A stretch of DNA of 64,000 bases from a virus. The DNA lies in IMG/VR virus record IMGVR_UViG_3300045284_000279, positions 5,761 through 69,760 of that record; one strand, written 5' to 3'. The notes under the pieces are model-generated. The model did no database searches. It was not told the DNA's origin and worked only from the letters and a program-made list of their open reading frames with translations. This document shows, in pieces, positions 1 through 64,000 of this stretch. Both the position numbers and the translations under genes were made by a program. Numbering within the stretch: the first letter of the stretch is position 1; every line of letters begins with the position of its first letter.

Positions 1-26
1 AGGTCAGCAGCAGAAAGGCGGCGAAC

Positions 27-362
27 GTGCGAACGTGTAGCGCAGGAAGGTGCGTCGCGCTGGCTGTTCCGAAGCCCGAACTGATTCCTGAGAAGGTCGC
101 AGGGATCGTGAAAGACGACAGCGGTTCTTTTCACGTCATCCTTGGTGACTGCGAGCCGATCTTCTTGACGCATCGTCACGCTCGCGCGGCAATCGAGCGG
201 CACTTCACGACGACGTGCGCCGTGCACCGCCTGCGTCCAGCATGGCGTTCGGACGGGTTCAAGGAGCAGTGGACGGACTGGTATCGTCCGCCGCAGGTGC
301 CGTCGGCAGCTGACGACAGGTCGTGGCCGCCGCTCGATCGCGAACTTAGGTGGCGGCGGTAA
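27..362 (+). CDS. hypothetical phage protein (start uncertain, may extend beyond window)
   Basis: ORF in the + strand gene run ending 7 nt before the next gene; no motif recognised. Confidence 0.4.
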   Translation: MRTCSAGRCVALAVPKPELIPEKVAGIVKDDSGSFHVILGDCEPIFLTHRHARAAIERHFTTTCAVHRLRPAWRSDGFKEQWTDWYRPPQVPSAADDRSWPPLDRELRWRR

Positions 363-369
363 CCTCGCC

Positions 370-1014
370 GTGAGCCTGCACCTCGATGCGCGCGGGAAGG
401 TGACGGAAGACTTCGGGCTGTTTATGCTCCGCCTCGCGGCGGTCTATCCGACGACTGGCAAGCTCAATCCAGAGCTGATCTTGAGCTACGCCAAGATCCT
501 CGGCGACCTGCCGCTCGACAAGCTCCATCAGGCCGGCGCGCGATGCGCGCGATCCGAGAAGTTCTTTCCGAGCGCAGCGACCCTGCGGAGCTTTCTCGAG
601 ACATCTCCCGACGATGCAGGACTGATCGCGTGGGCATCGTTCAGGACGGCTGCTGCAGACGTCGGCTGTTACGCCAGCCTGCTCGTGGAAGACCCTGCCG
701 CTGCTGATGCCCTGACGGTCGTCTTCGGGACGTGGGCGGCGTACTGCGAATACGAGGAAGGGCCGGCCTTGCATGCCCGCAGGGCGGAATTCCTCGCGGC
801 CTACCGAGATGCGGTCCGTCGAGGCCGTAGGCTGGCTTCTGGCGCGACGAGGCTGGCTGGCATGCTGGAAGCCTCAGGGAAGGCGTCCGACTCGCCAGCG
901 GCTGTCCTGGGCCGGTTGCTGGCCTCGGGGAAGGTCGAGGTCATTCAGCAGCGCACGCTCGAAGGCTCGGCACCTGCTCTGCCGCCACCAGCAGGTCCAG
1001 ATGGCCAGGATTAG
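370..1014 (+). CDS. putative phage replication/helicase-loader-like protein (DUF6475-like)
   Basis: FFPS motif followed by AW...A...VG.YAS...EDP...V..FG.W...C pattern typical of these phage proteins. Confidence 0.55.
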   Translation: MSLHLDARGKVTEDFGLFMLRLAAVYPTTGKLNPELILSYAKILGDLPLDKLHQAGARCARSEKFFPSAATLRSFLETSPDDAGLIAWASFRTAAADVGCYASLLVEDPAAADALTVVFGTWAAYCEYEEGPALHARRAEFLAAYRDAVRRGRRLASGATRLAGMLEASGKASDSPAAVLGRLLASGKVEVIQQRTLEGSAPALPPPAGPDGQD

Positions 1015-1510
1015 TAATCAATTAGCCAAGCCGGAGCCTCGCAAGCGGGCGAAGGCACGCCGTCGGAGGCGTGAAGTCGCCGTCATCAAGGACGTGCGCG
1101 CAGCAGTCGCAGAACGCGACGGGTCGTGTCGCCTGCTCGGCGGACCGTTCGGACCATGCACGGCGGTGAGCGAGTGGGCGCACTTCGGTTCGCATCGTCG
1201 CTCGGCGACGCGCGGTATGGATCCAGAGGAACGCCACACGTCGGAAGGTTCGTTGATGCTGTGCGGTGGACCTGCCGGTGGCCATCACCATGCCTACGAC
1301 AAAGGATCGGGTGATCGGCGGCTGCAGATCGATGCGGTCGATCCTGCGCGCGGCTGCGACGGACCACTGCGCTACGAGATGGGCAGCATCGTCTACGTCG
1401 AGCCTGAGTTGTCGAGCACCATCTCTCGCGCCGCGTTGGCGCGCGACGGCGCAGGCGACTTCGATTTTGACTTCGACGATGCAGAAGTGTTCGACGGAGA
1501 TGACGCCTAG
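1001..1510 (+). CDS. HNH-like endonuclease (Zn-binding)
   Basis: ATG at 1001; basic N-terminus then VAERDGSCR...C...EWAH...LMLC...HH pattern of phage HNH/NinG-like nucleases. Confidence 0.55.
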   Translation: MARISNQLAKPEPRKRAKARRRRREVAVIKDVRAAVAERDGSCRLLGGPFGPCTAVSEWAHFGSHRRSATRGMDPEERHTSEGSLMLCGGPAGGHHHAYDKGSGDRRLQIDAVDPARGCDGPLRYEMGSIVYVEPELSSTISRAALARDGAGDFDFDFDDAEVFDGDDA

Positions 1511-1521
1511 CGAGTAAGCTG

Positions 1522-1551
1522 TTTACGTTCACGCGGTTCGTTTACTAGAAT
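1522..1551 (+). promoter_or_regulatory. putative sigma70-type promoter
   Basis: TTTACG-N18-TAGAAT in an AT-rich intergenic gap upstream of GGAG RBS and ATG 1573. Confidence 0.4.
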
Positions 1552-1572
1552 TCCACCATCGGAGTAGCAGGC

Positions 1573-2193
1573 ATGGCGAAGAAGCAGCAGCAGAGACGCG
1601 CACTGGCGATCGGGCAGACGATCGCGAGCGTCGTCAGCCCGACCGATGCCGTCGTGATCGGCAAAGGGTTCAAGGCGACGGCGAACGGCCTCATCATTCA
1701 AGGCACGCCGAAGTTCGAGTCCTGGGAGTCGACGATGAACCGACTCCGCGTGGCCGAGAAGGCGGCGCCGTTCGCGCTCGGTGACGGCATCATCTGGGGC
1801 GAGACGCACTTCGACGAAAAGGCCTCGCAGGTGCTCGACGAAAGCTCCGGCTGGAGCCTCAAGACCATCTCCGTCTATCGCTGGCTCGCATCCCGCATCG
1901 CCTCGGCCGATCGCAGGATGGATCGTCTCGGCGTCTCGCACCACCTGCTCGTCGCCGCCTTGACTCCTGTGAAGCAGCGCCAGTGGTTGAAGCTGGCGGC
2001 GGCCGACGAAGAAGACCACGCGTGGACCGTCGCGCGCATGCGCAAGGCGATGAAGGAAGGCGAAGACCTGCCGGCCGAGAAGTTCTGGGTGCTCGTTTCC
2101 GCCAACGATATCAGCGACCAGAACGAACTGATGGAGCGTCTGCAAGGCGAAGGTCGTGCCTGCAAGGCCGTCGTGCGGCGCGAGCGAAAGTAG
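1573..2193 (+). CDS. LmbU-like DNA-binding protein
   Basis: GL.I.....FE.W...LGD...GE...KTI..Y.W.A.RI....RR..L..SHH..VA.L....Q..WL..A....WT...R matches the LmbU family pattern. Confidence 0.65.
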   Translation: MAKKQQQRRALAIGQTIASVVSPTDAVVIGKGFKATANGLIIQGTPKFESWESTMNRLRVAEKAAPFALGDGIIWGETHFDEKASQVLDESSGWSLKTISVYRWLASRIASADRRMDRLGVSHHLLVAALTPVKQRQWLKLAAADEEDHAWTVARMRKAMKEGEDLPAEKFWVLVSANDISDQNELMERLQGEGRACKAVVRRERK

Positions 2194-2210
2194 AAGGAGA
2201 AGGAGGCTGC

Positions 2211-2786
2211 GTGAGTCGCTTGGCTCAGGACTTCCAGCGGCAGCTCGACGAGATGGCGAAGGACCGGCGCACGGTGCGTCGTAGCGAAAGAAGGAGTGGT
2301 TCAATGACCGAGGACGAGAGCGCAGGGAACGAGACGGCAGGCACCGAGATCGAACCGGATACCGAGACCAGCGGCGCCGACTACGCGAAGGCAACCTCGG
2401 AGACAGAAGGAGCAGCAGCAGACATGGCGAAGCAGCCGACGGCGAAGAAGCGCACGAAGAAGGCGTCCGGCGCGAAGGCGGCGAAGAAGGCGACCCTGAA
2501 GACGGCAAAGGCTCCGAAGGCGCCCAAGGCCGCGAAGGCACCCAAGGCCGAGAAGAAGAAGCCGTCGCACGACGGCGCAGGGTCGCGGACCGTGACGGCG
2601 CCGGCGAACCTGCCCGCCGCGGGATCGCTCAAGGTCGTCGGAGTCGAGCCCTACGGGTCGCGCTACGTCCGCGTCAACTTCGAGGACGAGAAGAGCGTGA
2701 TGTTCCTGCCCGTCAACCTCAGCCCGAGCGACACTATCGCGATGCGCGACAAGATGGTGAAGTTCCTGAGCGATCGTCTGTCGTGA
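2211..2786 (+). CDS. protein with histone H1-like Lys/Ala/Pro-rich segment
   Basis: GTG after AGGAGG; acidic N-part then AKKRTKKASGAKAAKK...KAPKAPKAAKAPKAEKKK; alternative starts at 2304 and 2424. Confidence 0.55.
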   Translation: MSRLAQDFQRQLDEMAKDRRTVRRSERRSGSMTEDESAGNETAGTEIEPDTETSGADYAKATSETEGAAADMAKQPTAKKRTKKASGAKAAKKATLKTAKAPKAPKAAKAPKAEKKKPSHDGAGSRTVTAPANLPAAGSLKVVGVEPYGSRYVRVNFEDEKSVMFLPVNLSPSDTIAMRDKMVKFLSDRLS

Positions 2787-3217
2787 CGACTAAGGCAGGT
2801 CAACCCGGCGCGTTGAACTTCGACGTGCCTGAGCCTGCCGAGAGCGACAAGGTCGAGCCTGTACAGGAGCAGGCTCGTCCGCTCTCGCCGCCGCAGGATG
2901 CGCCTCAAGTCGATGACGTGCCGCAGAGCGATGAGATGGATGCCGCGGCGCTTGTCTTCCTCGAAGATCCGATCGCGCGGAGACTCGCCGTCGCGTGGGT
3001 GACGTGCCGCGGCAACGAACACGAGTGGCTGGTAGCTGCAGGCCTGCCGCGCCTCGAAGCCTCGTCGCAGCGCATTGCGGCTGCGTTGAGGGCCAACCAG
3101 ATCTGTCGACCCGGCGGCGTGACGGATGCGCTCGCCCTGCGCTACATCAGGGCCGTCATCACGAAGCCCATCATGGCCGTCGCGGAGCGTGCCAACCGCG
3201 GAAAGGACAAACGATGA
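2783..3217 (+). CDS. hypothetical protein
   Basis: GTGA/ATGA overlaps with both neighbours. Confidence 0.55.
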   Translation: MTTKAGQPGALNFDVPEPAESDKVEPVQEQARPLSPPQDAPQVDDVPQSDEMDAAALVFLEDPIARRLAVAWVTCRGNEHEWLVAAGLPRLEASSQRIAAALRANQICRPGGVTDALALRYIRAVITKPIMAVAERANRGKDKR

Positions 3218-3954
3218 CGAAGAAAGCTCCTCCTCAGAGCGACGAATTCGCTCCGAAGGGGAAGGTCGAACGCGTTCCCGTCAGTAAGCTGAAGCCGCAT
3301 CCGCGCAACTACAAGATCCACCCGCAGGAGCAGATCGACCACATCGTCAAGAGCATCGCCGAGCACGGCATCTATCGCAACGTCGTCGTGGCAAAGGACT
3401 ACACGATCCTCGCCGGGCACGGCGTCGTGCAGGCGATTCAAAGCATGGGTCTGCTCGGCCCTGACTTGGTGCCGGTCTTCCGCACAGACCTCGATCCGGA
3501 GGATCCGCGCGCGCTCAAGATCCTCACCGGCGACAACGAGATCAGCCGCCTCGCGGAAGTCGACGATCGCACGTTGACGGGCGTGCTGAAAGACCTCGTC
3601 GAAGACCTCGCCGGCACGGGCTTCGACGCGCAGAGCTTGTCGGCGCTCGTGTTTGTGAGTCGTCCGATCGAGGAGGTCCGCGACAAGAACGAAGCCGCAG
3701 AGTGGGTCGGCATGCCGGCCTACGACGAAGGCTCGCAACAGCTCTTGCTTTCGATGATGTTCCGCGACCCCGATGCGCGGGCGCAGTTCGTCAAGCAGTT
3801 CGAGATCAAGATCTCGAAGCGCTCCACCAACGGCAAGGTCTGGTCGGCGTGGTGGCCGTTCGTGCCTCGCATGGCGCGGCAACAGCAGGTGCTTTTCACT
3901 GACGAGGATCTCGATGTCAAGCCAGACGCCAAGCCCGAACCCGCCGCCGTCTGA
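3214..3954 (+). CDS. ParB/Srx N-terminal domain protein
   Basis: LKPHPRNYKIH...SIAEHG...VVVAKDYTILAGHG...DNEI motif. Confidence 0.8.
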   Translation: MTKKAPPQSDEFAPKGKVERVPVSKLKPHPRNYKIHPQEQIDHIVKSIAEHGIYRNVVVAKDYTILAGHGVVQAIQSMGLLGPDLVPVFRTDLDPEDPRALKILTGDNEISRLAEVDDRTLTGVLKDLVEDLAGTGFDAQSLSALVFVSRPIEEVRDKNEAAEWVGMPAYDEGSQQLLLSMMFRDPDARAQFVKQFEIKISKRSTNGKVWSAWWPFVPRMARQQQVLFTDEDLDVKPDAKPEPAAV

Positions 3955-4846
3955 TCGACTGCGGCCGAAGTATCCCGTCTACATCCCGTCGAAGGGCCGC
4001 GCGGCCAACATGCTGACGTGCCGCGTCTTCGACAGGGGCAACGTGCCGTATCGCATCGTCGTGGAGCCGAGCCAGGTCGAGCACTATGCGCCGAAGTACG
4101 AGCACTGCCTGTTGGTCCTACCGGAAGACGGGAAAGGCCTCGTCTACTCGCGGAACTGGATCAAGCGCCACGCGACGGCGGAAGGTCACGCGCGGCACTG
4201 GCAGTTCGACGACGACATCAAGTTCATGACGCGGATGTACAACGGCCATCGTCTGCCCATCGCGGCGAGCGCGGCGCTGGCGCTGGCTGAGACGTTCGTC
4301 GATCGCTACGAGAACGTCGCGCTGGCGAGCCTCAACAGCGAATTCTTCATCCCGTCGACCTACGGCACGAAGCGGATCTCCGTGCCGCCGTTCTACCTCA
4401 ACGCGCGGTGCTACACCTGCTTCCTCGTGCTCAACTCGCTGCCGAACGAGTGGCGGCGACGCTACAACGAGGATACCGACATGACCTTGCAGGTGCTCGC
4501 CGACGGCTGGTGCACGGTCCTGTTCAACGCGTTCATGATCTCGACGCCAGAGACGATGACGGACAAGGGCGGACAGACCAGCATCTACGTCTCGGACGGT
4601 CGCCTGAAGATGGCGCGTCAGCTCGAGAGCATGTGGCCTGGCACGGTGTCGGTGATCCGCCGCCACGGCAGGCCGCAGCACATGATTCGGCACGACTGGA
4701 AGCACTTCGACACGCCGCTCAAGCGGAAGCCTGGGCTCGAGATTCCCGACGGTCCAGACGAGCACGGCATGCGGCTGAAGGCCGTCGGCGAGGTCACGCA
4801 CCCAATGCTCAAGGAGATGTTGACCGAGATGGAGAGCAAACGATGA
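3914..4846 (+). CDS. TET-associated/GREB1-like DNA glycosyltransferase (TAGT)
   Basis: KYPVYIPSKGR, RNW, HWQFDDDI (DxD), YNEDTD..LQVL..GWCT, KGG.T motifs of the phage TAGT family. Confidence 0.8.
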   Translation: MSSQTPSPNPPPSDRLRPKYPVYIPSKGRAANMLTCRVFDRGNVPYRIVVEPSQVEHYAPKYEHCLLVLPEDGKGLVYSRNWIKRHATAEGHARHWQFDDDIKFMTRMYNGHRLPIAASAALALAETFVDRYENVALASLNSEFFIPSTYGTKRISVPPFYLNARCYTCFLVLNSLPNEWRRRYNEDTDMTLQVLADGWCTVLFNAFMISTPETMTDKGGQTSIYVSDGRLKMARQLESMWPGTVSVIRRHGRPQHMIRHDWKHFDTPLKRKPGLEIPDGPDEHGMRLKAVGEVTHPMLKEMLTEMESKR

Positions 4847-5646
4847 AGGCCGTCGCCGTCGTCCCGTGGGTGACGCAACTCGAACGCGACGCCTTCTTGG
4901 GCGCGTGGGGCCTGTCGAAGTACAGCGCGCTGCCGTCGTTCCTGCACTTCCAGCAGGACAAGCACAAGGACGGCTGCGGCGCGACGAAGAACGCCGGCAT
5001 CGGTGCCGCGGTCGATGCAGGAGCCGACGTCGTCGTCGTGCTGGACGGAGACTGCTATCCGTCGGAAGAAGCGCCGACGCTCGAACACCTCATGCAGCAG
5101 CACGTCGTCGCGTTGACGCCGCAGCATGTCAAGCTGTACGATCAGGTGACGGCACCAGCCTCGCGCGGCACGCCGTACTACCACGAGAACTTCCACGTGC
5201 TTATGCCGGTCGCGGCGAGCATGGGTTTCTGGACGAACGTGCCGGACTACTGCGCCGTCAGGCAGTTGGCGCTGCAGGAGCCGATGACCTTCCGGCGCGA
5301 GACGGTCTTCGGTCGCTACTTCCCACTCTGCGGCATGAACCTCGCCTTCAGGCCTGCCGAGTGGTTTCCGTGGTGCCAGTTCATCGAGGTCGATCGCTTC
5401 GACGACATCTGGATGGGATGGCTGTTCCAGAAGGAAGCGTATCGCCGCGGCTACTGCTTCAACCTTGCAGGTCCGCTCGTGCACCACTCTCGCCAGAGCA
5501 ACGTCTGGCGAAACCTCGCGTCTGAGGCACGCTTCCTCGAAGAGACTGAGACGCTGTGGCGGAAGATCGCCTTGGCGCCTCAGACGACATACGGCGACCT
5601 GCTGCCACTGCTACCTGCCGGCACGCGAGGGTTGAAGATCCGATGA
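4843..5646 (+). CDS. GT75 / reversibly glycosylated polypeptide (UDP-arabinopyranose mutase-like)
   Basis: DGDC, RGTP, SMGFWTNVPDY, FPLCGMNLAF, RFDDIWMGW, HSRQSN..NL..E occur in the same order as plant RGP motifs DDDC, RGYP, SHGLWLNIPDY, FPMCGMNLAF, RYDDMWAGW, HSKASN..NL..E. Confidence 0.85.
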   Translation: MKAVAVVPWVTQLERDAFLGAWGLSKYSALPSFLHFQQDKHKDGCGATKNAGIGAAVDAGADVVVVLDGDCYPSEEAPTLEHLMQQHVVALTPQHVKLYDQVTAPASRGTPYYHENFHVLMPVAASMGFWTNVPDYCAVRQLALQEPMTFRRETVFGRYFPLCGMNLAFRPAEWFPWCQFIEVDRFDDIWMGWLFQKEAYRRGYCFNLAGPLVHHSRQSNVWRNLASEARFLEETETLWRKIALAPQTTYGDLLPLLPAGTRGLKIR

Positions 5647-6080
5647 AGCCTCTCGTCGTCGGCGAAGCGCCCGGTCGTCGTGGTGGCCCACCTCTCGCGG
5701 GCGACTGCGGCCAACGCCTCGCCGACTTCTACGGCGTGTCGTTGCGAGACTTCAAACGGACGTTCACGTGCGTGAACCTGCTGCGCGAGTGGCCAGGGTC
5801 CGCAGGGAAGGGATCGAGGTTCCCTCTCGCCGAGGCCAAGGTGCAGGCTGAGCGGATCGCAGCGCGACTGCCGTGGGGTCGCGTAGTGATCCTGCTCGGT
5901 CGTCGCGTGGCCTCAGCATTCGGAGTCAAGACGGACTATTTCAGGCGAGCGCGGATCGGGAAGTGCATCATGGTCTTCGTCGTGCCTCACCCGTCGCGCG
6001 TGAACAGGTGGTTCAACGACCCTGCGAACGTCGACTCGATGCGCGCGTTCATGCGAACTATGAAGCCGGTGTCGAGATGA
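5643..6080 (+). CDS. uracil-DNA glycosylase superfamily protein
   Basis: VVGEAPG (motif A), VILLGRRVA, VPHPS (motif B). Confidence 0.75.
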   Translation: MKPLVVGEAPGRRGGPPLAGDCGQRLADFYGVSLRDFKRTFTCVNLLREWPGSAGKGSRFPLAEAKVQAERIAARLPWGRVVILLGRRVASAFGVKTDYFRRARIGKCIMVFVVPHPSRVNRWFNDPANVDSMRAFMRTMKPVSR

Positions 6081-7051
6081 ACAGCGAAAACTTCAACGTC
6101 GTGTTTCCAGAGCGAAATGAGTTTGTCTCGATCGTAGAGCGAGCGCTGATGATGGCGAAGCATCCGATGAAGCCTCGCGAGCTTGCGCTGATCGTCTGGA
6201 AAGAATGGGGCGTGCAGGGAAAGTACATCGACGGCAAATACAAGAACCTCCAGAACCTCGAAGAGAGGATCAGGACTGCTGCGATATGTTCCGGCAAGTT
6301 AGGGTATGGGGGCCTCGGACGCAATTCTCAGGCGTATGTCTTCATGCGGTGGTGGTTTGCCGATGCAGGATTGTTCAACGATCAGCCTGAGCCGATCGCG
6401 ATAGAGGTGACGCGCGAGATCAGAGATTTGGCCATGCGAGACGCCGAGCGTAGAGCGCGCTTCTTGCAGGCTGGCAGTCGAGGTGTCGGCCGGCACTTGA
6501 GCGACGTAGTGTCTGGATTCATCTGCCAGTATGCCGTTCGGTGCTATATGGAAGAACGATGGCCGACGATCGTGCTTCCGCCTAGCAACGAACACGACTT
6601 CAAGCGGCCTGCTCCAGACGATCTGAGGGTCGTCAAGATATCCAAGAGGAAGCAGATCTTGGTTGACGTCACGTCGACTGCTAAGACTACAGGAGTGTTC
6701 GGACCTGTCGTAAAGGAAGTCAACGGCAGATCTGCCCACTTCCACGTGCTGACCTCTCCGGTGAGGAGCATGAGGAACGAGATCGTAAGGGTGCTCATCC
6801 ACGGATGGGTGAGCAGGGGCGAACTAGAGAAAGGCGTTTACGCCTGCGATGCGAGGAACTTCACTTCGCTCGAGGTGAGGCTCAACTGCATCGTGGCTGA
6901 CGTTGACTATCACGAGATGCGGCGTGTCGACGACCTCGCTCAAGCGCAAAGGAACGCTGAACTCGTACAGTCTGGCCGCAAGCTACCGACGCACCAGTCG
7001 AAGAAGAAAAACAAAAAGCCGACAGGTCCTCTAGCGATGATGTGGGATTGA
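6077..7051 (+). CDS. putative HTH + PD-(D/E)XK-like endonuclease
   Basis: SG...Q.AV...PDDL...LVDV.S...V.I.GW pattern resembles a degenerate restriction-endonuclease fold; visibly lower GC than flanks. Confidence 0.4.
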   Translation: MNSENFNVVFPERNEFVSIVERALMMAKHPMKPRELALIVWKEWGVQGKYIDGKYKNLQNLEERIRTAAICSGKLGYGGLGRNSQAYVFMRWWFADAGLFNDQPEPIAIEVTREIRDLAMRDAERRARFLQAGSRGVGRHLSDVVSGFICQYAVRCYMEERWPTIVLPPSNEHDFKRPAPDDLRVVKISKRKQILVDVTSTAKTTGVFGPVVKEVNGRSAHFHVLTSPVRSMRNEIVRVLIHGWVSRGELEKGVYACDARNFTSLEVRLNCIVADVDYHEMRRVDDLAQAQRNAELVQSGRKLPTHQSKKKNKKPTGPLAMMWD

Positions 7052-7052
7052 A

Positions 7053-7298
7053 ATGGGATGCTGTGCGCTTGGGACTTGTGTTTTATCGAAGGCTCTTGGA
7101 GGGCCAGGCTGCTACCTGTGTGACGTCGTCGCGAAGCTCCCGCAACCGAAGAAGCTCTCGCGCGACCTCGATGCTCTGGCTGATGCTGCTGAAGCCGAAG
7201 CTGCTGCCAAGCTGAAAGCAGAAGACGGTCAGCAACCGAAGGAAAAGAAGCCGCGCAAGCAAGCGCGCAAGGCGCAGACGATGGACAGGTTGATATGA
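7053..7298 (+). CDS. hypothetical protein
   Basis: fills the gap, ATGA overlap with next gene, Cys-rich N-terminus. Confidence 0.45.
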   Translation: MGCCALGTCVLSKALGGPGCYLCDVVAKLPQPKKLSRDLDALADAAEAEAAAKLKAEDGQQPKEKKPRKQARKAQTMDRLI

Positions 7299-8011
7299 GC
7301 GATCGGCCTCGCGACGGCAAGCGGTTCGTGTGGACGACGTGGATCACGGGTCTGTTGGCAGCCGACAATCACTGCGCGTGGGCGACGTGGTATCGCGCGC
7401 ACTACTTCTTCGCCAAGCGTCCAGAAAGCCCTGAGCGCGAAGCGAACCTCGCGCGTTGGCAGAACGACCACGTGCAGGCCGTGCGCGCGAAGGCCGACGA
7501 GCTCGAGAAAGAGGGCTGGACCGTCACGGTAGAAGACCAGAACAAGTTCTTCGTCCGCGGCGAGACGGCGACGCTGTCGGGTTGTGCCGACCTCGTCGCC
7601 GTGCGCGACGTAGGCCTGCCGAAGTACGAAGCCTTCGAGCTGACGGCTTCGCCTGCCGTCACGGCGACCCGCCACGCGATGATCGTCGACTGCAAAACTG
7701 GCGAACGCAGGAACGGCGACTGGTGGCAGGTTGCGATCTACTTGGCGTATGCGCCTGCGGCGCTGCGCGTGCTCAACGGCGTCGACGTGCTGACGGGTCG
7801 CGTGTCGTATCGCGACGGGAACCTCGATCTGTCCAGCGACGTGCTGACCGACGACGTGCGACGGCGCATCGGTGCCGAGGTCCGCTCTGCGGCCGGAGCG
7901 ACGCCTCCACCTCGCACGCCGAGCCCACGCGAGTGTGCATACTGCAACATCTTGGCCTGTCCCGATCGCATCGATGAACCCATAAGCGAATCAGCGACGG
8001 AGGACTTTTGA
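7295..8011 (+). CDS. PD-(D/E)XK RecB/Cas4-like exonuclease
   Basis: SGCADLV...IVDCKTG...QVAIY plus N-terminal C and C-terminal C..C....C (Fe-S type). Confidence 0.75.
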   Translation: MSDRPRDGKRFVWTTWITGLLAADNHCAWATWYRAHYFFAKRPESPEREANLARWQNDHVQAVRAKADELEKEGWTVTVEDQNKFFVRGETATLSGCADLVAVRDVGLPKYEAFELTASPAVTATRHAMIVDCKTGERRNGDWWQVAIYLAYAPAALRVLNGVDVLTGRVSYRDGNLDLSSDVLTDDVRRRIGAEVRSAAGATPPPRTPSPRECAYCNILACPDRIDEPISESATEDF

Positions 8012-8505
8012 CGAGCATATTCATCGGCCTCGACCCAGGCGTCACCGGCGGCATTGCGTTTCAGCAGATGCCCGGCGTCGTCTCGGCCGTCAAGATGCCT
8101 GAAACGGATCGCGACCTGTTCGACCTGCTGCACAGCTACGGCATTCACAGCGGCGCGCACGCGATGCTGGAGCGCGTGTCGTGCTCGCCTCAGATGGGCG
8201 TCAAGTCGGTCTGGACCTTCGCGTGCGGCTACGGGCGCCTGAGGATGGCGCTGACGGCGGCTGGCATTCCCTACGACGAGGTGTCGCCGCTGCGGTGGCA
8301 GAATGCGCTCGGCTGCCGATCGAAGGGCGACAAGAACGTGACGAAGGCGCGCGCTCAGGCTCTCTTTCCGGACATCAAGGTCACGCATGCGATCGCCGAC
8401 GCAATCCTGCTGTCGGAATACTGCCGCAGGGTGAGGACTGGCACGCTCGCTGCGCCTCCGCAGCCGAAGGCGAAGAAGAAGGTCAAGCAGCGCGAGTTGT
8501 TCTGA
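8008..8505 (+). CDS. RuvC-like Holliday junction resolvase
   Basis: IGLDPGVTGGIA, LE, F..GYG, V.P..WQ, K, ADAILL motifs. Confidence 0.8.
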   Translation: MTSIFIGLDPGVTGGIAFQQMPGVVSAVKMPETDRDLFDLLHSYGIHSGAHAMLERVSCSPQMGVKSVWTFACGYGRLRMALTAAGIPYDEVSPLRWQNALGCRSKGDKNVTKARAQALFPDIKVTHAIADAILLSEYCRRVRTGTLAAPPQPKAKKKVKQRELF

Positions 8506-9827
8506 TGGCTGCCATCCTCGACCGCACGTTGCCGCATTCGCTCGAAGCGGAGCGATTCGTGCTCGGCGCGCTGATGGTCTCGCAGAAGTTGTGGCACGCC
8601 GTCGCGGCAGAAGTCTCAGCGCAGGACTTCTTTCGCGACGCGCATCGCAAGGTCTTCGACTCGCTCGCGCGGCTCATCGAGAAGGGGAAGGTCATCGACT
8701 TGGTGACCGTGAAGAACGACCTCGGCGTGCGAGGCCTGCTCGACGAAGTCGGAGGGCCAGCTTATATCGCGTCCTTCGTCGACGGCATGCCGGCCTCGTC
8801 GAACGCAGTCGAGTATGCGCGGATCGTGAAGGACAACTCGCGACTGCGCGACTTGATCCACATCTCGAACAAGCTGATGGCCGCGGCCTACGACCGCGAA
8901 GATCAGGCACCGCAGTTGGCCGATGCCGCCCTGCGTGCACTGCAAGGGATCTCTGGCGCGGGTGCCGTCGATGCGCCGGTCCTGCTCAAGGACGCGGTGA
9001 AGAGCTACTGCGACACGCTCTCGGCTGGAGAACTACCTCCGCCAACTCCGACAGGCTACGTCGACCTCGACTCGTTGATCGGTGGTATCCATCCTGAGAC
9101 GCTCGTCATCGTCGCGGCCCGTCCGTCGGTCGGTAAAAGTTCGTTCGCTCTCGGCGTGTCGGATCAGATTGCGCGCTCAGGCGTGCCGGTCGGGTTCTTC
9201 TCGCTCGAGATGCGACAGGAAGATCTCTCGGCGCAGATCATCGCGTGGGAATCGGACGTGCCTGTGCAGACCGTCGCGCGAGGTCTAGCCGACGACGTCG
9301 AGCTGGCGGAGATCAGCGCAGCGTGGATGCGCATCGATCAGATTGCTGCGCCGCTGTACATGTTGGCGTCCGACGCGTCGCTCTCGCGGCTCTGGACGTG
9401 GGCGCGCAGGCTCAAGGAAGACTGCGGCGTGCGCGTGATCGTCGTGGACTATATGCAGCTGCTCATGCCCGATCAGCGGCACGCGTCGCAGGAGCAGGAA
9501 GTCGCTGCGCTCTCGCGCGGCCTGAAGAAGCTCGCCCGCGACCTGAAGGTAACCGTCGTAGCGCTGTCGCAGCTGTCGCGCGCGCCGGAGTCCCGCAACG
9601 ACAAGCGGCCGCACCTCTCGGACCTGCGGAGCAGCGGCTGTCTCGAACAGGATTGCGACCTCGCGTTGCTCTTGTTCAGGCAGGAGATGTACAAGCGGTC
9701 TGACGAGAACGAAGGCACCGGCGAAGTGATCGTGGCGAAAAATCGGACCGGGCCAGTCGGCACCGTGCGCCTCTGCTTCGACGCACGCTTTGCGAGGTTC
9801 AGGAACCTCGCCAAGGGGGACTTCTGA
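8505..9827 (+). CDS. dnaB: replicative DNA helicase DnaB
   Basis: PHSLEAE, AARPSVGKS (Walker A), FSLEM, VVDYMQL, LSQLSR, DLRSSG.LEQD, AKNRTGP. Confidence 0.95.
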   Translation: MAAILDRTLPHSLEAERFVLGALMVSQKLWHAVAAEVSAQDFFRDAHRKVFDSLARLIEKGKVIDLVTVKNDLGVRGLLDEVGGPAYIASFVDGMPASSNAVEYARIVKDNSRLRDLIHISNKLMAAAYDREDQAPQLADAALRALQGISGAGAVDAPVLLKDAVKSYCDTLSAGELPPPTPTGYVDLDSLIGGIHPETLVIVAARPSVGKSSFALGVSDQIARSGVPVGFFSLEMRQEDLSAQIIAWESDVPVQTVARGLADDVELAEISAAWMRIDQIAAPLYMLASDASLSRLWTWARRLKEDCGVRVIVVDYMQLLMPDQRHASQEQEVAALSRGLKKLARDLKVTVVALSQLSRAPESRNDKRPHLSDLRSSGCLEQDCDLALLLFRQEMYKRSDENEGTGEVIVAKNRTGPVGTVRLCFDARFARFRNLAKGDF

Positions 9828-10114
9828 TGCTGTTCTTCTACTCCGTCGTCCGCGCGGTAGGCTGGCGGCTCTCGGATTGGGCCGAGGCGAAGCTCGATCG
9901 CGGCAACCCTGCGCTCGACCTGCCGAAGTTGGCCAAGATGGCTGGTCCTGCGAAGCTGCCCCGCCAGACCGTGCCAGTGCCGGCAGGAGCGCCGGGCAGG
10001 TTGGCAGGTGGTAAGCCTGCCGCTCTGGCTGCTGCGTCAGCCTCCGGCCGGCCAGGGCAGCCGACCAGCCTGTTTTTCAGGGTCCGGCAACCGGACGTGA
10101 ACTGGGTGCTCTGA
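9827..10114 (+). CDS. hypothetical protein
   Basis: TGATG overlap with dnaB stop. Confidence 0.45.
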   Translation: MLFFYSVVRAVGWRLSDWAEAKLDRGNPALDLPKLAKMAGPAKLPRQTVPVPAGAPGRLAGGKPAALAAASASGRPGQPTSLFFRVRQPDVNWVL

Positions 10115-10117
10115 GGA

Positions 10118-10540
10118 ATGGTCTGCCGGTCCTGCGGCGTTGCCTACCATCAGCCCTGGGTCGGGTTCCTCGGCACGTGTCCGCAGTGTGAAGGTATCCC
10201 AGCGCCAGCGCTGATAACCGTTCCTGACGGCCGCAGTGATATTCCTGAGTGGATCGTTGTGAAGTCTTTCTCGGCCGACGCGACCGAGTGCCCGTCGCGC
10301 TTCAGGTTTGTGCTCACGGCGATCCAAGCGCGTGCGCTCAACATCAAAGTCGGTCTCGCGTTCCTGCTCGATGCGCAGGTCGCGCAGGCTTGCGTCGTGA
10401 CGGGCCTCGTCTGTCAGCCTGACAAGTTCATGATCAACGTCGAAGCTGTGCCAGCTGAATGGGCACCTGTGCCGGTTCCAGAAGCCCGGCGCCGTCGTGC
10501 GATCTCCGTAACGGGGTCGCTGAGAAGGGAAGGCAAGTGA
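10118..10540 (+). CDS. hypothetical Zn-ribbon protein
   Basis: CRSC...CPQC; stop overlaps ssb start. Confidence 0.5.
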   Translation: MVCRSCGVAYHQPWVGFLGTCPQCEGIPAPALITVPDGRSDIPEWIVVKSFSADATECPSRFRFVLTAIQARALNIKVGLAFLLDAQVAQACVVTGLVCQPDKFMINVEAVPAEWAPVPVPEARRRRAISVTGSLRREGK

Positions 10541-11016
10541 TGTCGTGGCAGCAGGTAGTGGTGTGCGGAAACCTCGGGCGAGACGCGGAGCTTCGCTATA
10601 CGAGTGGCGGTCAACCGATCTCGACGTTTTCGGTCGCGACTACCGAGCGGTGGAAGGACAAGAGCGGTCAGCGGCAGGAGCGGACCGAGTGGCACCGCAT
10701 CGTGCTGTGGGGCAAGGCCGCCGAGAGCTTGCAGGAATTCCTCGTGAAGGGGAAGCAGGTGCTCGTCAGCGGCACGTTGCAGACGCGCAAGTGGGAGAAA
10801 GACGGCGTCGAGCGATACACGACCGAGATCAAGGCGCGCGACGTCGTCCTGCTCGGCGGAGGCGGCGGAGGCGGAGGCGGCCGCAGGTCCAACCGCGGCG
10901 GTCACGTGTCGGACGAAGCGATGGGTGCCGAGATCGAAGGCGATCCAGTCGGCGGAGATCCAGTCGACGGCGATCCGATCGGTGGAGAGATCACCGACGA
11001 CGACATTCCGTTCTGA
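10540..11016 (+). CDS. ssb: single-stranded DNA-binding protein
   Basis: GNLGRDAELRYT, TEWHRIVLWG, KGKQV.V.G.LQTRKW, Gly-rich linker, DDDIPF tail. Confidence 0.95.
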   Translation: MSWQQVVVCGNLGRDAELRYTSGGQPISTFSVATTERWKDKSGQRQERTEWHRIVLWGKAAESLQEFLVKGKQVLVSGTLQTRKWEKDGVERYTTEIKARDVVLLGGGGGGGGGRRSNRGGHVSDEAMGAEIEGDPVGGDPVDGDPIGGEITDDDIPF

Positions 11017-11026
11017 GGAAAAGTCC

Positions 11027-11617
11027 ATGCGAGACCTGACGCTGGATCCTGCGATCGTCGCAACGAACGGAGTCGTGATCGGTCCACGCGGCTTGACCGT
11101 GACGCGCGAGCTCAGCGAGGAGGAGTGGCTCGGCGTCGGTCGCCTGATCACGCGACGCCTCTCGCAGGCGTCGTGGCTGGTCGGTGACTGGCTGGTCTAC
11201 GGAGGGAAGTTCAGCGGCGGTCGCTGGTCCAGCGGCATCGGGTCGTACGTCCTCGCGCAGGAAGTGACCGGCATGAGTCGGTCGCACCTGTCGAACTGCT
11301 ACCGCACGGCGGCGACGTTTCCGGCCGGCGAGTGGCTGCGCACGCTGTCGTGGGCCCATCACTGCCTGCTCGTCTGCGAACCTCCGGCACGCCAACGCGA
11401 GTTGATCTCACAGGCTGAGTCGAACGGCTGGACCTGCAACGACCTGCGGCAGCGTATCGTGCTGACGAGGGACCGCCCGCGTCCACGGCTGGTGAACAGG
11501 CCGAGCTACGTCTATGCCCGCACCCACGTGAAGTGTCCACACTGCGCGACAGTCTTTCAGGTGCAGGGAAACAAGTGCTCACCGCCTGCCGCGGTGCCTG
11601 AAGCTGCTTCAGCGTGA
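11027..11617 (+). CDS. LmbU-like DNA-binding protein with C-terminal Zn ribbon
   Basis: GL.....LS.EEW..VG..I......SW.VGDWLVYG...LSWAHH...AE..GWT..DLR; C-terminal CPHC. Confidence 0.7.
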   Translation: MRDLTLDPAIVATNGVVIGPRGLTVTRELSEEEWLGVGRLITRRLSQASWLVGDWLVYGGKFSGGRWSSGIGSYVLAQEVTGMSRSHLSNCYRTAATFPAGEWLRTLSWAHHCLLVCEPPARQRELISQAESNGWTCNDLRQRIVLTRDRPRPRLVNRPSYVYARTHVKCPHCATVFQVQGNKCSPPAAVPEAASA

Positions 11618-11789
11618 AAGGATCTTGCTGCATGGAATACCCAGGTGACGCGCGCTACGCCGCAGAAGCGCACCGAGCTAGAGTCGAAACAGTGGTCAAG
11701 TCTTGCTCTTGCGAAGCGATGCACATGCACCCTGAGTCGAGCGACGAACTGGCGCTGCGACTCGGACCTTCTCGAATGGAGATGTTCAA

Positions 11790-12209
11790 ATGAAGTACGG
11801 CGTGCTGCTCATCGTGCTGGCCGGTGTGATCGCGCACGGCCAACCTTCGATGGCTCCGGCTCCTTCAGCTCTTGCTGGTTCACGTTGGTGTGAGGAATAC
11901 GCCGACGGCCACTTGACTGGCGGCAGGTTCCCAGCCGATAGCTCAGGCGTCTGTGTGCATGCCAGCGTGCCGGCGGTTGCATCGAGGCCTCCGAGCGATG
12001 CTGTTGGCATTCGCATGTGGGAAGTCGCACGCCTAGATGCGCAGGTCATCGCGCCTGGATGGACCATTCCGGATACTACGCCGAGCATACTCAGCGTCGT
12101 CGAGACGCGCGACACCTGCGTCTACGTCCTGCGGAGCATCGCTAATCAATCCGTGCATGCGATCGCGCGCAGGGTTCCAGGCCGATCGCGACGACTCTCA
12201 TGTCAATGA
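11790..12209 (+). CDS. hypothetical protein with signal peptide
   Basis: GGAGA RBS; MKYGVLLIVLAGVIAHG hydrophobic N-terminus. Confidence 0.45.
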   Translation: MKYGVLLIVLAGVIAHGQPSMAPAPSALAGSRWCEEYADGHLTGGRFPADSSGVCVHASVPAVASRPPSDAVGIRMWEVARLDAQVIAPGWTIPDTTPSILSVVETRDTCVYVLRSIANQSVHAIARRVPGRSRRLSCQ

Positions 12210-12219
12210 GGTGACGGCA

Positions 12220-12576
12220 GTGAACAAGTGGCTCTACGTACGAATCTCGTCTCCTGAAGAAGGCGGCGGTCGTCCTGTCTTCACGCACCTCTTCGTCGAA
12301 GCCGAGACCGACCTCGATGCCTACGACGTCGGACATCGCAGGATGCCTGGGCAGGTCTACAACGACTACGTCGTGCCGCTGCAGCCTGACTACGGCACCG
12401 ACTTCAGGCCTACCCGCTACCGCAAGCGCGTGACCATCGCTGAGCGCACGCAGGTTTGGGTGGAAGTCGGACCGACGACCGACATCCCGAGTATCCTCGA
12501 CGAGGTGTGGCGCATAGTGAAGGGCGCACCGGACGTGGAGATCCTCGACCCGACTCCGATCAGGATGCTGCCGTGA
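12220..12576 (+). CDS. hypothetical protein
   Basis: GTG after GAGGTG; coding-like composition. Confidence 0.5.
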   Translation: MNKWLYVRISSPEEGGGRPVFTHLFVEAETDLDAYDVGHRRMPGQVYNDYVVPLQPDYGTDFRPTRYRKRVTIAERTQVWVEVGPTTDIPSILDEVWRIVKGAPDVEILDPTPIRMLP

Positions 12577-12670
12577 GCGTTGCTGGCAGCGTCGACGCCG
12601 GGCCTGCGATCTTCGACGAGACTCGAAGGCAGTGGACGGCCGCCTACTGGAAGCGGAAACGGGAGGACAG

Positions 12671-12877
12671 GTGACGAAGCAGTTCTGCGACCGCGCGTGC
12701 TGTGGCCGCGAGATCACCAACCGCAGTTCAGCGTCTATACACGTCATTGGCGATGCTGACGCAGGCGGGAACGGCACCGTTACGACGACGTGGGATCTCT
12801 GTCAGAAGTGTTTGGAGTCGCTGGAAGCGTGGGTCGAGTCTGCATCGGCGCCACGAAGACGACGTAAGGGTGCTTGA
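12671..12877 (+). CDS. small Zn-finger protein
   Basis: GGAGG RBS; FCDR.CC...DLCQKC. Confidence 0.5.
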   Translation: MTKQFCDRACCGREITNRSSASIHVIGDADAGGNGTVTTTWDLCQKCLESLEAWVESASAPRRRRKGA

Positions 12878-12878
12878 G

Positions 12879-13070
12879 ATGATGAGCATCGTGCCGACGC
12901 AGGTCACCATGATCCGTAGCTACCTGGCACGCGCTTGTGGCATCGAGCGCTGCGCGTACTGCGGGAAGCGTGGCCTCATCGAACGACTCGAAGGGCGCGT
13001 CCTTCATCGAGAGCGATGTTGGGCATCGTGGACGACCGTTCAGCGCAGGAAGCAGCTTAACCCGAGATGA
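12879..13070 (+). CDS. small Cys/His protein
   Basis: CAYCGK...H..C; ATGA overlap with next gene. Confidence 0.4.
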   Translation: MMSIVPTQVTMIRSYLARACGIERCAYCGKRGLIERLEGRVLHRERCWASWTTVQRRKQLNPR

Positions 13071-13357
13071 GCTACACCACGGCGTCCTTCGCTGTTGGCG
13101 ACCGCGTATTAGTCCTGAATGCCTTCCGCTTGCCGGCGATTGAAGAAGTCCGGCATGTTGGCATCGTGCAGCGAATAGACGTGCGCGGGCCTTCCTTGCC
13201 AGATCTGTACTGGGTATCTGGGCTCGCGGTTGCTCGAACGGCACACGTACTACGGCGTGACGACGCGCACCTTCGAGTGTCAGGCGCACCACGAACCTTG
13301 GCCGAGCGATATGCCGCAGAGGACGAAGAAAATCAGGCTGAGGAGCGATACGAATGA
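13067..13357 (+). CDS. hypothetical protein (SH3/KOW-like)
   Basis: FAVGDRV...G.V..I; overlaps on both sides. Confidence 0.45.
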   Translation: MSYTTASFAVGDRVLVLNAFRLPAIEEVRHVGIVQRIDVRGPSLPDLYWVSGLAVARTAHVLRRDDAHLRVSGAPRTLAERYAAEDEENQAEERYE

Positions 13358-13761
13358 GTCCTGATACCCCGGCACCCTCGCGCACCCCCGAACAGATCGC
13401 CGTCGACCCGATGAGCGCCAAGCTGATCGCGCGACTCCGCGAACAGGCCGAGACGCTGGAGCGTGCGCCTGTTCACGACGACATGGGCCTGAGCCTGTGC
13501 CACACGCAGACGTGCGACCTTCTGCGCGCAGCCGCCGAGGTCTTGTCGCGTCTCGCCCTCGCCGAGCGGGGGGAGGGGTGGCGGCCAATCGAGACAGCGC
13601 CGAAGGATGGCACGCGCGTGCTCGGGACAGGTAATCGTGACGGCACGCCTTGGAAGATCGTCATCCGCCAACTCGATCGATTGGACGGCTGGTATTCCGA
13701 TCCGGGCAAACATCACGTCCAGCCGACGCACTGGATGCCCTTGCCCCCGTCTCCCGCCTAG
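13354..13761 (+). CDS. phage protein with DUF551-like C-terminal domain
   Basis: WRPIETAPKDGT...PTHWMPLPP. Confidence 0.7.
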   Translation: MSPDTPAPSRTPEQIAVDPMSAKLIARLREQAETLERAPVHDDMGLSLCHTQTCDLLRAAAEVLSRLALAERGEGWRPIETAPKDGTRVLGTGNRDGTPWKIVIRQLDRLDGWYSDPGKHHVQPTHWMPLPPSPA

Positions 13762-13776
13762 GGGAGTGGCGCGTAG

Positions 13777-14004
13777 ATGGCGAACAGCGGCAGGATTCCA
13801 GCCGGAGAGGGCCTTTCGTGGCCTGAGTGCCGCGTGGTGCGAACAGGCGTCAGCCCGATGAACCCGAAGGTGAAGTGGGCGGAGCTATCGTGCGGGCATG
13901 ACGTCTATCGCAGCCGGCGGCCACGCATCGGCGCCACCGTTGTCTGCGAAAAGTGCTCAGCATCCGGACGTGGTGAGGCTCGCTCTCAGGGGGCCCAGGA
14001 GTAA
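13777..14004 (+). CDS. small Zn-binding protein
   Basis: GGAG RBS; LSCGH...CEKC. Confidence 0.5.
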   Translation: MANSGRIPAGEGLSWPECRVVRTGVSPMNPKVKWAELSCGHDVYRSRRPRIGATVVCEKCSASGRGEARSQGAQE

Positions 14005-14010
14005 CCCGAG

Positions 14011-14316
14011 ATGAACGGAAGCGAATTGATCGCCGAGAAGGCGCGGACGAACCGCGAGCACAAGGGCTATACGCCCGAGCACGACGACACCCACGACAAG
14101 GGGGAGCTGGTGGAGGCCGCCATCGCCTACGCGACGGTCGCCCGCACGCAGCAGATCATCGGGGATACCGAGCTGGCGAAGGCGGTCCCCGACTGCTGGC
14201 CGTTCGAGATGGCAGCGTGGAAGCCGTCCGACGATCCGATCCGAAATCTGGTCCACGCGGGTGCGCTCATCGCGGCGGAAATCGACCGACTGCAACGTCT
14301 GGCGGTGCGCCGATGA
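14011..14316 (+). CDS. conserved phage protein
   Basis: GYTPEHDD.H..GEL..AA..YA...WP.....WKP....RNLV.AGALIAAEIDRL, a widespread phage accessory domain. Confidence 0.7.
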   Translation: MNGSELIAEKARTNREHKGYTPEHDDTHDKGELVEAAIAYATVARTQQIIGDTELAKAVPDCWPFEMAAWKPSDDPIRNLVHAGALIAAEIDRLQRLAVRR

Positions 14317-14588
14317 CCGATCCGATCCCGCCCTCGCGCGCCGAACAGATCGCCGCCGAGCGAGCCGTCATGGATGCGGCCGAAGCCCTCGCGAAAGCCG
14401 AAGCGAGGTACGCGCCGATGCGAGGGCCGCATGAGGGTTACGCCGTGATCCTTGAAGAATTGGACGAGTTGTGGGCCGAGGTAAAGCGCTGGCCTAAGCA
14501 CGATCCGGCGGACATGCGGAAGGAAGCGCTGCACGTCGCAGCAATGGCGCTCCGGTTCATCAAGGACGTGTGTGATGCTCACGAATAA
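14313..14588 (+). CDS. MazG-like NTP pyrophosphohydrolase
   Basis: HEGYAVILEELDELW.EVK...KEALHVAAMALRF. Confidence 0.65.
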   Translation: MTDPIPPSRAEQIAAERAVMDAAEALAKAEARYAPMRGPHEGYAVILEELDELWAEVKRWPKHDPADMRKEALHVAAMALRFIKDVCDAHE

Positions 14589-15576
14589 AGCCCGCGCTGA
14601 TGCGTTCGCGGCGCAAGTCTCGACGTCTGGGCGCGTGAACGAAGACCTGTATCTCGGAAAGGTCTGCTACGGAAGCGTGACCGCCATCGTGCGCGCGGCC
14701 TACCTCGCGGGCTTGGAAGAAGCTGCCGCCCTGCTGCGATCCTCCCCGCCTCCCTCCTCACCAGATGACGGGGCGTTGAAGGCCGTGCTGGCGACATTCC
14801 GCTGCGCCTCCTGCGGCACGGCGTCGCACCAACCGAACGAGCGATGCGAGAACCACCAGCCTGACGTGACGGCGCTCGTGAACCGGCTCGGCACGGAGTT
14901 GTCGATGCACGCCGCATGGCGCAAGCGCGCAGAGGAAGCAGAAGCACGGGAAGCAGTCTCCCCGTCTCCCTCTTGGCGGGAGTCGGTCCGGGCAGAGATC
15001 GAGGGGTTGCGGCGTCCGAGGCTCGCAACAGTCGTGACGCTGACGTGGAACGAGGCCCTCGATGCCGTCCTCTCGCGGCTCGCGGCCCAGCCCGCCGGGA
15101 CGCGGAGAGAACCGTCTAGTGCCGACTGGAAAGAAGACTGCCTGAAGTATCGCGGTGTCGTCCTGATCGGAAAATACGCCCATTGGTGCGCTGAGTGGGA
15201 CGGTCTGCCGATTGACGAGCACATGCCGGAATGGCCGTGCGGCTGCTACCCAGAAGCGGCCCAGCCCGCAGGGACGCCGGTCTATTACGCGGAGGCGTTA
15301 GACCTCGCCGCAGACGAGTTGGCGAAGCTCGCGCCGGAGAAGGTTCCAGAGCGAGCGCCAAAGATCATCGCCATCATGCGGAATGCCGCGCACGCGATGA
15401 AGGCCCAGCCCGCCCCCGAGGATGACCGGGCACGGCTGCTGGATTTACGAGAACGATTATGGAGTGCGAGTCGTCATCCTGTATGGATGCGACGAACAAC
15501 CGCGTTGCGGGTATTTGATGAATGGCTGGCCGAAATGGACGCGGCGCTCGCCTCCCCTCCGAAGGAGAACACGTGA
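14575..15576 (+). CDS. mosaic accessory protein with AAQPA(GT) linker repeats
   Basis: several small domains joined by repeated linkers. Confidence 0.55.
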   Translation: MLTNKARADAFAAQVSTSGRVNEDLYLGKVCYGSVTAIVRAAYLAGLEEAAALLRSSPPPSSPDDGALKAVLATFRCASCGTASHQPNERCENHQPDVTALVNRLGTELSMHAAWRKRAEEAEAREAVSPSPSWRESVRAEIEGLRRPRLATVVTLTWNEALDAVLSRLAAQPAGTRREPSSADWKEDCLKYRGVVLIGKYAHWCAEWDGLPIDEHMPEWPCGCYPEAAQPAGTPVYYAEALDLAADELAKLAPEKVPERAPKIIAIMRNAAHAMKAQPAPEDDRARLLDLRERLWSASRHPVWMRRTTALRVFDEWLAEMDAALASPPKENT

Positions 15577-16097
15577 CCGAGCATGTGCATTGCGTTTGTC
15601 AGTGCTGCCGGTGCGGCGCATTGGATCTGACCCCACCCGCGTCTCGGCTCGCCGCGCCAGCCGCCGACCCGGACATGCGGCCCTGCAACTGCGCGGACCC
15701 CGAGAACTGCCGGGAGCCTGTGCCGGGACGCCTCTGCCGCCGCGGTTCTGCCGTCTCAGCCCCCGAGGGAGGACGGCTGCCTGTCTCTACTGACGAACGC
15801 GAACAGCTCCATCGACTTCTGCAAGCGTGCGATGCCCTGATTGATTCGGAAGAACATCCAGAGCTACACGCGGCCATCTTCGCCGTCCTCGGGAAGTGCG
15901 ACGGTGCTTGCGTGCCTCCGCCGCTCGTGCCGCTTCTCGCGCTCGCGGTCGAATGTGCGCGAGTACAACTGAAGACTGGTCATTGGGTCTGGACGCGCAC
16001 GACGGTGAATGGTCCGCCTCAGTGCTGCAGCTGCCGCGTCTGCACGAAGGTCCGCGCGGCGTTCCAAACACAGGCTGACTATGAGGCGTTGCTATGA
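15573..16097 (+). CDS. Cys-rich hypothetical protein
   Basis: GTGA overlap, AGGAG RBS; multiple CxC/CxxC. Confidence 0.5.
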   Translation: MTEHVHCVCQCCRCGALDLTPPASRLAAPAADPDMRPCNCADPENCREPVPGRLCRRGSAVSAPEGGRLPVSTDEREQLHRLLQACDALIDSEEHPELHAAIFAVLGKCDGACVPPPLVPLLALAVECARVQLKTGHWVWTRTTVNGPPQCCSCRVCTKVRAAFQTQADYEALL

Positions 16098-16645
16098 ACG
16101 ACTGGTGGTCGAAGCAGGAGTGGCCGTGCGTCTGCCAAGGGACCGATCCGTGGATCCACTCGCACTACGACTACAACCAGCACCCGTGTGCGCGCTGCGA
16201 ATGCGCTGGCTATCGACCTCGCATTCCAGAGGCCGTCGGTATTCGCATCCTGCTCGGACCGGAGATGACGAACGAGCAGGCTGCGACGATCTTGCTTGGT
16301 CCTGAGCCTATGCGACCTGTGCAGCCGCCGGAAGACTTCAGGAACGAATACGAGCGGTACTGCCGCGAGGCCTGCGGCGCGAAGCCGGGCGCCCAGCTCC
16401 TGTGTGCGGACTGCCTGCACAATCGCGACCTCGTTGAGCGGCTGAAAGCGACTCAGGCGAGGAAGCTGACTGAGGTCTATCAGGTCATAGGATGGGATTC
16501 GATGGCTAGCAGTTGGGGCGATACCTATCTCGATAAGGTGTTCTGGACGATGGAGAAAGCCCTGCAGCGCTGCATCGAGTTAAACGTGAATGCCCCACTT
16601 CACCAACCGCGTGCGCACGTCAGGACTGTCGTCGTCGAGGATTGA
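16094..16645 (+). CDS. Cys-rich hypothetical protein
   Basis: ATGA overlap; C.C...H...C..C.C..Y pattern. Confidence 0.5.
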   Translation: MNDWWSKQEWPCVCQGTDPWIHSHYDYNQHPCARCECAGYRPRIPEAVGIRILLGPEMTNEQAATILLGPEPMRPVQPPEDFRNEYERYCREACGAKPGAQLLCADCLHNRDLVERLKATQARKLTEVYQVIGWDSMASSWGDTYLDKVFWTMEKALQRCIELNVNAPLHQPRAHVRTVVVED

Positions 16646-16891
16646 ATGCTGAACGGCATCCGCATCATCGAGAGTGTCTACCTCGTCGAAGATGCCGAAG
16701 TCTGGGTGCCGCTCGGCCGTAGCGGCTGGAAGACTCCACGCGTCGTGCAGGTGCCGAGCCGCAAGGCCGTTGCGCTTGACTCCCACATGCTGGTGATGCA
16801 TCCCGTCGCAGTCGCTGAACTACGCAGGCTGTCTGAAGGGAAGCAGCTGATCGCTTCCTTCAAGCTTCCACCTCAGGAGAGTCTTCGATGA
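16646..16891 (+). CDS. hypothetical protein
   Basis: abuts neighbours; G.RIIES..L...VMHP. Confidence 0.5.
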   Translation: MLNGIRIIESVYLVEDAEVWVPLGRSGWKTPRVVQVPSRKAVALDSHMLVMHPVAVAELRRLSEGKQLIASFKLPPQESLR

Positions 16892-17160
16892 AGCTGCTGT
16901 TCTGTCCAGTCTGCGGCGACGTCGTGAAGTTGACGCACCAATTCCGATCGTGCCAGTGTCGTGCCTGCCAGGGTCGCTACGTCTCAGATGATGTCGTCGC
17001 GGTAACTGGAGACTGCGCAGAAGTCATCGGGCTTGACTCAGGCGGAGTCCACGCTGCACTTGCGCTCGTCGACTCGAATGACCGCAGAGGCCCAGACATC
17101 GCCGCGTGGATGTTTCAGCACGGTTCCGATCGCATCCAGCGGTTAGGTAAACTTCGATGA
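16888..17160 (+). CDS. small Zn-finger protein
   Basis: MKLLFCPVCGDVV.L.....C.C. Confidence 0.55.
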   Translation: MKLLFCPVCGDVVKLTHQFRSCQCRACQGRYVSDDVVAVTGDCAEVIGLDSGGVHAALALVDSNDRRGPDIAAWMFQHGSDRIQRLGKLR

Positions 17161-17723
17161 CCGAGAAAGACTCGGATGGTTTCGTGCTCTGCCACCACGG
17201 CCGACCGATTCGCTGTCTTGAATGCGGAGCCGACTACGAACGCGAGCTCGCCGACGCCGGGCAGAGGGTTGCGCAGCGAACGCGACGCGTGCCGCTCAGC
17301 TGCGCGGACATCGACGGGCAGACGTGGCACAAGGACGGCGAGGTCTGTACGGCCTGCGGCTTCGGGCAGTCCGTCGCGGAAGGCGTCCGCTGGCTGGTCG
17401 TGCGGAAGCGCGAGGCCGATACACCCGAGGTCTATCCGTTCGCGGACGAAGCGACAGCGAAGACCTTCTACGACCGCGCGCAACAGCAGTGGTCGGACTG
17501 CTACCTCACCCTCGTCGTGCGACACGGCATGCGGCCTGCGCGTCCGATCGTTCCTGACGACTTCGTGGCATTGGCCAACCTGAGCCTGCGCCTCTGCGAA
17601 GAGTCTGCGCAGCATCCTGCCGCCAGCGCGACGCGTGCTACCTTGATGGCTGAGTCTGACCTCGTCGAACGACTCATGTCGGCCATCATCGATCGGACGA
17701 GACCCCAGGGGGAGACCAAGTGA
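17157..17723 (+). CDS. hypothetical protein
   Basis: ATGA overlap; Cys motifs. Confidence 0.5.
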   Translation: MTEKDSDGFVLCHHGRPIRCLECGADYERELADAGQRVAQRTRRVPLSCADIDGQTWHKDGEVCTACGFGQSVAEGVRWLVVRKREADTPEVYPFADEATAKTFYDRAQQQWSDCYLTLVVRHGMRPARPIVPDDFVALANLSLRLCEESAQHPAASATRATLMAESDLVERLMSAIIDRTRPQGETK

Positions 17724-17724
17724 C

Positions 17725-18324
17725 ATGGCGACTCGTCGAACTAATCTAAGGCAACCTAACCGACGGACGCGGTCAGTCGGGGGACCGCCCGCGCACAACC
17801 AGAGCGTCACCCTCGAGCGGAAACGACCGGAGATCCTCGCGCGTCAACGGAAGGCGTGGAAGCTGCACGCCGAAGACGGATTGACGTTCGCGCAGATCGG
17901 CGCGAAGCTCGGCGTCTCCGACTATACGGCGTACTACGACATGGTCGCGCACTCGAAGCGGCTGCAGGAGCTTGGCCTCGCGGAAGACGTCGAACTGCTG
18001 CGGGCGATCCACAAGTCGCGCGTCGAGAAGATCATCAGCCTGCACCTGCCGAAGGCCGGCGTCTCGAAGGAGTCGGCCCGAATCGTGCTCGATGCGCTGG
18101 AGCGCGAAGCGAAGCTGATGGGGTTGGACCTGAAGCGCGACACCGGCTACTCGGTGGATGCGATCGAGCGGGTCATGCTGGCCATCACGCGCGTCTTCAT
18201 CGACGCCGTCCAGGAAGGCGTGCCGGTAACCGAGAGCCGCAGGATGTTCGCGGCCGGCGTCCGCAGGCTCTCCGGCATCGACGTCGTCAACGCCATCGAC
18301 GCGAAGGTCGAGAAGGTCGGCTGA
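17725..18324 (+). CDS. terS: terminase small subunit (HTH)
   Basis: AW.L...GLTFAQIGAKLGVS HTH then ..R.AKLMGLD motif typical of phage TerS; lies upstream of TerL. Confidence 0.65.
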   Translation: MATRRTNLRQPNRRTRSVGGPPAHNQSVTLERKRPEILARQRKAWKLHAEDGLTFAQIGAKLGVSDYTAYYDMVAHSKRLQELGLAEDVELLRAIHKSRVEKIISLHLPKAGVSKESARIVLDALEREAKLMGLDLKRDTGYSVDAIERVMLAITRVFIDAVQEGVPVTESRRMFAAGVRRLSGIDVVNAIDAKVEKVG

Positions 18325-18686
18325 TGCGGATCCGCGTCGGCGACGCGCTGTTCTCACCGTCCGGCATGAAGTTCCTCGTCGAAGCTGTCGACGCGGGAGA
18401 CGTCACCTGCCGCTTTGCCGAGACGAAGAGCAAAAGCATCGCGTACTTCTCGCTGGACTACGTGAAGCAGGTCATGTCGCACAGGCCCGCGTTCAGTGTC
18501 GGCGACATCGTGCGTGCCAGAGTCAGAATCGGCGATAGTCTTTCAGGTACGCTCGGCAGGATCATCAGCGAGCTTGAGCACGTCGAACAGTCAGCTGAGG
18601 ATGTTCCGCAGGAGCAGGAAGAAGTTGTGTCGCTGCTGCTACCGCGGAAGCGACCCATCGCCGTTGAAGGAGTGAGACCTCGATGA
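18324..18686 (+). CDS. hypothetical protein
   Basis: TGATG overlap; two xVGD.. KOW-like starts. Confidence 0.5.
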   Translation: MRIRVGDALFSPSGMKFLVEAVDAGDVTCRFAETKSKSIAYFSLDYVKQVMSHRPAFSVGDIVRARVRIGDSLSGTLGRIISELEHVEQSAEDVPQEQEEVVSLLLPRKRPIAVEGVRPR

Positions 18687-18916
18687 CCAAGGCCGAGACG
18701 TTGAATGCGTTGACGCGAGGCGAAGGGTGCCTCGGTAAGAGTCAGGACGACGAGCCCGTCTTCGTGCTGACCGCGCGAGACCCTGCGGCGCCTGAGGCCG
18801 TGCGCAAGTGGGCCGAGCACGCGTGGCAGGCCGGCCACTCGGCGAAGAAGATCGACGAAGCCTTGTCCATCGCAACTGAGATGGAGCGGTGGCGCGACCG
18901 CAGGGTGAGCGTATGA
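18683..18916 (+). CDS. conserved small phage protein
   Basis: DEPVFVL.A.D..A...V..WA motif. Confidence 0.6.
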   Translation: MTKAETLNALTRGEGCLGKSQDDEPVFVLTARDPAAPEAVRKWAEHAWQAGHSAKKIDEALSIATEMERWRDRRVSV

Positions 18917-19548
18917 CCGAGCAGTGCGCGACGTGCTTCTATTGGACGGCAATCTCCCAGAGCGACCGAGGCATCTGCTGTCGGTTCGGCCTTAGCATGT
19001 CTCGGCCACTCGATCCTGCGGCGCAGTTGGTCATCTACGTCACCGGCACCGGCCGCGCGCAGGTCATCACGCAGAGCACGTTCGGGTGTGTGCAGCACGT
19101 GAAGCCGAGCGTGCCTTCTTACGTGACCATCGAAGAGGCGGATGATTACTTGAAGAAGGCGCTCCAACGGAACGAGAGAGTGAACTACCATGTTCCTGCG
19201 ATTCCTGTTGATGGTGCTGATCCTTGGCTTCGGCATTGGCGCGATCATCGCTTTGCTGTGGAGTCTGTCGAGCGTGTTCCAGTGAAGCGTCCACTGCTGG
19301 AAGTGCGCGTCCGCATGACTCCGATCGTGGAAAGCAATCCTGAGGTCGAACCGATTCTCGTGTGGAGGCACGACGGCGACGCAGGTCAGGTCTTCAAGCT
19401 CACCGTCTCGCCTCTTGACTATGCACGCGGCCTGCTAGTGCCATACGTCGACGGCGCGCAGGCTGAGCTCAAGTTCTTCGAGGGTGAATTGGCGAAAGTC
19501 GGGCTGACCGTTGGCACGCTCACTCGGAATATCTTCGAGAGCTGGTGA
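18913..19548 (+). CDS. hypothetical protein
   Basis: CATC.YW...G.C.R...CVQH Cys domain; ATGA overlap. Confidence 0.5.
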   Translation: MTEQCATCFYWTAISQSDRGICCRFGLSMSRPLDPAAQLVIYVTGTGRAQVITQSTFGCVQHVKPSVPSYVTIEEADDYLKKALQRNERVNYHVPAIPVDGADPWLRHWRDHRFAVESVERVPVKRPLLEVRVRMTPIVESNPEVEPILVWRHDGDAGQVFKLTVSPLDYARGLLVPYVDGAQAELKFFEGELAKVGLTVGTLTRNIFESW

Positions 19549-19551
19549 CCC

Positions 19552-19872
19552 ATGCTGGCGAATCCTCCAGAGATCATCGAGGCCGCGTGGCGGACGTTTA
19601 ATGCCCATCACTTTGCGACGAAGGCCAACATCTATGCCGACCTCGATCCTGTCGTCGTGAAGGTGGCCATCTGTGCCGACTGCTTTACTGTTCTGGTGCT
19701 GGTAGCAGTAGACGCGTTGCCTGGGTGGTACTGTCATGCCTGCCGCAGGGTGTGCTCTTACCGCCAGGTCCGTTGGCGGTCTCGCTGGGAAGACTACCAA
19801 CTGATTCAGCCAGTTGTTGTGCCGGCCTCGATCGGCGACATCGTGAGTGCTTCTGTCGGCAGGCGTCTATGA
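19552..19872 (+). CDS. hypothetical Zn-ribbon protein
   Basis: CADC...CHAC. Confidence 0.45.
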   Translation: MLANPPEIIEAAWRTFNAHHFATKANIYADLDPVVVKVAICADCFTVLVLVAVDALPGWYCHACRRVCSYRQVRWRSRWEDYQLIQPVVVPASIGDIVSASVGRRL

Positions 19873-20102
19873 CGGCCGAAGAACTGCCGGACCTCAAGCA
19901 CCGTGCGATCTCTCAGCTCGAGCTCGACGACATCAAGTGCGAAGCGCACGGTGCCAGCTGCGACTGTCGCTTTGCGAACCTGTCCTCGGCGTGTTGTAAT
20001 TCCAGTGCGATGCTCATCGCGTACGAGTACAAGACCGGCGTGCTGGTCTTCAGGTGCGCGAAGTGCCAGTCGTTCGTCGTTGCTGTCAAGGTCGCTGACT
20101 GA
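19869..20102 (+). CDS. small Cys-rich protein
   Basis: ATGA overlap; CC...Y....G.L...CAKC. Confidence 0.5.
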   Translation: MTAEELPDLKHRAISQLELDDIKCEAHGASCDCRFANLSSACCNSSAMLIAYEYKTGVLVFRCAKCQSFVVAVKVAD

Positions 20103-20122
20103 AAGTAGCAGGAGGAGCAGAG

Positions 20123-20392
20123 ATGAAGCTCGACGGAAAGTTCTACGGCGAGATACGCAAGGCGAAGGACGACAGCCTCGTCGGTGAAGACGAGTACGTC
20201 GTCTTCCTCGCGAAGGACGATGCCTTCGCACAAGTCCTGCCGATCTACCGCCTCGCCTGCCTCGGCCTCGGGTGTGACGCCGCGCAGCTGGCCTCGCTTG
20301 ACAGGATGATCGCGCGCGTCAACGAATGGCGTGAGTGGCATCCCGATCGCTGCAAGAAACCAGACGCGAACGGGGAGAAGCTCCTTGCCTGA
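20123..20392 (+). CDS. conserved small phage protein
   Basis: AGGAGGAG RBS; VFLAKD.A...L..Y...C...K.PD, related to the 18683 motif. Confidence 0.6.
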   Translation: MKLDGKFYGEIRKAKDDSLVGEDEYVVFLAKDDAFAQVLPIYRLACLGLGCDAAQLASLDRMIARVNEWREWHPDRCKKPDANGEKLLA

Positions 20393-20576
20393 GACGACGG
20401 TTGAGGTCACATACCTCCACGTGCCGTGCCTGCGGCCGCTGCGGATGGTGTCTCGCGTCGTCATAAGCGAACCCATGGACGAGAGCTGGCCGCAGAATTT
20501 CAAGGCCTCGATGCCGTGGTGCGATTCCTGCCGCCGCTTTGCGACGGTGCCTGAAGTCAAGGAACGCCTCAAGTAG
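20385..20576 (+). CDS. small hypothetical protein
   Basis: TTG start after GGAG; H.PC...WCDSC. Confidence 0.4.
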   Translation: MPETTVEVTYLHVPCLRPLRMVSRVVISEPMDESWPQNFKASMPWCDSCRRFATVPEVKERLK

Positions 20577-20577
20577 C

Positions 20578-22164
20578 ATGCCTAGGCGTCCTGCGGCGGC
20601 GGCCGATCCGATGCGGCGCTTCCTCGCGGCGATGGCAGACGAGGTCGACGGCTCCGTGCCGCTCGAAGACGGTCCACCGATCTGGGAACCGCTGCCGCCG
20701 CAACCGAAGCGCGGCATCTTCCATCCAGACGGCTCAGGCCGCATCGTCTCGCCGCAGGAAGCGGCGTACGACTCACTCGCTGACGAGCTGTTCTTCGGCG
20801 GAGCAGGCGGTGGCGGGAAGACGGACCTGCTGCTCGGCCTCTCGCTGACGAAGCATCGTCGATCGATCATCTTCCGTCGAGAGTTTGCGCAGTTCCGCGG
20901 CGCAGAGGGCATGATCGAGCGCTCGCGTCAGATCATCGGCCTGCGCGGAAGGCTGGCCGAAGGGAAGGTCTGGCGAGACCTGCCTGGAGCCCGCGCCTTG
21001 GAATTCGGCGGCGTCGAGCACGACCACGACAAGGACAAGTACAAGGGCCGACCGCACGACCTGAAAGGCTTCGACGAACTACCGGAATTCACCGAGGGCG
21101 TCTATCGGTTCCTGATCGCGTGGCTGCGCACGTCGGTGATAGGACAGCGCACGCGCGTCGTCGGCACTGGGAATCCACCGACGACGATCGAAGGTCAGTG
21201 GGTGATCAAGTATTGGGGTCCGTGGTTGGACCCTGCGCACCCGAAGCCTGCGAAGGCCGGCGAGCTTCGCTGGTATGCGGCCATCAACGGCAAGGACGTC
21301 GAGCTCGAGTCGGGCGATCCGTTTACGATCGAGGAAGAGGGGAAGCCTCGCGTCGTGCGACCGCGTTCTCGCACGTTCATTCCTGCTGCCGTCGAAGACA
21401 ACCCCTATTACGTTCGCACTGGATACATGGACGTACTCGACAGCCTGCCTGAGCCGCTGCGCTCTCAGATGCGCTTCGGGAACTTCCAAGCCTCGTCGCC
21501 TGACGATCAGTGGCAGGTCATTCCGACTGCGTGGGTGTTGCGGGCGCAGGAACGCTGGCGCGAGGACGGGCGCGGAAAGACCTTGACCGGCGTCGGTGTT
21601 GACCCGAGTCGCGGCGGCAAGGCGGAATTCGCCATCGGGCTCTGCTACGATGCGTGGGTGGATCTGAAGGTCCATCAGGCAACCGAAGCTCCGGATGGCT
21701 TCGCAGGCGCGAACCTCGTCTTCTCGGCCGTACAGGCCGCGGGCGGAGACTTGACGACGCCGGTCCAGATCGACATCATAGGAACCGCAGGGTCATCGGT
21801 CTACGATCAGGCGCGGGCCCTGAAGCTGTCCGTGGTCGACATGAACGGCTCAGAACGCAGCGAAGCGCGAGACCGCAGTGGGAAGCTCGGCTTCTTCAAC
21901 CAGCGCTCTGAATGGCACTGGCGGCTCCGAGAGATCCTCGACCCGAAGTCCGGGCAGGACATCGCGCTGCCGCCGGACCCTCAGCTGCGGAGCGACCTCG
22001 TGGCGCCACGGTGGAAGCCGACCCCGCGCGGCATCCAGGTTGAATCGAAGGACGACATCGTGGCGCGCCTCGGGCGATCTCCAGATCGTGGTGAGGCGGT
22101 GATCTACGCCGTCGTGCGGAAGCACGGCAAGGCCTCGTCGGTGTTGACCAGTCTGACGTGGTGA
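20578..22164 (+). CDS. terL: terminase large subunit
   Basis: FGGAGGGGKT Walker A, GFDE Walker B, TGNP, DNP, GVDPSRGG and SPDRGEA nuclease motifs. Confidence 0.92.
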   Translation: MPRRPAAAADPMRRFLAAMADEVDGSVPLEDGPPIWEPLPPQPKRGIFHPDGSGRIVSPQEAAYDSLADELFFGGAGGGGKTDLLLGLSLTKHRRSIIFRREFAQFRGAEGMIERSRQIIGLRGRLAEGKVWRDLPGARALEFGGVEHDHDKDKYKGRPHDLKGFDELPEFTEGVYRFLIAWLRTSVIGQRTRVVGTGNPPTTIEGQWVIKYWGPWLDPAHPKPAKAGELRWYAAINGKDVELESGDPFTIEEEGKPRVVRPRSRTFIPAAVEDNPYYVRTGYMDVLDSLPEPLRSQMRFGNFQASSPDDQWQVIPTAWVLRAQERWREDGRGKTLTGVGVDPSRGGKAEFAIGLCYDAWVDLKVHQATEAPDGFAGANLVFSAVQAAGGDLTTPVQIDIIGTAGSSVYDQARALKLSVVDMNGSERSEARDRSGKLGFFNQRSEWHWRLREILDPKSGQDIALPPDPQLRSDLVAPRWKPTPRGIQVESKDDIVARLGRSPDRGEAVIYAVVRKHGKASSVLTSLTW

Positions 22165-22171
22165 GGTTGTA

Positions 22172-22285
22172 ATGCGTACGTTCCTGTGGATGGTGTTTGC
22201 GGCGGCGGTCGTCTTCGCGTTCATTGCGTGGTTGCGATCAGGTGTGTTTTCGTTGCCTCGACGAAGGCGCGCTCGTCAAGCTTGA
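22172..22285 (+). CDS. small membrane protein
   Basis: GAGG RBS; MRTFLWMVFAAAVVFAFIAW then basic tail; not in the ORF track. Confidence 0.35.
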   Translation: MRTFLWMVFAAAVVFAFIAWLRSGVFSLPRRRRARQA

Positions 22286-22375
22286 AGGGAAGCTCTGCCC
22301 ATTTCACGGCATCAACATCCACCAGACGCTGGAAGCAAAGCAGGCTCCACGACGCGAGACGAGAGGCTTCAATCG

Positions 22376-23110
22376 ATGAACAGCATGAGCATCGAGAGTA
22401 AGACGCGCCTGAGCTTTTGGTTCCCGCTCATCAAGGCTGCAGGCCTGCCTGTTCCCAAGACGCAGATCGTTGGGATCTCGCCTGACGAAGACCGCAGTAT
22501 GGTGCTTCTGCTTGACGGCAACCTTCCGCCATGTTGGGAAGATCTGATCAATCGCATAGAGGTCTCAGCTGAAGCCTTCGGGTATCCGTTCTTCCTGCGG
22601 ACTGACTTCACCAGCAACAAGCACGATTGGGATGATTCGTGCTGCGTGAGGAATCCTGCGAAGCTCTCACATCACGTGGAAAACCTTATAGCATTCAGCG
22701 AAATGGCTGATATGTTCGGTGGCGTTCCTGTAGGCGCCTTCGTCCTGCGCGAGATGCTGCCGACGGTGCCAGCGTTCTACGCCTTCAATGGCATGCCCAT
22801 CGTGCGTGAATTCCGCGTCTTCGTGCGTGACGGTCTCGTCGAACACATACAGCCGTACTGGCCGCCTGAGGCCATCGAGCGCAGTATCATCGAACCGAGC
22901 CTCAAGTCATGGCGCACGGCACTCCAGATGATGTCGGTGCTCGACGACGAGACCAAGCAGGTCTTGACTCGCCTCGCGCTGCAAGCGAATGCGGCCGTAC
23001 CTGGGTATTGGTCGGTAGACTTCCTCGACGTCTCTGGATGTTGGGTGCTTACCGACATGGCCGAAGGCGACCTGTCGTTCAAGTGTAACCCTCAAGCAGC
23101 AGGAGTATGA
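22376..23110 (+). CDS. ATP-grasp fold protein (R2K/Cdc123-like clade)
   Basis: P.PKT, PFFLRTD..S.KH.W, LRE, EFRVFV..G, YW, SVDF, W.L.D motifs. Confidence 0.65.
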   Translation: MNSMSIESKTRLSFWFPLIKAAGLPVPKTQIVGISPDEDRSMVLLLDGNLPPCWEDLINRIEVSAEAFGYPFFLRTDFTSNKHDWDDSCCVRNPAKLSHHVENLIAFSEMADMFGGVPVGAFVLREMLPTVPAFYAFNGMPIVREFRVFVRDGLVEHIQPYWPPEAIERSIIEPSLKSWRTALQMMSVLDDETKQVLTRLALQANAAVPGYWSVDFLDVSGCWVLTDMAEGDLSFKCNPQAAGV

Positions 23111-23313
23111 CGATGGACACCACTACGCGTGGCACGATCTCGGCTGAGTATGACTACGAGAAAGAAGCCAAGGAGCACCTCGAAGCAGCCAAGATCTCAG
23201 CGAAGGGTAACGAGGTCGGATGGGTGATCGCAAAGTCTGCGGCAGCCATCGTTGCGTCGCTGAGCGACATCGCGTCCGAGTTGCGTAAGATGCGCCGTAG
23301 TAAAGTCGATTGA
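23107..23313 (+). CDS. hypothetical protein
   Basis: AGGAG RBS, ATGA overlap. Confidence 0.45.
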   Translation: MTMDTTTRGTISAEYDYEKEAKEHLEAAKISAKGNEVGWVIAKSAAAIVASLSDIASELRKMRRSKVD

Positions 23314-23322
23314 GCCCTTGCC

Positions 23323-23523
23323 GTGCTCCGCACCCATTCTGAAAACGATCCGGTCGTGCTCATCGAGAAACGCAGGGGGAATCGTCACGAGGTGACGGCC
23401 CGCTTCGGGAAGAACTACCGCGCGAGCGTGACGCGCTTCTCTCGACGTGAGGCCGTCATTTCGCTTGAGCAGCGCGTCATTGACGACGTGCGTCGCTTGT
23501 TCCGAGAGGAAGTTCTGCGGTGA
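23323..23523 (+). CDS. hypothetical protein
   Basis: GTGA overlap with next gene. Confidence 0.4.
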   Translation: MLRTHSENDPVVLIEKRRGNRHEVTARFGKNYRASVTRFSRREAVISLEQRVIDDVRRLFREEVLR

Positions 23524-24032
23524 TCCGCAGGCCTCTGGCGCCCAGCGGAGTTGTCCCAGTCGAGGTCAAGCCTCGACCTGCGCCTGCTGTTAGGCCGAAG
23601 CCTCTAGCACCCATACCAGCGCTGCGAGCGCGTGTTCGCGCTGAAGTCGGAAGTGCTAGCGAAGCCTTCGGTCAAGTGACGGCGGCGGTCGTCGATGCAA
23701 CGTCGATGACGAATCAGTTCTCGTCGGCTGTTGCTGGCCTTCGCAGAGTCGTCGCGCAGAGCTTTCGCTGTGATCTGTGCGACGACGACGGCATCATCTC
23801 GCGGATCGACGTCGGCTTGTCGAGCGACAAGTCGGTCTTCACGGCGAAGGTGTCAGTCGTCCAGTTTGCGGACAAGCAGCGCTGGCCGAACATGGCTCAC
23901 GTCTATGCCTCACCCGATCACGTGTTGCATTGTCCGATCGTGCTGCCGTCAGCTGATACGTCAGGCATGACGACCATCACGATTCCGATTCCGATGTCCA
24001 TGCGCTTCAGCGTTCAAGGGCCAGGAATTTGA
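23520..24032 (+). CDS. hypothetical protein
   Basis: overlaps both neighbours. Confidence 0.45.
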   Translation: MIRRPLAPSGVVPVEVKPRPAPAVRPKPLAPIPALRARVRAEVGSASEAFGQVTAAVVDATSMTNQFSSAVAGLRRVVAQSFRCDLCDDDGIISRIDVGLSSDKSVFTAKVSVVQFADKQRWPNMAHVYASPDHVLHCPIVLPSADTSGMTTITIPIPMSMRFSVQGPGI

Positions 24033-24241
24033 CTGCGCACAAGAAGTCGATGAAGTTGGTCCTGCCGAACCCAGAGCGCTGCCGGGTATGCAAGAAGAAG
24101 GCACGCGTGGTCAGCACGAAGATGCGCGCCAGAGGCGTCAGGCGTCGAACCCACCTGTGCTCCTGCGGCCGTTCGTGGCCGAGCTACGAATCCATCCTTG
24201 ACCCTCGCAATATCCGCATTCGCACCGATACCGAAAGCTGA
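24029..24241 (+). CDS. NrdR-N-like Zn-ribbon regulator
   Basis: CRVC....RVVST.......RR...CSCG..W.SYE. Confidence 0.55.
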   Translation: MTAHKKSMKLVLPNPERCRVCKKKARVVSTKMRARGVRRRTHLCSCGRSWPSYESILDPRNIRIRTDTES

Positions 24242-24329
24242 GTAGCATCGGCATACTCGACCTTCGGTTTTGGTTCATTAGTGAGCCAAAGCGCACGATT
24301 CAGGCACCTGACTGCTAGTATGCTCGCCG

Positions 24330-25775
24330 GTGCAACAAGCCGTCATCAGAGTCCTCGGAGCACTCGCCGATCGGTTGACGCTGGGCAAAGTCCTGGGCAC
24401 GACCTTCGGCGGAAAGCGCAACGTCGCCGAAGCGCTCGGCTACGCCTTGGAACTTGGAATGGGCGACTACCGCAATCGCTACGATCGCGGAGACGTTGCA
24501 GGGCGGATCGTGGACTTCTACCCGAAGTCGACGTGGCGCGGCGGCTGTCAGGTCTACGACTCCGAAGACCCGAACGAGGTCACGCCGTTCGAGGCCGCCG
24601 TCGAATTCATCGTCACGAAGCACGACCTGTGGTCTCGCTTACTCTCAGCTGACATCGTCTCAGGCATCGGCCGCTACTCCGTCCTCGTGCTCGGCGCGGA
24701 AGGCACGAACTGGAAACAGGAGTTGCCGACGATCAGCGGCCCCGAAGGCCTGCTGTACCTGTCGCCTCCCTACGGCGAAGACAAGGCCACGATCTCTCAG
24801 TGGGTGGAAGATCGGACCAACCCTCGCTACGCCAAGCCGCTGTTCTACTCGATCAAGTCGACGCGCGCAGACGGTGCCGCCAGCATCGCGCAGGACGTGC
24901 ACTGGTCTCGCGTCATCCACGTCGCCGACGTGAAGGGCGAAGACGACATCTTCGCTGAGCCTCGCCTCCGCAGGATCTGGAATCGCCTCGACGACCTCGA
25001 CAAGGTGGTTGGCGGAGGCTCAGAGGCATTCTGGCAGCGCGTCCACCGTGGGATGCAGGCCAACGTCGACAAGGAAGTCGCCGTCGCGATGGCCGGCCTG
25101 CCCGACGGCGGCAAGGCGATGAAGGACGACCTCGAGAAGCAGTTCGACGAGTACGTCCACGGATTCCGCCGCTACCTGCGGACGGCCGGCGTCGAGATTC
25201 AGGAATTCGGGACCGACGTCTCGAACTTCTCGAATCAGGTCGACGCGCTGATGACGATCATCGCCTGCGCCGCCCACGTGCCGAAGCGCATCCTGATGGG
25301 TACAGAGCGCGGCGAGCTGGCGAGCGGGCAGGACAAGGGCGAATTCGACGACGCCGTGCAGGGTCGTCGTGCGGGCTTCGGCGAGCGCGTCGTGCGGCAG
25401 TTCTTCGATCGGCTGATCTCGGTCGGGTGCCTGCCGGAACCTGCCGACGGCAGCTACGACGTCGCGTGGCCCGACATCGAAGAAGAGGACCAGGTCGGCA
25501 AGGCCGACATCACCGTCAAGATCGCCGACGCGAATCAGAAGCAGACGAGCGCAGGGCAGCCGGTCATCATGTCGTCGGCTGAGATCCGCGACATGGTGTA
25601 CGGTCTCGATCCGCTCGACGAGCTCGACGCGGCGATGCGGCAGGACGATCAGGCGCTCGCTGCCGCGGCAAAAAAAAAGTCACGCAACCGCGCGAGGGCT
25701 CAGGTCGTCGCCGCTCAGCGGCGCCTGTCCATCGTGCGACGAGTCGTCACGTCGCGAGGCTCCGTCGCGTCATGA
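24330..25775 (+). CDS. portal protein (DUF1073-type)
   Basis: A.RIVD.Y...TW, VHWSRVIH, IP.RILMG.ERGELAS.QD; follows TerL and precedes head genes. Confidence 0.85.
   Translation: MQQAVIRVLGALADRLTLGKVLGTTFGGKRNVAEALGYALELGMGDYRNRYDRGDVAGRIVDFYPKSTWRGGCQVYDSEDPNEVTPFEAAVEFIVTKHDLWSRLLSADIVSGIGRYSVLVLGAEGTNWKQELPTISGPEGLLYLSPPYGEDKATISQWVEDRTNPRYAKPLFYSIKSTRADGAASIAQDVHWSRVIHVADVKGEDDIFAEPRLRRIWNRLDDLDKVVGGGSEAFWQRVHRGMQANVDKEVAVAMAGLPDGGKAMKDDLEKQFDEYVHGFRRYLRTAGVEIQEFGTDVSNFSNQVDALMTIIACAAHVPKRILMGTERGELASGQDKGEFDDAVQGRRAGFGERVVRQFFDRLISVGCLPEPADGSYDVAWPDIEEEDQVGKADITVKIADANQKQTSAGQPVIMSSAEIRDMVYGLDPLDELDAAMRQDDQALAAAAKKKSRNRARAQVVAAQRRLSIVRRVVTSRGSVAS
25670..25679 (+). other. candidate -1 ribosomal frameshift site in portal (A AAA AAG)
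   Basis: GCA AAA AAA AAG in the portal frame; the -1 frame is stop-free into ORF 25772. Confidence 0.55.
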
Positions 25776-26020
25776 TCGAGACCTTCGCCTCGATCCGCGA
25801 CGGCGTCTCGCTGGCCGACATCGAAGCGGCCGTGAAGACCGGCAGCGTCGAACACGTCGTGGCAGTCTTCGACGGCCTCGCCGCCTTGCAGCCTCGCGCG
25901 GCAGGCGCCAGTCAGCGGTTCCTGTCAGGCGTAGCGATCGCGAACGTCGTCTCCGATGCGATGGCTGCTGGTTCATCGGCCGTGCCGCTCTGCGTGCCGA
26001 AGAGGCACGGCGCATCGTGA
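25772..26020 (+). CDS. head protein, probable N-terminal part of gpF-like head morphogenesis protein
   Basis: helical coding-like sequence between portal and gpF domain; ATGA/GTGA overlaps. Confidence 0.5.
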   Translation: MIETFASIRDGVSLADIEAAVKTGSVEHVVAVFDGLAALQPRAAGASQRFLSGVAIANVVSDAMAAGSSAVPLCVPKRHGAS

Positions 26021-26592
26021 GCCGCTGCGGCACAGGCTTCATCGAGGTGGCCTTCGACAGGACCAATCCCGAAGCCGTCGCATATGCGGAAGCTCGAGCT
26101 GGTGAGATGGTGACGGCCGTCACGTCGAGCGTGCGCGATACGATCCGCGAGATCATCACGCGGGCCTTTACCGAGAAGATCACGCCAGCTGAAACGGCCG
26201 CGCTCATCCGCGACACCGTCGGCCTCACGGTACGCGATGCGACGGCTGTGCTGAACCTGCGGCGCGACCTGATCGACGGAGGTGCGACGAAGGCGCAGGT
26301 CAAGAAGCAGACGACGGCCTATGCCGACGGCCTTCTCAAGCGTCGCGCCGAGACCATTGCGCGCACGGAGATCATGCGCGCCTCAAACGAAGGCACCGCG
26401 CAGCTCTGGAGCCAAGCGAAGGATCGCGGCCTGTTGACCGGCGACGAGAAGAAGGTCTGGATCGCCGCTGACCCGTGTCCCGAGTGCGAAGACGTCGACG
26501 GCGAGGAAGTCGGAATCTTCGACGACTTCTCGGTCGGCACGAATCCACCACTGCATCCGAACTGCCTGTGCACGATCGGTCTGATCGCGTAG
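26017..26592 (+). CDS. head morphogenesis protein (Mu gpF/SPP1 gp7)
   Basis: RAETIARTE, K.W....CPEC...DGE, PPLHPNC.C. Confidence 0.85.
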   Translation: MSRCGTGFIEVAFDRTNPEAVAYAEARAGEMVTAVTSSVRDTIREIITRAFTEKITPAETAALIRDTVGLTVRDATAVLNLRRDLIDGGATKAQVKKQTTAYADGLLKRRAETIARTEIMRASNEGTAQLWSQAKDRGLLTGDEKKVWIAADPCPECEDVDGEEVGIFDDFSVGTNPPLHPNCLCTIGLIA

Positions 26593-26601
26593 GAGGAACC
26601 G

Positions 26602-26736
26602 ATGCCGAATCTGCTCGCCCTGCTCGCCGTCGTCGCCCTGCTCTTGACCATCGCGTCGGCCATCGGGAAGGCGCCGCTTTGGGTGGCGGTCTTCCTGCTC
26701 GCGTTCGTCGCCTGCGTGCAGTTGTGGGGACGCTGA
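26602..26736 (+). CDS. small two-helix membrane protein (44 aa)
   Basis: AGGAGGA RBS; MPNLLALLAVVALLLTIASAIGKAPLWVAVFLLAFVACVQLWGR. Confidence 0.55.
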   Translation: MPNLLALLAVVALLLTIASAIGKAPLWVAVFLLAFVACVQLWGR

Positions 26737-26771
26737 CGTTGCGCTTCGTTTAATCGGTTAGTCGAAAGCTC

Positions 26772-28739
26772 ATGGCCAGCACCAGTCAGCACACCTACCG
26801 ACACAAGAGCGGGCATTCCATCGTCAAGCACGACGGAAGCTGGAGCGTGATGTCGAAGGACGGGAATCAGGTGCTGAAGCGCGTCGGTTCACTCGACGAG
26901 GCCATCGCGTGGTGCGATGCGAAGTTCGTGAAGGTCGCACGCTGCCTGCACCTGCTCGGCGCAACCGGCGACATCCGCACGGCGAAGTTCGAGGACCGCG
27001 ACCACGTCGTCGTACCTGTCGTCGCGCTGCTCGGCGACACGACGATCTGGCCGGTCAATGCGCCGGCACCTGAATACGTGCCTGCTGAGACGCTGGCCGT
27101 TGCGCCGCAGGGGTGGAACGGTCGGCCGTGCGTCGGCGATCATCCGCAGGACAACGGCACGCAGATCTCCGCCAACTCGCCGCGTATCCTCGAGCGCGAA
27201 GCCTTCGGTCGGATCTTCGACGCGCAGTTCAAGAACAACAGCCTCGCCGTCGAAGGCTGGCTCGATCGGTCTCGCGCTGATGCCCTGCCGGAACCGCAGC
27301 GCACGAATGCGCTCGACGTGCTCGATCGCGTGCTCGCAGGCGAGGTCGTCGAGGTTTCAGTCGGCTGCTACGTCGTGACGGAAGAGCACCCAGGCATCGA
27401 CGCCAACGGCATGGCATACAACGAGATCTGGACCGAGGTCGTGCCCGATCACCTCGCGTTCCTGCCTGCCGGATCGACTGGCGCCTGCTCGGTCGAGATG
27501 GGCTGCGGCGCTCCGCGTGCCGCACGCATCCACATCCCCGCAGGCGACCACTACGTCGACGGCGCGTCGGCCGTCTCCGATCCGACCTCGATTGCTGCAG
27601 GTCGTGAAGCATCCGCCGTGCTCGCGATCCTTCGCTCGGTGACGGCGCACGTACCAGAGACGACCGCGGCGCCCGTGCCCGATCCGGCACAGGTCCCGCA
27701 GGAGGACGCGATGAGCGGAACGAAGAAGGGCAGCGAGGATCTGCCGCAGCCGAAGTCCACGATGAAGACCATGCTCGCGCGCTTCGCGTCGAGCTTCGTG
27801 TCGTTCTTCCGCAGCGCACAGGAAGGCATGAGCGACGCCGACCTGCGCGGCAAGCTGTACGACGCCGTGCGGGCCGACGAGCCGGGCTTCCTCTGGATCG
27901 AGGAGGTCTATCCGACCGACAGCATCGTCATCTACTGCGTGCAGCCGGAGCAGGAGATGCAGACCATCCGCCGGACCTTCGCGTTGAGCGAATCCGGTGA
28001 CGTCACACTGAACGGCGACCGCGAAGAAGTCGAGCGCGTCACGTCGTATCAGCCGAAGGCCGCCGCGGCGAGCGCCGCAAGCGGAGTGGTCGCGGGAGAT
28101 CCCGCGCCGAAAACCGCCGCATGCGGGTGCGGCGGGCAGAAGGAGTCACAAACGCCCGCTCATACCGCAGCAGCGGAGGTCAAGATGCACAGGAACGCGG
28201 AGCGCATCAGTGCGCTCATCGCCAACCCGAAGACGTACTGGAAGGCCGCCGACCAGACGTTCCTCGAGGGTCTCGACGACGCGCGCCTCTCGGAAGTCGA
28301 GGCGGCGGCCGTGCCACCGACCGAGACCGAAGAGGAGCGTCGGCGGCGCGAGGCAGCAGCAGTCGCAGGGACCGGAACCGAGACGCCGGCCGCGACGACG
28401 ACGGAGCAGCCGAAGGCGGCTGCGGCCAAGAAGACGACGGCCGAGTGGCTGTCGGATGCGCCCGCAGAGGTGCGGTCGCTCGTGGCGAATGCCCAGCGTC
28501 AGGAGCAGGCCCGCCGTACGGCGCTGGTCGGCTCGCTGAAGGGGTGCCAGTCGGAGTACACCGAAGCGGAGCTGGGATCGATGCCGATCGATCAGCTCGA
28601 GCGCATCGCGCGCCTCGCGCGCGCCACCGTGCCGGACGCGGACTTCGCGGCGCTCGGCGGACCGGCGCGTGAAGCGGTCGACGACTTCATCGAGAACCCG
28701 CCGAACGGCTGGTTCCCGGCCGGAAAGGCGGCGAACTGA
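26772..28739 (+). CDS. prohead protease/scaffold fusion (DUF2213-type)
   Basis: WNGRP...DHP, EVSVG, PDHLA.LP....GACS...GCG followed by low-complexity scaffold. Confidence 0.8.
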   Translation: MASTSQHTYRHKSGHSIVKHDGSWSVMSKDGNQVLKRVGSLDEAIAWCDAKFVKVARCLHLLGATGDIRTAKFEDRDHVVVPVVALLGDTTIWPVNAPAPEYVPAETLAVAPQGWNGRPCVGDHPQDNGTQISANSPRILEREAFGRIFDAQFKNNSLAVEGWLDRSRADALPEPQRTNALDVLDRVLAGEVVEVSVGCYVVTEEHPGIDANGMAYNEIWTEVVPDHLAFLPAGSTGACSVEMGCGAPRAARIHIPAGDHYVDGASAVSDPTSIAAGREASAVLAILRSVTAHVPETTAAPVPDPAQVPQEDAMSGTKKGSEDLPQPKSTMKTMLARFASSFVSFFRSAQEGMSDADLRGKLYDAVRADEPGFLWIEEVYPTDSIVIYCVQPEQEMQTIRRTFALSESGDVTLNGDREEVERVTSYQPKAAAASAASGVVAGDPAPKTAACGCGGQKESQTPAHTAAAEVKMHRNAERISALIANPKTYWKAADQTFLEGLDDARLSEVEAAAVPPTETEEERRRREAAAVAGTGTETPAATTTEQPKAAAAKKTTAEWLSDAPAEVRSLVANAQRQEQARRTALVGSLKGCQSEYTEAELGSMPIDQLERIARLARATVPDADFAALGGPAREAVDDFIENPPNGWFPAGKAAN

Positions 28740-28741
28740 TC

Positions 28742-29188
28742 ATGGCGATCACCAGATACGATCCGAACACCATCTGGCTCGGTGGCAACGTGACGCAGGT
28801 CGGCGACGTCGTCGCGTCCGAAGCCATCACGCCCGGTCACCTCGTCGAGCGGTTCAACAGCTCCGGCACTGCGAAGTTCCGCAAGTGCACGCTGGTGACC
28901 GGTGCCACGCTGCCGGCATTCGCGCTCAACCAGTCGATGCTCAACAAGGGCGTCGACGACGCCTACGCGTCGGGCGACCTCGTCGAGGTCGCTATCGGCT
29001 CGAAGGGTGCCACGTTCTGGGCCATCATCGCGTCCGGACAGAACATCGTCGCCGGCGCGCGCCTCGAATCGGCAGGCAACGGGACGCTGCGGGCGCTGGC
29101 GAGCGGCGTGGCAATCGCGCAGGCCGTCCGCGGCGTCGACAACTCGGCCGGACCGGGCGACGCCCGCATCCCGGTCGAAGTGATCTGA
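28742..29188 (+). CDS. head decoration protein
   Basis: A.EAITPGHLVE...Y..GD.V...LES.GNGTLR; lies between protease and MCP. Confidence 0.7.
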   Translation: MAITRYDPNTIWLGGNVTQVGDVVASEAITPGHLVERFNSSGTAKFRKCTLVTGATLPAFALNQSMLNKGVDDAYASGDLVEVAIGSKGATFWAIIASGQNIVAGARLESAGNGTLRALASGVAIAQAVRGVDNSAGPGDARIPVEVI

Positions 29189-29204
29189 GGAGGAGTCAAA
29201 AGCC

Positions 29205-30215
29205 ATGATCAACAGATTCGGAGACCTCCGCCTCAGCGGCGCGCCAACGCACTTCCAGACGCTGGCGGCGATGCTGGCGCGGAACCTGTCCGTGGGGCAG
29301 CTGCGGTCGTTGACCCCGCTGCCTGCCGAGGCGCAGAAGGAGATCGACAAGGCCGTCGTCAGGGTGGGCCGTACGCGGCTCGTCCTCGTCGACGACCTGA
29401 TCTCGGAAGGCCTCGTCTACAACCTGACCGACCCGCTCTCGGTCATGCAGCTGGAATGGGAGTCGACCTCCGAGACCGGCGGCGCGCAGCGGACGATGAG
29501 CCCGTCTGCGCGCGGAGAGAACCAGCTGCCGAACCGCACGCCGAGCCGCGTGCCGATCTTCCTGACGACCGACGACTTCTTCCTCGGCATCAGGACGTTC
29601 CGCGCGAGCCAGCGCGTCGGTCAGCCGCTGGACACGACGCTCGTCGAGCAGGCGACGCGTCGAGTCAACGAGGCGATCGAAGACCAGGCCTTCAACGGCG
29701 CCTCGCTCGCCGTCGGCGGCTACTCGGCGCCGGGCGTGCTCGGCGCACCGAGCGTCAACAGCTACGTCTACAACGACTCCGGCCAGGCGTGGGACAACGC
29801 CGGCAAGACGGGGGAGGAGATCCTCTCCGACGTGCTGTCGATGATCGACCTCGCCGTCGGCGACAAGCGGTACGGTCCGTACAACCTGTACGTGCCGACG
29901 CTCTACGGCAACAAGCTGAACGCCGACTTCAAGGCGAACAGCGCGATGACGACGCTCCAGCGCCTGGAGCAGATCAGCGTCGGCGGCCGCAACCTGCAGG
30001 TGCGCGTCGCGGACGCGCTGCCGGCGAATAAGACCGTGCTCGTGCAGATGACGAGCGACGTCATCGACCTGATCAACGGTCAGGCTCCGGTGACGATCCC
30101 GTGGACGTCCCCGGACGGCTTCACGCTGTACTGGCTCGTGATGGCGATCCAGGTCGTGCGCGTGCGCGCCGACTACTCGTCCAACTCGGGCATCGTCGTC
30201 GGCTTCACGTCGTAA
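29205..30215 (+). CDS. major capsid protein (HK97 fold, encapsulin/linocin-like)
   Basis: strong RBS; ID.AVV...R.RL, PI...DF...R...AS...G.PLD, E...FNG, YGPY.LYVP. Confidence 0.85.
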   Translation: MINRFGDLRLSGAPTHFQTLAAMLARNLSVGQLRSLTPLPAEAQKEIDKAVVRVGRTRLVLVDDLISEGLVYNLTDPLSVMQLEWESTSETGGAQRTMSPSARGENQLPNRTPSRVPIFLTTDDFFLGIRTFRASQRVGQPLDTTLVEQATRRVNEAIEDQAFNGASLAVGGYSAPGVLGAPSVNSYVYNDSGQAWDNAGKTGEEILSDVLSMIDLAVGDKRYGPYNLYVPTLYGNKLNADFKANSAMTTLQRLEQISVGGRNLQVRVADALPANKTVLVQMTSDVIDLINGQAPVTIPWTSPDGFTLYWLVMAIQVVRVRADYSSNSGIVVGFTS

Positions 30216-30256
30216 GCCGCGTCGAAGTCTACCGAAGGGAGCGAGGAGAAACCGCC

Positions 30257-30661
30257 ATGCCGAAGTATCGCATCGTGGCCGGCAAGATCAGCCGGCCTGT
30301 TCGCCGCGAGAACACGCAGCCCGATCCGAAGACGGGCAAGCATCCCGAAGATCGCGTGGTCTTCAGGGCCGGTCAGGTCGTCGACTTGTCGCACGAGGAA
30401 GCGGCGCGCCTCGGCGCGAACGTCGTGCCCGTCGCCGACGAGATGGCCGATCAGATCCCGTCGGGGTCTGTCGGCGTGCCGCTCGGATTCGGCGCCGGTC
30501 CGGATCGTGCCGTGCCGGTGAAGGGTTCGACGGCCACCCAGCCGCCGCAGCCTGCCAGCCGGCCGACCGGTGGCACGACCGACCTGTCGACGCCGGTCGA
30601 CGAGGCCGGAGACAAGACCCAGGCCGACGGCAAGTCGGAAGGCCGCAAGGGCCGCGGGTAG
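30257..30661 (+). CDS. virion-associated hypothetical protein
   Basis: GAGGAG RBS; follows MCP; G.VV.LS.EEA..L. Confidence 0.55.
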   Translation: MPKYRIVAGKISRPVRRENTQPDPKTGKHPEDRVVFRAGQVVDLSHEEAARLGANVVPVADEMADQIPSGSVGVPLGFGAGPDRAVPVKGSTATQPPQPASRPTGGTTDLSTPVDEAGDKTQADGKSEGRKGRG

Positions 30662-30689
30662 TCAACGCGGATCAGGAGGAGGAGTATCG

Positions 30690-30920
30690 GTGCTGACGAT
30701 CCGCGTCGAGCACAGCGCGTCCGTCCACGAGGTCTTCGAGGCCTCGCGCTACACCTACGACAGCGAGGCTTGTCACTTGACCATCGATCAGGTCGAGGGC
30801 GGGCCTCGCGTCGTCCAGCTCGGACAGGGCGCGAAGTACTACGTGATGAACAGCGTCGGGCAGACGGTGGCGACGGAGACCGTCGGCCGGCCTCGCTCGG
30901 CGCAGTTCAGGACTGGATAG
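30690..30920 (+). CDS. hypothetical protein
   Basis: AGGAGGAGGAG RBS; YVMN..G.TV motif. Confidence 0.55.
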   Translation: MLTIRVEHSASVHEVFEASRYTYDSEACHLTIDQVEGGPRVVQLGQGAKYYVMNSVGQTVATETVGRPRSAQFRTG

Positions 30921-30923
30921 GCG

Positions 30924-31277
30924 ATGGCGTGGGGATTCACCGGCGCGGCGGAGCCTGACGTCAACGTGCGTGCCGCCGTCGTGCCCGTCGCCGACGACGT
31001 GACGGAAGCCATCGCGCAGGGCGGACAGATCGTCAGCGGCAACGTACGCATTCAGTGGATCAACGTCATCAACGACGCGCAGCAGGAAGAAGGCGTGCGC
31101 GTCACCGACACGGCCGGGAATCCGATCTTGCCGATGGTGAAGGTGCCGGAGCGCGACAACCGCGAGAAGGAGTGGCCGTTCCCGAAGTACAACGGCGTCG
31201 TCGTGTGGCGTCCCTTGTCGGGTGCCGTCGCCAACGGTGCCGTGACCGTCGACTTGACCGGCTACGCGGTGACCTAA
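30924..31277 (+). CDS. beta-rich virion-associated protein
   Basis: position in structural operon; beta-strand pattern. Confidence 0.5.
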   Translation: MAWGFTGAAEPDVNVRAAVVPVADDVTEAIAQGGQIVSGNVRIQWINVINDAQQEEGVRVTDTAGNPILPMVKVPERDNREKEWPFPKYNGVVVWRPLSGAVANGAVTVDLTGYAVT

Positions 31278-31281
31278 CACA

Positions 31282-31887
31282 GTGAGACGCTGGCTGCACC
31301 TCGCGCTCGTCGGTGCCTTCGGGATGTTGGCTGGGAACCTGCTGACGGGCCGACCCGTCGAAGCGCAGAACATCAAGGCGACGGATCCGCGCAACGGCCA
31401 CACCGTCGACCTCGGCGACTGGGGCGGGAAGCTCGACACGATCGCCGGCGACACGACGGTGATGCAGACGCAGCTGGCGAGCATCCTCAAGCGGCTCAAT
31501 CGTCCGCTCGTCGTGATTCCGCAGCCGCTCGGTGCCTGCGCAGCGACGAACACCACGCTCTTCGATCAGGCCATCTCGCAGACGGCGACGACGAGGATCA
31601 TCACCGGCGTCCCGGGCATGCGGTGGGTGGTCTGCGCGATTCGCATCGTGGCGAATGCGGCCGAGGTCACGTCGGAGTTGGAAGGCACGGGCACCAACTG
31701 CGGCACCGGCACGGTCGCGCACAGCGGCTCGACGACGGCAGCGAGCGGTGAGAGCTTTTCAGCAGGCGGCGGCTACCAGAGCACGCAGCCGTTCTACGCG
31801 AACAAGCCCGGCACGGACTTCTGCATCGGCGACAGCGGATCGAGCAGGGTGACCGGCAAGGTGACGGCGGCGTTCGTGCCGTCTTAG
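31282..31887 (+). CDS. signal-peptide beta-sandwich protein
   Basis: MRRWLHLALVGAFGMLAG...VEA/Q; Thr/Gly rich, 4 Cys. Confidence 0.6.
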   Translation: MRRWLHLALVGAFGMLAGNLLTGRPVEAQNIKATDPRNGHTVDLGDWGGKLDTIAGDTTVMQTQLASILKRLNRPLVVIPQPLGACAATNTTLFDQAISQTATTRIITGVPGMRWVVCAIRIVANAAEVTSELEGTGTNCGTGTVAHSGSTTAASGESFSAGGGYQSTQPFYANKPGTDFCIGDSGSSRVTGKVTAAFVPS

Positions 31888-31902
31888 GGTGGAGCAGACA
31901 CG

Positions 31903-32400
31903 ATGAAGACGTGGAAGGCCTTCGACATCATCTTCGCGACGCTCAGCGCGGTCGTCGTGGCACTCGTCGTGCCGCTGCACGCGCAGTTGAATCAGCCGGA
32001 CCCTGCGAAGGTCCAGGCCGAACTGGGCGTCCCTGCGATCTACCTGGTTCCGATCTCGGCGACAGCAGGTAACTCGACGCAGACGACGCTGACGATTCCT
32101 GCACCTCCGCCCGGTGCCTACAACTACGTGTGCAAGCTCGACTTCAACGACTCGCAGGGCACGACCGGCAACGCACAGACCAACTCCACGATCACGACGA
32201 CGAACTTCAACTCGTGGGCGTGGAAGTACAGCCTCGCCGCGGCGACCAACACGCAGTACGAGCATTCGTTCGACTGGGGTCAGCCGGCGACCGGCTGCGC
32301 GAAGAGCACCTCGCCCGCGACGGCGACGACCTTCGTGAGCCCGAGCGGCGGCAACGCGACGCAGTTCACGTTCTCGGCGATGTACTACCAAGCGAAGTGA
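31903..32400 (+). CDS. signal-peptide protein, paralogue 1 of 3
   Basis: LHA/Q cleavage site; DPAK, TLTIP, YVCKL, TNFNSWAWKYS, YEHSFDWG.PATGCAKS. Confidence 0.7.
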   Translation: MKTWKAFDIIFATLSAVVVALVVPLHAQLNQPDPAKVQAELGVPAIYLVPISATAGNSTQTTLTIPAPPPGAYNYVCKLDFNDSQGTTGNAQTNSTITTTNFNSWAWKYSLAAATNTQYEHSFDWGQPATGCAKSTSPATATTFVSPSGGNATQFTFSAMYYQAK

Positions 32401-32408
32401 GGATTCCG

Positions 32409-32945
32409 ATGAAGCGTGCCGTCGTCTTCCTGATCGCCTTCTTCGGTCTGCTCGTCCTCGGGCCGCGTGCCACGCAGGTAATCTGGCGCGCCGCCGAGAT
32501 GCCGTTCTCGTTGGCGGAAAGGCTCGACGCGCAGAACCTCTCCGATCCTGCGAAGACGCAGGTTGAGATCGGCATCCCGGCCGTCTACACGATTGCGATC
32601 TCGGCGACGGCCGCCGTCAACAACCAGACGACGCTGACGATTCCGCAGCCGCCGTCCGGTCAGTACAACTACGTGTGCAAGCTCGAATTCAGCGCGAGCC
32701 AGAACGGCACGTCGACGGCTAACCCGAACAGCACGACGAGCTCGACGAACTTCAACAGCTGGGCGTGGAAGTATTCGCTGGCGGCGACGGCGAACCTGTC
32801 GTACGAACATTCGTTCGACATGGGCAACCCTGCGACCGGCTGCGCGAAGAGCACGTCACCCGGCACCGTCACGACGTTCGTCTCGCCGGCAGCGCTGACC
32901 AACACGGCCTTCACGTGGTCGGCCACCTACTATCAGGCGAAGTAA
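32409..32945 (+). CDS. signal-peptide protein, paralogue 2 of 3
   Basis: hydrophobic N-terminus; same motifs as 31903. Confidence 0.7.
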   Translation: MKRAVVFLIAFFGLLVLGPRATQVIWRAAEMPFSLAERLDAQNLSDPAKTQVEIGIPAVYTIAISATAAVNNQTTLTIPQPPSGQYNYVCKLEFSASQNGTSTANPNSTTSSTNFNSWAWKYSLAATANLSYEHSFDMGNPATGCAKSTSPGTVTTFVSPAALTNTAFTWSATYYQAK

Positions 32946-33460
32946 TGGGGACGTCAGCCTTCGCTCGAACGATCGTCCGCGACGCGCTGCGCATCGTCGG
33001 CCTGCTCGCCTGCGCCATCATCGCGCTCGGCCTCAGGCAGCAGCAGAATACGCCGGACCCTGCGAAGCTCCAGATTGAGCTCGGCGTGCCGGGCGTCTAC
33101 CTGACGCAGTCGTCGGCGACTGGCGCGAGCAGCGCACAGGTGACGCTCACGATTCCTGCGCCGCAGCCGAACAACTTCGTCTACGTCTGCAAGCTCGAGA
33201 TCTCGGCGTCGAACGACGGCGTCGGAGCAGGTGCACTGACGAACGCCACGTGGACCTCGACGAACTTCAACTCGTGGGCCTGGAAGTATTCCTCGCCGAT
33301 GGCTGCGCGCACGAACTACGAACACGCGTTCGACTGGGGTCAACCTGCGTCCGGCTGCGCGAAGGCGATCCTGCCCGGCACGGCAGTGACGTTCGTGTCG
33401 ACGGCGGCGACCGGCAACGACCAGTTCACGATGAGCGCCGTGTGGTTCTACGGGAAGTAA
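32945..33460 (+). CDS. signal-peptide protein, paralogue 3 of 3
   Basis: hydrophobic N-terminus; same motifs as 31903. Confidence 0.7.
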   Translation: MGTSAFARTIVRDALRIVGLLACAIIALGLRQQQNTPDPAKLQIELGVPGVYLTQSSATGASSAQVTLTIPAPQPNNFVYVCKLEISASNDGVGAGALTNATWTSTNFNSWAWKYSSPMAARTNYEHAFDWGQPASGCAKAILPGTAVTFVSTAATGNDQFTMSAVWFYGK

Positions 33461-33473
33461 AGGAGTGTCCTGC

Positions 33474-33848
33474 ATGACTCGCCCTGTTCGGCTGGTGCTC
33501 GCGCTGATCGTCGCCGCGAGCCTCGCCTCGCCCGCGTCGGCCGCCATCACGTATACGCAGGCTGCGGCGCTCGCTGTCGACACGGTCTTTATCGGTCAGG
33601 TGCTGGTGTCAGTCGAAAAGGCGGCCGTCTCCATCAACGCGGAAGCGACGACCGTCGCAGGTCATCGCGAGCGTGCGGCGCTGGCGACGCGCGTGATGGC
33701 CGACCCAGACGTCTGGAAGCTCAAGTTCGCCAACGCCTGCGCCGGCAACCTCACGTCGACGCTGTCGGGCGTGTCGGCCACCGACGCACAGGTCGACACG
33801 GCCGTGTCGTCCGTCTGGAATACGATGGCCGGCTACTTCGCGCAGTAG
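33474..33848 (+). CDS. signal-peptide helical protein
   Basis: AGGAG RBS; MTRPVRLVLALIVAASLASPASA/A; H..RAALA..V...D......V...WN..AG. Confidence 0.6.
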   Translation: MTRPVRLVLALIVAASLASPASAAITYTQAAALAVDTVFIGQVLVSVEKAAVSINAEATTVAGHRERAALATRVMADPDVWKLKFANACAGNLTSTLSGVSATDAQVDTAVSSVWNTMAGYFAQ

Positions 33849-33855
33849 ACTTCCG

Positions 33856-34587
33856 ATGCGTAGACTACTCATCGCCTTCGCGCTGTTCCTCATCTGCGCC
33901 TCTCGCGTCGATGCAGCGCTGGCCGTCGTGCAGGAGAAGGGCGTCTTCAACCCGAACCCTGCGAGCACGACCGCCGCGATTACGATCACCAGTTCAGTCT
34001 CGGGGAACCTCCTCATCGCGCTGGTGATGAACGACGCTTCCCAGCCGACCGTGTCTGGTGTCAGCGGCGGCGGCGCGAACACCTTCACGCAGGTGCCGTC
34101 GGCCCGCGCGCTGGACGGCGGCACGCACATGTCGGACATCTGGTATCTGCCGAACAACGCCGGCGGGATCACGACTGTCACGGCGACGCTCAGCGCGTCG
34201 AGTAGTTCGCACGGCATCTGGGTGATGGAAGTGTCGGGTGCCGCGACGGCGAGTCCCGTCGACATCCAGTCGGTGAAGAACAACGCAACGGCCTCGACGA
34301 CGGTCACCGGCACGTCGATGAACACGACGAACGCCGCCGACATCATCGTGGCGAACTGGACGACCGGCGCGACGACGACGACGGCCAACGCGCCGTGGAC
34401 GCTGTTCACGAATATCCTGAACGGAAACGGTGCCGGCTACCAGATCGTCGCCGTCACCAACTCGTACGCCGTGTCGGCCAACCAGAATTCAAGTCAGACG
34501 TACTGCGTGTCGCAGGTCGCCTTCAAGGGTACTGCGGCGGCGGCACCGTGCACCCGATCGTTGCTCGGCGTCGGGTGCCTGCCGTGA
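33856..34587 (+). CDS. signal-peptide Ser/Thr-rich beta protein
   Basis: VDA/A cleavage site; GNLLIA, E.SG...SP.D, C-terminal RSLLGVG. Confidence 0.6.
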   Translation: MRRLLIAFALFLICASRVDAALAVVQEKGVFNPNPASTTAAITITSSVSGNLLIALVMNDASQPTVSGVSGGGANTFTQVPSARALDGGTHMSDIWYLPNNAGGITTVTATLSASSSSHGIWVMEVSGAATASPVDIQSVKNNATASTTVTGTSMNTTNAADIIVANWTTGATTTTANAPWTLFTNILNGNGAGYQIVAVTNSYAVSANQNSSQTYCVSQVAFKGTAAAAPCTRSLLGVGCLP

Positions 34588-34623
34588 TCTTTCGTTCACT
34601 GTAGCCTTGGAAAGGTGCCGTCG

Positions 34624-35142
34624 ATGATGCCGATGATTACGAGACAGCGCAAGCGCCAGCGAGCTATCGGCCTGCTCGCGCTCTTCGGGCTGCAGCCGAT
34701 CTACGACCTGCGCCGGTCGAAGGGGAACACCTTCGAAGACGACGTGTTGAAGCTGTACTTCAACGCGACGGCGATCGCGAACATCGCCGACAACGCGGCG
34801 AGCTCGCCCATCACGAACATCGAAGTCGCGCTGCACACCGCCGACCCAGGTGAGGCCGGGAACCAGACGACGAGCGAAGCGGCCTACACCAGCTACGCGC
34901 GCGTCGCCGTGGCGCGGACCTCGGGCGGCTGGTCGGTCTCGTCCGGCAGCGTGTCGCCCGTCGCGAACATCGACTTCCCTGCGGCGACCGGCGGATCGGA
35001 AACCGAGACGCACGGATCGGTCGGCACAGCGCACACCGGCACCGGCAAGATCATGTACAGCGGCACCGTGACGCCGAACATCGCCGTCGCGAACGGCGTG
35101 ACGCCTCGCCTGACGACGGCGAGTGCGATCACGGAGGACTGA
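34624..35142 (+). CDS. small virion fibre-associated protein
   Basis: SKGNTFE...FNATAIANIADNAA, ALHTADPGEAG, YARVAVAR, FPAATGG, a widespread phage fibre-associated family. Confidence 0.7.
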   Translation: MMPMITRQRKRQRAIGLLALFGLQPIYDLRRSKGNTFEDDVLKLYFNATAIANIADNAASSPITNIEVALHTADPGEAGNQTTSEAAYTSYARVAVARTSGGWSVSSGSVSPVANIDFPAATGGSETETHGSVGTAHTGTGKIMYSGTVTPNIAVANGVTPRLTTASAITED

Positions 35143-35146
35143 CGCC

Positions 35147-35578
35147 ATGACCGAGCAGCAGAAGATCTCATCCGAGGACGTGATGGAAGTCGACGCCGCG
35201 GACCTTGTCAAGGCGACGCCGTACGAAGAAGTCGGCGACCGCTGGGACATCGACCGCTCGACTGGCACCGTGCAGGCCGTGTGCCCGCGCTGCCAGAAGC
35301 CTCGCGGCGCCGAGTGCTGCGACGACTGCCGCGTCCAGAGCACGCTGCATACGAAGACGGCTGGGAACAAGCCGCGCATCGTGAGTGCCGTCGGCGCGAT
35401 GGCCTCGCACGGCGCGATGGGGTCCGAAGCCGGTCTCGGGAAAGAGATCCAGGAAGCGATGGTTGCCGCGGTGCAACGCCTGCTCGACGAAGGCGTTCCG
35501 ATCGACGCAGAAGCCGCGAAGTATCGCGAGGCGCAGATGGCCGCGCGCAAGGCCGTGCTCGACAAGCATCGAGGATAG
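35147..35578 (+). CDS. hypothetical Zn-finger protein
   Basis: GGAGG RBS; CPRC...CCDDC. Confidence 0.5.
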   Translation: MTEQQKISSEDVMEVDAADLVKATPYEEVGDRWDIDRSTGTVQAVCPRCQKPRGAECCDDCRVQSTLHTKTAGNKPRIVSAVGAMASHGAMGSEAGLGKEIQEAMVAAVQRLLDEGVPIDAEAAKYREAQMAARKAVLDKHRG

Positions 35579-35584
35579 CGACGC

Positions 35585-37381
35585 ATGAAGCTCGGGCTCC
35601 GCATTCCGTACTACTACGCCGCAGGACCGGTCATCGTCGCAGCCGCCTTGACGTGTGCGAGTGCCTCGTCGGCGTCCTTCGTCGGCCGCTCGACGCGCGC
35701 GGGCGCGTTGTCGAGTGCCGGCACGGCTGCCGCAACCTTCGTCGGGCGGAGCACGCGCGCGGCGAGCCTGTCTAGCGCAGGAGTCGGTACGGCGACGTAC
35801 GTCGGGGCGCCTCGCGCAGCCGGCGCGCTCGCGTCGGCAGGAGTCGGAGCCGTGACCTTCGTGGGTCGGTCCACCGCTGCTGGCAGTCTCGCGTCGGCAG
35901 GCGTCGGCGCGGCGACCTTCGTGGGCCGCTCTACGGCTGCAGGAGCGCTGTCATCTGCGGGGGGTGCCTCAGTAGCCTGGACGGGCCGCTCGACAGCCTC
36001 CGGGGCACTGGTCAGCGCTGGCATCGGGTCTGCGACCTTAGTAGGACGAGCCGTCAAGTCGGCCGCCCTGTCGGCCGCAGGAGCAGGAACGGCGTCGTAC
36101 GTCGGACGATCTACGGCTGCAGGCGCCTTGGCAGCTGCAGGAGTTGGCACGGCAACCTTCACCGGCAGGTCTACGGCCTCGGCCGCCCTGTCCTCGGCAG
36201 GCCTGTCTACGGCTGCTCTGGTAGGCCGGTCCACCGCGGCCGGGGCGTTAGCCGCCTCAGGGGCGGCGACAGCGTCCTGGGCCGGGAGGTCCAGCGCAGT
36301 AGCCATCCTGGCCGCAGCCGGCACCGGCACCGCGTCGTGGACCGGCGCGAGTCGGTCTGCCGCGGCGTTGTCGTGCACTGGCGCAGCAACCGTCCTCTTC
36401 GTCTCGAAGCCGGAAGGCCGCTTGCTGGCGGCAGGAGTCAGCGCGGCGAGCTTCGTCGGTAGTTCGACGGCGGCCGCAGTGCTGTCGTGCGCCGGTGCAT
36501 CCTCGGTCGCCTTCGACGGCAGGGCGAGCAAAGCAGCCGCCCTGTCGAGCGCAGGTCTGTCCTCGGCGAGCTTCGTCGGGCGATCCACCTTCTCGGCCTC
36601 GATGTCGGCGAGTGCTGCCAGCACTGCGACATTCGTCGGCGCGCCTCGGACGGCTGCCGCGCTCTCGGCCGCGGGGATCTCGAGCGCGACCTTCGTCGGC
36701 AGGTCGACGACGGCCGGAGTGCTGTCGAGTGCAGGCGCATCTTCAGCACCCTTCGTCGGACGGGCGACGGCCGCAGGTGCCTTGACGGCCGCAGGCGCAG
36801 GATCGGCGACCTTCGTCGGTCGCTCGACGTCGGCCGGCGTGTTGTCGGCCGCAGGCACGAGCGCGCTGTCGTTCTCGACGAACGCCACTCGCTCTGCGGT
36901 CTTCTCGTCCGCAGGAGTCGGCTCGGCATCGTGGACCGGTGCGAGCATCAAGGCCGGCGCGCTCTCGTCGGTAGGTCTCAGCGCGGCGAGCTTCGTCGGT
37001 CGTTCGACTCGCGCTGGTGCCTTGTCGACATCTGGCGCAGCAACGGCGACATTCGTCGGGCGCACGACGCGAGCGGGAAGTCTGACGGCAGCCGGCGTTG
37101 GATCGGCGACCTTCGTAGGCCGCTCGACTCGCTCTGCGGTTTTCTCGGCGACGGGCTTCGGTTCTGTCTCGTGGAACGGCGTCATCTCAGGCACGGCGTC
37201 AGAGACGCACCTCATCGCCGTCTTCTCGCCCGCGTTGGCCTGCGTCGCGCAGGTCCAAGGCGACTCCGTGCTCGCCGCGACGTGGCGACAGGCCGTGCAG
37301 GTCGCCGTCGTCTATGCGCCCTCGGCAGGCCTGCTCGGCTCTGCTCGCGTCGACGACACGGAAGGCGAAGGCGACTTCTGA
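35585..37381 (+). CDS. Ala/Ser/Gly/Thr-rich tandem-repeat fibre-like protein
   Basis: about 26 copies of a 20-aa unit, consensus FVGRSTAAGALSSAGxxxAT. Confidence 0.75.
   Translation: MKLGLRIPYYYAAGPVIVAAALTCASASSASFVGRSTRAGALSSAGTAAATFVGRSTRAASLSSAGVGTATYVGAPRAAGALASAGVGAVTFVGRSTAAGSLASAGVGAATFVGRSTAAGALSSAGGASVAWTGRSTASGALVSAGIGSATLVGRAVKSAALSAAGAGTASYVGRSTAAGALAAAGVGTATFTGRSTASAALSSAGLSTAALVGRSTAAGALAASGAATASWAGRSSAVAILAAAGTGTASWTGASRSAAALSCTGAATVLFVSKPEGRLLAAGVSAASFVGSSTAAAVLSCAGASSVAFDGRASKAAALSSAGLSSASFVGRSTFSASMSASAASTATFVGAPRTAAALSAAGISSATFVGRSTTAGVLSSAGASSAPFVGRATAAGALTAAGAGSATFVGRSTSAGVLSAAGTSALSFSTNATRSAVFSSAGVGSASWTGASIKAGALSSVGLSAASFVGRSTRAGALSTSGAATATFVGRTTRAGSLTAAGVGSATFVGRSTRSAVFSATGFGSVSWNGVISGTASETHLIAVFSPALACVAQVQGDSVLAATWRQAVQVAVVYAPSAGLLGSARVDDTEGEGDF
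35670..37180 (+). repeat. degenerate 60-bp coding tandem repeat
   Basis: recurrent (C)TTCGT(C/G)GG at 60-bp spacing. Confidence 0.75.
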
Positions 37382-37821
37382 TGGCCATCACCTTCGACAT
37401 CACCGAAGATCACGGATGGTTCGTCGGCGACGACAAGGACTTCGTCTTCGAGATCCTCGCCGACGACGGTATCGATCCGTGGCTCGACGAAGAACAGACG
37501 ATCCCGAATCCTGCGAAGGGCGTCGTCAACGTCAGCACCTGGACGCTCGCGTGGACGGTGCGGAAGAAGGACGACTCGCCGGATCCGCCGCTCGTGCAGA
37601 AGACGACGACGAGCGGCATCACGATCGAAGGCACCTACAACTCGTCGCGTGCCTCGAACACGCAGCGCGTGCGCGTCTCAGTTGCCGACACGGACACCGA
37701 CGCCGTCACCGCAGGGAACTGGCGCCACGCGCTGAAGCGCATGACCGACGGCGCTGAGCAGGTTATCTCACGCGGCGACGCGCTCCTGCAGCGCGCAACG
37801 ACGCCGGCCTCACTGTCATGA
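37381..37821 (+). CDS. BppU-N-like Ig-fold virion protein
   Basis: GDD..F.F.I, V.V...T....VRK, V.V.VA..DT.....G...H.L. Confidence 0.55.
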   Translation: MAITFDITEDHGWFVGDDKDFVFEILADDGIDPWLDEEQTIPNPAKGVVNVSTWTLAWTVRKKDDSPDPPLVQKTTTSGITIEGTYNSSRASNTQRVRVSVADTDTDAVTAGNWRHALKRMTDGAEQVISRGDALLQRATTPASLS

Positions 37822-38384
37822 GCATCACCATCGTCGCCACGCCCGGCGCCGCCGACGCGAACTCGTACGCGACTCTCGACGAAGCCGCGTCGTACTTCGA
37901 GGTCCGCCTGCACGACGAAGCGTGGGAATCGGCGGCAACCGAAGACCAGAAGGCAGCGCTCGTGTGGGCGACGCGTTTGATCGACGGCTTTGATCCGTGT
38001 CCGGACCTGCCGTCGACGCTCGGGCCGTGGACCGGCACGGTGTCGTCCGCCACGCAGGCCTTGGCATGGCCGCGCACCGGCATGACGGATTCGAACGGGC
38101 GCGCTATCGCGAGCACCGTCATTCCGAACCAGTTGAAGTGGGCTGAATTCGAGCAGGCGCTGGCGCTCCTGAAGGCCGACCGCACGCTCGAGAGTGCCGC
38201 GGGAGCGCAGGGCATCACGCGCCTGAAGGCCGGCTCAGTCGAGCTCGGCTTCAAGGACGAGATCACGATCCAATCCATCGCGCCGGGCGTGCGTGCGCTC
38301 CTGCCTCGCTCGTGGGTGCGGCAGTGCTCCGGCATCACCTCGTATCTCTTCGACGTGGTCGGTCCGTCGAAGCCGTGCGGATAG
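37818..38384 (+). CDS. head-tail adaptor (DnaT-like annotated family)
   Basis: ANSYATLDEA..YF, AL..AT..ID, QALAWPRTG, IP..LK.A..E.AL. Confidence 0.8.
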   Translation: MSITIVATPGAADANSYATLDEAASYFEVRLHDEAWESAATEDQKAALVWATRLIDGFDPCPDLPSTLGPWTGTVSSATQALAWPRTGMTDSNGRAIASTVIPNQLKWAEFEQALALLKADRTLESAAGAQGITRLKAGSVELGFKDEITIQSIAPGVRALLPRSWVRQCSGITSYLFDVVGPSKPCG

Positions 38385-38385
38385 C

Positions 38386-38742
38386 ATGGCGCTCGATGAC
38401 CTCATTCGTGGCGGCATCGCGCTGGCGAAGGATCTGACGGCCGACCTGCAAGCGACCGTCAAGCATCGCCGCTACAAGGGCCAGCTGCACACCGGCGAGC
38501 GGGACTTCTATCCGGTCGTCCTGCGGCAGGCCATCGTCGACGCGAAGCAGGAGAAGGTTCGCGCAGCCGACGGGCGCGAGGTCGTCAGCAGGATGTACGT
38601 GCTGTTCCTCGAACCCGTCGACGTCACGTTGAAGGACGAGATCACCTTGCCGGACGGCACGAAGCCTGAGCTCATCGCGCTGGCAGGGTTCGTCGACAAA
38701 GGATCTGGGAATCCCTATTACCGAGAGATCTGGACGGCATGA
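38386..38742 (+). CDS. head closure/stopper protein
   Basis: G.EVVS...V.F, D.ITLPDG; position after adaptor. Confidence 0.7.
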   Translation: MALDDLIRGGIALAKDLTADLQATVKHRRYKGQLHTGERDFYPVVLRQAIVDAKQEKVRAADGREVVSRMYVLFLEPVDVTLKDEITLPDGTKPELIALAGFVDKGSGNPYYREIWTA

Positions 38743-39815
38743 TCCGCGTGGCACTCGCTGAGCCCTACCTGATCGGCAATGAACGCCGATACGTCCTCGA
38801 TGCGATGGACAAGGGCGAGCTGACGTGGCGCGGAGCCTATGTCGAACGCTTCGAGCACGCCTTTGCGAAGTACGTCGGCGCGCGCTACGCCATCGCCTGC
38901 TGTAACGGCACGGCCGCCCTGCACCTCGCCCTGCGTGCTGCAGGAGTCGAGCGCGGCATGCGCGTCGCCATGCCGACGCTGACCTACGTGGCGACGGCGA
39001 ACGCCGTCCGCTACTGTGAGGCTGTGCCAGTCTTCTGCGACGTCGATCCCGAGACGTGGCAGATGAGGCTGGACTACCGCCGACACGACCACGTCGACGC
39101 CATCCTGCCGGTGCACCTCTACGGCATTCCTGCGACGTCTGTCTCGCGATCGCCTGGCCTCGTCGTAGAAGATGCGGCCGAAGCCTTCGGCGCGCTGTTC
39201 GACGGCGTGACGCACGTCGGCATGATGGGGGCAGCCGGGTCGTTCTCGTTCTACGCGAACAAGATTCTGACCTGCGGCGAAGGCGGCATCGTCGTGACGA
39301 ACGACGAGCAGGTCGCCGCGAAGGCTCGCCTGCTGCGCGGGCAGGCGCAAAGTCCCGATCGGCTGTACTGGCACGTCGACGTCGGCTTCAACTACCGCAT
39401 GACGAACCTGCAAGCGGCCGTTGCGCTCGGACAGATCGAAAAGGCCGGCATCCACCTTTCCGCGCGCCTCGGGATCTTCGACCACTACCGCTTTCGCCTG
39501 CGTGACGAATCCGTGTCGTGGCCGCGCACGGAGCACGTCACCGACATTCAGGCGCCGTGGATGTTCGTCGTGCAGCTGCCGCCGTACGTCAATCGTGACA
39601 GCACGATCGAGAAGCTCGCAGGTCGAGGCGTAGAGACGCGGCCGGCCTTCGCCTGCCTGCACACGATGCCGCCCTACGCAACTGGCGAACAGCTGCCTCA
39701 CGCGCAGGCGATCTCCGCGAGTGCGCTGTGCCTGCCGACGCACGGAGGTCTGACGTATGCCGAGGTCGACTACGTCTGCGACAGCCTGCTCGAGATCATC
39801 AGGAGGGCAGCGTGA
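38739..39815 (+). CDS. DegT/DnrJ/EryC1/StrS sugar aminotransferase (perosamine synthase-like)
   Basis: NGTAALHLAL, PVHLYG, EDAAEA.GA, SFYANKILTCGEGG (PLP Lys), GFNYRMTNLQAA. Confidence 0.93.
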   Translation: MIRVALAEPYLIGNERRYVLDAMDKGELTWRGAYVERFEHAFAKYVGARYAIACCNGTAALHLALRAAGVERGMRVAMPTLTYVATANAVRYCEAVPVFCDVDPETWQMRLDYRRHDHVDAILPVHLYGIPATSVSRSPGLVVEDAAEAFGALFDGVTHVGMMGAAGSFSFYANKILTCGEGGIVVTNDEQVAAKARLLRGQAQSPDRLYWHVDVGFNYRMTNLQAAVALGQIEKAGIHLSARLGIFDHYRFRLRDESVSWPRTEHVTDIQAPWMFVVQLPPYVNRDSTIEKLAGRGVETRPAFACLHTMPPYATGEQLPHAQAISASALCLPTHGGLTYAEVDYVCDSLLEIIRRAA

Positions 39816-40537
39816 GCTACGTCGGCGCTGAAGCGACCGTCAGAGGCTTCAACGCGAAGTGCTTCTTCGGCGCAGGCGAGAAGACGCCCGGCTGGTATCT
39901 GTACGGCGGCTTCCGCGGCCAGATCCACGAGGTGCCGCTCGCAGGTCCATTCAATGACGAAGCGACCTGCCTGCGCGCGGCCGTCTGGATGGAAGCGCAG
40001 GCGCACCCGACGTGGTCTGAGGTCTATCAGACGGTGAAGCTGATACCTGCCGCCGACGGGGCGTTCCAGATCGAGCAGGTGCCGGAGATCTACGACCCAG
40101 TCATCGTCCTGCGCGCTCAGGCGATTCGCATCGCCCGCACTGCCCGCGTCGACAGCTTCGTGAAGCTCGAAGGCGGCGAAGGCCTGTTCATCGGCGAGCA
40201 CGTGCACGTCGCGTCGTTCTGCCACCTTGGCATCGGCGGTGGCCTGACGCTGCTCGAAGACGGATCGTCGTTCGGCTCTGGATCGAAGGTGCTGAGCGGC
40301 AGCAATACGCACGGCCTCGGGCATGGCTGCTCGGCTATCGTGCCGGACGCACAGTTCTCGCGGTCCTTCGTCCACGTCAAGAAGAACGCCACGTTGTTCG
40401 TCAATGCTGTTGTCCTGCCGGGCGTAACCGTCGGCGAGAATGCGGTCGTCGCCGCAGGTGCCGTCGTAACGAAGGACGTGCCGGACGGCGAGATCTGGGG
40501 CGGGATTCCTGCGCGCAAGATCGGAGTCGTCCTGTGA
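39812..40537 (+). CDS. hexapeptide-repeat (LbH) sugar acetyltransferase with extra N-terminal domain
   Basis: NAVVLPGVTVGENAVVAAGAVVTKDVP...WGGIPAR. Confidence 0.88.
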   Translation: MSYVGAEATVRGFNAKCFFGAGEKTPGWYLYGGFRGQIHEVPLAGPFNDEATCLRAAVWMEAQAHPTWSEVYQTVKLIPAADGAFQIEQVPEIYDPVIVLRAQAIRIARTARVDSFVKLEGGEGLFIGEHVHVASFCHLGIGGGLTLLEDGSSFGSGSKVLSGSNTHGLGHGCSAIVPDAQFSRSFVHVKKNATLFVNAVVLPGVTVGENAVVAAGAVVTKDVPDGEIWGGIPARKIGVVL

Positions 40538-41169
40538 GCGTGCGCTGCTTCATGATCGAACCGATCGGGCGTGCGCGCCTGACCCTGCGCCGCTATGCCG
40601 ACGGCCCGTGTCCGAACATGCCGGGACAGCACGGCTATCACAACGCCGAGGCGCCGCTGTTCGACGTCGACGAGCGAAAAGACCCTACCGGTTCGCCCGG
40701 CGATTGGGTCTACAAGCACGACGGTCCGCAGCGTCTGGAAGACGTGCCTCCTGAGTATGCGTTTCCGACGCACTGCGCCTGCGGCTTCGCGTTTCCAGAG
40801 AAGGGCGGACAGATCTTCTCGGTCCACCTCTATCGTCGCGTCGACAACGGCGAGGTCCGCACGCACCGCGAGTGGGTGAAGGTGCCTGGGGCGATGTGGA
40901 ACGCCGAGTGGCTGGCGCGCTATCCGCACTACTGCGGGCCTGACGGCCTCGCGCTGACGGTCGTCTGTCCGAACGGACAGGAGTGGTCGATCGACGGACG
41001 CTGCAGCAACTGTACGATGCCGGAAGACATGACGCACAAGTGTTGGGTGCGTCACGGGGTGCCTCCGCTCATCACAGTTGACAAGGACGGCGTGACGTGT
41101 GCCGCCGGCGCAGGGTCCATTCAGGCAGGTGACTATCACGGGTTCCTGCGGAACGGAGAATTCACGTGA
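40534..41169 (+). CDS. Cys/His-rich protein with DUF6527-like C-terminus
   Basis: PGAMW.A.W, CP.G.EW.ID...SNC, H.CW.R.G.PP.IT, SI...YHGFL.NG. Confidence 0.55.
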   Translation: MSVRCFMIEPIGRARLTLRRYADGPCPNMPGQHGYHNAEAPLFDVDERKDPTGSPGDWVYKHDGPQRLEDVPPEYAFPTHCACGFAFPEKGGQIFSVHLYRRVDNGEVRTHREWVKVPGAMWNAEWLARYPHYCGPDGLALTVVCPNGQEWSIDGRCSNCTMPEDMTHKCWVRHGVPPLITVDKDGVTCAAGAGSIQAGDYHGFLRNGEFT

Positions 41170-41405
41170 CCGGCCTGCGCCTTGCCGACGGCCAGCCTGC
41201 TGAGATTCCTGCGGCGGGATCGTACTGGCTACACGGGACGACGTGGTATGCGATCACGCCGAACGGCATGCTGGCCTCGCTGGCAAACCACACCGTCGAA
41301 GTCCACGACGACGGCACCATCTCGGTTAGCCCGTCGATCAGGTGCCGCAGTCCACTGCGTGAGTGGCATGGCTTTCTCGAACGTGGCACGTGGAGGGACG
41401 CGTGA
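41166..41405 (+). CDS. DUF6527-like small protein
   Basis: H.V..H.DGTISVSPSI...WHGFL..G.W. Confidence 0.6.
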   Translation: MTGLRLADGQPAEIPAAGSYWLHGTTWYAITPNGMLASLANHTVEVHDDGTISVSPSIRCRSPLREWHGFLERGTWRDA

Positions 41406-42079
41406 AGGTCGTCGTCGGATCGGCGTTCAGGAACAGCGAAGGTCGCGTCGACCGCTACTTCGAGCAGGTCGCGGCCTTCGCGCGCTACGGGAAGGAGCAC
41501 GCCTTCGACGTGCGCGTCGCGGCCATCGAAGGTGATTCGACCGACGGCACGCGTGCTCGCCTGCAGCAGCCTCGCGACCTCGACGTCGACGTGGTCATTC
41601 ACGAACACGGCGGACCCGTCTACGGGTCGACGGAAGACCCTGCGCGCATGGCGCAGCTGACCGGCGTCGGCAACGCCATCTTCAACAGTGTGCGCGAGAG
41701 CGACGACGTGCTCGTCTACGTCGAGAGCGACCTCATGTGGGACGCTGCGACGATCCACTCGCTCATGCTGTCGGTGATCTGCGGAGCCTGCGACGTAGTT
41801 GCGCCGCTCGTCTTTGCTGGCCCTCACTTCTACGACATCTACGCCTTCAGGAAGAACGGCGTGCGCTTCAGCCCGTTCTATCCGTATCACGCGGACCTGA
41901 ACGGCGAGCAACTCGTCGACGTGGATTCTGCCGGTAGTTGCCTCGTGATGTCGGCGCAGGTCGCGCGCGAGGTGAGGATTCCTGTCGGTGGAGTCCTCGT
42001 CGAGTGGTGCAACTCTGCGCGCGCGGCTGGCTATCGCGTCTGTGCGCGGCTCGACCTCGGAATCCAGCATGGTATCTGA
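41402..42079 (+). CDS. GT-A fold glycosyltransferase (GT2/Anp1/CAP59-like)
   Basis: FRN, EGDSTDGT, R..L..V.N, VESD, FYDIYAFR, VDSAGSC. Confidence 0.7.
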   Translation: MKVVVGSAFRNSEGRVDRYFEQVAAFARYGKEHAFDVRVAAIEGDSTDGTRARLQQPRDLDVDVVIHEHGGPVYGSTEDPARMAQLTGVGNAIFNSVRESDDVLVYVESDLMWDAATIHSLMLSVICGACDVVAPLVFAGPHFYDIYAFRKNGVRFSPFYPYHADLNGEQLVDVDSAGSCLVMSAQVAREVRIPVGGVLVEWCNSARAAGYRVCARLDLGIQHGI

Positions 42080-42997
42080 ATGCTGAAGGTCTTCGCCAAC
42101 CCAGTCGGTCTGCACAGCAGGGCGATGGTGCGCGTGGTCAACGGCCTGGCCTCGCATGCGCCGAGCCACGTGCGGTTCGTCACCGACCCTGCGGAGGCCG
42201 ACCTGCGCGTCATTCACGCGATCAGTCACGAATTTGCGCAGCAGATCGTTCCGGGTCAGGCGTACGTCTGGATTCAGTACTGCCTGCGAACGACGAGCGA
42301 CCAGAAGATCGACGAGCACTTCTGGCTGCCCATCTGGGACAACGCGGCGCTCGTGTGGAGCTACTTCGACCTGCCGGAGATCCTGCGGGAGAGCGAAGCC
42401 TCGCGCACGAACGGCTTCGCGTTCTACCACTCGCCGCTCGGTTTAAGCACGGCCTTCGTAGACTCTCGACCGAACGTGTTCCTGCCGGTGAAGCGAGACA
42501 TCGGCGTGATGTCGTCTGGCTTCGTCTCGGGGCCGTCCGCTGAGGCCATCGAAGAAGTGGCGATGGCGGCAGACACCGTGGGGATCTCGGTCCTGCACCT
42601 CGGTCCAGAAGCTGTCGTCGGCATGCGCGTCAAGCCACCGCGCTGGAAGAACGTGCTCGGCGTCAGCGACGTGGACCTAGCGCACTACTACGAGCGGTGC
42701 GAGTGGGTCTCAGCCTTGCGGCACGTGGAAGGCTTTGAGATGCCGGCCATCGAAGCACTGGCCTGCGGCGCTCGCCCGATCGTCTTCGACCGTCCCGACA
42801 TGACGCAGTGGTATGAAGGCCTTGCCACCTTCGTGCCGGAAGCGCACGGCTACGAGTTGGTCGATTCGCTCACGGAGATCCTGCGCCATCACCCGAAGCC
42901 GGTGACCGACGCGCAGCGAGAGGAGGTCCGCCGCAGGTTCGATTGGAAGACGGTTGCGACAGGGTTTTGGGACAGAGTGTTGTCTGAGCAGCAGTAG
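42080..42997 (+). CDS. GT-B (GT4-like) glycosyltransferase
   Basis: EGFEMPAIEALACG (Ex7E), FDW. Confidence 0.8.
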   Translation: MLKVFANPVGLHSRAMVRVVNGLASHAPSHVRFVTDPAEADLRVIHAISHEFAQQIVPGQAYVWIQYCLRTTSDQKIDEHFWLPIWDNAALVWSYFDLPEILRESEASRTNGFAFYHSPLGLSTAFVDSRPNVFLPVKRDIGVMSSGFVSGPSAEAIEEVAMAADTVGISVLHLGPEAVVGMRVKPPRWKNVLGVSDVDLAHYYERCEWVSALRHVEGFEMPAIEALACGARPIVFDRPDMTQWYEGLATFVPEAHGYELVDSLTEILRHHPKPVTDAQREEVRRRFDWKTVATGFWDRVLSEQQ

Positions 42998-43012
42998 AAG
43001 GAGTCCATCGAA

Positions 43013-43321
43013 ATGCCTGACTACTTTTCAAGCCATGCGTTGGGACAGGCACTGTCTACGCGCGGCATCTTGCCGAAGAACTGTGGCGACGTCGAACTGC
43101 TGATTCCAGTTGACGGCGTGCTCCAGCTTCAGTGCAAGATCAACGTCGAGGCCGGCGACATTCCGAAGATCATCGATGCGCTCAAAGAGCTTGCGGCAGG
43201 ACCGACTGTCGATGCGTCGGTTGCGCTGACTGTCGTCGAGACCGAACGCGATGCCAAGGAGCAGGATGCGTTCGTCTCGCGGCTGCGCGGTAGCCTGAAC
43301 GGAGGAGCCGACCATGCGTAG
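43013..43321 (+). CDS. hypothetical protein
   Basis: AAGGAG RBS; overlaps next gene. Confidence 0.5.
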   Translation: MPDYFSSHALGQALSTRGILPKNCGDVELLIPVDGVLQLQCKINVEAGDIPKIIDALKELAAGPTVDASVALTVVETERDAKEQDAFVSRLRGSLNGGADHA

Positions 43322-44531
43322 GCTGCTCTGGATCGGCGACGCGTGCTGCTCGACTGGCTTCGCGCGCATCACGCACGGCGTGCTTGACGTCGTGCGGCAC
43401 TCGTGGGATGTCTGCGTGCTCGGCCTCAACGCGCAGGGCGAACCGCACGACTACCCGTATCGCGTCTGGCCGTGCTATCCGGGCGGTGACTTCTGGGGCA
43501 TCGGCCGCATGCGTGAGTTGATCTACAAGCTCGAGCCGGACCTGATCGTGATCCAGAACGACCCGTGGAACTTCCCGCGCTACATGGAGCACGTCGGGAA
43601 GATCCCCGTCGTTGCTGCTGTCGCCGTCGACGGGAAGAACTGCCGTGGGCGAGACCTCAACGGCGTGAAGCATGCGATCTTCTGGACCGGCTTCGGAGCC
43701 GACGAAGCGGCGCAGGGTGGCTATCGCGGACCAGCCAGCGTGATTCCGCTTGGCGTTGACCTCGAGACGTATCAGCCTCGCCCGCGTCAGCTCGCCCGCG
43801 AGCAACTTGGTCTGTCGCCTAAGTTGATGCCAGCCTTCATCGTCGGCACGGTATGTAGGAACCAGCCGCGCAAGCGCCTCGACCTGACGGTGATGTACTT
43901 CGCCGAGTGGGTGAAGTCGCGCAGCGTCGAAGATGCCTACCTGTACGTCCACGCTAATCCGATCGGCAGGGAAGACATGCCGACTGGTCTCAGCGCTGAA
44001 GCCTTCGACGTGCCGCAGCTGATGTCGTACTTCGGTCTCGGCGGTCGCCTGATCTGGTCCAATCCGGAGATCATGCGCGGCGACTCCGAAGAGCACATAG
44101 TTCGCACGTACAACGCCTTCGACGTTCAGATGACGCAGTCGCAGAACGAAGGGTGGGATCTGCCGGTGATGGAAGGGATGGCCTGCGGCATTCCGCAGAT
44201 CGTTCCAGAGTGGGCGGCGCTCGGTGAGTGGGCGCACGACGCAGCGATGCTGGTGCAGTGCACGACCTTCGCCTGTACGCCGAACAAGGTCAACGCGATC
44301 GGCGGGATTCCCGACAGGATGCAGACGCTGGAGTGGCTCGATTCGATCTACGAGTCGAAGCACGGACAGCTCTGGGCCCGCTGCCGACAGCGCGGCCTCG
44401 ACCTCGTGCGGCAGCCGCAGTTCCGCTGGTCGGCCATCGGGCAGGCCTATGCGGACGTGTTCGATCGCGTGCACGCGAGCTTCCCGATGGAGCATGCTCG
44501 CCCAGGCGCAGGCGTGCTGCAGGAGCAGTGA
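43314..44531 (+). CDS. GT4 glycosyltransferase
   Basis: TGFARIT, PLGVD, RNQPRKRLD, YNAFDV, EGWDLPVMEGMACGIPQI. Confidence 0.9.
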   Translation: MRRLLWIGDACCSTGFARITHGVLDVVRHSWDVCVLGLNAQGEPHDYPYRVWPCYPGGDFWGIGRMRELIYKLEPDLIVIQNDPWNFPRYMEHVGKIPVVAAVAVDGKNCRGRDLNGVKHAIFWTGFGADEAAQGGYRGPASVIPLGVDLETYQPRPRQLAREQLGLSPKLMPAFIVGTVCRNQPRKRLDLTVMYFAEWVKSRSVEDAYLYVHANPIGREDMPTGLSAEAFDVPQLMSYFGLGGRLIWSNPEIMRGDSEEHIVRTYNAFDVQMTQSQNEGWDLPVMEGMACGIPQIVPEWAALGEWAHDAAMLVQCTTFACTPNKVNAIGGIPDRMQTLEWLDSIYESKHGQLWARCRQRGLDLVRQPQFRWSAIGQAYADVFDRVHASFPMEHARPGAGVLQEQ

Positions 44532-44923
44532 TGGCAACTGGCGTGAAGACGGACGGACACACGAAGCTGCTCCAGCAGACTCGCGCGCTGAAGCAGAACT
44601 TCCCGCGCGAGGTCATGTCGGCGCTCTTCGCCGAGATGCAGATCGAACGCACGGAGTCCATCCGAAAGACGCCGAGGTTGACCGGCGCACTTCGTGCGTC
44701 GCACATGGTGCTGCCGCCCGTCCAGAGAGGGAACGATCTGTCCGTGACCATCGCCGTCGGAGGCGTGTCGGCTCCGTATGCGATCTACGTCCACGAGGAT
44801 CTCGAAGCCATCCATCCGATCGGTCAAGCGAAGTTCCTCGAGCAGACGCTGAACGAAAGCGCGCCGTACATGTCGTCGCGCATCGCCAAGCGCATCGACC
44901 TGCGAAGGGCGATGCGCACGTGA
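44531..44923 (+). CDS. HK97 gp10-like tail completion protein
   Basis: TP..TGALRAS, PYAIYVHE, GQAKFLE. Confidence 0.8.
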   Translation: MATGVKTDGHTKLLQQTRALKQNFPREVMSALFAEMQIERTESIRKTPRLTGALRASHMVLPPVQRGNDLSVTIAVGGVSAPYAIYVHEDLEAIHPIGQAKFLEQTLNESAPYMSSRIAKRIDLRRAMRT

Positions 44924-45330
44924 GCTACTACCGCGAGCTGACGCCGAGGCAGGAGCCGTACGACATGGGCCCGGACAATGCAGGGCTCGCGCGTGTCGGC
45001 TTCAACCTCGACGCGGTCAAGCGCCCAGGCTCAGACACGTATGCAGACGAGGTGCGTGCTTACCTGATCGCGGGGCAGATCATCGCAGCGCGCTCGATCC
45101 TCGTCGGGTCGGCTGGAGATCAACCTGACGGGACGACGGCGTTCCTGTTGATTCTGGAGTCGCCCGGCGTTAACCCGTTGCGGACGCACAACTCGGTGAG
45201 CACGCCAGCGTATCAGCGACCGACGCTGGAGATCATCGCGAAGGGGAAGTCTTACTCGTCGTGCATGTCGTTGGCGCGTCGGGCCTACGATCGGCTGGTT
45301 GGCGTGAGGAACGCCACCATCAGCGCGTGA
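44920..45330 (+). CDS. tail terminator protein
   Basis: I.ESPG..P, Y.RP...I..RG.SY; position before tail tube. Confidence 0.65.
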   Translation: MSYYRELTPRQEPYDMGPDNAGLARVGFNLDAVKRPGSDTYADEVRAYLIAGQIIAARSILVGSAGDQPDGTTAFLLILESPGVNPLRTHNSVSTPAYQRPTLEIIAKGKSYSSCMSLARRAYDRLVGVRNATISA

Positions 45331-45415
45331 CGTGATCGGATAGAGCGGCGGAGCAGTAGAAGCAGCAGCAGGAAAGGAGCCTCAACCATGAAGACCTGAT
45401 ACAGGAGTCGAGATC

Positions 45416-45820
45416 ATGAGCAACGCCATCTCGGCGCACGGAACGCTGATCTCCCGCAACGGGACGACGATCGGTGAAGTGCGCGACATCACGCCGCCGC
45501 CTCGGCAGAGAAACACGTTCGAGGTGACGACTCAGAACGACAGCGACGACAGCTACGTCGTCGGCATCCGCCGGAAGGGCGAGATGACATTCAAGGTCAA
45601 CTGGCTCGTCAGCGGAGACGTGACGCACGGCCCGTCGTCGGGCTTGCAGTCGGCGTACGCCAACGGCTCGAAGGACACGTACAAGGTGACGTATCCGGAC
45701 AGCTCGTCGGAGCTGTTCTCGGGGTTCCTGACGAACCTCGCGATCGGCGCGCCGGTCGACGGCGAGCTCGCAGCCGACATCACGATCCGTCCGACGGGCG
45801 GTTCGATCTACGTGCCGTAA
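45416..45820 (+). CDS. major tail tube protein
   Basis: I.EV.DITPP, EVT, G....GE.TF..NW, F.GF.T......PVDG...A.ITI..TG. Confidence 0.85.
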   Translation: MSNAISAHGTLISRNGTTIGEVRDITPPPRQRNTFEVTTQNDSDDSYVVGIRRKGEMTFKVNWLVSGDVTHGPSSGLQSAYANGSKDTYKVTYPDSSSELFSGFLTNLAIGAPVDGELAADITIRPTGGSIYVP

Positions 45821-45851
45821 ATTGGTGCCAGAGCAGGAGTAGGAGAGACAG

Positions 45852-46241
45852 ATGGCAACGCATGGAAAACAGACCGAAGGCGTGCTGGTTGCGCCGGACG
45901 CGTTCCTCGAGGAACACGACATCCAGTTCGCCGAGGTCTCACTGCCGGGCGGGAAGAAGATTCGCATCGGGTCACTCGACGCCGACACGATGATGGACTT
46001 CGTCTCGCTCGAAGGTCCGGAGAAGCGTCAGCGCATGCTCCGCATGATCGCGATGAGTCTCGTCGACGCGGAAGACGTGCGCGTCGGCCTCGACGAGCAG
46101 GGCGAGGTGAAGCCGGAGATCCTCGCCAAGCTCGGGAAGAAGGACGCGCGGACCATCGCGCGTCTGTCCGAAGCGATCATGATCCACAACGAGATGATCG
46201 CTGCACCGAAAGGCGACGACAGCGAAGCAAAAAAAGACTGA
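45852..46241 (+). CDS. tail assembly chaperone (gpG-like)
   Basis: lies between tube and tape measure; ends EAKKD at slippery site. Confidence 0.8.
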   Translation: MATHGKQTEGVLVAPDAFLEEHDIQFAEVSLPGGKKIRIGSLDADTMMDFVSLEGPEKRQRMLRMIAMSLVDAEDVRVGLDEQGEVKPEILAKLGKKDARTIARLSEAIMIHNEMIAAPKGDDSEAKKD

Positions 46242-46275
46242 GGCGGAACCCGACGCGCCTGTTCGCGTTCCGCCT
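46229..46275 (+). other. programmed -1 frameshift (A AAA AAA plus 9-bp hairpin)
   Basis: GCA AAA AAA GAC TGA; AGGCGGAAC (46241-46249) pairs with GTTCCGCCT (46267-46275); the -1 frame is open into 46310. Confidence 0.85.
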
Positions 46276-46561
46276 TGCCGCACACCTCGGGCAGGCGAAC
46301 CCGTTCGCCATGCTCCGAGGCATGCCGGCCTGGCTCTTGAGTGAGTGGCTGGCGTACGCAGAGCTTGAACCGTTCGGAGAATTCCGCGACGACGTGAGAG
46401 CAGCGATAATCGCATCGACGGTCGCGAACATGTTGAGAGGTCGGAAGCAAAAAGCCTTCAGCATTTCAGACTTCATGCTCAAGTTCGACGAGCCGAAGAA
46501 GCAGCAGAAGGACTGGCGCGTGATGAAGGCGCAGATGCGCGCCTTCTTCGATGGTAAATAG
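46235..46561 (+). CDS. tail assembly chaperone frameshift extension (gpT-like)
   Basis: RLFAFRLAAHLG...EWLAY..LEPFG..R.D.RAAII.S.VAN. Confidence 0.8.
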   Translation, partial: RLRRNPTRLFAFRLAAHLGQANPFAMLRGMPAWLLSEWLAYAELEPFGEFRDDVRAAIIASTVANMLRGRKQKAFSISDFMLKFDEPKKQQKDWRVMKAQMRAFFDGK

Positions 46562-46567
46562 GATCCG

Positions 46568-49500
46568 ATGGCCGTCGAAATTCAAACGCTGACCGGCAAA
46601 GTAACCCTCGAGGACATCTATACCCAAGTCCTCGACAAGGTCAACAAGTCCGTGCTCGACTCCGTGCGGACGATGGGTCAGCTCGACGAGTCAGTCAAGA
46701 AGACCGGCAAGTCGTTGGAGCAGCCGACGACAGCCGCGCAGTTCTTCAGTAAGACCTTCAACGAAGGCCTCAAGGAGCTGAATCACAGCAGCGACGCCGC
46801 CAAGGAGCACCTTGAACAGTTCAAGGAGGCGGCCGAGAGCCCGATCGGTGCAGCGAAGCAGTTGGTGTCGTGGTTCGCCGACGCTGTTCCAGGCGCTCTC
46901 GGCCTGACCGTCGCAGCCTTTGCAGCCGTTGCCGTGGCTGAATTCGCCGTCGCTGAGAAGTTCTTCAGCTTCGTTGAATCGGCGGCAAGCGTCGGCGAGC
47001 AACTCGAACACTTCTCAAAGAAGGCTGGCGTCAGCGCCGAGAAAGCGAGCGAGCTGGCCTTCGCAGGGAAGGCGCTCGGAAAAGACATGGGCGCCGTCGG
47101 CGACGCGATGTTCAAGTTGAACATCCGCGTGAGCGAAGGATCGGAGGACGTACAGAAAGCACTCAAGGATTTCGGTCTCAACTGGAAGTCGTTCGCCGAC
47201 CTCAAGCCGGACGAACAGCTCGTCTCGATCTCGAACGCGTTCAGGGCACTGCCTGAAGACGCCGACAAGGGCGTGATCGCCTTCAAGCTCCTGTCGCGGC
47301 AGGGCAAGGACATGTTGCCCTTCCTGCTCGAGCCGATCGACGAGCTGATGAAGAAGACGCGCTCGCTCGGCATGGTCTGGGGCGAAGAAGAAGTCAAGCA
47401 GGCGCAGGACTTCGAGATCGCGATGAATTCGCTGAAGGCTGAATTCGAAGGCCTCGGCACGACGATCGGTCGCGACCTGCTGCCAGACTTCCTCAAGCTC
47501 GTGAAGATGCTCGAGAATTCGACGATCATCATGAAGGGCCTCCCGGCCGCGGCGCACCTAGCGGCCGGAGTGTTCGACGAGGTCTTCCACGTTTCGGAAA
47601 CGGTTGCGGCGCTGACCGTCCTCGAAGCCTTGGCGACGAAGCTCGGTCTCATCGAGTCGCCTGCTCAGCGCGCAGCCGCGGCGATGGACGACCTCGCCAA
47701 GTCGATGAAGCCTGTGGCTACGCATGCGTCGGCCGCATCCGAATCGACTGGCAGACTCACCGACGAACAGAAGCTCGCCAAGCTCACCGCCGAGTTGCAG
47801 GAAAACTCGACGTACAAGCTCTCAAAGAGCGTCGCTGACTACGTCAACAAGGCACTGAAAGCTGGTCAGACGACTGAGCAGATCAGCAAGTCTCTGACGG
47901 AGCAACATGTCGTCGGGCAGGAAGCATCGCTGTCCATCCAGGAGTTGGGTAAGTCCTTCGAGAAGACGAAGAGTCAGACGGAGCAACACGCCGAGGCACT
48001 GAAGAAGGCGCAGGAGCACATGACTGGTGCTTCGAGCGACGTCGGGAACCTCAGCGGATACTTGCAGGCGCAGATCGAGTACTGGCATCGCCTCGGCGTC
48101 AGCGCGGAAGACATCGCCGTCCACTTCGGCGTGTCATCGGCGGCCGTCTCGGACTACATCGGCGGGCTCGAGCGCGGAGAGAAAGCTGCGCAGGACTGGA
48201 TCAACCTGCACAAGGAGATGGAGAAAGCCACGCGCGAAGCGTTGGCCAAGCAGACGAAGGCCGTCGAGCAGGCTGCTGAAGCAGAAGCGCACGCGCGCGC
48301 CGATCAGCAGATGACGCAGTTCAAGATGATGAAGGACTACTCGGATCGTCTGGGCGACCTCTCGCGCAGCGCGACCGAGATCAACCTTCGGAACATCGAG
48401 AAGGAACGTCAGGCGGCGCTCGATGCCGCGGCAGGACGGTTCGGAAAGGAAGGCGCGCTGTACGACGCAGCGGCAGCGAAGATCAATGCGTTCTACGACC
48501 ATCAGAAGGAGAAGGCGCTCGGCACGTACGACACCATCGTCGAGCGCATGCGCGAGGCAGGCATTCAGACTGCCGTCGTGATGCAGAAGGAAGCCGCCGA
48601 CGCGACGCGCGACTACGAACAGATGAAGGCGTCAGGCCTCTTCACGGCAGGAGCCTTGCAGATCGCGTGGAAGCGCATGGTCGACGCGAACCTCGCGGTG
48701 CAGGGTATCTGGACGCAGAGGTTCGTCAGTTGGATCGAATCGATTCCGCAGCTGTTGGAGCAGGCACTCACCGGCGGCGGTGGCCTCGCAGGCTTTGCGA
48801 AGGCATTGACGGCTGAAATCGGCGGCGGGATCGGGAAGGGTCTGTTCGAGGAAGGCGGACTGTTCGCAGGGTTCGCCAAGTCGTTGCAGAGCGGTACGGG
48901 TGCGCTGAGCGGCATCTTCGGGAGCACCTTCAGCAAAGCGCTCGGCTTCGCCCTGCCAGGTATTGGTGCTGCGCTCGGCTCGATGCTCGGTCCGCTCGTA
49001 GGGAAGATCTTCGGCATGTTCGGCGAGAACGTCGGGCACAAGACGGCGAAGGATCTGGCGGCCGGCATGGGCGGCTTCGACGAGGTCCGAAAGAAGTTGA
49101 ACGACCTCGGCGAAGAAGGAAACCAACTCTGGATCAACTTCACGCAGCGTGCCCGTTCTGCGGACGCAGCGAAGAAGGCGTGGGATGACATCACGGCTGC
49201 CCTGGACCGCTATAACCAGAAGCAGAAGGAAGTCATCACCACGAGCAACACGCAGCTGCAGGGTCTCATTCAGACGAGCGCCGTCTGGAAGCAGCTGCCG
49301 GCGAACATCCAGGCCTACATCGACCCACTCGAAAAGGCCGGCCTGCTGACCGAGGCGAACGCCACGGCGCTGAGAGGCTTCGGCGCGTTCGGCGACGACG
49401 CCTTCAACCGCTTGAAGTCCGAAGCGGAATCCTTCGGCGTGTCGCTCGATGCGCTCGGCCCGAAGTTCAAGCAGGAGGGGCTCAACAAGTCGGCGAAGGG

Positions 49501-50254
49501 CATCATCAACTTCTTCGACGAAGCGATCGAGCAGGGCGGGAACTACGGCCAGTTGCTCAACGGCCTCAAGGAGGAGATCTCTGGCGTCGCGCAGAATTCG
49601 ATCAAGTTCGGCACGGAGATCCCCGAGAACATGAAGCCGTGGATCGCCGACCTGATCGCAAGCGGAGACCTGCTCGACGAGAACGGCAACAAGATCACCG
49701 ACATGAACGGGATGACGTTCGGTGCGCCGATCAAGGCCGGCCTCGACGACGTCGTCTCGAAGCTGCAGGAGTTGATCGACATCTTCACGAAGCAGATCCC
49801 GCAGGCCGTCGACACGGTCGGCAGCAGCCTGAAGAACAACGTCGTGGCCTTCGACGACTGGCGGCGCAAGGCGAAGGAAGCGACCGACGACGTCTACGAC
49901 GGCGTCACCGCCGTGGCCGTCGGCCACTCGCCCGGCGGGGTCAAGCAGATCACGCACGAACTCGGCGTTGCGTCGAAGGCCTCGTCGCACTTCGCGCGCA
50001 TCGCCTCGGCGAACATGGGCAAGGCTGAGGATTCCATCGACAGCATGTACGGCGCCTTCGATCCGATGCGCGGCAAGCTGCTCGACTTCTCGGCCAAGGC
50101 CGACATCAATCGCGCCGTCACCGACGCGACCGATCAGGGCACGCTCGATTCGGGCGATCAGACGACCATCATCAACCTCGACGGCGAGGTGCTGACGAAG
50201 GTCGTCACGAAGCGCATGCGGAAGTTCGTCGGCAACGCGAGAGCGACTGGATGA
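46568..50254 (+). CDS. tape measure protein
   Basis: 1228 aa, helical Ala/Lys/Glu rich, Gly-rich hydrophobic segment, C-terminal INLDGE. Confidence 0.9.
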   Translation: MAVEIQTLTGKVTLEDIYTQVLDKVNKSVLDSVRTMGQLDESVKKTGKSLEQPTTAAQFFSKTFNEGLKELNHSSDAAKEHLEQFKEAAESPIGAAKQLVSWFADAVPGALGLTVAAFAAVAVAEFAVAEKFFSFVESAASVGEQLEHFSKKAGVSAEKASELAFAGKALGKDMGAVGDAMFKLNIRVSEGSEDVQKALKDFGLNWKSFADLKPDEQLVSISNAFRALPEDADKGVIAFKLLSRQGKDMLPFLLEPIDELMKKTRSLGMVWGEEEVKQAQDFEIAMNSLKAEFEGLGTTIGRDLLPDFLKLVKMLENSTIIMKGLPAAAHLAAGVFDEVFHVSETVAALTVLEALATKLGLIESPAQRAAAAMDDLAKSMKPVATHASAASESTGRLTDEQKLAKLTAELQENSTYKLSKSVADYVNKALKAGQTTEQISKSLTEQHVVGQEASLSIQELGKSFEKTKSQTEQHAEALKKAQEHMTGASSDVGNLSGYLQAQIEYWHRLGVSAEDIAVHFGVSSAAVSDYIGGLERGEKAAQDWINLHKEMEKATREALAKQTKAVEQAAEAEAHARADQQMTQFKMMKDYSDRLGDLSRSATEINLRNIEKERQAALDAAAGRFGKEGALYDAAAAKINAFYDHQKEKALGTYDTIVERMREAGIQTAVVMQKEAADATRDYEQMKASGLFTAGALQIAWKRMVDANLAVQGIWTQRFVSWIESIPQLLEQALTGGGGLAGFAKALTAEIGGGIGKGLFEEGGLFAGFAKSLQSGTGALSGIFGSTFSKALGFALPGIGAALGSMLGPLVGKIFGMFGENVGHKTAKDLAAGMGGFDEVRKKLNDLGEEGNQLWINFTQRARSADAAKKAWDDITAALDRYNQKQKEVITTSNTQLQGLIQTSAVWKQLPANIQAYIDPLEKAGLLTEANATALRGFGAFGDDAFNRLKSEAESFGVSLDALGPKFKQEGLNKSAKGIINFFDEAIEQGGNYGQLLNGLKEEISGVAQNSIKFGTEIPENMKPWIADLIASGDLLDENGNKITDMNGMTFGAPIKAGLDDVVSKLQELIDIFTKQIPQAVDTVGSSLKNNVVAFDDWRRKAKEATDDVYDGVTAVAVGHSPGGVKQITHELGVASKASSHFARIASANMGKAEDSIDSMYGAFDPMRGKLLDFSAKADINRAVTDATDQGTLDSGDQTTIINLDGEVLTKVVTKRMRKFVGNARATG

Positions 50255-53200
50255 GCACGACCGTCGAAGTCGCAGGGACGCCGCGCAACTTCCTTCTTGG
50301 GTCGCTCGCGTGGGATGAGTCGATCAAGAGCGCCGGCACGGCGACGTGTGTCTTCGTCAACGAAAACTCAGGCGCCGTGTGGATTCCTTCACACGGCGAG
50401 ACATTCGAGGTCAAGGTCGGCGGCAACGTCAAGTTCGGCGGGGAGGTCAAGGGCATCTCCGAGCAGTACCTCATCGAAGGGAAGGGCACCGCAGTCAAGG
50501 TCGACATACAGAGTTACTCGGCCTACCTCGACGACGAGATCGTCGACTTCGAGATCGCCGACGGCGCCTACACCGACGCGAGTCTGATTACCTACCTGTG
50601 CTCGAACTACCTCGGGCCCGACTACGGTATCACGGCCGACGCCGCCAACACGCCGGTCTTGACGCTGCCGGCCTTGCAGTTCAGGAACGTCTCGGCACGC
50701 TCGGTGCTCGACACGATCATGCGTCTCAGTGGGCGCGTCTATCGCCTGTCGGCCGCGAAGTTGCTCTCGCTCTACACGCCCGGCGCAGCGAGCGCAACCT
50801 TCGGCGTGACGGAATCAGACATGCTCCGCGGCGCCATCGTCGCGGACGTACAGCCAGACGGCTACTACAACAGCATCGCCGTCAAGGGCATCTTCGCAGG
50901 GACGGATTCGTACACCGGTAACGGCGTGCTCTCGGCCTTCGGCCTGACCTACGATCCGATGCTCGACACGGCCGGCTGGATCGTGTCGCAAGGCTACGTC
51001 ACCGAAGCCGGCGTGAACTATCCGATCGGCGTCTACCTCGTCGATCCGCTCCTGTGGACCTTCGACGTCGCGACGAACACCCTGCACAGGTCGTCGGCGC
51101 TCGGGAACACCGTCGTCGCGACCTTTAACTACACCGTCGCGGTCGTGACGTACGAAGACGCGGCCGAGGTGACGGCGCACAAGCGTCGGAAGAAGATCTA
51201 TGAATCTGCCGCCGCGGTGTCTGCTGACGCCGCGCACGACACGGCCGTTGCGCTCGTCCGCATCGGGCTCGAAGGCGACGCGAAGAAGATCGACGTCACG
51301 CGTCGAGCGAGCCTGCTCAGCGGCGCGAGCACGGAGCCAGTCGCACCGTCGCAGGTCATCGCGCTCAACATCCCGACGCGGAACGTCGCCTCGGCGAACT
51401 ACCTGATCGAAACCGTCAGCGTCTCATTCCCAGAAGAAGAAGGCCTCAGCGGCCTCGCGACGGTGAAGGTGACGTGCCGCGAAGGGTCCGAGGTCGGCCT
51501 CGAGTGGCAGGACTTGTTCAAGGGTCTGTCCGGCGGCGGTGGAGCGGTCTCGTCGTCACTCTCCATCTTGCCGGCCTCGGGCGGCAGCAGCATCACCGGC
51601 AGCGGCACGGCGAATAAGCTCGCGAAGTGGGGATCGTCGACGGTCCTGACCGACTCAATCTTCAGCGAGTCTGGATCGACTGGCACCGTCACCGGCATCC
51701 TCTCGGTGACGAGCGACTTCAAGGTCAACGCGACCAAGTTCACCGTCGACGCAGCGACGGGGAATACCGTCGCCGCAGGGACGCTCTCGGCTACAGGTAA
51801 CTTCGCGATCAACACCAACAAGTTCACCGTCAACGCCTCGAACGGTAACACGGCCGTCCTCGGCGACTTCGCGATCAACACCAACAAGTTCACCGTCGCG
51901 GCCGCGTCCGGCAACACCCTCGTCGCAGGGACGCTCGACGCAACTGGCGACTTCAAGGTCAACACCAACAAGTTCACCGTCGTCGCGTCCAGCGGGAACA
52001 CGGTCGTCGCTGGCACGCTTGGGGTCACCGGCGACTTCACCATCAACACGAACAAGTTCACTGTCACGGCGTCGACAGGCGCCACGGTTGCCGCAGGTAC
52101 GATTCGCTCGACCGACACCAACGGCTGGGCGATCGGCAACCTCGCAGGCGTCGCAAGGATTCAGCACGCGTCGGACGTGTTCACGTTCATTGCCTCGTCG
52201 AATGCCACGGCGAGCATCTCGGCTCTCGACGGCACGTTCGCAGGCAACGTCAGCATCACCGGCTTCGTCGGCAATCCGTCCTACGCTTCAGAGACGACGG
52301 CGTGGCGCATCACGACGGCTGGCGAGGCCGACTTCCGCTACCTGTTCGTCGACGAGATGCACGCCAAGTCGTTCATCGCGGACCTCGAACAGGCACTCGC
52401 AGGCGGGCAGATTATCGGCAAGTCCGTGGCGATGGTCTCGCAGGCCTTCACGGCTCCGTCGAAGGGCGGCTCGATCAGCGGTATCACGCGCTCTGGGTCG
52501 ACGGCGACGGCGACGACGGCGATCCCGCACGGCATGTCGAGCGGCTACAGCGTGACGATCGCCGGTGCTACGCAGACGGAGTACAACGGCACCTTCGTCG
52601 TCGTCGTGACGGGAGCCTCGACCTTCACGTATACCGTGAGCGGCACGCCGGCGACTCCTGCAACCGGCACGATCATCTTCAACGGCGTGACGACGCTGTG
52701 GGTGCGCGACCTGCCAAGTGCCTCCAACGTCGCAGCCTTCCAGTCCGGCGACTCCGTCGTGCTCAGGAAGTTCACGCGCGGCGTCGAAGGCAGCCTGACG
52801 ATCTCAGAGTGCATCGGTGTCCTCACCAGCTACACCGACGGGACGAGCGGCAACGAAGGCCAGCAGTCGTGGACCTTCACGCGCAACAGCGGTGCCGACT
52901 CGGGTGCGATGCTGGCCGGGCAGGTCGTCGCCGTCGACTCAGTCGTGCTCGACTTCGGCGTCAGCGGGAACGGTTACTACGAGGTGTCGGCCATCGACGG
53001 CACCGTGACCGTCGCCAGCATCACGCGCGTCAGCACGACGGCGACCTTGACGACGTCGTCGGCGCATGGGTATCAGACCGGAGACAGCGTCACCATCAGC
53101 GGCGCGAACGAGACGCAGTACAACGGCACGTTCACCATCACCGTCACGAGCGCAACGGTCTTCACCTACACCGTCAGCGGATCTCCTGCGACGCCTGCGA

Positions 53201-54708
53201 CCGGCACGATCTTGGTGAACGGCACGAACGGCACGAATGCGCCGTACGCGCAGATCGTCACGTGGGCGACTTCGCCCATAGCTGCGAACAGGACCGTGCG
53301 GACGCGCTTCGGGAACTTGCGAGGCCTCACCGGCACGAACGCCGAGTATGGCATGATCGCCGGCACCTACGCAGGGTCGAACGGCCAGTACTTCCGCGCG
53401 TCGAACACGACCTTCGAGCTGCACGGCATCGACATGTCGCTGTGGGACGGTTCGACGAACGTCTTCGCCGTCCGGCGTAACTCTGGCTCGCCGTATCTGT
53501 CCTTGGGTTCACCTGCTCCGTCGTCCTACGGCGCCAATGCCGGTGCCTTCATCGGCTGGTCGCATTCGTCGTCGAAGGCGCAGGTCTCGTTCTACAGCAA
53601 CGCGAGCAACTTCTTCCAGTTCGACGGATCGAAGATCACGTGGTCGGCGGCGAACACGTCGCTCGACGGTTCCGGCAACCTGACCGCGACGAGCGCAACG
53701 CTGAGCGGTGCGATCACGGCGACGAGCGGAGCCATCAGCGGAGACTTCGCGATCGGATCCGGCGGCGACATCAGGTCCGTTGCGACCTCGTTTGCGAGCG
53801 GCACAGGATTCTGGATTGCCTACAACGCCGGCACGCCGCAGTTCAGGATCGGCACGACGAGCGGCAACAGGCTGTCGTGGGACGGGACTGATGTCGTCAT
53901 ACAGGCTGCGACGGTATCGATCAATTCTGGTGGCATCACACTCGGGACGCCGGGCTCAAGCCTGAGCGCAGACTACGCCTACAAGTTCACGACCGCCTTT
54001 GCAGGGACAAACCTTACTGGGCTGTTCAGCTTTGAGCCCTCCGGCACAGAGCGCGGGTTGTTCGTGTTCAACAGCACGAACCAGGCCAGCAAGATTGTCT
54101 ATACGAGGATCGAGGCAAGCGGTGGCTCGGCGGCTTACGTTGAGGCTCGGGACAACAACGGCACTGGGACGATTGAGATCGCTTGCAACAGCACGATCAC
54201 GTTCATAGGCAACATCTCGCAGTCGTCGTCCTACACGTACTCTGTCCCAGGCGTCGGTAGTGGTTACGTGATGTGTTGCGACACGAACCTGTGGACGTCT
54301 GGGTTCGCCTACCAGTACAACGGCGGCGGCCTGCCGACGGGACAGTACGTGCAGTTCAACGCGTCGACTTCAGGCGGCGGCGGTGGAACGCTGGCCATCT
54401 ACGTCGACTTCGCTTCAGATGAACGCCTGAAACGGAACATCAAGCCATCGTCGGCATCGGCGATCGACACGCTGTTTCGTCGGCTGGACTTCATTGAGTA
54501 TGAACTGATCGACGGCGGCCGCTACGTGCCGATCGGGCTGAGTGCCCAAGGTCTCCAGAAGATCGATCCGCTGTTGGCAACCGACATCGACGGCACGCTG
54601 ACGCCGGTGTGGCCGCACCTCTACCAGATGGGTCTCAAGGCTATTCAGGAACTGGACCAGCGACTGTCGAGGATCGAACGTCTGCTCGATCCTCAAGCTA
54701 TTCATTGA
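50251..54708 (+). CDS. tail tip/central fibre fusion with C-terminal S74 intramolecular chaperone
   Basis: hub-like N-terminus, INTNKFTV repeats, duplicated HG...G.SVTI.GA..TxYNGTF domain, SDERLKRNI...GLSAQ...KAIQEL. Confidence 0.85.
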   Translation: MSTTVEVAGTPRNFLLGSLAWDESIKSAGTATCVFVNENSGAVWIPSHGETFEVKVGGNVKFGGEVKGISEQYLIEGKGTAVKVDIQSYSAYLDDEIVDFEIADGAYTDASLITYLCSNYLGPDYGITADAANTPVLTLPALQFRNVSARSVLDTIMRLSGRVYRLSAAKLLSLYTPGAASATFGVTESDMLRGAIVADVQPDGYYNSIAVKGIFAGTDSYTGNGVLSAFGLTYDPMLDTAGWIVSQGYVTEAGVNYPIGVYLVDPLLWTFDVATNTLHRSSALGNTVVATFNYTVAVVTYEDAAEVTAHKRRKKIYESAAAVSADAAHDTAVALVRIGLEGDAKKIDVTRRASLLSGASTEPVAPSQVIALNIPTRNVASANYLIETVSVSFPEEEGLSGLATVKVTCREGSEVGLEWQDLFKGLSGGGGAVSSSLSILPASGGSSITGSGTANKLAKWGSSTVLTDSIFSESGSTGTVTGILSVTSDFKVNATKFTVDAATGNTVAAGTLSATGNFAINTNKFTVNASNGNTAVLGDFAINTNKFTVAAASGNTLVAGTLDATGDFKVNTNKFTVVASSGNTVVAGTLGVTGDFTINTNKFTVTASTGATVAAGTIRSTDTNGWAIGNLAGVARIQHASDVFTFIASSNATASISALDGTFAGNVSITGFVGNPSYASETTAWRITTAGEADFRYLFVDEMHAKSFIADLEQALAGGQIIGKSVAMVSQAFTAPSKGGSISGITRSGSTATATTAIPHGMSSGYSVTIAGATQTEYNGTFVVVVTGASTFTYTVSGTPATPATGTIIFNGVTTLWVRDLPSASNVAAFQSGDSVVLRKFTRGVEGSLTISECIGVLTSYTDGTSGNEGQQSWTFTRNSGADSGAMLAGQVVAVDSVVLDFGVSGNGYYEVSAIDGTVTVASITRVSTTATLTTSSAHGYQTGDSVTISGANETQYNGTFTITVTSATVFTYTVSGSPATPATGTILVNGTNGTNAPYAQIVTWATSPIAANRTVRTRFGNLRGLTGTNAEYGMIAGTYAGSNGQYFRASNTTFELHGIDMSLWDGSTNVFAVRRNSGSPYLSLGSPAPSSYGANAGAFIGWSHSSSKAQVSFYSNASNFFQFDGSKITWSAANTSLDGSGNLTATSATLSGAITATSGAISGDFAIGSGGDIRSVATSFASGTGFWIAYNAGTPQFRIGTTSGNRLSWDGTDVVIQAATVSINSGGITLGTPGSSLSADYAYKFTTAFAGTNLTGLFSFEPSGTERGLFVFNSTNQASKIVYTRIEASGGSAAYVEARDNNGTGTIEIACNSTITFIGNISQSSSYTYSVPGVGSGYVMCCDTNLWTSGFAYQYNGGGLPTGQYVQFNASTSGGGGGTLAIYVDFASDERLKRNIKPSSASAIDTLFRRLDFIEYELIDGGRYVPIGLSAQGLQKIDPLLATDIDGTLTPVWPHLYQMGLKAIQELDQRLSRIERLLDPQAIH
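51715..52100 (+). repeat. five coding repeats F.(V/I)N(T/A)(N/T)KFTV
   Basis: AACACCAACAAGTTCACCGT and variants near 51727, 51811, 51877, 51961, 52044. Confidence 0.75.
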
Positions 54709-54732
54709 AACCAACCAGAAGGAGTAGGCATC

Positions 54733-55062
54733 ATGATCGAAGCCGTCGTCGATTGGTTCCGCGTAGAAAACGGCAAGCTACTCATCGCAGGGTGGGCGAT
54801 GAATACGAGCATGCTCGGGCAGCACCCGTGGAGCTGCCTCGTGCGTATCGGTCAAGCGCAGCAGCCGTTGCACACTGACCTTCGACAGAGCGGCCTGCAC
54901 CGTCCAGACGTCGCAGGCGCGTTCGGTCCGCAGTTTAATCCGTACGTCGGCTACCAGCTCACGCTCGGTCTCGACGGCGCGCCTGCTGGCGAGCAGGTCG
55001 TGACAGTTGAATGGGCTGACAGTCAAGCCTCCAAATACAACCAGTTCTCTGTTACGATCTAG
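54733..55062 (+). CDS. Ig-like hypothetical protein
   Basis: AAGGAG RBS; I.GWA...RPDVA..F...GY motif. Confidence 0.55.
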   Translation: MIEAVVDWFRVENGKLLIAGWAMNTSMLGQHPWSCLVRIGQAQQPLHTDLRQSGLHRPDVAGAFGPQFNPYVGYQLTLGLDGAPAGEQVVTVEWADSQASKYNQFSVTI

Positions 55063-55085
55063 GCCTTCCCAAGAAGGAGTACAGC

Positions 55086-55556
55086 ATGGACGGGCAGGCG
55101 ACCGAACCGGAGCAGCAGACCATCCGCACGACGCTCGGGGCGCTCTGCGACGCGCAGAATGCGATCGACCGCCTCGCGCAGATCAAGCTCACCGACTTGC
55201 CGCCGGAAACGTCGATGAAGACGGCGTATCACATGAAGCGCCTGATCGACTTCGCGCGGAAGCACATCAGGACGTTCAACGACCTGCACGGGAAGCTGAT
55301 CAAGGAGCTTGGCGAGCCGCGCGACCCGACGACGGCCGAGCGCAGGACGAACGGTGGGCAGAAGGTGTGGCAGGTGAAGCCGGACAACGCCGATGCGTTC
55401 GTTGCGCAAGTCGGCCAGCTGCGAGAGCAGGAAGTGACGATCGCGTGGCGTCCGCTCGACCTGCGCGACCTCGGCGGAGGCGCGCAACTCAGCATCGAGG
55501 ATCTCATCCAGCTCGGCGAGCTCGTCATCATCGAGAGCAAGGTCAAGCAAAACTAG
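55086..55556 (+). CDS. hypothetical protein (possible fibre chaperone)
   Basis: AAGGAG RBS; helical; follows tail fibre. Confidence 0.55.
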   Translation: MDGQATEPEQQTIRTTLGALCDAQNAIDRLAQIKLTDLPPETSMKTAYHMKRLIDFARKHIRTFNDLHGKLIKELGEPRDPTTAERRTNGGQKVWQVKPDNADAFVAQVGQLREQEVTIAWRPLDLRDLGGGAQLSIEDLIQLGELVIIESKVKQN

Positions 55557-55572
55557 AACCCAGGGGGTCTCA

Positions 55573-55881
55573 GTGAGCAGCGAAGTCATCCCAATCACGC
55601 AGCGCACGCGCAAGGTCGACATGAAGATCTTCGTGTGGGTGATCGCAACCCAGTCGACGCTCTTCAGTCTCGGGCTCGGGTGGGCGTTCATGGAGAACGA
55701 CGTCGCCAACACCCGCGCCGCTGCGGCTGAGGCCAAAGTAGAAACCTGCAGCGCGAAGATCGACGCCATTGTGCAGAGACTCAACGACGGATCGTCCGCC
55801 GTCGGTCGCGAGCTGACGGCCCTTCAAACGGACCTCGTCTGGATCAAGCAGACGTTGGCAGGCCAGCCTCCTCGTCGATGA
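55573..55881 (+). CDS. single-TM coiled-coil protein (holin/antiholin candidate)
   Basis: IFVWVIATQSTLFSLGLGWAF then coiled coil; upstream of endolysin. Confidence 0.5.
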   Translation: MSSEVIPITQRTRKVDMKIFVWVIATQSTLFSLGLGWAFMENDVANTRAAAAEAKVETCSAKIDAIVQRLNDGSSAVGRELTALQTDLVWIKQTLAGQPPRR

Positions 55882-55887
55882 CCTTCC

Positions 55888-56655
55888 ATGGATGCGCGCA
55901 GCGGTCGCGGGAAAGCCGACCTCTACTTCCGCAACGCGGTTGCGGCAGACGTGGCGATCGGTCCAGACGAAGTGCCTGTCGTCGCCGTGCTGACGTTGAG
56001 CATGGAGCTGGTCGTCGTGTGGGATTCGATATTCCCTGCGGCAGCCGTAGAAGTCGCTTCCCGCTCGGCAGCGGGAGCGCCGAGGATCTTCGTCGCGCGC
56101 GACGAATTGTGGTTGGCATACGCAGAAGGCACGCCGGCGCAGGCGATGCTCCGCGAGGTGCGCACAGGCACTCGAGGTCCGACGCTGTCCGACCCTCGAC
56201 GTCTCGGGTTCGCCTTCGGCGCGCGGCCAGTCGGCTTCGGTGCGACGCCGGACCTGCGAGGCCTCGTCGGTTGGCAGGAACCGACGACCGGCGCGATCGA
56301 AGGTTTGTACTTGGCCTCAGGCATGTACGTGGACCTGCGACCGACGACGGAGCAGGTCGGCGGGATCTCGCGCATCGTCAACGGCTGGCCAGTGTTGGCA
56401 TCGGAAGACTACTGGCTGATCCCAGGCCTGCGGAACCCTGCGTGGGCGAACGGCTGCGTCGTCGGGGAACACGAGACGGGCATCATCTCTCGCGTATCCA
56501 ATCACGCTGGCCTCGTGTTGCCTGGGGCGTATCGCGATCCTCGCCTCGCCGCCGTGTGGGACGGCAGCTACGTCGTCGCGGCGATCGGTCCTGCGGGCTT
56601 GGCGCTCTCGCGCTTCTCTGGAGCTGAGCTGACCTATGAAGGTAGCGTCGTTTGA
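55888..56655 (+). CDS. hypothetical beta-rich protein
   Basis: coding-like frame; P.I....ELWLAY and PRLAA.WDG.YVVA propeller-like blades. Confidence 0.5.
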   Translation: MDARSGRGKADLYFRNAVAADVAIGPDEVPVVAVLTLSMELVVVWDSIFPAAAVEVASRSAAGAPRIFVARDELWLAYAEGTPAQAMLREVRTGTRGPTLSDPRRLGFAFGARPVGFGATPDLRGLVGWQEPTTGAIEGLYLASGMYVDLRPTTEQVGGISRIVNGWPVLASEDYWLIPGLRNPAWANGCVVGEHETGIISRVSNHAGLVLPGAYRDPRLAAVWDGSYVVAAIGPAGLALSRFSGAELTYEGSVV

Positions 56656-57208
56656 AGACTTCGTCGAGGCGACCTTCGAGCGCGAAGGTGACACCTACGA
56701 GGAACCTCCGAAGATCGATCAGCCGACTGGGCGCGGCGGCATCACGCTTCCAGAGTTGAAGGCCTACGTTGCCTCGAAGGGCGGCACCGCTGCTTCTGTG
56801 ACGGTGGCAACGTTGGCGAGTCTGACGCACGAGGCCGCGCGCGACGTCGTACGCTGGGCGCATCAGGATTCGCTGCATCGCTTCGGACTCGACGCGATCG
56901 ACTTCGAGCCGCTTCAGTTGCAGATGTTGGACTTCGCATACAACTCCGGCGCCCCGCTGGCGATTCGCTGGCTGCAGCGCACGCTCAACGTGCCGGTGAC
57001 TGGATCGATGGACGTGGCGACGCGCGGTGCCATCGCCATCATCACGCAGGCCGGATACGCCTTCCTGTTGAATCAAGCGGTGTGCGCGGCTCGCTTCGAG
57101 ATGATCGACGACTGGACCGACGACAAGGGTCACCCGGACAGGAAGAAGTGGGAAGAAGGTCTCGAATCGCGCGCGCTCTCGTTCTCGTTGATCGACGTCA
57201 CACATTGA
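56636..57208 (+). CDS. endolysin, GH108-like muramidase with PG-binding domain
   Basis: REG..Y...D..T..GIT, DFAYNSG, RWLQR.L.V..G, G...R. Confidence 0.75.
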   Translation: MKVASFEDFVEATFEREGDTYEEPPKIDQPTGRGGITLPELKAYVASKGGTAASVTVATLASLTHEAARDVVRWAHQDSLHRFGLDAIDFEPLQLQMLDFAYNSGAPLAIRWLQRTLNVPVTGSMDVATRGAIAIITQAGYAFLLNQAVCAARFEMIDDWTDDKGHPDRKKWEEGLESRALSFSLIDVTH

Positions 57209-57219
57209 AGGAGCAGAAG

Positions 57220-57723
57220 ATGAAGAGCAGGTTGATCGGCCCGTCCCTGTTGGTGGCTTCCGCGTCGGCGTTCGCCTTGGCCGTGGCCTTCACCGTCTCG
57301 TCGGTGGCGACGACGGCGGCGCAGGCGAATCCGTGTACGGCCGCTCCCGTTACGTCGCTCAATCCGACGACGCTGTTCGCGCAGCTTCCCGATCAGAACG
57401 TGAACGAGGCCGACGGGCAACCTCGCGTCACTGACTATCAGTTTGCCTACTTCACCTCGCCCGTGGCGACCGTGCCGATCCTGCCGGCGGTGACCGTCGC
57501 GAAGTCGGCATTTACGTTGGTCGCAGGGACGCAGGACTGTTACCGCGCAGCCCTGCCGGCAACGCTTCCGACCGTCCTCGGCACGGCCGTCGGCGGCCTG
57601 AAGACCCACCGTGCCGCGCGCACGGGCCTACCGGAAGCGGAGTCGGCCTTCACGATCAGCAACCCTTTCGGAACCGCTCCGTCTGTGCTGGCGGCACCGG
57701 GGCGAGTGGTAATCAGCCAGTAA
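57220..57723 (+). CDS. secreted protein (Ig/FN3-like)
   Basis: AAGGAG RBS; long signal peptide ending AQA; ES..S...P.APG. Confidence 0.55.
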   Translation: MKSRLIGPSLLVASASAFALAVAFTVSSVATTAAQANPCTAAPVTSLNPTTLFAQLPDQNVNEADGQPRVTDYQFAYFTSPVATVPILPAVTVAKSAFTLVAGTQDCYRAALPATLPTVLGTAVGGLKTHRAARTGLPEAESAFTISNPFGTAPSVLAAPGRVVISQ

Positions 57724-57731
57724 CGGTCCTC

Positions 57732-58028
57732 GTGCTCGACTTCGATCCGACCACGCGCCGCAGCGATCCGAACGGCGCACTCGTGCGCTTCGACGCATCG
57801 AGCGATCAGCCGATCGTGCGCGTCGACCTCGACCTCGAAGGCGACGGCGAGCCGCCGATTCAGGTGAGCTTCTCGGTCGGCCTTGGCTTCGACGGTCGCT
57901 ACGTGCGAGGCCTCGCGTTCAAGCCGACTGTGAACGGCACGTGGCCGCTCGTCGTGACGGCGTACGATGCGCTCGGCAGGTCAGGCGTCGCGCGCTGCGA
58001 GCCAGGCATGACGGTCACCATCTTCTGA
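57732..58028 (+). CDS. Ig-like small protein
   Basis: G.W.L.VTAYD..G. Confidence 0.5.
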   Translation: MLDFDPTTRRSDPNGALVRFDASSDQPIVRVDLDLEGDGEPPIQVSFSVGLGFDGRYVRGLAFKPTVNGTWPLVVTAYDALGRSGVARCEPGMTVTIF

Positions 58029-58035
58029 GGCTGCG

Positions 58036-60210
58036 ATGCGATTCAACGTGTTCGGCAACGCCGGAGCAGGGATCGACGAGACGATCTCGATCGACAAGTC
58101 TGCCGTGGCCAAGGGCAGCGGATCGTCCGTCGGTCCCTGTTGGTTGACGCCCGAGCGGTTGCTCTACCGCGATCAGCACGATGCGCTCGCCGTGTACGTG
58201 AAGACGACCGGCGCCTATGAGCTCGTCGATCCGCGCGGCGCGAACGACTTCAGGGCGAACGGCGGAGTCTTCGCCGCCTACCTCGATCGTCCGTCGCCGA
58301 TCGTCTACGGACCAAACTTCACGATCGCTGGCGCCTCGCTCGCCGACGTCGGTCCAGACGGTGCGATCGCCTACTGCCCACGACAACAGGACGGTGTGCC
58401 GATCGTCGTGCGCGACGGCGTCGAAGAGTGGACGCTGACGACTGAACCTGCTCGCGTCGTGCAACTGCTCGGCGGTCGACGTGCGATCTGGTTGGACGGT
58501 GCCGGCACGATCAGGGCGGTCGGCCTGCCGCAGCCGGTTCAGGTCGGACCTGCGAACGATCCGAGGGCGGCAGAGCTGAACGGCGTGCTCTACCTCCAAT
58601 ACTGGGTGATGCCGGACGGGCCGCTCGTCCTGCACCCGTGGCATACGACCTTGGGGAAGGCCCTCCATTCAGCCCCAGACGCGTTCAAGGCGGATCTGGC
58701 AGGCGTAAGCGGGCGCCTGCTCTCAGGCTGGTCCTCCGGTCAGGGAGAGCGTCCAGAGCAGGTCTTCACGACGAGCACGGATCCGGCCGAGCTAACGAAC
58801 GACCTGCAACCGAACGAATCGATTCCTGCGATCGGGCGCAGGATGTGGGTGTCGTGGTTCGTGGGCAGTCCGCAGGCCTCTGGCGGTTGGTATACCGACG
58901 TGCCGTGGCAGCGCACGCCCGGCAACTCTCGCATCACCGTCGGCGAACCGAACCTGTGGCAGGACGCACAGGATCGCGTCATCGGGATCTTCGTCGAAGG
59001 TCGCCCGTCGGATTCCAACTCGGACGACATCGATCGAGCGATTGACGCGGCCGCGCGCTTCTACAAGATTTCAGTCATGGGCTACTGGCCTCGTCGCGCG
59101 CAGTCGGTGCGCGTGCCGGTCGGCGCGAAGTGGATCGGCGTCGAGGTCTATTGGAAGCTCGGCGAATCACTCGCGCAGCTGGAAGCTGCGGCCGACTCGG
59201 CGATCGAGGCCTGTCGAATCCTCGACCTGCCGGTCGTGCTCATCCCGCAGGCCTTCACGTCGAACGACAGCCTCCAGAAAGACCTGCGACCGATCGTCGG
59301 TCTGACGGCGAAGCTCGCGCGCAAGCACGCCAACGTCGTCGGCCTTGCGCCGTTCAACGGCACTGGCCGCGACACAGGTCTGTTGTCCCTGCACGGCCAC
59401 CCCGAAGTCGAAGGCCTCTGGCGCTCGCTGCTCGCAGGCGTGCCCGGTCCACCGGAGATCGACTCGGCACCTGCTCCGCCCGTGGCGCCGACGGCGATGA
59501 TCGCGTCCTACGACGCGAGCGCCGACGTCGATCAGCCGGTGCACGCCAACGCGATCGTCTCGGGCGACGTGACGCGCTTGGTCTGGCGCTACAGGTTGCT
59601 CGGCACCATCTCGTGGGTCGCGGCAGGATCGGATACGGGGCTGTCGTTCACGTATCGCTTTCACGTGCCAGGCAGCTACGAGATCTCGCTGCGCGTCGAA
59701 GGTCCGGCCGGGCGTGCCGAGACGACGAGGCAGTGCCTCGTGCAGATCACGTCAGCTCCGATCGTGTCACCGTTTCCGTTGATTTACCCGTATAGAATTG
59801 GGGGCAGCATGCAGACCGAACGTGGAGGACTGCGAGGCGCACGCGGGAAGTTCGTGCGCCTCGATTCGACGAAGCCAGGCAAGGGATTGTTCGAGGGCTA
59901 TCCCGTGCTCGTCGACGCCGAAGACGCGACGGGCGACGCCGAGTGGGAGCTGTCGCAGCCGGACGGACGCTTCACGTTGACGCACGTGAAGACCGGCGCG
60001 ATCCTCGGGATGGATGCGACGCAGTTCAGCGCGGACCTCACCAAGCAGTACTACACGCGTCCGCCCGACAAACGCGGCGGGTACGAGTCGCCGCAGGTCG
60101 GTCGCCTGCCGAGCGGCACAGTGATCGCGTTCGTCGAATACGATTCGGACGAGCACGGCAACCCCGCGCACTTCCTCGCCGCGCCGCTCGTGTGGGAGAA
60201 GGCGTCGTGA
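58036..60210 (+). CDS. multidomain protein (propeller-like N-terminus, PKD-like Ig, C-terminal beta domain)
   Basis: F.Y.F..PG.YEISL.V.GP.G PKD motif after a Pro-rich linker. Confidence 0.55.
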   Translation: MRFNVFGNAGAGIDETISIDKSAVAKGSGSSVGPCWLTPERLLYRDQHDALAVYVKTTGAYELVDPRGANDFRANGGVFAAYLDRPSPIVYGPNFTIAGASLADVGPDGAIAYCPRQQDGVPIVVRDGVEEWTLTTEPARVVQLLGGRRAIWLDGAGTIRAVGLPQPVQVGPANDPRAAELNGVLYLQYWVMPDGPLVLHPWHTTLGKALHSAPDAFKADLAGVSGRLLSGWSSGQGERPEQVFTTSTDPAELTNDLQPNESIPAIGRRMWVSWFVGSPQASGGWYTDVPWQRTPGNSRITVGEPNLWQDAQDRVIGIFVEGRPSDSNSDDIDRAIDAAARFYKISVMGYWPRRAQSVRVPVGAKWIGVEVYWKLGESLAQLEAAADSAIEACRILDLPVVLIPQAFTSNDSLQKDLRPIVGLTAKLARKHANVVGLAPFNGTGRDTGLLSLHGHPEVEGLWRSLLAGVPGPPEIDSAPAPPVAPTAMIASYDASADVDQPVHANAIVSGDVTRLVWRYRLLGTISWVAAGSDTGLSFTYRFHVPGSYEISLRVEGPAGRAETTRQCLVQITSAPIVSPFPLIYPYRIGGSMQTERGGLRGARGKFVRLDSTKPGKGLFEGYPVLVDAEDATGDAEWELSQPDGRFTLTHVKTGAILGMDATQFSADLTKQYYTRPPDKRGGYESPQVGRLPSGTVIAFVEYDSDEHGNPAHFLAAPLVWEKAS

Positions 60211-61271
60211 GCCTCAGCGATACGGTGCCGCTCATTCGACCGTATCGGATCTCGGGCGGTCGTGGCGCAGCGAACTTCCCGTGGACGCCTGACCGTCGCA
60301 TCTGGCGCGACGCCGACGGTCAGCCCGTGCGCTGGAGAGGCTTGACGGGCTTCAAGGCCGGCGAGATCTTCAGCGGAGGCAACCTCGCGCGCCTCGCCGA
60401 TTGGCTCGGGCACTTCGACGACATGAACTACAACGTCGTCCGCCTCTTCGCCCACGCCGTCGGACCCGGGTGGGAAGTCGAAGGGTGGGAGACCGTTCCA
60501 GACGATGCCCTGATCGACTGCGTGAAGTGGTTCGGCGACCTCGGCTACGGCGTCGAATACGTGCTGCTCACCGACGACGCGTCGGCACGCATCCCGACAG
60601 CGCTGCGACAGATCGGTGCGTGCGTCTCGGCGAGGTTACTGCTGCCGAACCTCTTTCTCCAAGGCGGGAACGAGCCGACGACGCACAAGGCCATTGATAC
60701 GCAGGCGCTGCACCTCGCCCTGCGGGCGAGCGGCTTCAACTACTGCAGCGGAGACTTCGAGGATCCGACGCGGTGGTTCGGCAGCTACTTCACGGTGCAT
60801 ACGCCGCGCGACGGCGAGTGGCCGCGCAAGTCGAAAGACCTGATGGACTACTTCGGCGGCAACACCGGCACGACCGCGTCGGCCTTCAACGCGCCGGGCG
60901 TCGCCGACGAGCCGCAGCGTCCAGACGCAGCTGGCGCTCCGTCACCCGAAGCCAAGCGCCAGGACTTCTACGCCTACGCGGCGATTGCGTCGCTCTTCGG
61001 CGCCGGTGCCACCTTCCACTCGAAGCTGGCAGAGTACATCCAGATGCCGACGGAAGAAGACGTGGCCTGTGCGCAGTCGTTCTCCGACGGGCTGTCGGTC
61101 TTCCCTGCCGATGCGCCGAACGGTGCGTATCGTCGCATCGACGAGAACGGCGCGACCCTGCGAACCTACATCGTCGGGAACTACATGGTGCGTGCACGTC
61201 CGACGACGATGTCTGCTCCAGAGCCGGGGTGGCAGCCGCTCGACACGATGGGGATCTGCTGGCGGCGATGA
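60207..61271 (+). CDS. GH-A clan (GH5-like) TIM-barrel glycoside hydrolase
   Basis: YNVVRLF, GNEP (acid/base), H.PR, DEP (nucleophile), TFHS. Confidence 0.6.
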   Translation: MSLSDTVPLIRPYRISGGRGAANFPWTPDRRIWRDADGQPVRWRGLTGFKAGEIFSGGNLARLADWLGHFDDMNYNVVRLFAHAVGPGWEVEGWETVPDDALIDCVKWFGDLGYGVEYVLLTDDASARIPTALRQIGACVSARLLLPNLFLQGGNEPTTHKAIDTQALHLALRASGFNYCSGDFEDPTRWFGSYFTVHTPRDGEWPRKSKDLMDYFGGNTGTTASAFNAPGVADEPQRPDAAGAPSPEAKRQDFYAYAAIASLFGAGATFHSKLAEYIQMPTEEDVACAQSFSDGLSVFPADAPNGAYRRIDENGATLRTYIVGNYMVRARPTTMSAPEPGWQPLDTMGICWRR

Positions 61272-61288
61272 CGGAGTCTGGAGGACTG

Positions 61289-61579
61289 ATGAGCGACGAT
61301 CACGACGATCCTTCCGATCGGGAAGTCGTCGACTGGACGAGCCTTCGCGTCGATCTGCGAACGATGATCAGCGTGCTGGTCTTCGTAGGCTCTATGACGG
61401 CACTGTACTTCGGGCTCTCGGCGAAGATCGACTTGCAGAGCCAGGCCATCGAAGAGCAGCGCAAGCAAATTGCGGTGCTGTCGGCAAAGCTCGACACGGC
61501 TGAACAGGCTAACCGCGCACATGAGCGCGCGCTGATCGAGCTGACCGTCACGCTTCGCACGAAAGGTGTCATCAGATGA
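61289..61579 (+). CDS. single-TM coiled-coil protein
   Basis: GGAGGA RBS; ISVLVFVGSMTALYFGL then coiled coil. Confidence 0.55.
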   Translation: MSDDHDDPSDREVVDWTSLRVDLRTMISVLVFVGSMTALYFGLSAKIDLQSQAIEEQRKQIAVLSAKLDTAEQANRAHERALIELTVTLRTKGVIR

Positions 61580-61869
61580 ACCGCGTGCTCGTCCTCGCCC
61601 TCACTGCCGTTGCCTTGGTCCTGTGGCTTACCGGCATCGCCGTGCTCGCCGCGGCCTTGCAGCAGCCGCCTCAGATTCCTGTGAAGTGTCCGTCGTGTTC
61701 GCTCGTGAAGATCATCCCCGCGTCGGCGTCGGGCCTGCAACCTTCCGCCGTCGTCGTGTTGTGGGATGCGCCGGAAGAGACGCAACTGTGCGCGGAGGTG
61801 CAGGCCGGTCCGACGCCGTGCCGGTCTGCGAAGGAATTCCGCGAGTGGGTGAAGTCCCACCCGAGATGA
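61576..61869 (+). CDS. membrane-anchored Cys protein
   Basis: N-terminal TM segment; 4 Cys. Confidence 0.5.
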   Translation: MNRVLVLALTAVALVLWLTGIAVLAAALQQPPQIPVKCPSCSLVKIIPASASGLQPSAVVVLWDAPEETQLCAEVQAGPTPCRSAKEFREWVKSHPR

Positions 61870-61882
61870 AGGAGGAGTGAGG

Positions 61883-62185
61883 ATGGGCAATCCGTTACTC
61901 GTCGAAGCGCTCGGCGCGATCCTGCGCCACTTCTTGAGCGCAGGTGCCGTGTGGTTCGTCGCGCACGGCATCTGGAAGTCGAGCGAGGCCGAGAACTACG
62001 TGTCGGGCCTCGCGCTGTTCCTGCTCGCCGTCGGCTGGTCGATCTGGCAGAAGTACGGCATGAGGTCGAAGCTCGTCGTCGCGCTCTCGACGGCATCGGC
62101 GATGACGGAGCAGGAAGCAGCGACGGCGAGTCGATCTCCGGTCGCACCTTCGGTGATGACGCCGAAGGATCAGGTTCCAAAGTGA
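61883..62185 (+). CDS. holin-like protein
   Basis: two TM helices, LRH.L...A...V..G and WSIWQK. Confidence 0.6.
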   Translation: MGNPLLVEALGAILRHFLSAGAVWFVAHGIWKSSEAENYVSGLALFLLAVGWSIWQKYGMRSKLVVALSTASAMTEQEAATASRSPVAPSVMTPKDQVPK

Positions 62186-62202
62186 AGGAGGAGGCAGCAG
62201 AC

Positions 62203-62688
62203 ATGCGAAGAAGGAAGTTCACAGCCAACGGTGTCGCGGCGATGCTCGTCGCTGCAATGTTCTTGCCCGCGTGTGCGAGCAGCAACACGCCGCCGCAGAC
62301 GCAGGTCGCGCACTACACGTCGAACGTGCTCGACGCGGCGACGGAGTTGCAGAAGGGCATCACCGCCGCGACCGACGCGAAGGTGTTGCCGGTCGACGTC
62401 GCGCGCACGCTCACCGGCTACTCCGAGGTTATCTACGCCAAGAGCGGTCCACTGCTCGCCGCGCTGAAGGCCTACAACGCCACGGCGACAGGCGATGTGC
62501 TCCACGTCAAGAGTGCCGCCGACGTGCAGAAGTTGATCGGCGAGATCAACGCGACGGTCGGTCAACTTCTCGGCACAGCGATCCCGCAGGGTGCGCTCTC
62601 GCAGATCTCGCAACTGGTCGGAAACGTGATGAGCGCAGTCGGTGCCGTGCAGGCCGAAGTCGCGCGCGGACTCGGAGGTGGAAAGTGA
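62203..62688 (+). CDS. lipoprotein (spanin candidate)
   Basis: MRRRK...AMFLPA/C lipobox; helical. Confidence 0.55.
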   Translation: MRRRKFTANGVAAMLVAAMFLPACASSNTPPQTQVAHYTSNVLDAATELQKGITAATDAKVLPVDVARTLTGYSEVIYAKSGPLLAALKAYNATATGDVLHVKSAADVQKLIGEINATVGQLLGTAIPQGALSQISQLVGNVMSAVGAVQAEVARGLGGGK

Positions 62689-62957
62689 CGCCGCCCAAGG
62701 AACCCACGAAGGTCGAGAGCGCGCTTGCTGATGCGAACGCGATACTCGCGCAGTTCATTCCGCTCGTCGGCCTGATCGGCACGTCGTCGCGTGCCGTGAT
62801 AGCGCTGCTGCGCGCGCACGGCAAGGTCGGCGAGGCCGAAGCCTTCGAGGCGGAGCTGGCGGCTGCAGAGGCGTCGCGCGCGAAGCTCGGTGACGCGATC
62901 GCCGACTTCCACAGGAAGTACGACGCTGGCAGGACGGAACCGCCGGCGCAGGAGTAA
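62685..62957 (+). CDS. hypothetical protein
   Basis: GGAGG RBS, GTGA overlap; last gene of the late operon. Confidence 0.5.
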   Translation: MTPPKEPTKVESALADANAILAQFIPLVGLIGTSSRAVIALLRAHGKVGEAEAFEAELAAAEASRAKLGDAIADFHRKYDAGRTEPPAQE

Positions 62958-63092
62958 AAGAGCGGGCCTGCGGGAAGTCCTGCCGCAGGCCTGCCCGGCT
63001 CCCTGTAAGACGGCCTTCCGTGAGCTCCGCCAGAACCGCGTGAATTCGAGGCTGTTTTCGCGAGGTCGATCCGACTGACTTTACTTCGCAAA

Positions 63093-63141
63093 GCGGCTCT
63101 AAACTGTTGCAATTCGATAGTTTAGAGCCGCACGTTTTTTT
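63093..63141 (+). terminator. intrinsic terminator-like hairpin
   Basis: perfect 13-bp inverted repeat GCGGCTCTAAACT / AGTTTAGAGCCGC followed by ACG and T7. Confidence 0.7.
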
Positions 63142-63143
63142 CC

Positions 63144-63174
63144 TTTACACTTGAGACCGCATCTATATTAAGAT
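63144..63174 (+). promoter_or_regulatory. putative sigma70-type promoter
   Basis: TTTACA followed by TATATT/TAAGAT in the most AT-rich patch; spacing non-ideal. Confidence 0.45.
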
Positions 63175-63179
63175 GGTCA

Positions 63180-63880
63180 TCACGGCGGCGTTCGAAGGAA
63201 GACCAAAGCGGGCTCGTTGAAAATTGAATCAGGACCTGGCCAGCTGAAAGGTGCTCTCGGGCAGGCGACCTGATAACGGACGGGGCGGCAGGGTAAGACC
63301 GGTCCCGTACGACGCTCGCGGCTCTCGGGTCAACCCACCAGCTTTGCTCCTGCAAAGCGCGACCCTACGCAGGCCGCATCCACCCCAACAGGTCAAAGGC
63401 TAAGCCGCCGCAAGGCGGTCGAAGGCACGAAGGGCAACTTCGCTGGGGTCATCAGGCACGAATCGAATCCGCAGGACTAGCAATCGAACGCCGCAAGGCA
63501 GCAGTCCGGCGCAGGTCGATTCGGGAGACTGGTGACCAGCAAGCCAAGGCGCTCGCACGAATCGTGACCGAGGAAGCTCTGATCGACAGCGGGCAGGATG
63601 GCGCGCCGTAAGACGGTGACATGACGTGAGCGGACAACGACGAACGCAGGCGAGGGAGCCTGCCAAACGGGACGACATCTGCACGAAAGGACGGTCGGAC
63701 CTGCAACGCGGACGGCGATGATCATGCCGATGCGTTCGTCGAAGAAAAGTAAGAGCTGAAACGAGCCGGGCGCGCGAAAGCCCGCCCGGACGTTCAGCAA
63801 AGGATTGCGCAGGCGCAGGTCGCCGTCGAATCCTTTGCCGAGCGGTCAACCCAAACCGCGGCCGTTGCGCCGCACGAAGC
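63180..63880 (+). ncRNA. candidate large structured non-coding RNA (~700 nt)
   Basis: no + strand ORF >=60 aa; many nested stems and GNRA tetraloops (see findings); family not recognised. Confidence 0.6.
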
Positions 63881-63890
63881 GAGGGTCACG

Positions 63891-64000
63891 ATGAAGAAGC
63901 TGGTTCACGCGGTCGCGCTGTTCTGCTCGCTGTTCTGCCATCACCACTCAGTCGAGGTTCACGTGGACTTCGAGCAGGCCTTCAACCTCCGCAGCGCGCA
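63891..64000 (+). CDS. partial CDS (runs off window)
   Basis: GAGGG RBS, ATG, MKKLVHAVALFCSLFCHH... Confidence 0.4.
   Translation, partial: MKKLVHAVALFCSLFCHHHSVEVHVDFEQAFNLRSA

Follow-up and report, generated by a model that had tools for sequence, protein, structure and literature searches.

To our knowledge, every known route by which a sugar is placed on DNA begins with the formation of a hydroxylated or hydroxymethylated pyrimidine. The acceptors of known TAGT-type glycosyltransferases are hydroxyl groups, namely those of 5hmC, of a sugar, or of Ser/Thr in GREB1, and we know of no such hydroxyl in canonical DNA except the 3'- and 5'-OH at its ends. Publications already describe furanosyl sugars on phage DNA and a Glf, encoded by a phage, that produces UDP-Galf (PMC13326640, in part); a route unlike anything known is not supported. 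Polyarabinofuranosyl 5-hydroxycytosine was described in DLP3 and RB69, and a phage UDP-galactopyranose mutase in Pootjesviridae (PMC13326640, in part). In these phages, a thymidylate-synthase-like enzyme makes 5-hydroxy-dCMP before replication and the mutase is a flavin Glf; there, as may be the case for the cassette reported here, a chain can be assembled by more than one transferase (PMC13326640, in part). In contrast, no such synthase was found for the present cassette, which combines a putative GT75-type mutase with a TAGT and a ParB-like partner. PMC13326640 uses none of the terms GT75, 'reversibly glycosylated', TAGT and ParB, and a literature search found no paper linking GT75 or RGP to phages.

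A TAGT gene is also located in a phage DNA-modification cluster in the TET-TAGT-methyltransferase cassettes (Nonlabens/Persicivirga phage P12024L gp26-gp28; C5-MT/TET/GT clusters, PMC8256090). There, a PF12851 dioxygenase and a methyltransferase create the 5hmC acceptor, whereas neither is present in the cassette described here, and the two TAGT proteins are only 25% identical. In the ParB-dependent phage thymine dioxygenases (5mYOX with ParB), the ParB gene adjoins a gene for an enzyme that modifies DNA after replication, glycosyltransferases and terminases accompany the cassettes, and the ParB-like partner has an N-terminal and a C-terminal domain with no obvious DNA-binding domain, as here (PMC13229309, in part). 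The partner in the present locus is a glycosyltransferase, not a dioxygenase, and no 5mYOX was detectable in this or related records.

The window analysed is a stretch of 64,000 nt, to which all coordinates refer. It is part of a record of 69,760 bp from an uncultured phage that is 93% complete, so that about 5 kb may be missing. Sequence reading and translation confirmed the four overlapping, coupled plus-strand genes predicted at 3214-6080 (Table 1), and Pfam and PHROG profile matches agreed with the predicted identities of the products (ParB, TAGT, GT75/RGP, UDG fold). The ParB and TAGT genes overlap by 41 nt, and position 3914 is the sole in-frame ATG, GTG or TTG ahead of the TAGT domain. 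ATGA overlaps are present at the TAGT/GT75 and GT75/UDG junctions. They also tie the block to a gene on its 5' side (2783-3217) and to the one that follows it (6077-7051), which overlaps the UDG-like gene; such overlaps are thus common in this phage operon and do not by themselves mark out a system. The gene at 6077-7051 had no match in Pfam or PHROG, comparison to the Atlas gave weak leads only (HARE-HTH and PD-(D/E)XK clusters, score 0.82-0.83), and its membership of the system is uncertain. This gene lies in a stretch of low G+C: the content of 6001-8000 (0.595) is the second lowest among the 2-kb bins of the window, after 22001-24000 (0.591).

Table 1. Genes of the cassette and the adjoining downstream gene (window coordinates)
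Feature	Position	Strand	Product length
ParB-like	3214..3954	+	246 aa
TAGT-family GT-A glycosyltransferase	3914..4846	+	310 aa
GT75/RGP-family protein	4843..5646	+	267 aa
Small UDG-superfamily protein	5643..6080	+	145 aa
Fifth translationally coupled gene, no family match	6077..7051	+	324 aa

The TAGT is the proposed transferase that places the sugar on the acceptor. As predicted, the profile search identified it as a member of this family, with a match to the full length of PF20691 (1-205/205; 133.6 bits, cut-off 27.5; E 1.1e-38); phrog_842, a family that carries the name of the second-glucose transferase of T-even phages, matched with E 2.8e-46. Residues D99-D100-D101, D187 and G219 are invariant across 21 relatives, and the DDD at 99-101 together with D187 forms the acidic metal motif. 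At about 33% identity, its nearest relatives from cultured phages belong to Aeromonas and Vibrio phages and are annotated as beta-glucosyl-HMC-alpha-glucosyltransferase.

The product of the first gene matched PHROG ParB families (E 1e-26 to 1e-15), and the Pfam ParB_N score of 20.7 bits was below the cut-off of 26.3. It consists of an N-terminal ParB/Srx-type domain and a short C-terminal domain, and no HTH family or recognisable DNA-binding HTH was found in the Pfam search. The CTP-binding arginine box of canonical chromosomal ParB, which we take to be GERRxR, is absent; the aligned segment reads AGHGVVQA, of which G-H-G is common among relatives. The ParB-like gene lies directly 5' of the TAGT gene in the 23 related loci that share the order ParB-TAGT-GT75 with the window, and also in the loci L040, L044, L047, L049, L051, L052, L058, L060 and L061. 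Prediction of the ParB-TAGT complex gave a fold-test score of 0.77, compared with 0.00 for the best control; among solved complexes 58 of 80 attained this mark, and among mismatched pairs 2 of 110, counts that are only a rough calibration because alignments made in this analysis were used. The runs shared at least 36% of contacts with a partner pLDDT of at least 62, and ParB-like residues 156-176 and 217-233 touched the TAGT in the predicted complex. The fold test supports binding of the two proteins, and the ParB-like protein is proposed to be a partner or activator of the TAGT.

The assignment of the third gene product to GT75 was substantiated by profile and structure searches. PF03214 (RGP) matched above its cut-off (31.6 bits, cut-off 23.8; E 1.3e-7). 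The AF2 model (pLDDT 96) was compared with known structures using Foldseek; the top seven matches were rice UAM2 (8cid, best match, E 2.5e-10) and MtdL entries (7xpu/7xpt/7yua among the best), with E-values of 2.5e-10 to 1.4e-9 and TM scores by query of 0.60-0.66, followed by a generic GT-A protein at E 5.5e-5. A family profile built from 40 relatives matched MtdL (2e-16) and rice UAM (3.9e-16) in the PDB. The predicted GT75 motifs are present in order, including the Arg of RGxP, and are all invariant in the 40 aligned relatives: D68-x-D70, R108-G-x-P111, FPLCGMNLAF, R185-F-D-D188-IW and H215-x-R217. D135 is likewise invariant. The FPLCGMNLAF and RFDDIW blocks resemble motifs of the plant proteins.

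The plant UAM/RGP proteins (OsUAM, AtRGP) and bacterial MtdL, a GDP-L-galactose/GDP-L-fucose mutase, share the GT-A fold and the core domain with the phage protein. The DXD of MtdL (D109-D111) corresponds to D68/D70, and Arg159, the equivalent of the reversibly glycosylated Arg158 of OsUAM1, to R108, with R108-G109-T-P111 aligned to PRGFPF. Asp195, Arg257, Asp260, His287 and Arg289 correspond to D135, R185, D188, H215 and R217, respectively. All these MtdL residues are essential; the DxD is the metal motif, H287 binds Mn, R257 contacts the beta-phosphate and D260 is the proposed general base (PMC9937993, in part). The DxD, glycosylated Arg, beta-phosphate Arg, proposed general-base Asp and Mn-binding His are thus all kept in the phage protein. 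Some plant GT75 members are inactive, among them AtRGP5, which has lost the equivalents of phage H215 and R185 (PMC9937993, in part). The phage protein differs from UAM2 and MtdL in being about 90 to 110 residues shorter (267 aa vs 344-376 aa), in an identity of 16-18% over the structural alignment with the solved structures, and in being phage-encoded beside ParB and TAGT. It may also differ at MtdL Asp87, the third sugar-site Asp, where D87N and D87S abolish activity (PMC9937993, in part): in a region that aligns weakly, the main phage clade apparently has G46 (profile alignment) or C45 (with a one-residue shift) at this position, and the distant viral GT75 members have Asp. By sequence and modelled fold, the phage protein is a genuine member of GT75 and carries the catalytic residues common to both characterised mutase branches, and it is proposed to act as a Mn-dependent, arginine-mediated NDP-sugar pyranose-to-furanose mutase.

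Relatives of the GT75 protein were found 1,445 times in uncultured phages at E <= 0.001. The survey of TAGT-GT75 co-occurrence suggested by the original prediction revealed a strong association, which included ParB. TAGT was present in 26 of 37 records holding a GT75 relative and adjoined GT75 in 26 of 29 close relatives with sequence upstream of GT75; it was absent from the other three of these informative relatives and from four of four distant viral ones. One TAGT-less GT75 relative was paired with a weakly matching GT2 instead. ParB-TAGT cassettes lacking GT75 made up 5 of the 15 close TAGT loci, and minimal forms were ParB-TAGT-TAGT-TerS (L051) and ParB-TAGT-gene-TerL (L044). Terminase genes were located directly 3' of the cassette in all four relatives whose downstream gene was scanned, and the gene clusters to which these terminases belong also follow GT75 in many other loci. 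Radical SAM genes are located within the cassettes of L004 and L061, and sulfotransferase genes occur in L008, L047 and, by membership of the cluster scanned in L008, L011. The genes beside ParB differ between relatives. The cassette appears to be mobile and modular, with a core of a ParB-like gene and one or more TAGT genes to which sugar-nucleotide tailoring genes are added.

The UDG-like protein, which the original prediction had counted among the parts of the system, is better regarded as an accessory. PF03167 (26.1 bits, cut-off 24.3) and phrog_12275 (E 3e-22) matched, and motif A (GEAPG) and motif B (HPS), which we take to be those of UDG family 4, are present. The gene adjoins the cassette in only 4 of 44 different records (the relatives found plus the record of the window): in the window and in L002 and L010 it lies 3' of GT75, whereas in L040 it lies directly 3' of TAGT. 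Among these three relatives, the Glu of motif A is replaced by Gln in L040 and L002, and the copy in L010 has a frame change and an in-frame stop.

Gene content of the relatives also bears on the origin of the sugar donor. The cassette of L047 reads ParB-TAGT-sulfotransferase-GLF, the GLF being a flavin UDP-galactopyranose mutase (E 3e-51) in place of GT75 in a record without GT75; among 49 records GLF was confined to this one, and the 40 of them with GT75 all lacked it. In L030, a GalE gene is located upstream of ParB (E 1.5e-114 to solved UDP-glucose 4-epimerases), in L058 a 4-epimerase-class SDR gene is located directly 3' of GT75, and in L061 a UDP-glucuronate decarboxylase gene directly 3' of TAGT. 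Glf in place of GT75 and GalE next to the cassette were each seen once. The Glf that stands in for GT75 and the 4-epimerases adjoining the cassette (L030, L058) support GT75 as supplier of a furanose donor. That the phage makes its own furanose donor, as originally predicted, is backed by this comparison; the predicted transfer to DNA did not receive such backing.

The original prediction had noted that no TET/JBP or hydroxymethylase is visible in the window, and this holds for the whole 69,760-bp record, in which the search for a base hydroxymethylase was likewise negative. The Tet_JBP profile search gave no match in 38 and 50 related records (0/88), and recovered the TET of phage P12024L as positive control at E 2.8e-29. 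The thymidylate-synthase family PF00303 was found in 1 of 38 records, solely a 436-kb jumbo phage, while the controls responded in 10 of 14 genomes; no cassette-bearing record encoded a thymidylate-synthase-like enzyme. Direct scanning of 63 ORFs of this genome against Pfam revealed no acceptor-making enzyme. As no base-priming enzyme was found, DNA can be named only as the presumed acceptor.

The following mechanism was given an even chance of being correct. The GT75 protein would be a metal-dependent mutase converting an NDP-sugar, most likely UDP-galactose or UDP-L-arabinose, from pyranose to furanose via a sugar-arginine intermediate on R108, and the TAGT would use the furanose donor. The C-terminal domain of the ParB-like protein would bind the TAGT and recruit or activate it on double-stranded phage DNA after replication, in parallel to the ParB partner of the phage thymine dioxygenases. 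The UDG-fold protein would be an occasional accessory. A link to DNA is suggested by the replication genes around the cassette in this phage, by the terminase genes behind it in relatives and by the documented ParB partners of phage DNA dioxygenases (PMC13229309, in part). Points against this mechanism are the lack of a recognised acceptor-making enzyme in the records searched, the hydroxyl acceptors of known TAGT-type enzymes, the apparent Cys or Gly at the Asp87 position, the inactivity of some plant GT75 members, the AGHGVV segment of the ParB-like protein, the single occurrences of Glf and GalE, the GT75 relatives that lack TAGT and the incompleteness of the record.

A protein may be the target instead of DNA, whether a host protein, a protein of packaging or of the virion, or the ParB-like partner, and the predicted ParB-TAGT interface would then be an enzyme-substrate or adaptor contact. 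This was considered rather unlikely. It is consistent with the lack of a base-priming enzyme in the records searched and with the TAGT-family domain of human GREB1, which glycosylates a protein (PMC7968844, in part). A cultured Vibrio/Shewanella phage has a TAGT-containing gene between its portal and head-morphogenesis genes, and none of the 23 genes annotated in this 12.8-kb stretch is named ParB; the cassette abuts terminase and head genes in most mapped relatives, and the structural module of the present phage contains a further, distinct sugar cluster. However, its cassette is located in the replication module, surrounded by ERF, clamp, DnaB and SSB genes, the nearest named relatives of the TAGT are DNA glucosyltransferases of T-even-like phages, and DNA-modifying enzymes with ParB-fold partners have been described (PMC13229309, in part).

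A further reading, held to be rather improbable, is that canonical double-stranded phage DNA bearing no modification is the direct substrate of the ParB-TAGT complex, which would glycosylate it after replication with the GT75-made furanose donor, i.e. without prior base oxidation or hydroxymethylation, and that the product is further tailored in relatives by sulfation or radical SAM chemistry. Exocyclic nitrogens and DNA ends are possible sites for such a reaction.

A priming enzyme may also have escaped recognition, for instance a dioxygenase that has diverged strongly, an enzyme of the radical SAM type or some other oxidase, encoded in the missing 7% or so of the record or among its unnamed ORFs, and the cassette would then follow the ordinary route of hydroxylated base plus sugar. 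A large number of the ORFs around the cassette are without a family assignment, radical SAM genes occur inside it in the two relatives named above, and thousands of contigs without Pfam TET/JBP annotation were found with phage-specific 5mYOX profiles (PMC13229309, in part). On the other hand, a phmmer search with the P12024L TET found nothing (best E = 2), the minimal cassettes L051 and L044 leave no room nearby, and the genes adjacent to ParB are not conserved, so that no unknown gene travels with the cassette; this explanation was judged quite unlikely.

It is distinctly improbable that the GT75 protein is itself a transferase that puts the first sugar onto an acceptor nitrogen by arginine-type chemistry, or a second sugar as the original prediction had allowed, with the TAGT extending the chain like a T6-type enzyme: the autoglycosylation of an arginine nitrogen by GT75 proteins (PMC9937993, in part), the single copy of GT75 compared with one to four TAGT copies per record, the name of phrog_842 and the apparently non-conserved Asp87 equivalent in its weakly aligning region would fit, but the ParB-TAGT cassettes without GT75 weaken this alternative, and the replacement of GT75 by a bona fide flavin mutase in L047, the adjoining pyranose-making 4-epimerases and the mutase nature of both characterised family branches argue against it.

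Sugar modification of phage DNA helps to determine whether a phage is open to attack by particular restriction, CRISPR and type IV defence systems, and it is a source of enzymes for DNA labelling. The ParB-TAGT cassette is modular like a natural-product gene cluster, has no known priming step and is widespread in uncultured phages. If DNA is the target, the acceptor chemistry would be new or a priming enzyme would have escaped recognition, and the GT75 mutase would have its first role in a virus. The GT75 protein would also be a compact, flavin-free source of NDP-furanoses.

The window corresponds to bases 5761-69760 of a linear IMG/VR virus record of 69,760 bp with an estimated completeness of 93%. 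Its G+C content is about 64%, and the + strand carries nearly all genes. Four overlapping, translationally coupled genes had been described at 3214-6080, and this arrangement was confirmed by sequence reading, translation, and Pfam and PHROG matches.

Genes of the cassette and its downstream neighbours
Feature	Position	Strand	Basis
ParB-like	3214-3954	+	sequence reading of 2700-6400, translation
TAGT	3914-4846	+	sequence reading of 2700-6400, translation
GT75-like	4843-5646	+	sequence reading of 2700-6400, translation
UDG-like	5643-6080	+	sequence reading of 2700-6400, translation
Unnamed gene, 324 aa	6077-7051	+	sequence reading of 2700-6400, translation

Of the four junctions from the ParB-like gene to the unnamed gene, the first is an overlap of 41 nt and the rest are ATGA overlaps. 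The gene at 2783-3217, upstream of ParB, is coupled likewise; coupling is thus a general habit of the operon and no marker of a system. The TAGT product, a family reportedly defined by Iyer et al. in 2013, matched PF20691 over the full length of the profile with 133.6 bits (Pfam), in line with its original assignment. Pfam scores were 31.6 bits for RGP/GT75 (cut-off 23.8) and 26.1 bits for UDG (cut-off 24.3). The ParB-like protein was recognized by PHROGs (E 1e-26), its Pfam score being under the cut-off. The cassette is surrounded by replication and recombination genes, with ERF, exonuclease and pol III beta clamp upstream and Holliday-junction resolvase, DnaB and SSB downstream (Pfam/PHROG). 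Neither a DNA polymerase nor nucleotide-metabolism genes were found among the 63 ORFs of this genome scanned against Pfam, and blastn of 3214-6080 against deposited phages gave no match.

Several other genes of the window were recorded. The unnamed gene lies in the 2-kb stretch with the second-lowest G+C of the window and is coupled to the UDG-like gene. It matched no family, with weak Atlas leads to HARE-HTH and PD-(D/E)XK nuclease clusters; its setting would fit a candidate nuclease sparing modified DNA. An R2K-clade ATP-grasp protein (22376-23110; PF14243, 27.0 bits, barely over the cut-off) is encoded between the portal gene and a 541-aa gene (20539-22164) for which no Pfam family was matched. 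Among the virion genes, a DnaT-like ssDNA-binding protein (37818-38384; PF20557, E 1e-23) is located directly upstream of a second sugar cluster. This cluster (38739-44531, within the structural module) comprises a DegT-type aminotransferase (E 9e-87), a hexapeptide-repeat acyltransferase and a weakly matched GT1-type glycosyltransferase, with unnamed genes interspersed, and may serve virion decoration or the supply of sugar donors.

The GT75 family comprised 1,445 proteins at E <= 0.001 in a word-indexed search and 501 cluster representatives in an exhaustive search. The matches fall into a phage type of about 260 aa and a group of 320-400 aa. Members of the latter are 30-40% identical, and one carries the source annotation 'reversibly glycosylated polypeptide/UDP-arabinopyranose mutase'. 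In an alignment of 40 relatives, four distant viral ones included, D68, D70, R108-G109, P111, D135, R185, D188, H215, R217 and S219 are invariant. The AlphaFold model (pLDDT 96, pTM 0.92) gave rice UAM2 (8cid) and MtdL entries as its best seven PDB matches, one MtdL entry being entitled 'metal-dependent mutase ... arginine residue covalently mediated interconversion'; generic GT-A enzymes followed at 4-5 orders of magnitude weaker. The family profile searched against the PDB likewise matched MtdL (2e-16) and UAM (3.9e-16). The reading of PDB entry 7XPR as a guanidino-N-glycosyltransferase was ruled out, the PDB titles naming the mutase MtdL.

Passages of PMC9937993 list the DXD motif, His287, Arg159, Arg257, Asp87, Asp195 and Asp260 as essential in MtdL, where His287 binds Mn, Arg257 contacts the beta-phosphate, Asp260 is the proposed general base, and Arg159 is the autoglycosylated arginine, equivalent to Arg158 of OsUAM1. 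By alignment, these residues correspond to D68/D70 (DXD), H215, R108 (Arg159), R185 (Arg257), D135 (Asp195) and D188 (Asp260) of the phage protein, the position of Asp87 being uncertain (G46 or C45). Seven of the eight essential residues are thus kept, and the GT75 motifs originally read from the sequence proved correct. The same passages state that the inactive AtRGP5 has lost the equivalents of H215 and R185 (PMC9937993).

Searching viral contigs with the GT75 protein yielded 37 loci, 33 close (50% identity or more) and 4 distant. Four of the close loci start at GT75 itself and are uninformative upstream, leaving 29. TAGT adjoins GT75 in 26 of these, immediately upstream in 25, which upholds the proposed co-occurrence; it is absent from the other three and from all four distant viral loci. 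The ParB-like gene precedes TAGT in 23 of the 26, the other three contigs being cut inside TAGT. Some GT75 records hold 2 to 4 TAGT copies. When the search was started from TAGT, 15 close loci were obtained, 10 with and 5 without GT75, and all 15 with a ParB-like gene upstream of TAGT. ParB and TAGT therefore form the tightest pair, to which GT75 is often added. Small and large terminase genes lie directly downstream of the cassette in all four relatives in which a downstream gene was scanned, and in many other loci GT75 is followed by genes of the same clusters.

Tandem TAGT genes were also observed. In one relative (L009, 1579-7379), a single GT75 gene is surrounded by three genes of ParB type and four TAGT paralogues in tandem, a set that suggests a multi-sugar chain. 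Another (L062, 6505-9395) has a tandem run of four TAGT-like genes whose identity to the window TAGT is 25-30%; neither ParB nor GT75 was detected there by tblastn. The cultured Vibrio phage 1.076.O (L144) encodes a 389-aa TAGT-containing protein (5686-6855) between portal and head-morphogenesis genes, with no gene annotated as ParB within the 12.8-kb stretch shown; as a cultured phage it may lend itself to studies of TAGT function in the putative absence of a dioxygenase. No cultured carrier of GT75 was found by tblastn against 50,697 phage records, the single match being a 595-kb uncultured phage (31% identity). Species-representative genomes held only 10 GT75 loci. Three are close (56-61% identical) and lie on short or MAG contigs from Planctomycetota, Gemmatimonadales and an unnamed bacterium; seven are distant (25-38%), six on MAG contigs and one on a 5-Mb MAG chromosome.

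The cassette add-ons are sugar-nucleotide and sugar-tailoring enzymes.

Add-on genes at related loci
Enzyme	Locus and place	Remark
Sulfotransferase	L008, L011, after GT75; L047, after TAGT	L011 by shared cluster, only L008 scanned
GalE	L030, upstream of ParB	E 1.5e-114
4-epimerase-class SDR	L058, immediately after GT75	
UDP-glucuronate decarboxylase	L061, immediately after TAGT	E 6e-81
Radical SAM genes	L004, L061	
Sulfatase	L007	
PAPS-reductase-like gene	L004	

Most informative is L047, where GT75 is absent and the gene order is ParB-TAGT-sulfotransferase-GLF, GLF being the flavin UDP-galactopyranose mutase (E 3e-51). GLF turned up in a single record out of 49, and the 40 GT75-bearing records in that set all lacked it. 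Use of two unrelated mutases by one type of cassette, together with 4-epimerases next to GT75, is expected if GT75 supplies a furanose donor. The mutase function first proposed gained support from this replacement and from the 4-epimerases beside the cassette; judged from sequence, GT75 is predicted to be a donor-supplying mutase, well supported by comparison, and would provide a donor such as UDP-Galf or UDP-L-Araf. The GLF and 4-epimerase cases are each single, so the sugar named is a guess. Alternatively, GT75 could place the first sugar on a guanidine-like nitrogen of a base; this was considered less probable because cassettes without GT75 exist and GLF takes its place in one. A variant at L061 (1299-4931) has the order ParB, BtrN-like radical SAM (E 8e-12), unnamed gene, TAGT and decarboxylase, with no mutase in the cassette, an arrangement suggestive of a donor of the xylose type and of radical tailoring.

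The ParB-like protein combines an N-domain of ParB type with a short C-terminal domain, with no DNA-binding domain detectable by Pfam/PHROG or alignment. The same architecture is described for ParB activators of phage thymine dioxygenases in passages of PMC13229309. Complex prediction for TAGT and ParB gave 0.77, whereas none of three controls exceeded 0.00. Among solved complexes, 58 of 80 score this high, and among mismatched pairs 2 of 110; these rates apply only approximately, since the prediction was run on alignments built for this analysis. Contacts agreed by at least 36% between runs, with partner pLDDT of at least 62, and joined ParB C-terminal residues 156-176 and 217-233 to TAGT 104-128, 149-162 and the C-terminal extension 277-303. 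The model supports, but does not prove, ParB-TAGT binding. ParB and TAGT subtypes co-vary in all 11 loci common to both alignments, which may reflect shared descent and was given no weight.

The UDG-fold gene, initially counted as part of the system, follows GT75 in three records and directly follows TAGT in a fourth. With so few occurrences, its link to the cassette is loose and it does not belong to the core; it was assigned no firm role. In two relatives Gln replaces the motif A Glu, and the protein had no meaningful match among PDB sequences. In one copy (L010, 6790-7628) the reading frame shifts about 30 residues in and contains an in-frame stop codon, indicating either a pseudogene or assembly errors.

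The original prediction saw no TET/JBP or hydroxymethylase in the window, and profile and Pfam searches agreed. The Tet_JBP profile matched nothing in 38 GT75 records or in 50 further TAGT-relative records; the same search recovered the positive control, the dioxygenase of phage P12024L, which carries the textbook trio dioxygenase-TAGT-methyltransferase, at E 2.8e-29. The P12024L TET as a local phmmer query gave chance matches only. Direct Pfam scans of 63 ORFs, a set excluding two giant tail genes (46568-50254, 50251-54708), the small ORFs within gaps and several others no longer than 164 aa, revealed no dioxygenase, methyltransferase or hydroxymethylase, so the suggested search of the rest of the genome returned no base hydroxymethylase. 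No dioxygenase was found in ORFs around the cassette (Pfam and PHROG) or among 10 genes upstream of ParB in relatives, and thymidylate-synthase relatives occurred in one record only, a jumbo phage. Genes adjoining ParB vary from phage to phage, so the cassette has no unnamed gene as a constant companion. Consequently, either the cassette modifies a pre-existing acceptor (canonical DNA, a DNA end or protein), or priming depends on an enzyme of another kind encoded elsewhere; that DNA is the acceptor is plausible, though not established.

Furanosyl DNA itself is already known, as passages of PMC13326640 describe alpha- and beta-D-arabinofuranose chains on 5-hydroxycytosine in DLP3 and RB69 DNA and a Glf of Pootjesviridae proposed to make UDP-Galf. 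A ParB partner of a DNA-modifying enzyme is likewise reported in PMC13229309. Cassettes of the same kind may already be among the contig lists of both papers; literature text searches found no published link between GT75 or RGP and phages. What is new is the viral GT75-type mutase, its pairing with ParB-TAGT, the modular sugar-tailoring genes and the absent priming enzyme.

Follow-up and report, generated by a model that had tools for sequence, protein, structure and literature searches.

Six consecutive genes of an uncultured tailed phage, set downstream of its major capsid gene and ahead of the gene for the head-tail adaptor, encode small proteins whose leaders are very probably genuine Sec signals, with export of the products. 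The reading that we favor, with a probability of about 0.4, is that these proteins are accessory binding modules routed via the periplasm for disulfide formation, possibly joining the particle at lysis.

Tailed-phage assembly is, in the textbook account, wholly cytoplasmic. The window (the whole stretch of 64,000 nucleotides that was analyzed) covers most of a 69.8-kb siphophage-type genome with genes for a terminase, a portal, an HK97-type capsid, a tape measure protein and an endolysin-like product; the particle is therefore expected to be built in the cytoplasm and the cell to be lysed.

The case has a wider side, as whole families of small accessory modules exist in two versions, one cytoplasmic and without the disulfide cysteines, the other with a secretion signal and paired cysteines. 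One such pair of versions is 87–90% identical. A concrete question thereby becomes testable: can outer parts of tailed-phage particles mature in the periplasm and be added at lysis, or do the proteins act in soluble form or on the envelope? The answer, whichever it is, has consequences for how soil phages stabilize and diversify their host-binding parts, on the interpretation of virion proteomes and the annotation of ‘structural’ genes, and on phage display and engineering with disulfide-bonded add-on parts. Cultured Cellulophaga phages offer a ready experimental system.

Six adjacent genes with predicted Sec leaders

The genes, designated SP1 to SP6, are adjacent open reading frames on the + strand between positions 31282 and 34587 (Table 1). 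An earlier note on this DNA had described six consecutive frames with basic and hydrophobic leaders, most of them rich in Thr, Ser and Gly, located between capsid and neck genes. This description stands: a leader was found in six of six, Ser, Thr, Gly and Ala make up 42–47% of each protein, and the run is delimited by the major capsid gene and by Ad1.

Table 1. Coordinates of the six leader-bearing genes and of the neighboring genes considered in this study.
Feature	Length (aa)	Position	Strand	Remarks
Major capsid protein		29205..30215	+	Upstream limit of the six-gene slot
SP1	201	31282..31887	+	Leader ~1-28 (VEA↓Q); conserved C-terminal domain with 4 invariant Cys
SP2	165	31903..32400	+	Leader 1-27 (LHA↓Q), then 137-aa jelly-roll domain (predicted), 2 invariant Cys
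SP3	178	32409..32945	+	SP2 paralog, 61% identity
SP4	171	32945..33460	+	SP2 paralog, 51% identity; hydrophobic core 17-30
SP5	124	33474..33848	+	Leader 1-23 (ASA↓A); weak phrog_33419 match, E 0.001
SP6	243	33856..34587	+	Leader 1-20 (VDA↓A), ~205-aa beta-sandwich, Ala-rich linker, C-TRSLLGVG-C tail
gp80-like fibre ‘bead’		34615..35142	+	PF23140, Pfam E 1.9e-15, 57.8 bits (cut-off 27)
Cys-rich leaderless protein	151	35123..35578	+	Between bead and rope
Candidate ‘rope’	598	35585..37381	+	~25 tandem 20-aa repeats ((F/W/Y)VGRSTxAGALSSAGxGxAT)
Head-tail adaptor Ad1		37818..38384	+	phrog_477, E 4.8e-33; downstream limit of the slot

Leaders were called with a simple rule of our own and with family alignments. 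In all six proteins, one to three Arg or Lys residues (net charge +1 to +2) precede an uncharged core of 12–19 residues with a mean Kyte-Doolittle value of 1.7–3.1. The A/Q or AxA cleavage sites noted earlier for several of the leaders hold for SP1, SP2, SP5 and SP6, where sites that obey the -3/-1 rule are clear, and are less clear in the other two: the site of SP3 is distant, and SP4 has ALG↓L only. The residue exposed at +1 is Gln in SP1, in SP2 and at the family site of SP3, and Ala in SP5 and SP6. When the rule was applied to 84 curated genes, 10 were flagged, seven of them consecutive (SP1–SP6 plus the gene at 34615); no run as long appeared in 200,000 shuffles of the 84 genes.

Neither Tat nor lipoprotein signals were found. 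A complete Tat motif (S/T-R-R-x-F-L-K) is present in none of the six; SP1 and SP6 begin with MRR, but the core follows directly and the other Tat residues are missing. Our own scan for a lipobox (L-[AS]-[GA]-C) found none in any frame at 30000–38000, and the LLAC of SP4 falls midway along the hydrophobic core.

The mature parts of SP1 to SP6 contain 4, 2, 2, 2, 1 and 3 cysteines, respectively, a density of 1.48 per 100 aa versus 0.49 in 12 core structural proteins. Paired cysteines, also announced by the earlier note, were found in four of the six and, as a C-x8-C loop, in SP6; SP5 has a single cysteine. Disulfides cannot be uniform over the six, given one cysteine in SP5 and three in mature SP6.

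Gaps between the six frames range from -1 to 15 nt, and the start of SP4 overlaps the stop of SP3 by 1 nt. In the region 27000–45129, a scan for sigma-70-type signals only yielded no sigma-70-like promoter, and no terminator-like site was found on the + strand. GC3 is 0.79–0.89 in the five of the six genes recovered by the gene-caller and resembles that of the neighbors. A moron of the Lom/Bor type was considered and rejected on account of the missing promoter- and terminator-like sites in this sigma-70-type scan and of the unexceptional GC3 of the five recovered genes. The same operon holds non-virion genes for sugar synthesis (an aminotransferase, an acetyltransferase and glycosyltransferases), and location in a structural operon is therefore weak evidence of a virion role; the earlier step from one to the other was a weak premise.

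Leaders vary while mature parts are conserved

Alignments of 29 members of the SP2 family, 32 of the SP6 family and four SP1 relatives gave the same picture, with leaders unconserved in sequence and mature parts conserved. SP2, SP3 and SP4 belong to one family with 161 relatives, and the statistics that follow were made on the 120 listed. A leader, variable in sequence, was called by our rule in 118 of the 120 listed relatives and ends in small-x-small↓Gln in 106 of the 120; exactly two cysteines are found beyond residue 35 in every one of the 120. Q28, C77 and C132 are invariant among the 29 aligned members. In the AF2 model of SP2 (pLDDT 85.6) the fold is an eight-stranded jelly roll, and its structural matches are generic: residues 41–165 match many jelly rolls with Z 5.5–7.5 (best Z 7.5).

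SP3 has about 23 extra residues between the hydrophobic core and the A↓Q site of the family, and SP4 has no A-x-A site. In view of the distant site in the former and the missing one in the latter, SP3 and SP4 may be uncleaved signal anchors in the inner membrane. In SP1, the four relatives aligned all have leaders of unrelated sequence, directly followed by Gln in three, and share the invariant cysteines C86, C118, C140 and C181; searches of Pfam and PHROG assigned this protein to no family.

Leader-bearing genes of the SP2 family lie in the structural region at seven distinct related loci, which represent three structural-module types, and at most of them the gene is located between capsid and adaptor or tail genes. 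Leaderless homologs of the SP2 domain that lack both cysteines were detected at the loci L012 (64.8 bits) and L013 (49 bits), where larger proteins without a leader, encoded in structural regions, carry the domain at their C-terminal end; a third leaderless match, at L014 (30 bits), is partial and spans the first Cys position only. The leaderless relatives that look like virion parts are extended at the N-terminus by about 125 aa, for which the exported form has no equivalent, and mature SP2-type proteins are hardly more than the jelly roll. A tblastn search of 50,697 phage records with SP2 gave no match. Nor did the SP2 family turn up when genomes representing 185,579 species were scanned by pattern, a limited approach; this speaks against a lysogenic-conversion gene carried by common prophages.

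SP5, SP6 and their leaderless counterparts

SP6 gives only generic fold matches (best Z 5.8); its linker is flexible and its C-terminal tail is a C-x8-C loop. The family comprises 1520 representatives at E<=1e-3. Among 97 stand-alone members recognized by an anchor motif, 34 bear a leader, 25 are leaderless and 38 were left unclassified. The C-terminal Cys loop is present in 10 of the 34 leader-bearing members and in none of the 25 leaderless ones; under a looser rule the figures are 14/60 versus 0/38. Docking-like C-terminal tails are found in many members. The leaderless members begin with M followed by AIxLVQ, which is exactly at the predicted VDA↓A site of SP6.

In another phage, the locus L016 encodes a counterpart of SP6 with 87–90% identity. 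This protein begins where mature SP6 is predicted to begin and has neither the leader nor the Cys-loop tail; the tail is therefore not essential to the family. It adjoins a leaderless homolog of SP5 in which exactly residues 2–20 are missing, in the company of a collagen-like fibre gene, a phrog_3758 gene (‘virion structural protein’) and a gene for a repeat protein. The SP6 domain also occurs in large bacterial extracellular proteins, together with Big_7, TIG, fn3, PKD, phosphoesterase, GH88 and apiosidase-like domains, and the Atlas neighbors of SP6 are located in such proteins.

The proposal that the six proteins are exported is thus upheld by relatives that keep the leader shape and the -3/-1 sites, by Cys pairs found only in leader-bearing forms, and by leaderless forms that start at the cleavage site.

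Bead and candidate rope genes beside the six

None of the six matches the PF23140 Gp80 profile; only the gene that follows does. At its N-terminus the encoded ‘bead’ is extended by a basic-hydrophobic stretch of about 27–33 aa, which resembles a leader less closely and makes this gene the seventh of the run. Alignments with homologs from 12 phage records mostly begin at residue 29–35, and the annotated Lacusarx homolog begins at about residue 34. R-x-R repeats are all that the N-terminus offers in the way of a Tat motif. For the Cys-rich protein that comes next, no Pfam or PHROG family was found. The 25-repeat protein beyond it is a candidate rope with docking sites for fibre beads, and comparable repeat proteins are encoded at L006 and L016. 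Its N-terminus was flagged by our rule but not counted as a leader because an IPYYY..AG motif is shared with the L006 protein.

Chain-like fibres of the ‘bead on rope’ kind have been described for GP4 gp80, VP1 gp11 and A1002 gp40/gp41, the latter on a nozzle-rope protein; in A1002, small fibre dimers are reported to dock serially on a rope-like stretch via beta-sheet augmentation, and the map does not show about 30 residues at the N-terminus of gp41 (PMC13730344). The likeness lies in the PF23140 bead that adjoins the six and in the repeat protein two genes beyond it; the difference is that the rope of A1002 is part of a podophage nozzle, whereas the candidate rope is a protein in its own right, encoded by a genome of the siphophage type.

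Interpretation

A tentative explanation is that the six are leader-bearing versions of small accessory binding modules, jelly rolls and beta-sandwiches, which other phages make as leaderless cytoplasmic versions. The genes would be co-transcribed and co-translated with those for head and neck. Their products would be moved across the inner membrane, signal peptidase I would cut four or more of the six, and folding and disulfide formation would follow in the periplasm. The gain from such a detour could be a set of disulfide-stabilized, extracellular-grade modules. DNA-filled particles would be met only once the two compartments have been united by holin lesions and lysis, and attachment might then occur as outer accessory parts, perhaps on the bead-and-rope fibre or via short C-terminal docking tails. 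That the six do join the particle at lysis is a proposition to which we give somewhat less than even odds. Appendage parts added at lysis, as imagined in the earlier note, are plausible: they would fit the leaderless counterparts in virion clusters, the bead and rope neighbors and the MS/MS annotation of Cellulophaga phages. On the other side of the balance are the bare jelly roll of mature SP2-type proteins, which lack the extension of their virion-like relatives, the tail missing from the L016 counterpart of SP6, the possible retention of SP3 and SP4 in the inner membrane, the uneven cysteine numbers, the sugar genes in the operon and the generic fold matches.

A more doubtful extension is that particle assembly in this group of tailed phages has a second, periplasmic arm, in which a whole set of Sec-routed outer modules is oxidized and then clipped onto finished particles at lysis. 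Such modules might decorate the head or serve a bead-on-rope fibre as knobs or lectin-like beads. By gaining or losing its leader, one and the same part would switch in evolution between a cytoplasmic and a periplasmic version, and the Pgl-like sugar genes of the operon might supply glycans to the exported parts.

The existence of cytoplasmic versions has a further implication: the job of these families cannot require the periplasm, and a target that can be reached from either side is favored, be it the particle or a partner encountered once the cell has lysed. This weighs on the foremost alternative, which we consider unlikely, namely that the proteins are exported, never enter the particle, and act in the periplasm or membrane on the envelope, for instance by masking a receptor or a surface glycan; masking would block superinfection and keep progeny off debris. 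Leaderless counterparts (those of SP5 and SP6 and, in the SP6 family, 25 of 97) cannot reach the periplasm before lysis, and their function should therefore be independent of it. The host-surface proteins that the earlier note had offered as a second option are weakened by the same counterparts, although the evidence for export is also compatible with them. In favor of an action on the envelope, SP3 and SP4 resemble membrane-anchored versions of a soluble paralog, the SP2 domain is C-terminal in the larger L012 and L013 proteins as expected for a binding module, and precedents exist in T5 Llp, Cor, and lambda Lom and Bor. The absence of promoter- or terminator-like sites of their own and of atypical GC3, unlike classic morons, speaks against it, as do the head-to-neck slot kept at most related loci and the failure of the limited, pattern-based species scan to find the SP2 family.

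Slightly less probable still is that the proteins are free lectin-like factors, present in neither particle nor envelope, which would be exported early or freed by lysis and would bind extracellular polysaccharide, debris or neighboring cells. The interchange of leader-bearing and leaderless versions within families agrees with this explanation, as do the L016 counterpart of SP6, devoid of both leader and tail, and the recurrence of the SP6 domain in bacterial extracellular proteins, where its Atlas neighbors are found. One would not expect, however, genes so tightly embedded in the head and neck block across phages, nor docking-like tails in so many SP6-family members, and no clear gain to the phage from coating future hosts is apparent.

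A last alternative, that the leaders are cytoplasmic assembly elements, prohead-protease propeptides or products of wrong start codons, is very improbable: Shine-Dalgarno sequences are weak upstream of some of the six and the leader calls come from our own rule and alignments, but sequence conservation would be expected of an assembly element, whereas the leaders retain their physico-chemical shape and -3/-1 sites and vary in sequence, Cys pairs track the leader, leaderless relatives start exactly at the predicted signal-peptidase site, and the frames are open from the leaders onwards in genes packed end to end.

Comparison with known systems

Lom and Bor of lambda, Llp of T5 and Cor of phi80 and N15 are exported or lipid-anchored and are encoded among or near structural genes. 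Each of them stands alone, as a rule under expression signals of its own, is produced from a prophage or early, and is not known to have leaderless counterparts; the six, in contrast, are translationally packed and yielded no promoter-like, terminator-like or lipobox sequences in the scans described above. To our knowledge, the exported proteins known from tailed phages (Lom, Bor, Llp and Cor) act on the envelope. Virion proteins with Sec leaders that mature in the envelope are found in Ff phages (pIII and pVIII, with disulfides in pIII). However, Ff particles are assembled by extrusion at the membrane, and assembly of the phage studied here would take place in the cytoplasm and be followed by lysis.

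The SP2 model was also compared with the KHP40 cement protein (7dou), Pam1 (7eel), the HFTV1 turret (8qpg) and TNF/C1q-like knobs, with Z 5.8–6.9 over about 100 residues, a range usual for any jelly roll. Jelly-roll cement and turret proteins are similar in size to SP2 and occupy the same slot after the capsid gene, but a sequence relation to SP2 was not found, and we know of none with a signal peptide.

The only precedent for exported proteins that join a tailed-phage particle is the database annotation of Cellulophaga baltica phages. These phages likewise have consecutive late genes with Sec-type leaders ending in small↓Gln, three in phi18:3 (gp085-087, KC821620) and five in phi46:3 (gp079-083, KC821622). 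The three phi18:3 proteins, with leaders that end in S↓Q or A↓Q, are annotated in KC821620 as structural ‘based on experimental MS/MS’, an annotation that could stem from co-purifying envelope material. The Cellulophaga proteins are large (312–843 aa) and spike- or depolymerase-like, with one annotated as pectate lyase in relatives, whereas the six are small modules; the tblastn search with SP2 revealed no sequence similarity to them, and their host belongs to the Bacteroidota. A literature search found no discussion of these leaders in print.

In Bacteroidetes, one study describes a Q-rule by which cleavage exposes an N-terminal Gln (PMC5837995). Phages of P. gingivalis (proposed Nixviridae) encode signal peptides of this kind in genes of unknown function; these genes belong to prophages and are interpreted as acting on the outer membrane or envelope of the host, a view that agrees with an envelope role of the six, while the predicted signal peptides of some phage capsid proteins are proposed there to be protease-cleaved propeptides, as the non-export alternative would have it (PMC10367356). 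A Gln at +1 is shared by SP1, SP2 and 106 of the 120 listed SP2-family members. SP5 and SP6 differ from Q-rule substrates, as they expose Ala. No link to a virion module, cysteine pairs or leaderless counterparts are described for the P. gingivalis proteins in the text consulted (PMC10367356).

Hints about the host are weak and conflict with each other. Five of six matches of the DegT gene are Bacteroidota MAGs (Chitinophagaceae, Chitinophaga, Saprospiraceae; 31–38% identity), while the structural neighbors of SP6 in the Atlas are mostly from Acidobacteriota. The contigs analyzed here have 59–67% G+C, with the exception of two loci near 40%.

Six leader-bearing genes in the late operon

The uncultured virus record has 69,760 bases, of which the window covers bases 5761-69760, and its completeness is estimated at 93%. 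The window has a G+C content of about 64%, carries nearly all its genes on the + strand and contains no tRNA gene. Pfam and PHROGs matches delineate a siphophage-type late operon, whose main genes are listed in the table. The closest cultured relatives of the capsid protein, from Brevundimonas phages, are 31-32% identical.

Features of the window and their positions
Feature	Position	Basis or detail
Glycosyltransferase pair	3773-5646	PF20691, E 1.7e-38; PF03214, E 1.3e-7
Large terminase	20539-22164	Pfam/PHROGs
ATP-grasp protein	22376-23110	PF14243, E 5.9e-6
Portal	24330-25775	Pfam/PHROGs
Mu-F-like minor head protein	26017-26592	Pfam/PHROGs
Protease/scaffold-like protein	26772-28739	Pfam/PHROGs
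Head decoration-like protein	28742-29188	Pfam/PHROGs
Major capsid protein	29205-30215	Pfam/PHROGs
SP1	31282-31887	+ strand
SP2	31903-32400	+ strand
SP3	32409-32945	+ strand
SP4	32945-33460	+ strand
SP5	33474-33848	+ strand
SP6	33856-34587	+ strand
Bead	34615-35142	PF23140, E 1.9e-15
Bead N-terminal extension	34615-34713
151-aa protein	35123-35578
Rope	35585-37381	598 aa
Adaptor Ad1	37818-38384	Pfam/PHROGs
Head-tail connector	38293-38742	Pfam/PHROGs
Sugar-synthesis cassette	38739-44531	DegT family, E 8.9e-87
Neck protein	44528-44923	Pfam/PHROGs
Tail tube	45416-45820	Pfam/PHROGs
Chaperones		Pfam/PHROGs; after tail tube, before tape measure
Tape measure	46568-50254	Pfam/PHROGs
1485-aa tail protein	50251-54708	Pfam/PHROGs; Peptidase_S74, E 5.8e-4
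Endolysin-like gene	56636-57208	Pfam/PHROGs

The six consecutive ORFs with basic and hydrophobic leaders described in the earlier note (SP1 to SP6) are real, and successive genes are separated by only -1 to 15 nt. Each N-terminus has 1-3 basic residues followed by an uncharged hydrophobic core, and textbook -3/-1 sites are found in four of the six (VEA↓Q, LHA↓Q, ASA↓A and VDA↓A). SP3 and SP4 have strong cores with no convincing cleavage site nearby, and may be uncleaved membrane anchors.

Leaders were called with a simple rule of our own, together with family alignments, over a curated list of 84 window genes. The rule flags ten of them, seven of which are consecutive (from the gene at 31282 to that at 34615), and a run of this length did not occur in any of 200,000 shuffles. 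The other three are a repeat protein gene (35585) and two genes in the lysis region. The flag on the repeat protein was discounted because its N-terminal motif is common with the repeat protein of a related locus, L006. The sole unflagged gene from 31282 to 37381 encodes a protein of 151 aa that contains a CPRC...CC..C cluster.

SP1 to SP6 contain 1.48 cysteines per 100 aa, a density three times that of 12 core structural proteins (0.49). A lipobox scan of the ORFs at 30000-38000 gave no match, and none of the six proteins has a full twin-arginine motif. Pfam and PHROGs provide no family for them, except for a weak match of SP5 to phrog_33419, and no enzymatic signature was found in any of the six; we read them as small binding or decoration modules. 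Between 27000 and 45129 a scan for sigma-70-like promoters detected none, and no + strand terminator-like site was found; in addition, the GC3 of the five SP genes that the gene-caller recovered is similar to that of their neighbours. Because of these sequence features, SP1 to SP6 are not classic morons.

Behaviour of the leaders at family level

SP2, SP3 and SP4 are paralogs, 51-61% identical in alignment (66% and 56% across matched parts). The SP2 family comprises 161 metagenomic relatives at E<=1e-3, all of about 155-178 aa, which have no Pfam domain and no name other than 'hypothetical protein'. In 29 aligned members the first ~25 residues have no common sequence but keep the n-h-c shape. 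The Gln that directly follows the leader is invariant, as are two Cys. Among the 120 members listed of the 161, the rule detects a leader in 118, and the other two are leader-like too but have no basic residue; small-x-small↓Q is present at the end of the core in 106, and the number of Cys beyond residue 35 is exactly two in every one of the 120. In the SP1 family, the four assembled members have leaders of unrelated sequence and four invariant Cys, with Q directly after the leader in three of them. Word-index searches retrieved two relatives of SP1 and seven of SP6; tblastn of SP2 against 50,697 phage records gave no match, and the SP2-family profile showed no relation to SP1 or to two neighbours in the viral contig L016 (probability ~1% or less).

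Leaderless relatives were also found. A profile of the mature part of SP2 shows that two larger proteins without a leader, from the loci L012 (260 aa; 64.8 bits) and L013 (246 aa; 49 bits), have this domain as their C-terminal half; L014 is matched in part (30 bits). Both the L012 and the L013 protein have the YY.AP terminus of the SP2 family, and both Cys positions are replaced or deleted.

The SP6 family is represented by 1520 cluster representatives at E<=1e-3. Many stand-alone members have classical leaders ending A-x-A↓A, and many others start M-A-I-x-L-V-Q, which is exactly the predicted mature N-terminus of SP6. When 97 stand-alone members were sorted by an anchor-motif rule, 34 were classed as leader-bearing and 25 as leaderless, and 38 stayed unclassified. 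Under this rule a C-terminal C-x(5-11)-C loop is found in 10/34 members with leader and 0/25 leaderless members, a tail of the ..LxGVG type in 14/34 and 1/25, and a ..FLVF-type tail in 0/34 and 8/25; with a looser rule, the Cys loop is present in 14/60 leader-bearing versus 0/38 leaderless members. Two types of short C-terminal tail occur in the family (34540-34587 in the window; proteins P0121-P0278), each preceded by a flexible Gly/Ala/Pro linker: leader-bearing members mostly end in T/R-x-L-L-G-V-G, often with the loop, and leaderless ones in S-x-F-L-V-F. These tails look like docking peptides; the motif may be loosely similar to encapsulin cargo-loading peptides and to the start of PEP-CTERM anchors.

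A single-protein scan with SP6 yielded one locus, the 7.6-kb contig L016. Its SP6 counterpart, 87-90% identical to SP6, starts MALTIVQEKG... with no room upstream for a leader and is devoid of the Cys-loop tail at the C-terminus, and the adjoining gene encodes a 107-aa SP5 homolog that lacks exactly SP5 residues 2-20. Their neighbours are a collagen-like fibre gene, a phrog_3758 'virion structural protein' and a 418-aa repeat protein. At the sequence level, the SP6 domain is also found in large bacterial proteins, in up to four copies, accompanied by Big_7, TIG, fn3 and PKD domains plus phosphoesterase, GH88 or apiosidase-like domains, a make-up typical of extracellular proteins. The Atlas structural neighbours of SP6 are large extracellular-type proteins, mostly from Acidobacteriota, and viral clusters.

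At the level of families, the leaders behave as the signal peptides that the earlier note had taken them to be: their shape is kept, their sequence varies, and leaderless relatives of SP6 start at the predicted cleavage site. Taken together, the evidence from the SP1, SP2-SP4 and SP6 families and from the L016 pair makes it very unlikely that the leaders are an artefact or a cytoplasmic structural helix. In the sequences compared, disulfide-type cysteines and leader occur together across families.

Related loci and possible hosts

Leader-bearing SP2-family genes are found in seven distinct related viral loci, if L006 and L007 (99.9% identical) are counted once. They lie between the capsid gene and adaptor/tail genes in L004, L005, L006, L009 and L011; in L008 and L010 they are found in the midst of other structural genes and lysis genes. 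Extra leader-bearing genes adjoin them, with a series of five consecutive ones in L006, three each in L005 and L008, and several each in L009, L010 and L011. The backbones of these loci belong to three different structural-module types. In podophage-type relatives, endolysin/holin-like genes are mixed with leader genes in the structural block (8735-9417 and 13659-13880 in L010; 7713-8425 in L009). A pattern-based, hence limited, scan covering 185,579 species of bacteria and archaea through their representative genomes did not find the SP2 family (0/41 candidate stretches matched).

Most SP1- and SP2-type leaders have Gln at +1, in agreement with the Q-rule, and so do most other leader proteins of L004-L011. 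Published descriptions of the Q-rule concern only Bacteroidetes (PMC5837995). Given this restriction, the frequency of Gln at +1 in the SP2 family and the 59-67% G+C of most SP2-family contigs point to unusual Bacteroidota as hosts or else to a Q-rule that also holds in another phylum. Host hints conflict: the structural neighbours of SP6 are mostly acidobacterial, whereas the matches of the window's DegT-family aminotransferase are mostly Bacteroidota MAGs (weak, 31-38% identity). Long SP6-domain proteins are uninformative on the Q-rule, as a loose small-x-small↓Q N-terminus occurs in 13/53, several of them outside a leader.

The surrounding fibre and sugar genes

Directly downstream of the SP genes lies a Gp80-family fibre gene (the 'bead'), and two genes after it a gene (the 'rope') whose product has ~25 exact 20-aa repeats, (F/W/Y)VGRSTxAGALSSAGxGxAT. 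The bead protein begins with a basic-hydrophobic extension of 27-33 residues, R/K-rich and then AIGLLALFGL. Most homologs in cultured phages lack this extension: in 12 phage records the alignment generally begins no earlier than residue 29-35, and the homolog annotated in Lacusarx starts at about residue 34. According to the study of podophage A1002, Gp80-like dimers dock serially on a rope-like stretch by beta-sheet augmentation, ~30 N-terminal residues of the longer bead protein are absent from the map, with proteolysis suggested, and such chain-like bead-on-rope fibres are described for podophages (PMC13730344). A1002 is a podophage, whereas the genome analyzed here is of the siphophage type; in it, bead and rope may form a chain-like bead-on-rope fibre. 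Repeat 'rope' candidates are also found after leader genes in L006, where the protein ends in a concanavalin/LamG-like motif, and after the leaderless counterparts in L016. SP1 to SP6 thus lie within what resembles a chain-like fibre or head-accessory block. Profile comparison of the bead with the phrog_3758 protein of L016 detected no similarity, and a sequence search of the PDB gave no true match for the bead.

The structural operon also contains a sugar-synthesis cassette, located after the head-tail connector gene and before the neck/tail-tube genes. It encodes a DegT-family aminotransferase, a hexapeptide acetyltransferase, two GT1/GT4-like glycosyltransferases and some unassigned products; the pairing of aminotransferase and acetyltransferase resembles that of Pgl-type amino-sugar pathways. 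The cassette may act on virion proteins, on the exported proteins or on glycans of the host. Action of the sugar genes on SP1 to SP6 was considered and found no motif support, as N-x-S/T, D-[ST]-[AILVMT] and [DE]-x-N-x-[ST] motifs are not enriched in the six proteins versus shuffles.

Predicted structures

The AF2 model of SP2 (pLDDT 85.6) has an eight-stranded beta sandwich joined by a linker to an N-terminal helix, which corresponds to the leader. Its matches are generic jelly rolls, none outstanding (best Z 7.5 in VIA; best Foldseek PDB E 9.5e-4, TM <=0.40), and include phage cement/turret proteins (Z 5.8-6.9), TNF/C1q-like heads and carbohydrate-binding modules. The top BFVD match, a 126-aa protein of Curvibacter phage P26059B, was dropped as a lead because that phage has two 126-aa genes in its early region, both leaderless, and which one matched was not established. 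In the SP6 model (pLDDT 92.5; confidence is low in the tail, which begins at about residue 231) the halves resemble single jelly rolls; Foldseek found nothing in the PDB at E<=1e-3 and the best VIA Z was 5.8, so no fold is named. A complex prediction for mature SP6 and mature SP5 gave a score of 0.01 ('no answer'), which speaks neither for nor against binding.

Probable export and possible attachment to the particle

A route can be proposed in three steps. SP1 to SP6 would, with high probability, be exported by Sec, four being cut by signal peptidase I and two perhaps staying anchored. The benefit of export would be oxidative folding, which would account for the joint gain and loss of leader and cysteine pairs. 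The modules might then attach to particles once holin lesions and lysis merge the compartments, a step to which we assign a probability of roughly 0.4-0.45. If the modules join the particle, tailed phages would have a route of assembly that is new for them.

The main argument for attachment is the existence of close cytoplasmic counterparts, which implies a target that these families can reach without the periplasm. Attachment is also suggested by the virion-type neighbours of the leaderless counterparts in L016, and by the docking-peptide-like hydrophobic tails that follow a flexible linker in many SP6-family members. Several observations go against it. No result places SP1 to SP6 in a particle; mature SP2-type proteins lack the ~125-aa N-terminal extension of their leaderless, apparently virion-borne relatives; the SP6 counterpart in L016 lacks a C-terminal tail; SP3 and SP4 may be located in the membrane; SP5 has one Cys and mature SP6 three; non-virion sugar genes are present in the same operon; and the folds are uninformative.

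An alternative is that SP1 to SP6 act on the envelope, for instance as receptor masks. The possible membrane location of SP3 and SP4 would fit such a role. However, given the close cytoplasmic counterparts, a particle, or something met after lysis, fits better than a periplasm-only envelope role. We consider envelope action unlikely. That the six proteins are free, lectin-like factors that act after lysis is slightly less probable still. That the six proteins are not exported at all is highly improbable in view of the family-level behaviour of their leaders.

Precedents

Phage-encoded exported proteins such as Lom, Bor, Llp and Cor are known. A literature search on exported virion proteins of tailed phages found no description of runs of leader-bearing accessory modules in a structural operon, of leaderless counterparts or of leader-cysteine coupling; the relevant matches in the phiCbK paper were lysis genes only, and another paper reports Q-rule proteins in phages of P. 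gingivalis (PMC10367356).

The closest material is database annotation. In Cellulophaga phage phi18:3 (GenBank KC821620), gp085-087 are marked structural 'based on experimental MS/MS proteomics analysis', and all three were found to start with a Sec leader that ends in S↓Q or A↓Q. The related phage phi46:3 (KC821622, 30343-38945) has five consecutive genes, gp079-083, with leaders of the same kind, four of them annotated structural by similarity; homologs in Nekkels phages are annotated as pectate lyase.

Other observations in the window

The 1485-aa tail protein contains repeated units of ~70 aa, common to adaptor-region proteins of L011, and a C-terminal Peptidase_S74 intramolecular chaperone domain. 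An R2K-clade ATP-grasp protein is encoded between the terminase and portal genes. In the early region, a TET-associated glycosyltransferase gene adjoins one for an RGP-like glycosyltransferase, a pair that suggests glycosylated, hypermodified DNA bases.

What the first reader, a model, noticed from the sequence alone, without database searches (positions are those of the whole stretch)
63180..63880. Candidate ~700-nt highly structured phage ncRNA
Seen: in an otherwise gap-free genome, 700 nt with no + strand ORF follow a terminator and an AT-rich promoter-like element. The stretch is packed with nested stems: ATCAGG/CCTGAT (63228/63269), GGGTC/GACCC enclosing GCTTTGC/GCAAAGC (63341-63358), ACCCCA/TGGGGT (63382/63444) enclosing GCCGCC-GCAA-GGCGGT, CGAATCGA/TCGATTCG (63459/63516) enclosing GGACT/AGTCC and GCC-GCAA-GGC, CGACGAACGCA/TGCGTTCGTCG (63638/63731), GCTGAA/TTCAGC enclosing CCGGGCG.GC-GAAA-GC.CGCCCGG, and GCAAAGGATT/AATCCTTTGC (63797/63829). 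GNRA loops and A-rich joiners indicate + strand RNA. Known: phages carry large RNAs such as GOLLD and ROOL of similar size. Inference: a member of such a class or a new one; I do not see RNase P, tmRNA or intron signatures.
Basis: partly seen in the sequence, partly recalled or inferred. Interest (0 to 1): 0.85.

Follow-up and report, generated by a model that had tools for sequence, protein, structure and literature searches.

The report
Orphan long noncoding leader in phage
Behind the lysis genes of an uncultured soil phage lies about 710 bases that encode no protein and are probably transcribed as a partly folded leader RNA in front of the next gene, but no relative could be found, so it remains an unproven candidate.

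Summary
The stretch is real and non-coding. No ORF in it has this genome's coding signature. A strong terminator and a promoter-like element precede it.

"Highly structured" is only half true. Over the full length the + strand gives z -2.1, with 3 of 100 shuffles folding as well. Two parts fold clearly better than shuffles: 63376-63535 (z -3.2) and 63630-63845 (z -3.6). One 89-nt hairpin reaches z -5.0. The first 200 nt and the 63530-63640 linker do not differ from shuffles. Several coding regions of this GC-rich genome are locally as stable.

It matches no Rfam family, so it is not GOLLD or ROOL by that test. I found no homologue in any collection I could reach, so covariation could not be tested.

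There is no terminator between it and the next gene. A distant relative has the same promoter type at this junction but only a 45-nt leader.

My best reading, at about 0.45, is a lineage-specific, purine-rich 5' leader acting in cis. A stand-alone large ncRNA remains possible. Interest is modest.

The parts
63093..63141 (+). Intrinsic terminator closing the late (lysis) operon: 17-pair stem-loop 63093-63131, then ACG and T7 (63135-63141)
   Evidence: Terminator scan; local 200-nt window z -4.66; T7 position
63144..63174 (+). Promoter-like element P3: TTTACA (63144-63149), 19-nt spacer, TAAGAT (63169-63174). Inferred transcription start about 63179-63183
   Evidence: Same hexamer type as two + strand sites directly in front of genes (contig 445; window 1522). 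Relative L034 has TTGACG-N18-TAAGAT at the same junction. The stricter consensus scan did not list it, probably because of the 19-nt spacer
63180..63375 (+). 5' part of the leader, purine-rich, with no fold beyond chance
   Evidence: z +0.06, 105 of 200 shuffles as stable
63382..63449 (+). Domain B: closing helix ACCCCA/TGGGGT around three hairpins, among them GCCGCC-GCAA-GGCGGT (63404-63419) and a hairpin whose loop shows GCACGAA (63425)
   Evidence: Fold of 63376-63535: z -3.21 on +, -1.15 on minus
63448..63536 (+). Domain C: 89-nt irregular hairpin (8 + 8 + 3 + 5 + 2 + 3 pairs) capped by GCC-GCAA-GGC. It is the best-defined element
   Evidence: z -5.01, 0 of 200 shuffles as stable, MFE frequency 0.42
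63537..63637 (+). Linker with no fold beyond chance. Holds the third GCACGAA (63555) and ATCGTGACC (63561-63569), which is complementary to GGTCACGAT across the start codon (63884-63892)
   Evidence: z +1.13; the 9-nt complement is at chance level (E 2.4); positions
63638..63741 (+). Domain D: 11-bp closing helix around three hairpins. The middle one has the 8-nt loop GCACGAAA (63681)
   Evidence: Fold of 63630-63845: z -3.60 on +, -2.94 on minus. Small hairpin z -1.92
63742..63756 (+). A-rich single-stranded joiner AAGAAAAGTAAGAGC, five A-purine-N triplets
   Evidence: Unpaired in the MFE and centroid; position. Any Hfq-type binding is my inference only
63755..63838 (+). Hairpins E (63755-63798, GAAA loop) and F (63797-63838, 10-bp base)
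   Evidence: Windows 63751-63850 are among the 40 most stable of 12,784 genome windows
63860..63887 (+). Terminal hairpin GGCC-G-UUGC / GCGA-G-GGUC. Its 10-nt loop holds the fifth GCACGAA (63872). Its 3' arm holds the Shine-Dalgarno GAGGG (63881-63885) of the next gene
   Evidence: MFE and centroid agree, frequency 0.56, but z is only -0.29 (70 of 200 shuffles)
63891..64000 (+). Start of the downstream gene (MKKLVHAVALFCSLFC..., signal-peptide-like), cut by the end of the record
   Evidence: ORF list; translation. The public run's contig goes on 1838 nt further

Best explanation
The stretch is a lineage-specific untranslated 5' leader of about 710 nt. It belongs to the transcription unit that begins just behind the terminator of the lysis operon.

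Proposed course of events:
1. Host RNA polymerase starts at the sigma-70-like element P3 (63144-63174).
2. It transcribes the purine-rich leader.
3. It runs without a terminator into the gene that starts at 63891.

The 3' two-thirds of the leader fold into a string of separately closed stem-loop domains: B, C, D, E, F and a terminal hairpin. It does not look like one globular RNA.

The last hairpin holds the ribosome-binding site in its 3' arm. The 7-mer GCACGAA recurs five times. Three copies lie in predicted hairpin loops, and the last lies 2 nt from the Shine-Dalgarno.

The role I propose is in cis: setting translation of the first gene, and possibly the stability or elongation of the transcript. 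A purine-rich, U-poor, folded leader would offer few Rho or RNase E entry sites. GCACGAA would then be a candidate binding site for a regulator.

Shown here: non-coding status, terminator, promoter-like match, absence of a terminator before the gene, strand asymmetry, and local fold stability. Inferred: transcription itself, every base pair, and any regulatory role.
For: - Non-coding. GC3 is 0.53-0.72 in all 8 ORFs against 0.73-0.94 in genes. Eight stop-free frames gave no family at the default threshold (E<=0.001) in Pfam or PHROGs; the only matches at E<=1 were two weak ones, E 0.09 and 0.34. The two big protein libraries gave no real hit.
- Terminator, then promoter. P3 shares its hexamers with two + strand sites directly upstream of genes. 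The loose pattern gave 4 matches on + and 0 on minus, against 0.32 expected in shuffles.
- Relative L034 has a hairpin, TTGACG-N18-TAAGAT and a 45-nt leader at the same junction after its lysis genes.
- No terminator-like site on + between 63180 and 63890.
- A good SD and ATG at 63881-63893, followed by a signal-peptide-like start.
- Fold. Domains B-C z -3.21, C alone -5.01, D-F -3.60. 7 of the 40 most stable 90-nt windows of the genome lie in 62900-63900.
- Strand. A 24.6% against T 13.4%. GNRA hairpins 5 on +, 1 on minus. Domains B-C on minus give only z -1.15.
- GCACGAA. 5 of the 21 + strand copies in the 64-kb window lie in these 711 nt. Any 7-mer reaches 5 copies in only 19 of 2000 shuffles.
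Against: - There is no evidence of transcription. No RNA run holds the stretch.
- P3 has a 19-nt spacer and was not listed by the stricter promoter scan.
- The SD hairpin is no more stable than shuffles (z -0.29).
- The first 200 nt and the 63530-63640 linker show no fold.
- As a roughly 700-nt block, the stretch ranks only 8th on the + strand for composition-adjusted local stability. The capsid gene and others rank higher.
- 16 of 175 genome windows also have some 7-mer in 5 or more copies.
- There is no homologue, hence no covariation.
- The one syntenic relative (L034) manages with a 45-nt leader. The 700 nt are therefore not needed for this junction in general, and could be an insertion without function.
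Confidence: 0.45

Rival explanations
1. It is a stand-alone, trans-acting large non-coding RNA. This could be a new class, functionally akin to GOLLD, ROOL or the ICP1 RNA. It would be made from P3 and released by processing. Its loop-displayed GCACGAA repeats and GNRA loops would serve as binding or assembly surfaces, for example as a decoy for a host factor.
For: - Size, phage context and position beside the lysis genes recall the roughly 800-nt abundant ICP1 ncRNA next to its lysis cluster (PMC7567579, passages read).
- Several independently closed domains, with z -3.2 to -5.0.
- More GNRA hairpins on + than in any of 88 genome windows.
- Three of five GCACGAA copies lie in predicted loops.
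This is a lead only and was not checked.
Against: - It has no terminator of its own.
- No Rfam match and no tRNA nearby.
- About half of the length has no fold beyond chance.
- No homologue in 75 syntenic loci, 2 related phage records, 802 Acidobacteriota genomes, INPHARED or IMG/VR pattern scans.
Confidence: 0.2
2. It is a DNA-level element at the seam between the late and the next module. Candidates are an attachment site (attP) with arm-type repeats, an origin or packaging site, or simply a mosaic recombination joint. On this reading the hairpins and the repeated 7-mer act as DNA.
For: - A relative (L025, GH protein 44% identical) carries a tyrosine integrase on the minus strand about 1.3 kb after its lysis genes. 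This seam can therefore hold an integration module.
- Five direct copies of one 7-mer recall arm-type integrase sites (recalled from lambda attP, not tested).
- The public run's assembly graph breaks inside the stretch at 63253-63281, as it would at a strain-variable joint.
- Perfect hairpins D-F fold almost as well on the minus strand (z -2.94), as DNA palindromes would.
Against: - No PF00589 integrase in the 69.76-kb record, although about 7% of the genome is missing.
- No tRNA or tRNA fragment.
- No long exact match to any of 802 Acidobacteriota genomes. The best were 28-31 nt at 93-94%, not at tRNA genes.
- Strong A>T asymmetry and the + bias of GNRA loops are not expected of a DNA site.
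- No AT-rich unwinding region or iterons beyond the 7-mer.
Confidence: 0.12
3. It is a functionless spacer: a decayed gene or inserted junk that happens to lie between a promoter and a gene.
For: - It is an orphan with no homologue anywhere I searched.
- The syntenic relative L034 has only a 45-nt leader.
- The overall fold is only modestly better than shuffles (3 of 100) and is not exceptional within this genome.
- Purine-rich strands also occur in coding DNA here. The gene at 2305-2786 has AT skew 0.55.
Against: - No trace of protein similarity in any frame, and no residual codon periodicity.
- Phage genomes are under packaging constraint.
- Two adjacent domains at z -3.2 and -3.6 plus the GNRA excess on one strand would have to be coincidence.
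Confidence: 0.13

Closest known systems
GOLLD (Rfam RF01998) and ROOL (RF03087) large ornate RNAs of phages and prophages
   Same: A phage-borne, protein-free stretch of similar length (ROOL averages 581 nt; PMC5737381, passages read), with many stems and GNRA loops.
   Different: No match to either covariance model, even at E<=10. No tRNA nearby. [quoted passage not shown] It has no family and no terminator of its own. The host range differs: a GC-rich soil phage, probably of Acidobacteriota.
The roughly 800-nt abundant non-coding transcript of Vibrio phage ICP1 beside its lysis cluster (Barth et al. 2020, PMC7567579; passages read)
   Same: A long ORF-free space next to the lysis genes of a phage, of comparable length, with unknown function and no tRNA nearby.
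   Different: ICP1's RNA is shown by RNA-seq to be the phage's most abundant transcript. Here nothing is known about expression. I saw no sequence relation, and INPHARED phages gave no match.
Cis-acting leader RNAs of phage early operons: HK022 put RNA and lambda nut sites (PMC9378689, abstract start seen in the listing; lambda details recalled)
   Same: Folded RNA elements placed between an early-type promoter and the first gene, acting on the transcribing complex or on the transcript itself.
   Different: As I recall, put and nut are short (tens of nt). Here there are 710 nt with at least five domains. No sequence or model comparison was possible. An antitermination role is pure inference.
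Moron-type units (terminator, own promoter, one gene) behind phage late operons (recalled, not looked up)
   Same: A terminator, then a sigma-70-like promoter, then a gene for a secreted or membrane protein, directly after the lysis cassette.
   Different: As I recall, morons have short leaders and often a deviant base composition. Here the leader is 710 nt long, and the gene fragment has the genome's own GC3.

Membership tests
GOLLD RNA (RF01998) | Match to the Rfam covariance model at or above its gathering score | tested here: not met
   0 of 4227 families matched at gathering on the whole window. At E<=10 on 62900-64000 there were 4 sub-threshold matches to unrelated families, all within 63079-63188.
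GOLLD / ROOL | Frequent location beside tRNA genes, in phages or prophages | tested here: not met
   The phage context is met, since this is a virus record. However, ARAGORN finds 0 tRNA genes in the 64-kb window. This feature is frequent in the families, not obligatory (PMC5737381).
ROOL RNA (RF03087) | [quoted passage not shown] | tested here: not met
   No model match. The architecture cannot be compared without an alignment. The single-sequence folds show separate domains, with two three-hairpin junctions.
Other catalogued structured RNAs (RNase P, tmRNA, group I/II introns, riboswitches, C4 antisense RNA) | Match to the Rfam model or ARAGORN tmRNA call | tested here: not met
Cis-acting 5' leader (untranslated region of the downstream gene) | Promoter upstream, and no terminator between the element and the start codon | tested here: met
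   Promoter-like P3 is met at the consensus level only (not listed by the stricter scan). No + strand terminator-like site lies in 63180-63890. SD and ATG are at 63881-63893.
Cis-acting 5' leader | Ribosome-binding site involved in a regulated structure | tested here: inconclusive
   The hairpin 63860-63887 holds the SD in its 3' arm (MFE equals centroid, frequency 0.56), but z is -0.29.
Any structured RNA family | Base pairs kept by compensatory changes among homologues | not testable with these tools
Phage attachment site (attP) | Adjacent integrase gene, and a core identical to a host site (often the 3' end of a tRNA) | tested here: not met
   No PF00589 match in the 69.76-kb record, but the record is only 93% complete. 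No tRNA-like piece. No long exact host match in the 802 Acidobacteriota genomes searched.

The most novel reading that the evidence does not exclude
The stretch encodes a new class of large phage RNA, about 500-700 nt. It would be made at once from a host-type promoter and processed from the leader. Its separately closed domains would display a repeated loop motif (GCACGAA) and GNRA loops. Through these it would bind and titrate a host or phage factor, or self-assemble. This would be a soil-phage, GC-rich counterpart of the unexplained GOLLD, ROOL and ICP1 RNAs.
Probability: 0.12. Interest if true: 0.7.

Novelty: new member of a known kind. Interest (0 to 1): 0.3.

Why it matters
Long protein-free transcripts keep turning up in phages, and none has an established function. 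A 710-nt leader or RNA placed at the seam between the late genes and the next module of an uncultured soil phage would add a GC-rich example from a poorly known virus-host system. The host is probably Acidobacteriota.

If the five loop or linker copies of one 7-mer and the ribosome-site hairpin are real, the element would be a compact model for RNA-level control of a phage gene.

As it stands, the value is limited. It is a single sequence without relatives, without expression data, and with fold statistics that are good for only half of its length. The practical lesson for the scan is that hand-found stems are common by chance in a 64% GC genome and need genome-matched controls.

Tried and rejected
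Known families. Rfam found nothing at gathering on the whole window or at E<=10 on 62900-64000. ARAGORN found nothing.

Coding readings.
- Eight stop-free frames against Pfam and PHROGs gave only two weak matches, E 0.09 and 0.34.
- The minus-strand 149-aa ORF against the 5.8-billion library gave none at E<=0.1.
- The + 104-aa frame against 1.84 billion representatives gave 3 hits. The two I aligned (P0058, P0059) are tandem-repeat proteins whose scores are sums of weak repeats. P0060 (E 1.9e-4, 6 stretches) was not aligned.
- Stop-codon recoding is rejected. Real genes here end in TGA, and there is no codon periodicity.

Homologue hunts, all negative.
- INPHARED by blastn.
- nhmmer and blastn on 75 loci around homologues of the neighbouring glycosidase-like protein. 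One weak nhmmer hit in L014, E 0.19 then 0.41.
- 3 Acidobacteriota MAGs: only matches of 17-36 nt.
- 401 genomes of the phylum: 2 with 28-31-nt matches, neither at a tRNA gene, read as chance.
- 401 genomes of one order: 0.
- Lipoprotein query: 0 of 401.
- Capsid relatives G404 and G407 share only head and tail genes and have no RNA match.
- Single-sequence covariance models R1 and R2: best foreign scores 17.6 and 14.3 bits.
- IMG/VR pattern scans: 118 loci with three spaced GCACGAA, none similar by nhmmer. Two more specific patterns gave 0 hits.
- ERF and DnaN queries found no close relative in IMG/VR.
- The scan's own index held no look-alike.

Expression. No RNA holder is listed. One DNA run of a soil metagenome holds the stretch. 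Its contigs cover it without differences and continue past the window end.

Other ideas dropped.
- DGR template or other repeat of the window: no copy.
- Tandem repeats or iterons: none in the stretch.
- Antisense targets in the phage's own genome: only 13-15-nt chance matches.
- GGA/CsrA-type sponge and tRNA-like modules: considered by eye only, nothing beyond composition.
- Group II domain V likeness of hairpin E: rejected by eye and by Rfam.

Not seen. Supplements of papers were not opened. The consensus drawings of ROOL and GOLLD are in figures and supplements that I could not see.

Full report
Where it lies. The window is bases 5761-69760 of a 69,760-nt linear virus record, estimated 93% complete. 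The one public run that holds the stretch is a soil metagenome. The finding sits 120 nt from the end of the record.

Upstream is a lysis cassette:
- a holin of the Pam3 gp28 family at 61877-62185 (PF23987, E 1.8e-9);
- a lipoprotein-like gene ending at 62688;
- a 90-codon gene at 62685-62957.

Before these lies a 354-aa protein (60207-61271). Its relatives occur in many soil viral contigs and in Acidobacteriota MAGs, which hints at the host. The early genes (ERF-like and DnaN-like by my reading of the translations, no family search run) are at the other end of the record.

The observation. A 17-pair terminator hairpin at 63093-63131 is followed by T7. Next comes TTTACA-N19-TAAGAT at 63144-63174.

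A loose search for this hexamer pair in the whole record gave 4 matches. All were on the + strand, against 0.32 expected in shuffles. Two of them, both TTTACG-N18-TAGAAT, lie directly in front of genes. The stricter built-in scan did not list P3, presumably because of its 19-nt spacer.

A distant relative, L034, has a neighbouring protein 42% identical and a lipoprotein 23% identical at the same place. Right after its lysis genes it has a hairpin, TTGACG-N18-TAAGAT, and then only about 45 nt before the next ATG. So a host-type promoter at this seam looks real. The long stretch behind it is peculiar to this phage.

Non-coding status. Real genes of this genome have GC3 of 0.73-0.94 and GC2 near 0.5. 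All eight ORFs in the stretch have GC3 of 0.53-0.72 and arginine-rich nonsense translations. The frame plot is flat from 63000 to about 63750. Pfam, PHROGs and both large protein libraries gave nothing meaningful. Of the three library hits, the two that I aligned were tandem-repeat proteins that add up weak repeats; the third (P0060) was not checked. The gene at 63891 has a good SD (GAGGG, 5 nt spacer), a signal-peptide-like start, and the genome's GC3.

How structured is it? The whole 711 nt gives z -2.84 with the tool's 20 shuffles. With 100 shuffles it gives z -2.14, and 3 shuffles fold at least as well. The minus strand gives -1.24.

Part by part, with 200 shuffles each:
- 63180-63375: z +0.06;
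- 63376-63535: z -3.21 on +, -1.15 on minus;
- the 89-nt hairpin 63448-63536: z -5.01, with no shuffle as stable;
- 63530-63640: z +1.13;
- 63630-63845: z -3.60 on +, -2.94 on minus.

I chose these boundaries after seeing the fold, which flatters the values.

Genome-matched controls temper the picture.
- Arbitrary 200-nt windows of coding DNA average z -0.37, sd 1.13. Two of 65 reach -3.2 or lower.
- 22 of 88 same-sized windows have as many perfect stems of 8 bp or more. Only 1 of 88 has an 11-bp stem.
- In a scan of 12,784 90-nt windows, 7 of the 40 most stable lie in 62900-63900.
- As a roughly 700-nt block, however, the region ranks only 8th on the + strand, behind the capsid gene and others.

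So about 375 nt, domains B-C and D-F, fold better than chance. The rest does not. Thermodynamics alone cannot carry the claim in this 64% GC genome.

Strand and motifs. The + strand has A 24.6% and T 13.4%. Its AT skew of 0.3-0.46 is the highest in the window apart from a Lys/Ala/Pro-rich gene. GNRA-capped hairpins number 5 on + and 1 on minus. No other window of 88 exceeds 4. These signals favour a + strand RNA.

The 7-mer GCACGAA occurs five times: 63425, 63456, 63555, 63681 and 63872. There are 16 copies in the other 63.3 kb. Some 7-mer reaches 5 copies in 19 of 2000 shuffles, but also in 16 of 175 natural windows. In the predicted folds three copies lie in hairpin loops. The last lies in the loop of a hairpin whose 3' arm holds the SD. 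That hairpin is not unusually stable (z -0.29).

What it is not. No Rfam family matches, and there is no tRNA or tmRNA. It is therefore not GOLLD, ROOL, RNase P, an intron or a riboswitch by the available tests. There is no repeat of it elsewhere in the window, which argues against a DGR-type template, and no tandem repeats.

Relatives. I could not find any. The searches are listed under Tried and rejected. The main ones were: 75 loci around homologues of the neighbouring gene, two capsid-related phage records, 802 Acidobacteriota genomes, INPHARED, five IMG/VR scans, and two single-sequence covariance models. Covariation, the decisive computational test, was therefore impossible. No RNA run is listed.

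Reading. No terminator-like site lies on the + strand between 63180 and the ATG. Any transcript from P3 therefore runs into the gene, and the stretch is at least a 5' leader. I take that as the base case, at 0.45. It would be a lineage-specific, purine-rich, partly folded leader that acts in cis, through ribosome-site access and perhaps transcript stability or elongation.

A processed, trans-acting large RNA (0.2) is the more exciting alternative and is not excluded. The closest published parallel is the abundant roughly 800-nt RNA beside the lysis cluster of phage ICP1 (PMC7567579, passages read).

A DNA-level role at the module seam (0.12) is kept alive by two things. Relative L025 carries an integrase after its lysis genes. 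The assembly graph also breaks at 63253-63281. Against it, the record has no integrase, and the strand asymmetry argues for RNA.

Functionless spacer or decayed gene: 0.13.

I could not compare the sequences and use it only as a lead.

Verdict. This is a real, orphan, non-coding stretch that is probably transcribed. It is structured in part, unclassifiable at present, and of modest interest until relatives or transcripts are found.

Noticed in passing
contig 445-478 (L087), window 1522-1555, window 63144-63174; L034 8376-8405: A shared host-type promoter pattern, TTTAC(G/A) or TTGACG, then 18-19 nt, then TA(G/A)(A/G)AT. It occurs on the + strand in front of genes of this phage, and in a distant relative at the seam after its lysis genes.
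   Followed up: partly
window 63185-63195 and 63484-63494: A perfect 11-nt complement between the probable 5' end of the transcript and the apical internal loop and GCAA hairpin of domain C. It could be a long-range or pseudoknot pairing. It is not used in the MFE and its significance is unclear.
   Followed up: no
window 63253-63281 and beyond 64000: The contigs of the one public run that holds the phage break with a 29-nt overlap inside the stretch. One contig continues 1838 nt past the end of the record, so the missing downstream sequence exists in public data.
   Followed up: no
window 60207-61271: A 354-aa protein with no Pfam hit but 56 relatives. It has an invariant N-E-P and several His/Asp/Glu columns, which looks glycosidase-like (from memory, not tested). 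It is widespread in soil viral contigs and present in Acidobacteriota MAGs (52% identity over a partial match, query residues 253-359, in L074). This hints at the host.
   Followed up: partly
L025 8500-9720 (minus strand): A relative carries a tyrosine integrase (PF00589, E 3.8e-12) about 1.3 kb after its lysis genes. The window's own 69.76-kb record has no PF00589 match, so its lifestyle is undecided.
   Followed up: partly
window about 6077-7051: A gene of about 325 codons (starting MNSENFNV...) in a 1.2-kb patch of lower G+C (0.56) among the early genes. It may be a horizontally acquired insert.
   Followed up: no
window 2305-2786: A Lys/Ala/Pro-rich, histone-H1-like protein gene. Its purine-rich strand gives the highest AT skew of the window (0.55). 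This shows that skew alone does not mark RNA genes.
   Followed up: no
window 5831-5920, 25731-25840, 46241-46330, 58051-58140: The most stable 90-nt local folds of the genome after correction for composition lie inside or between protein genes. 46241-46330 is stable on both strands.
   Followed up: no
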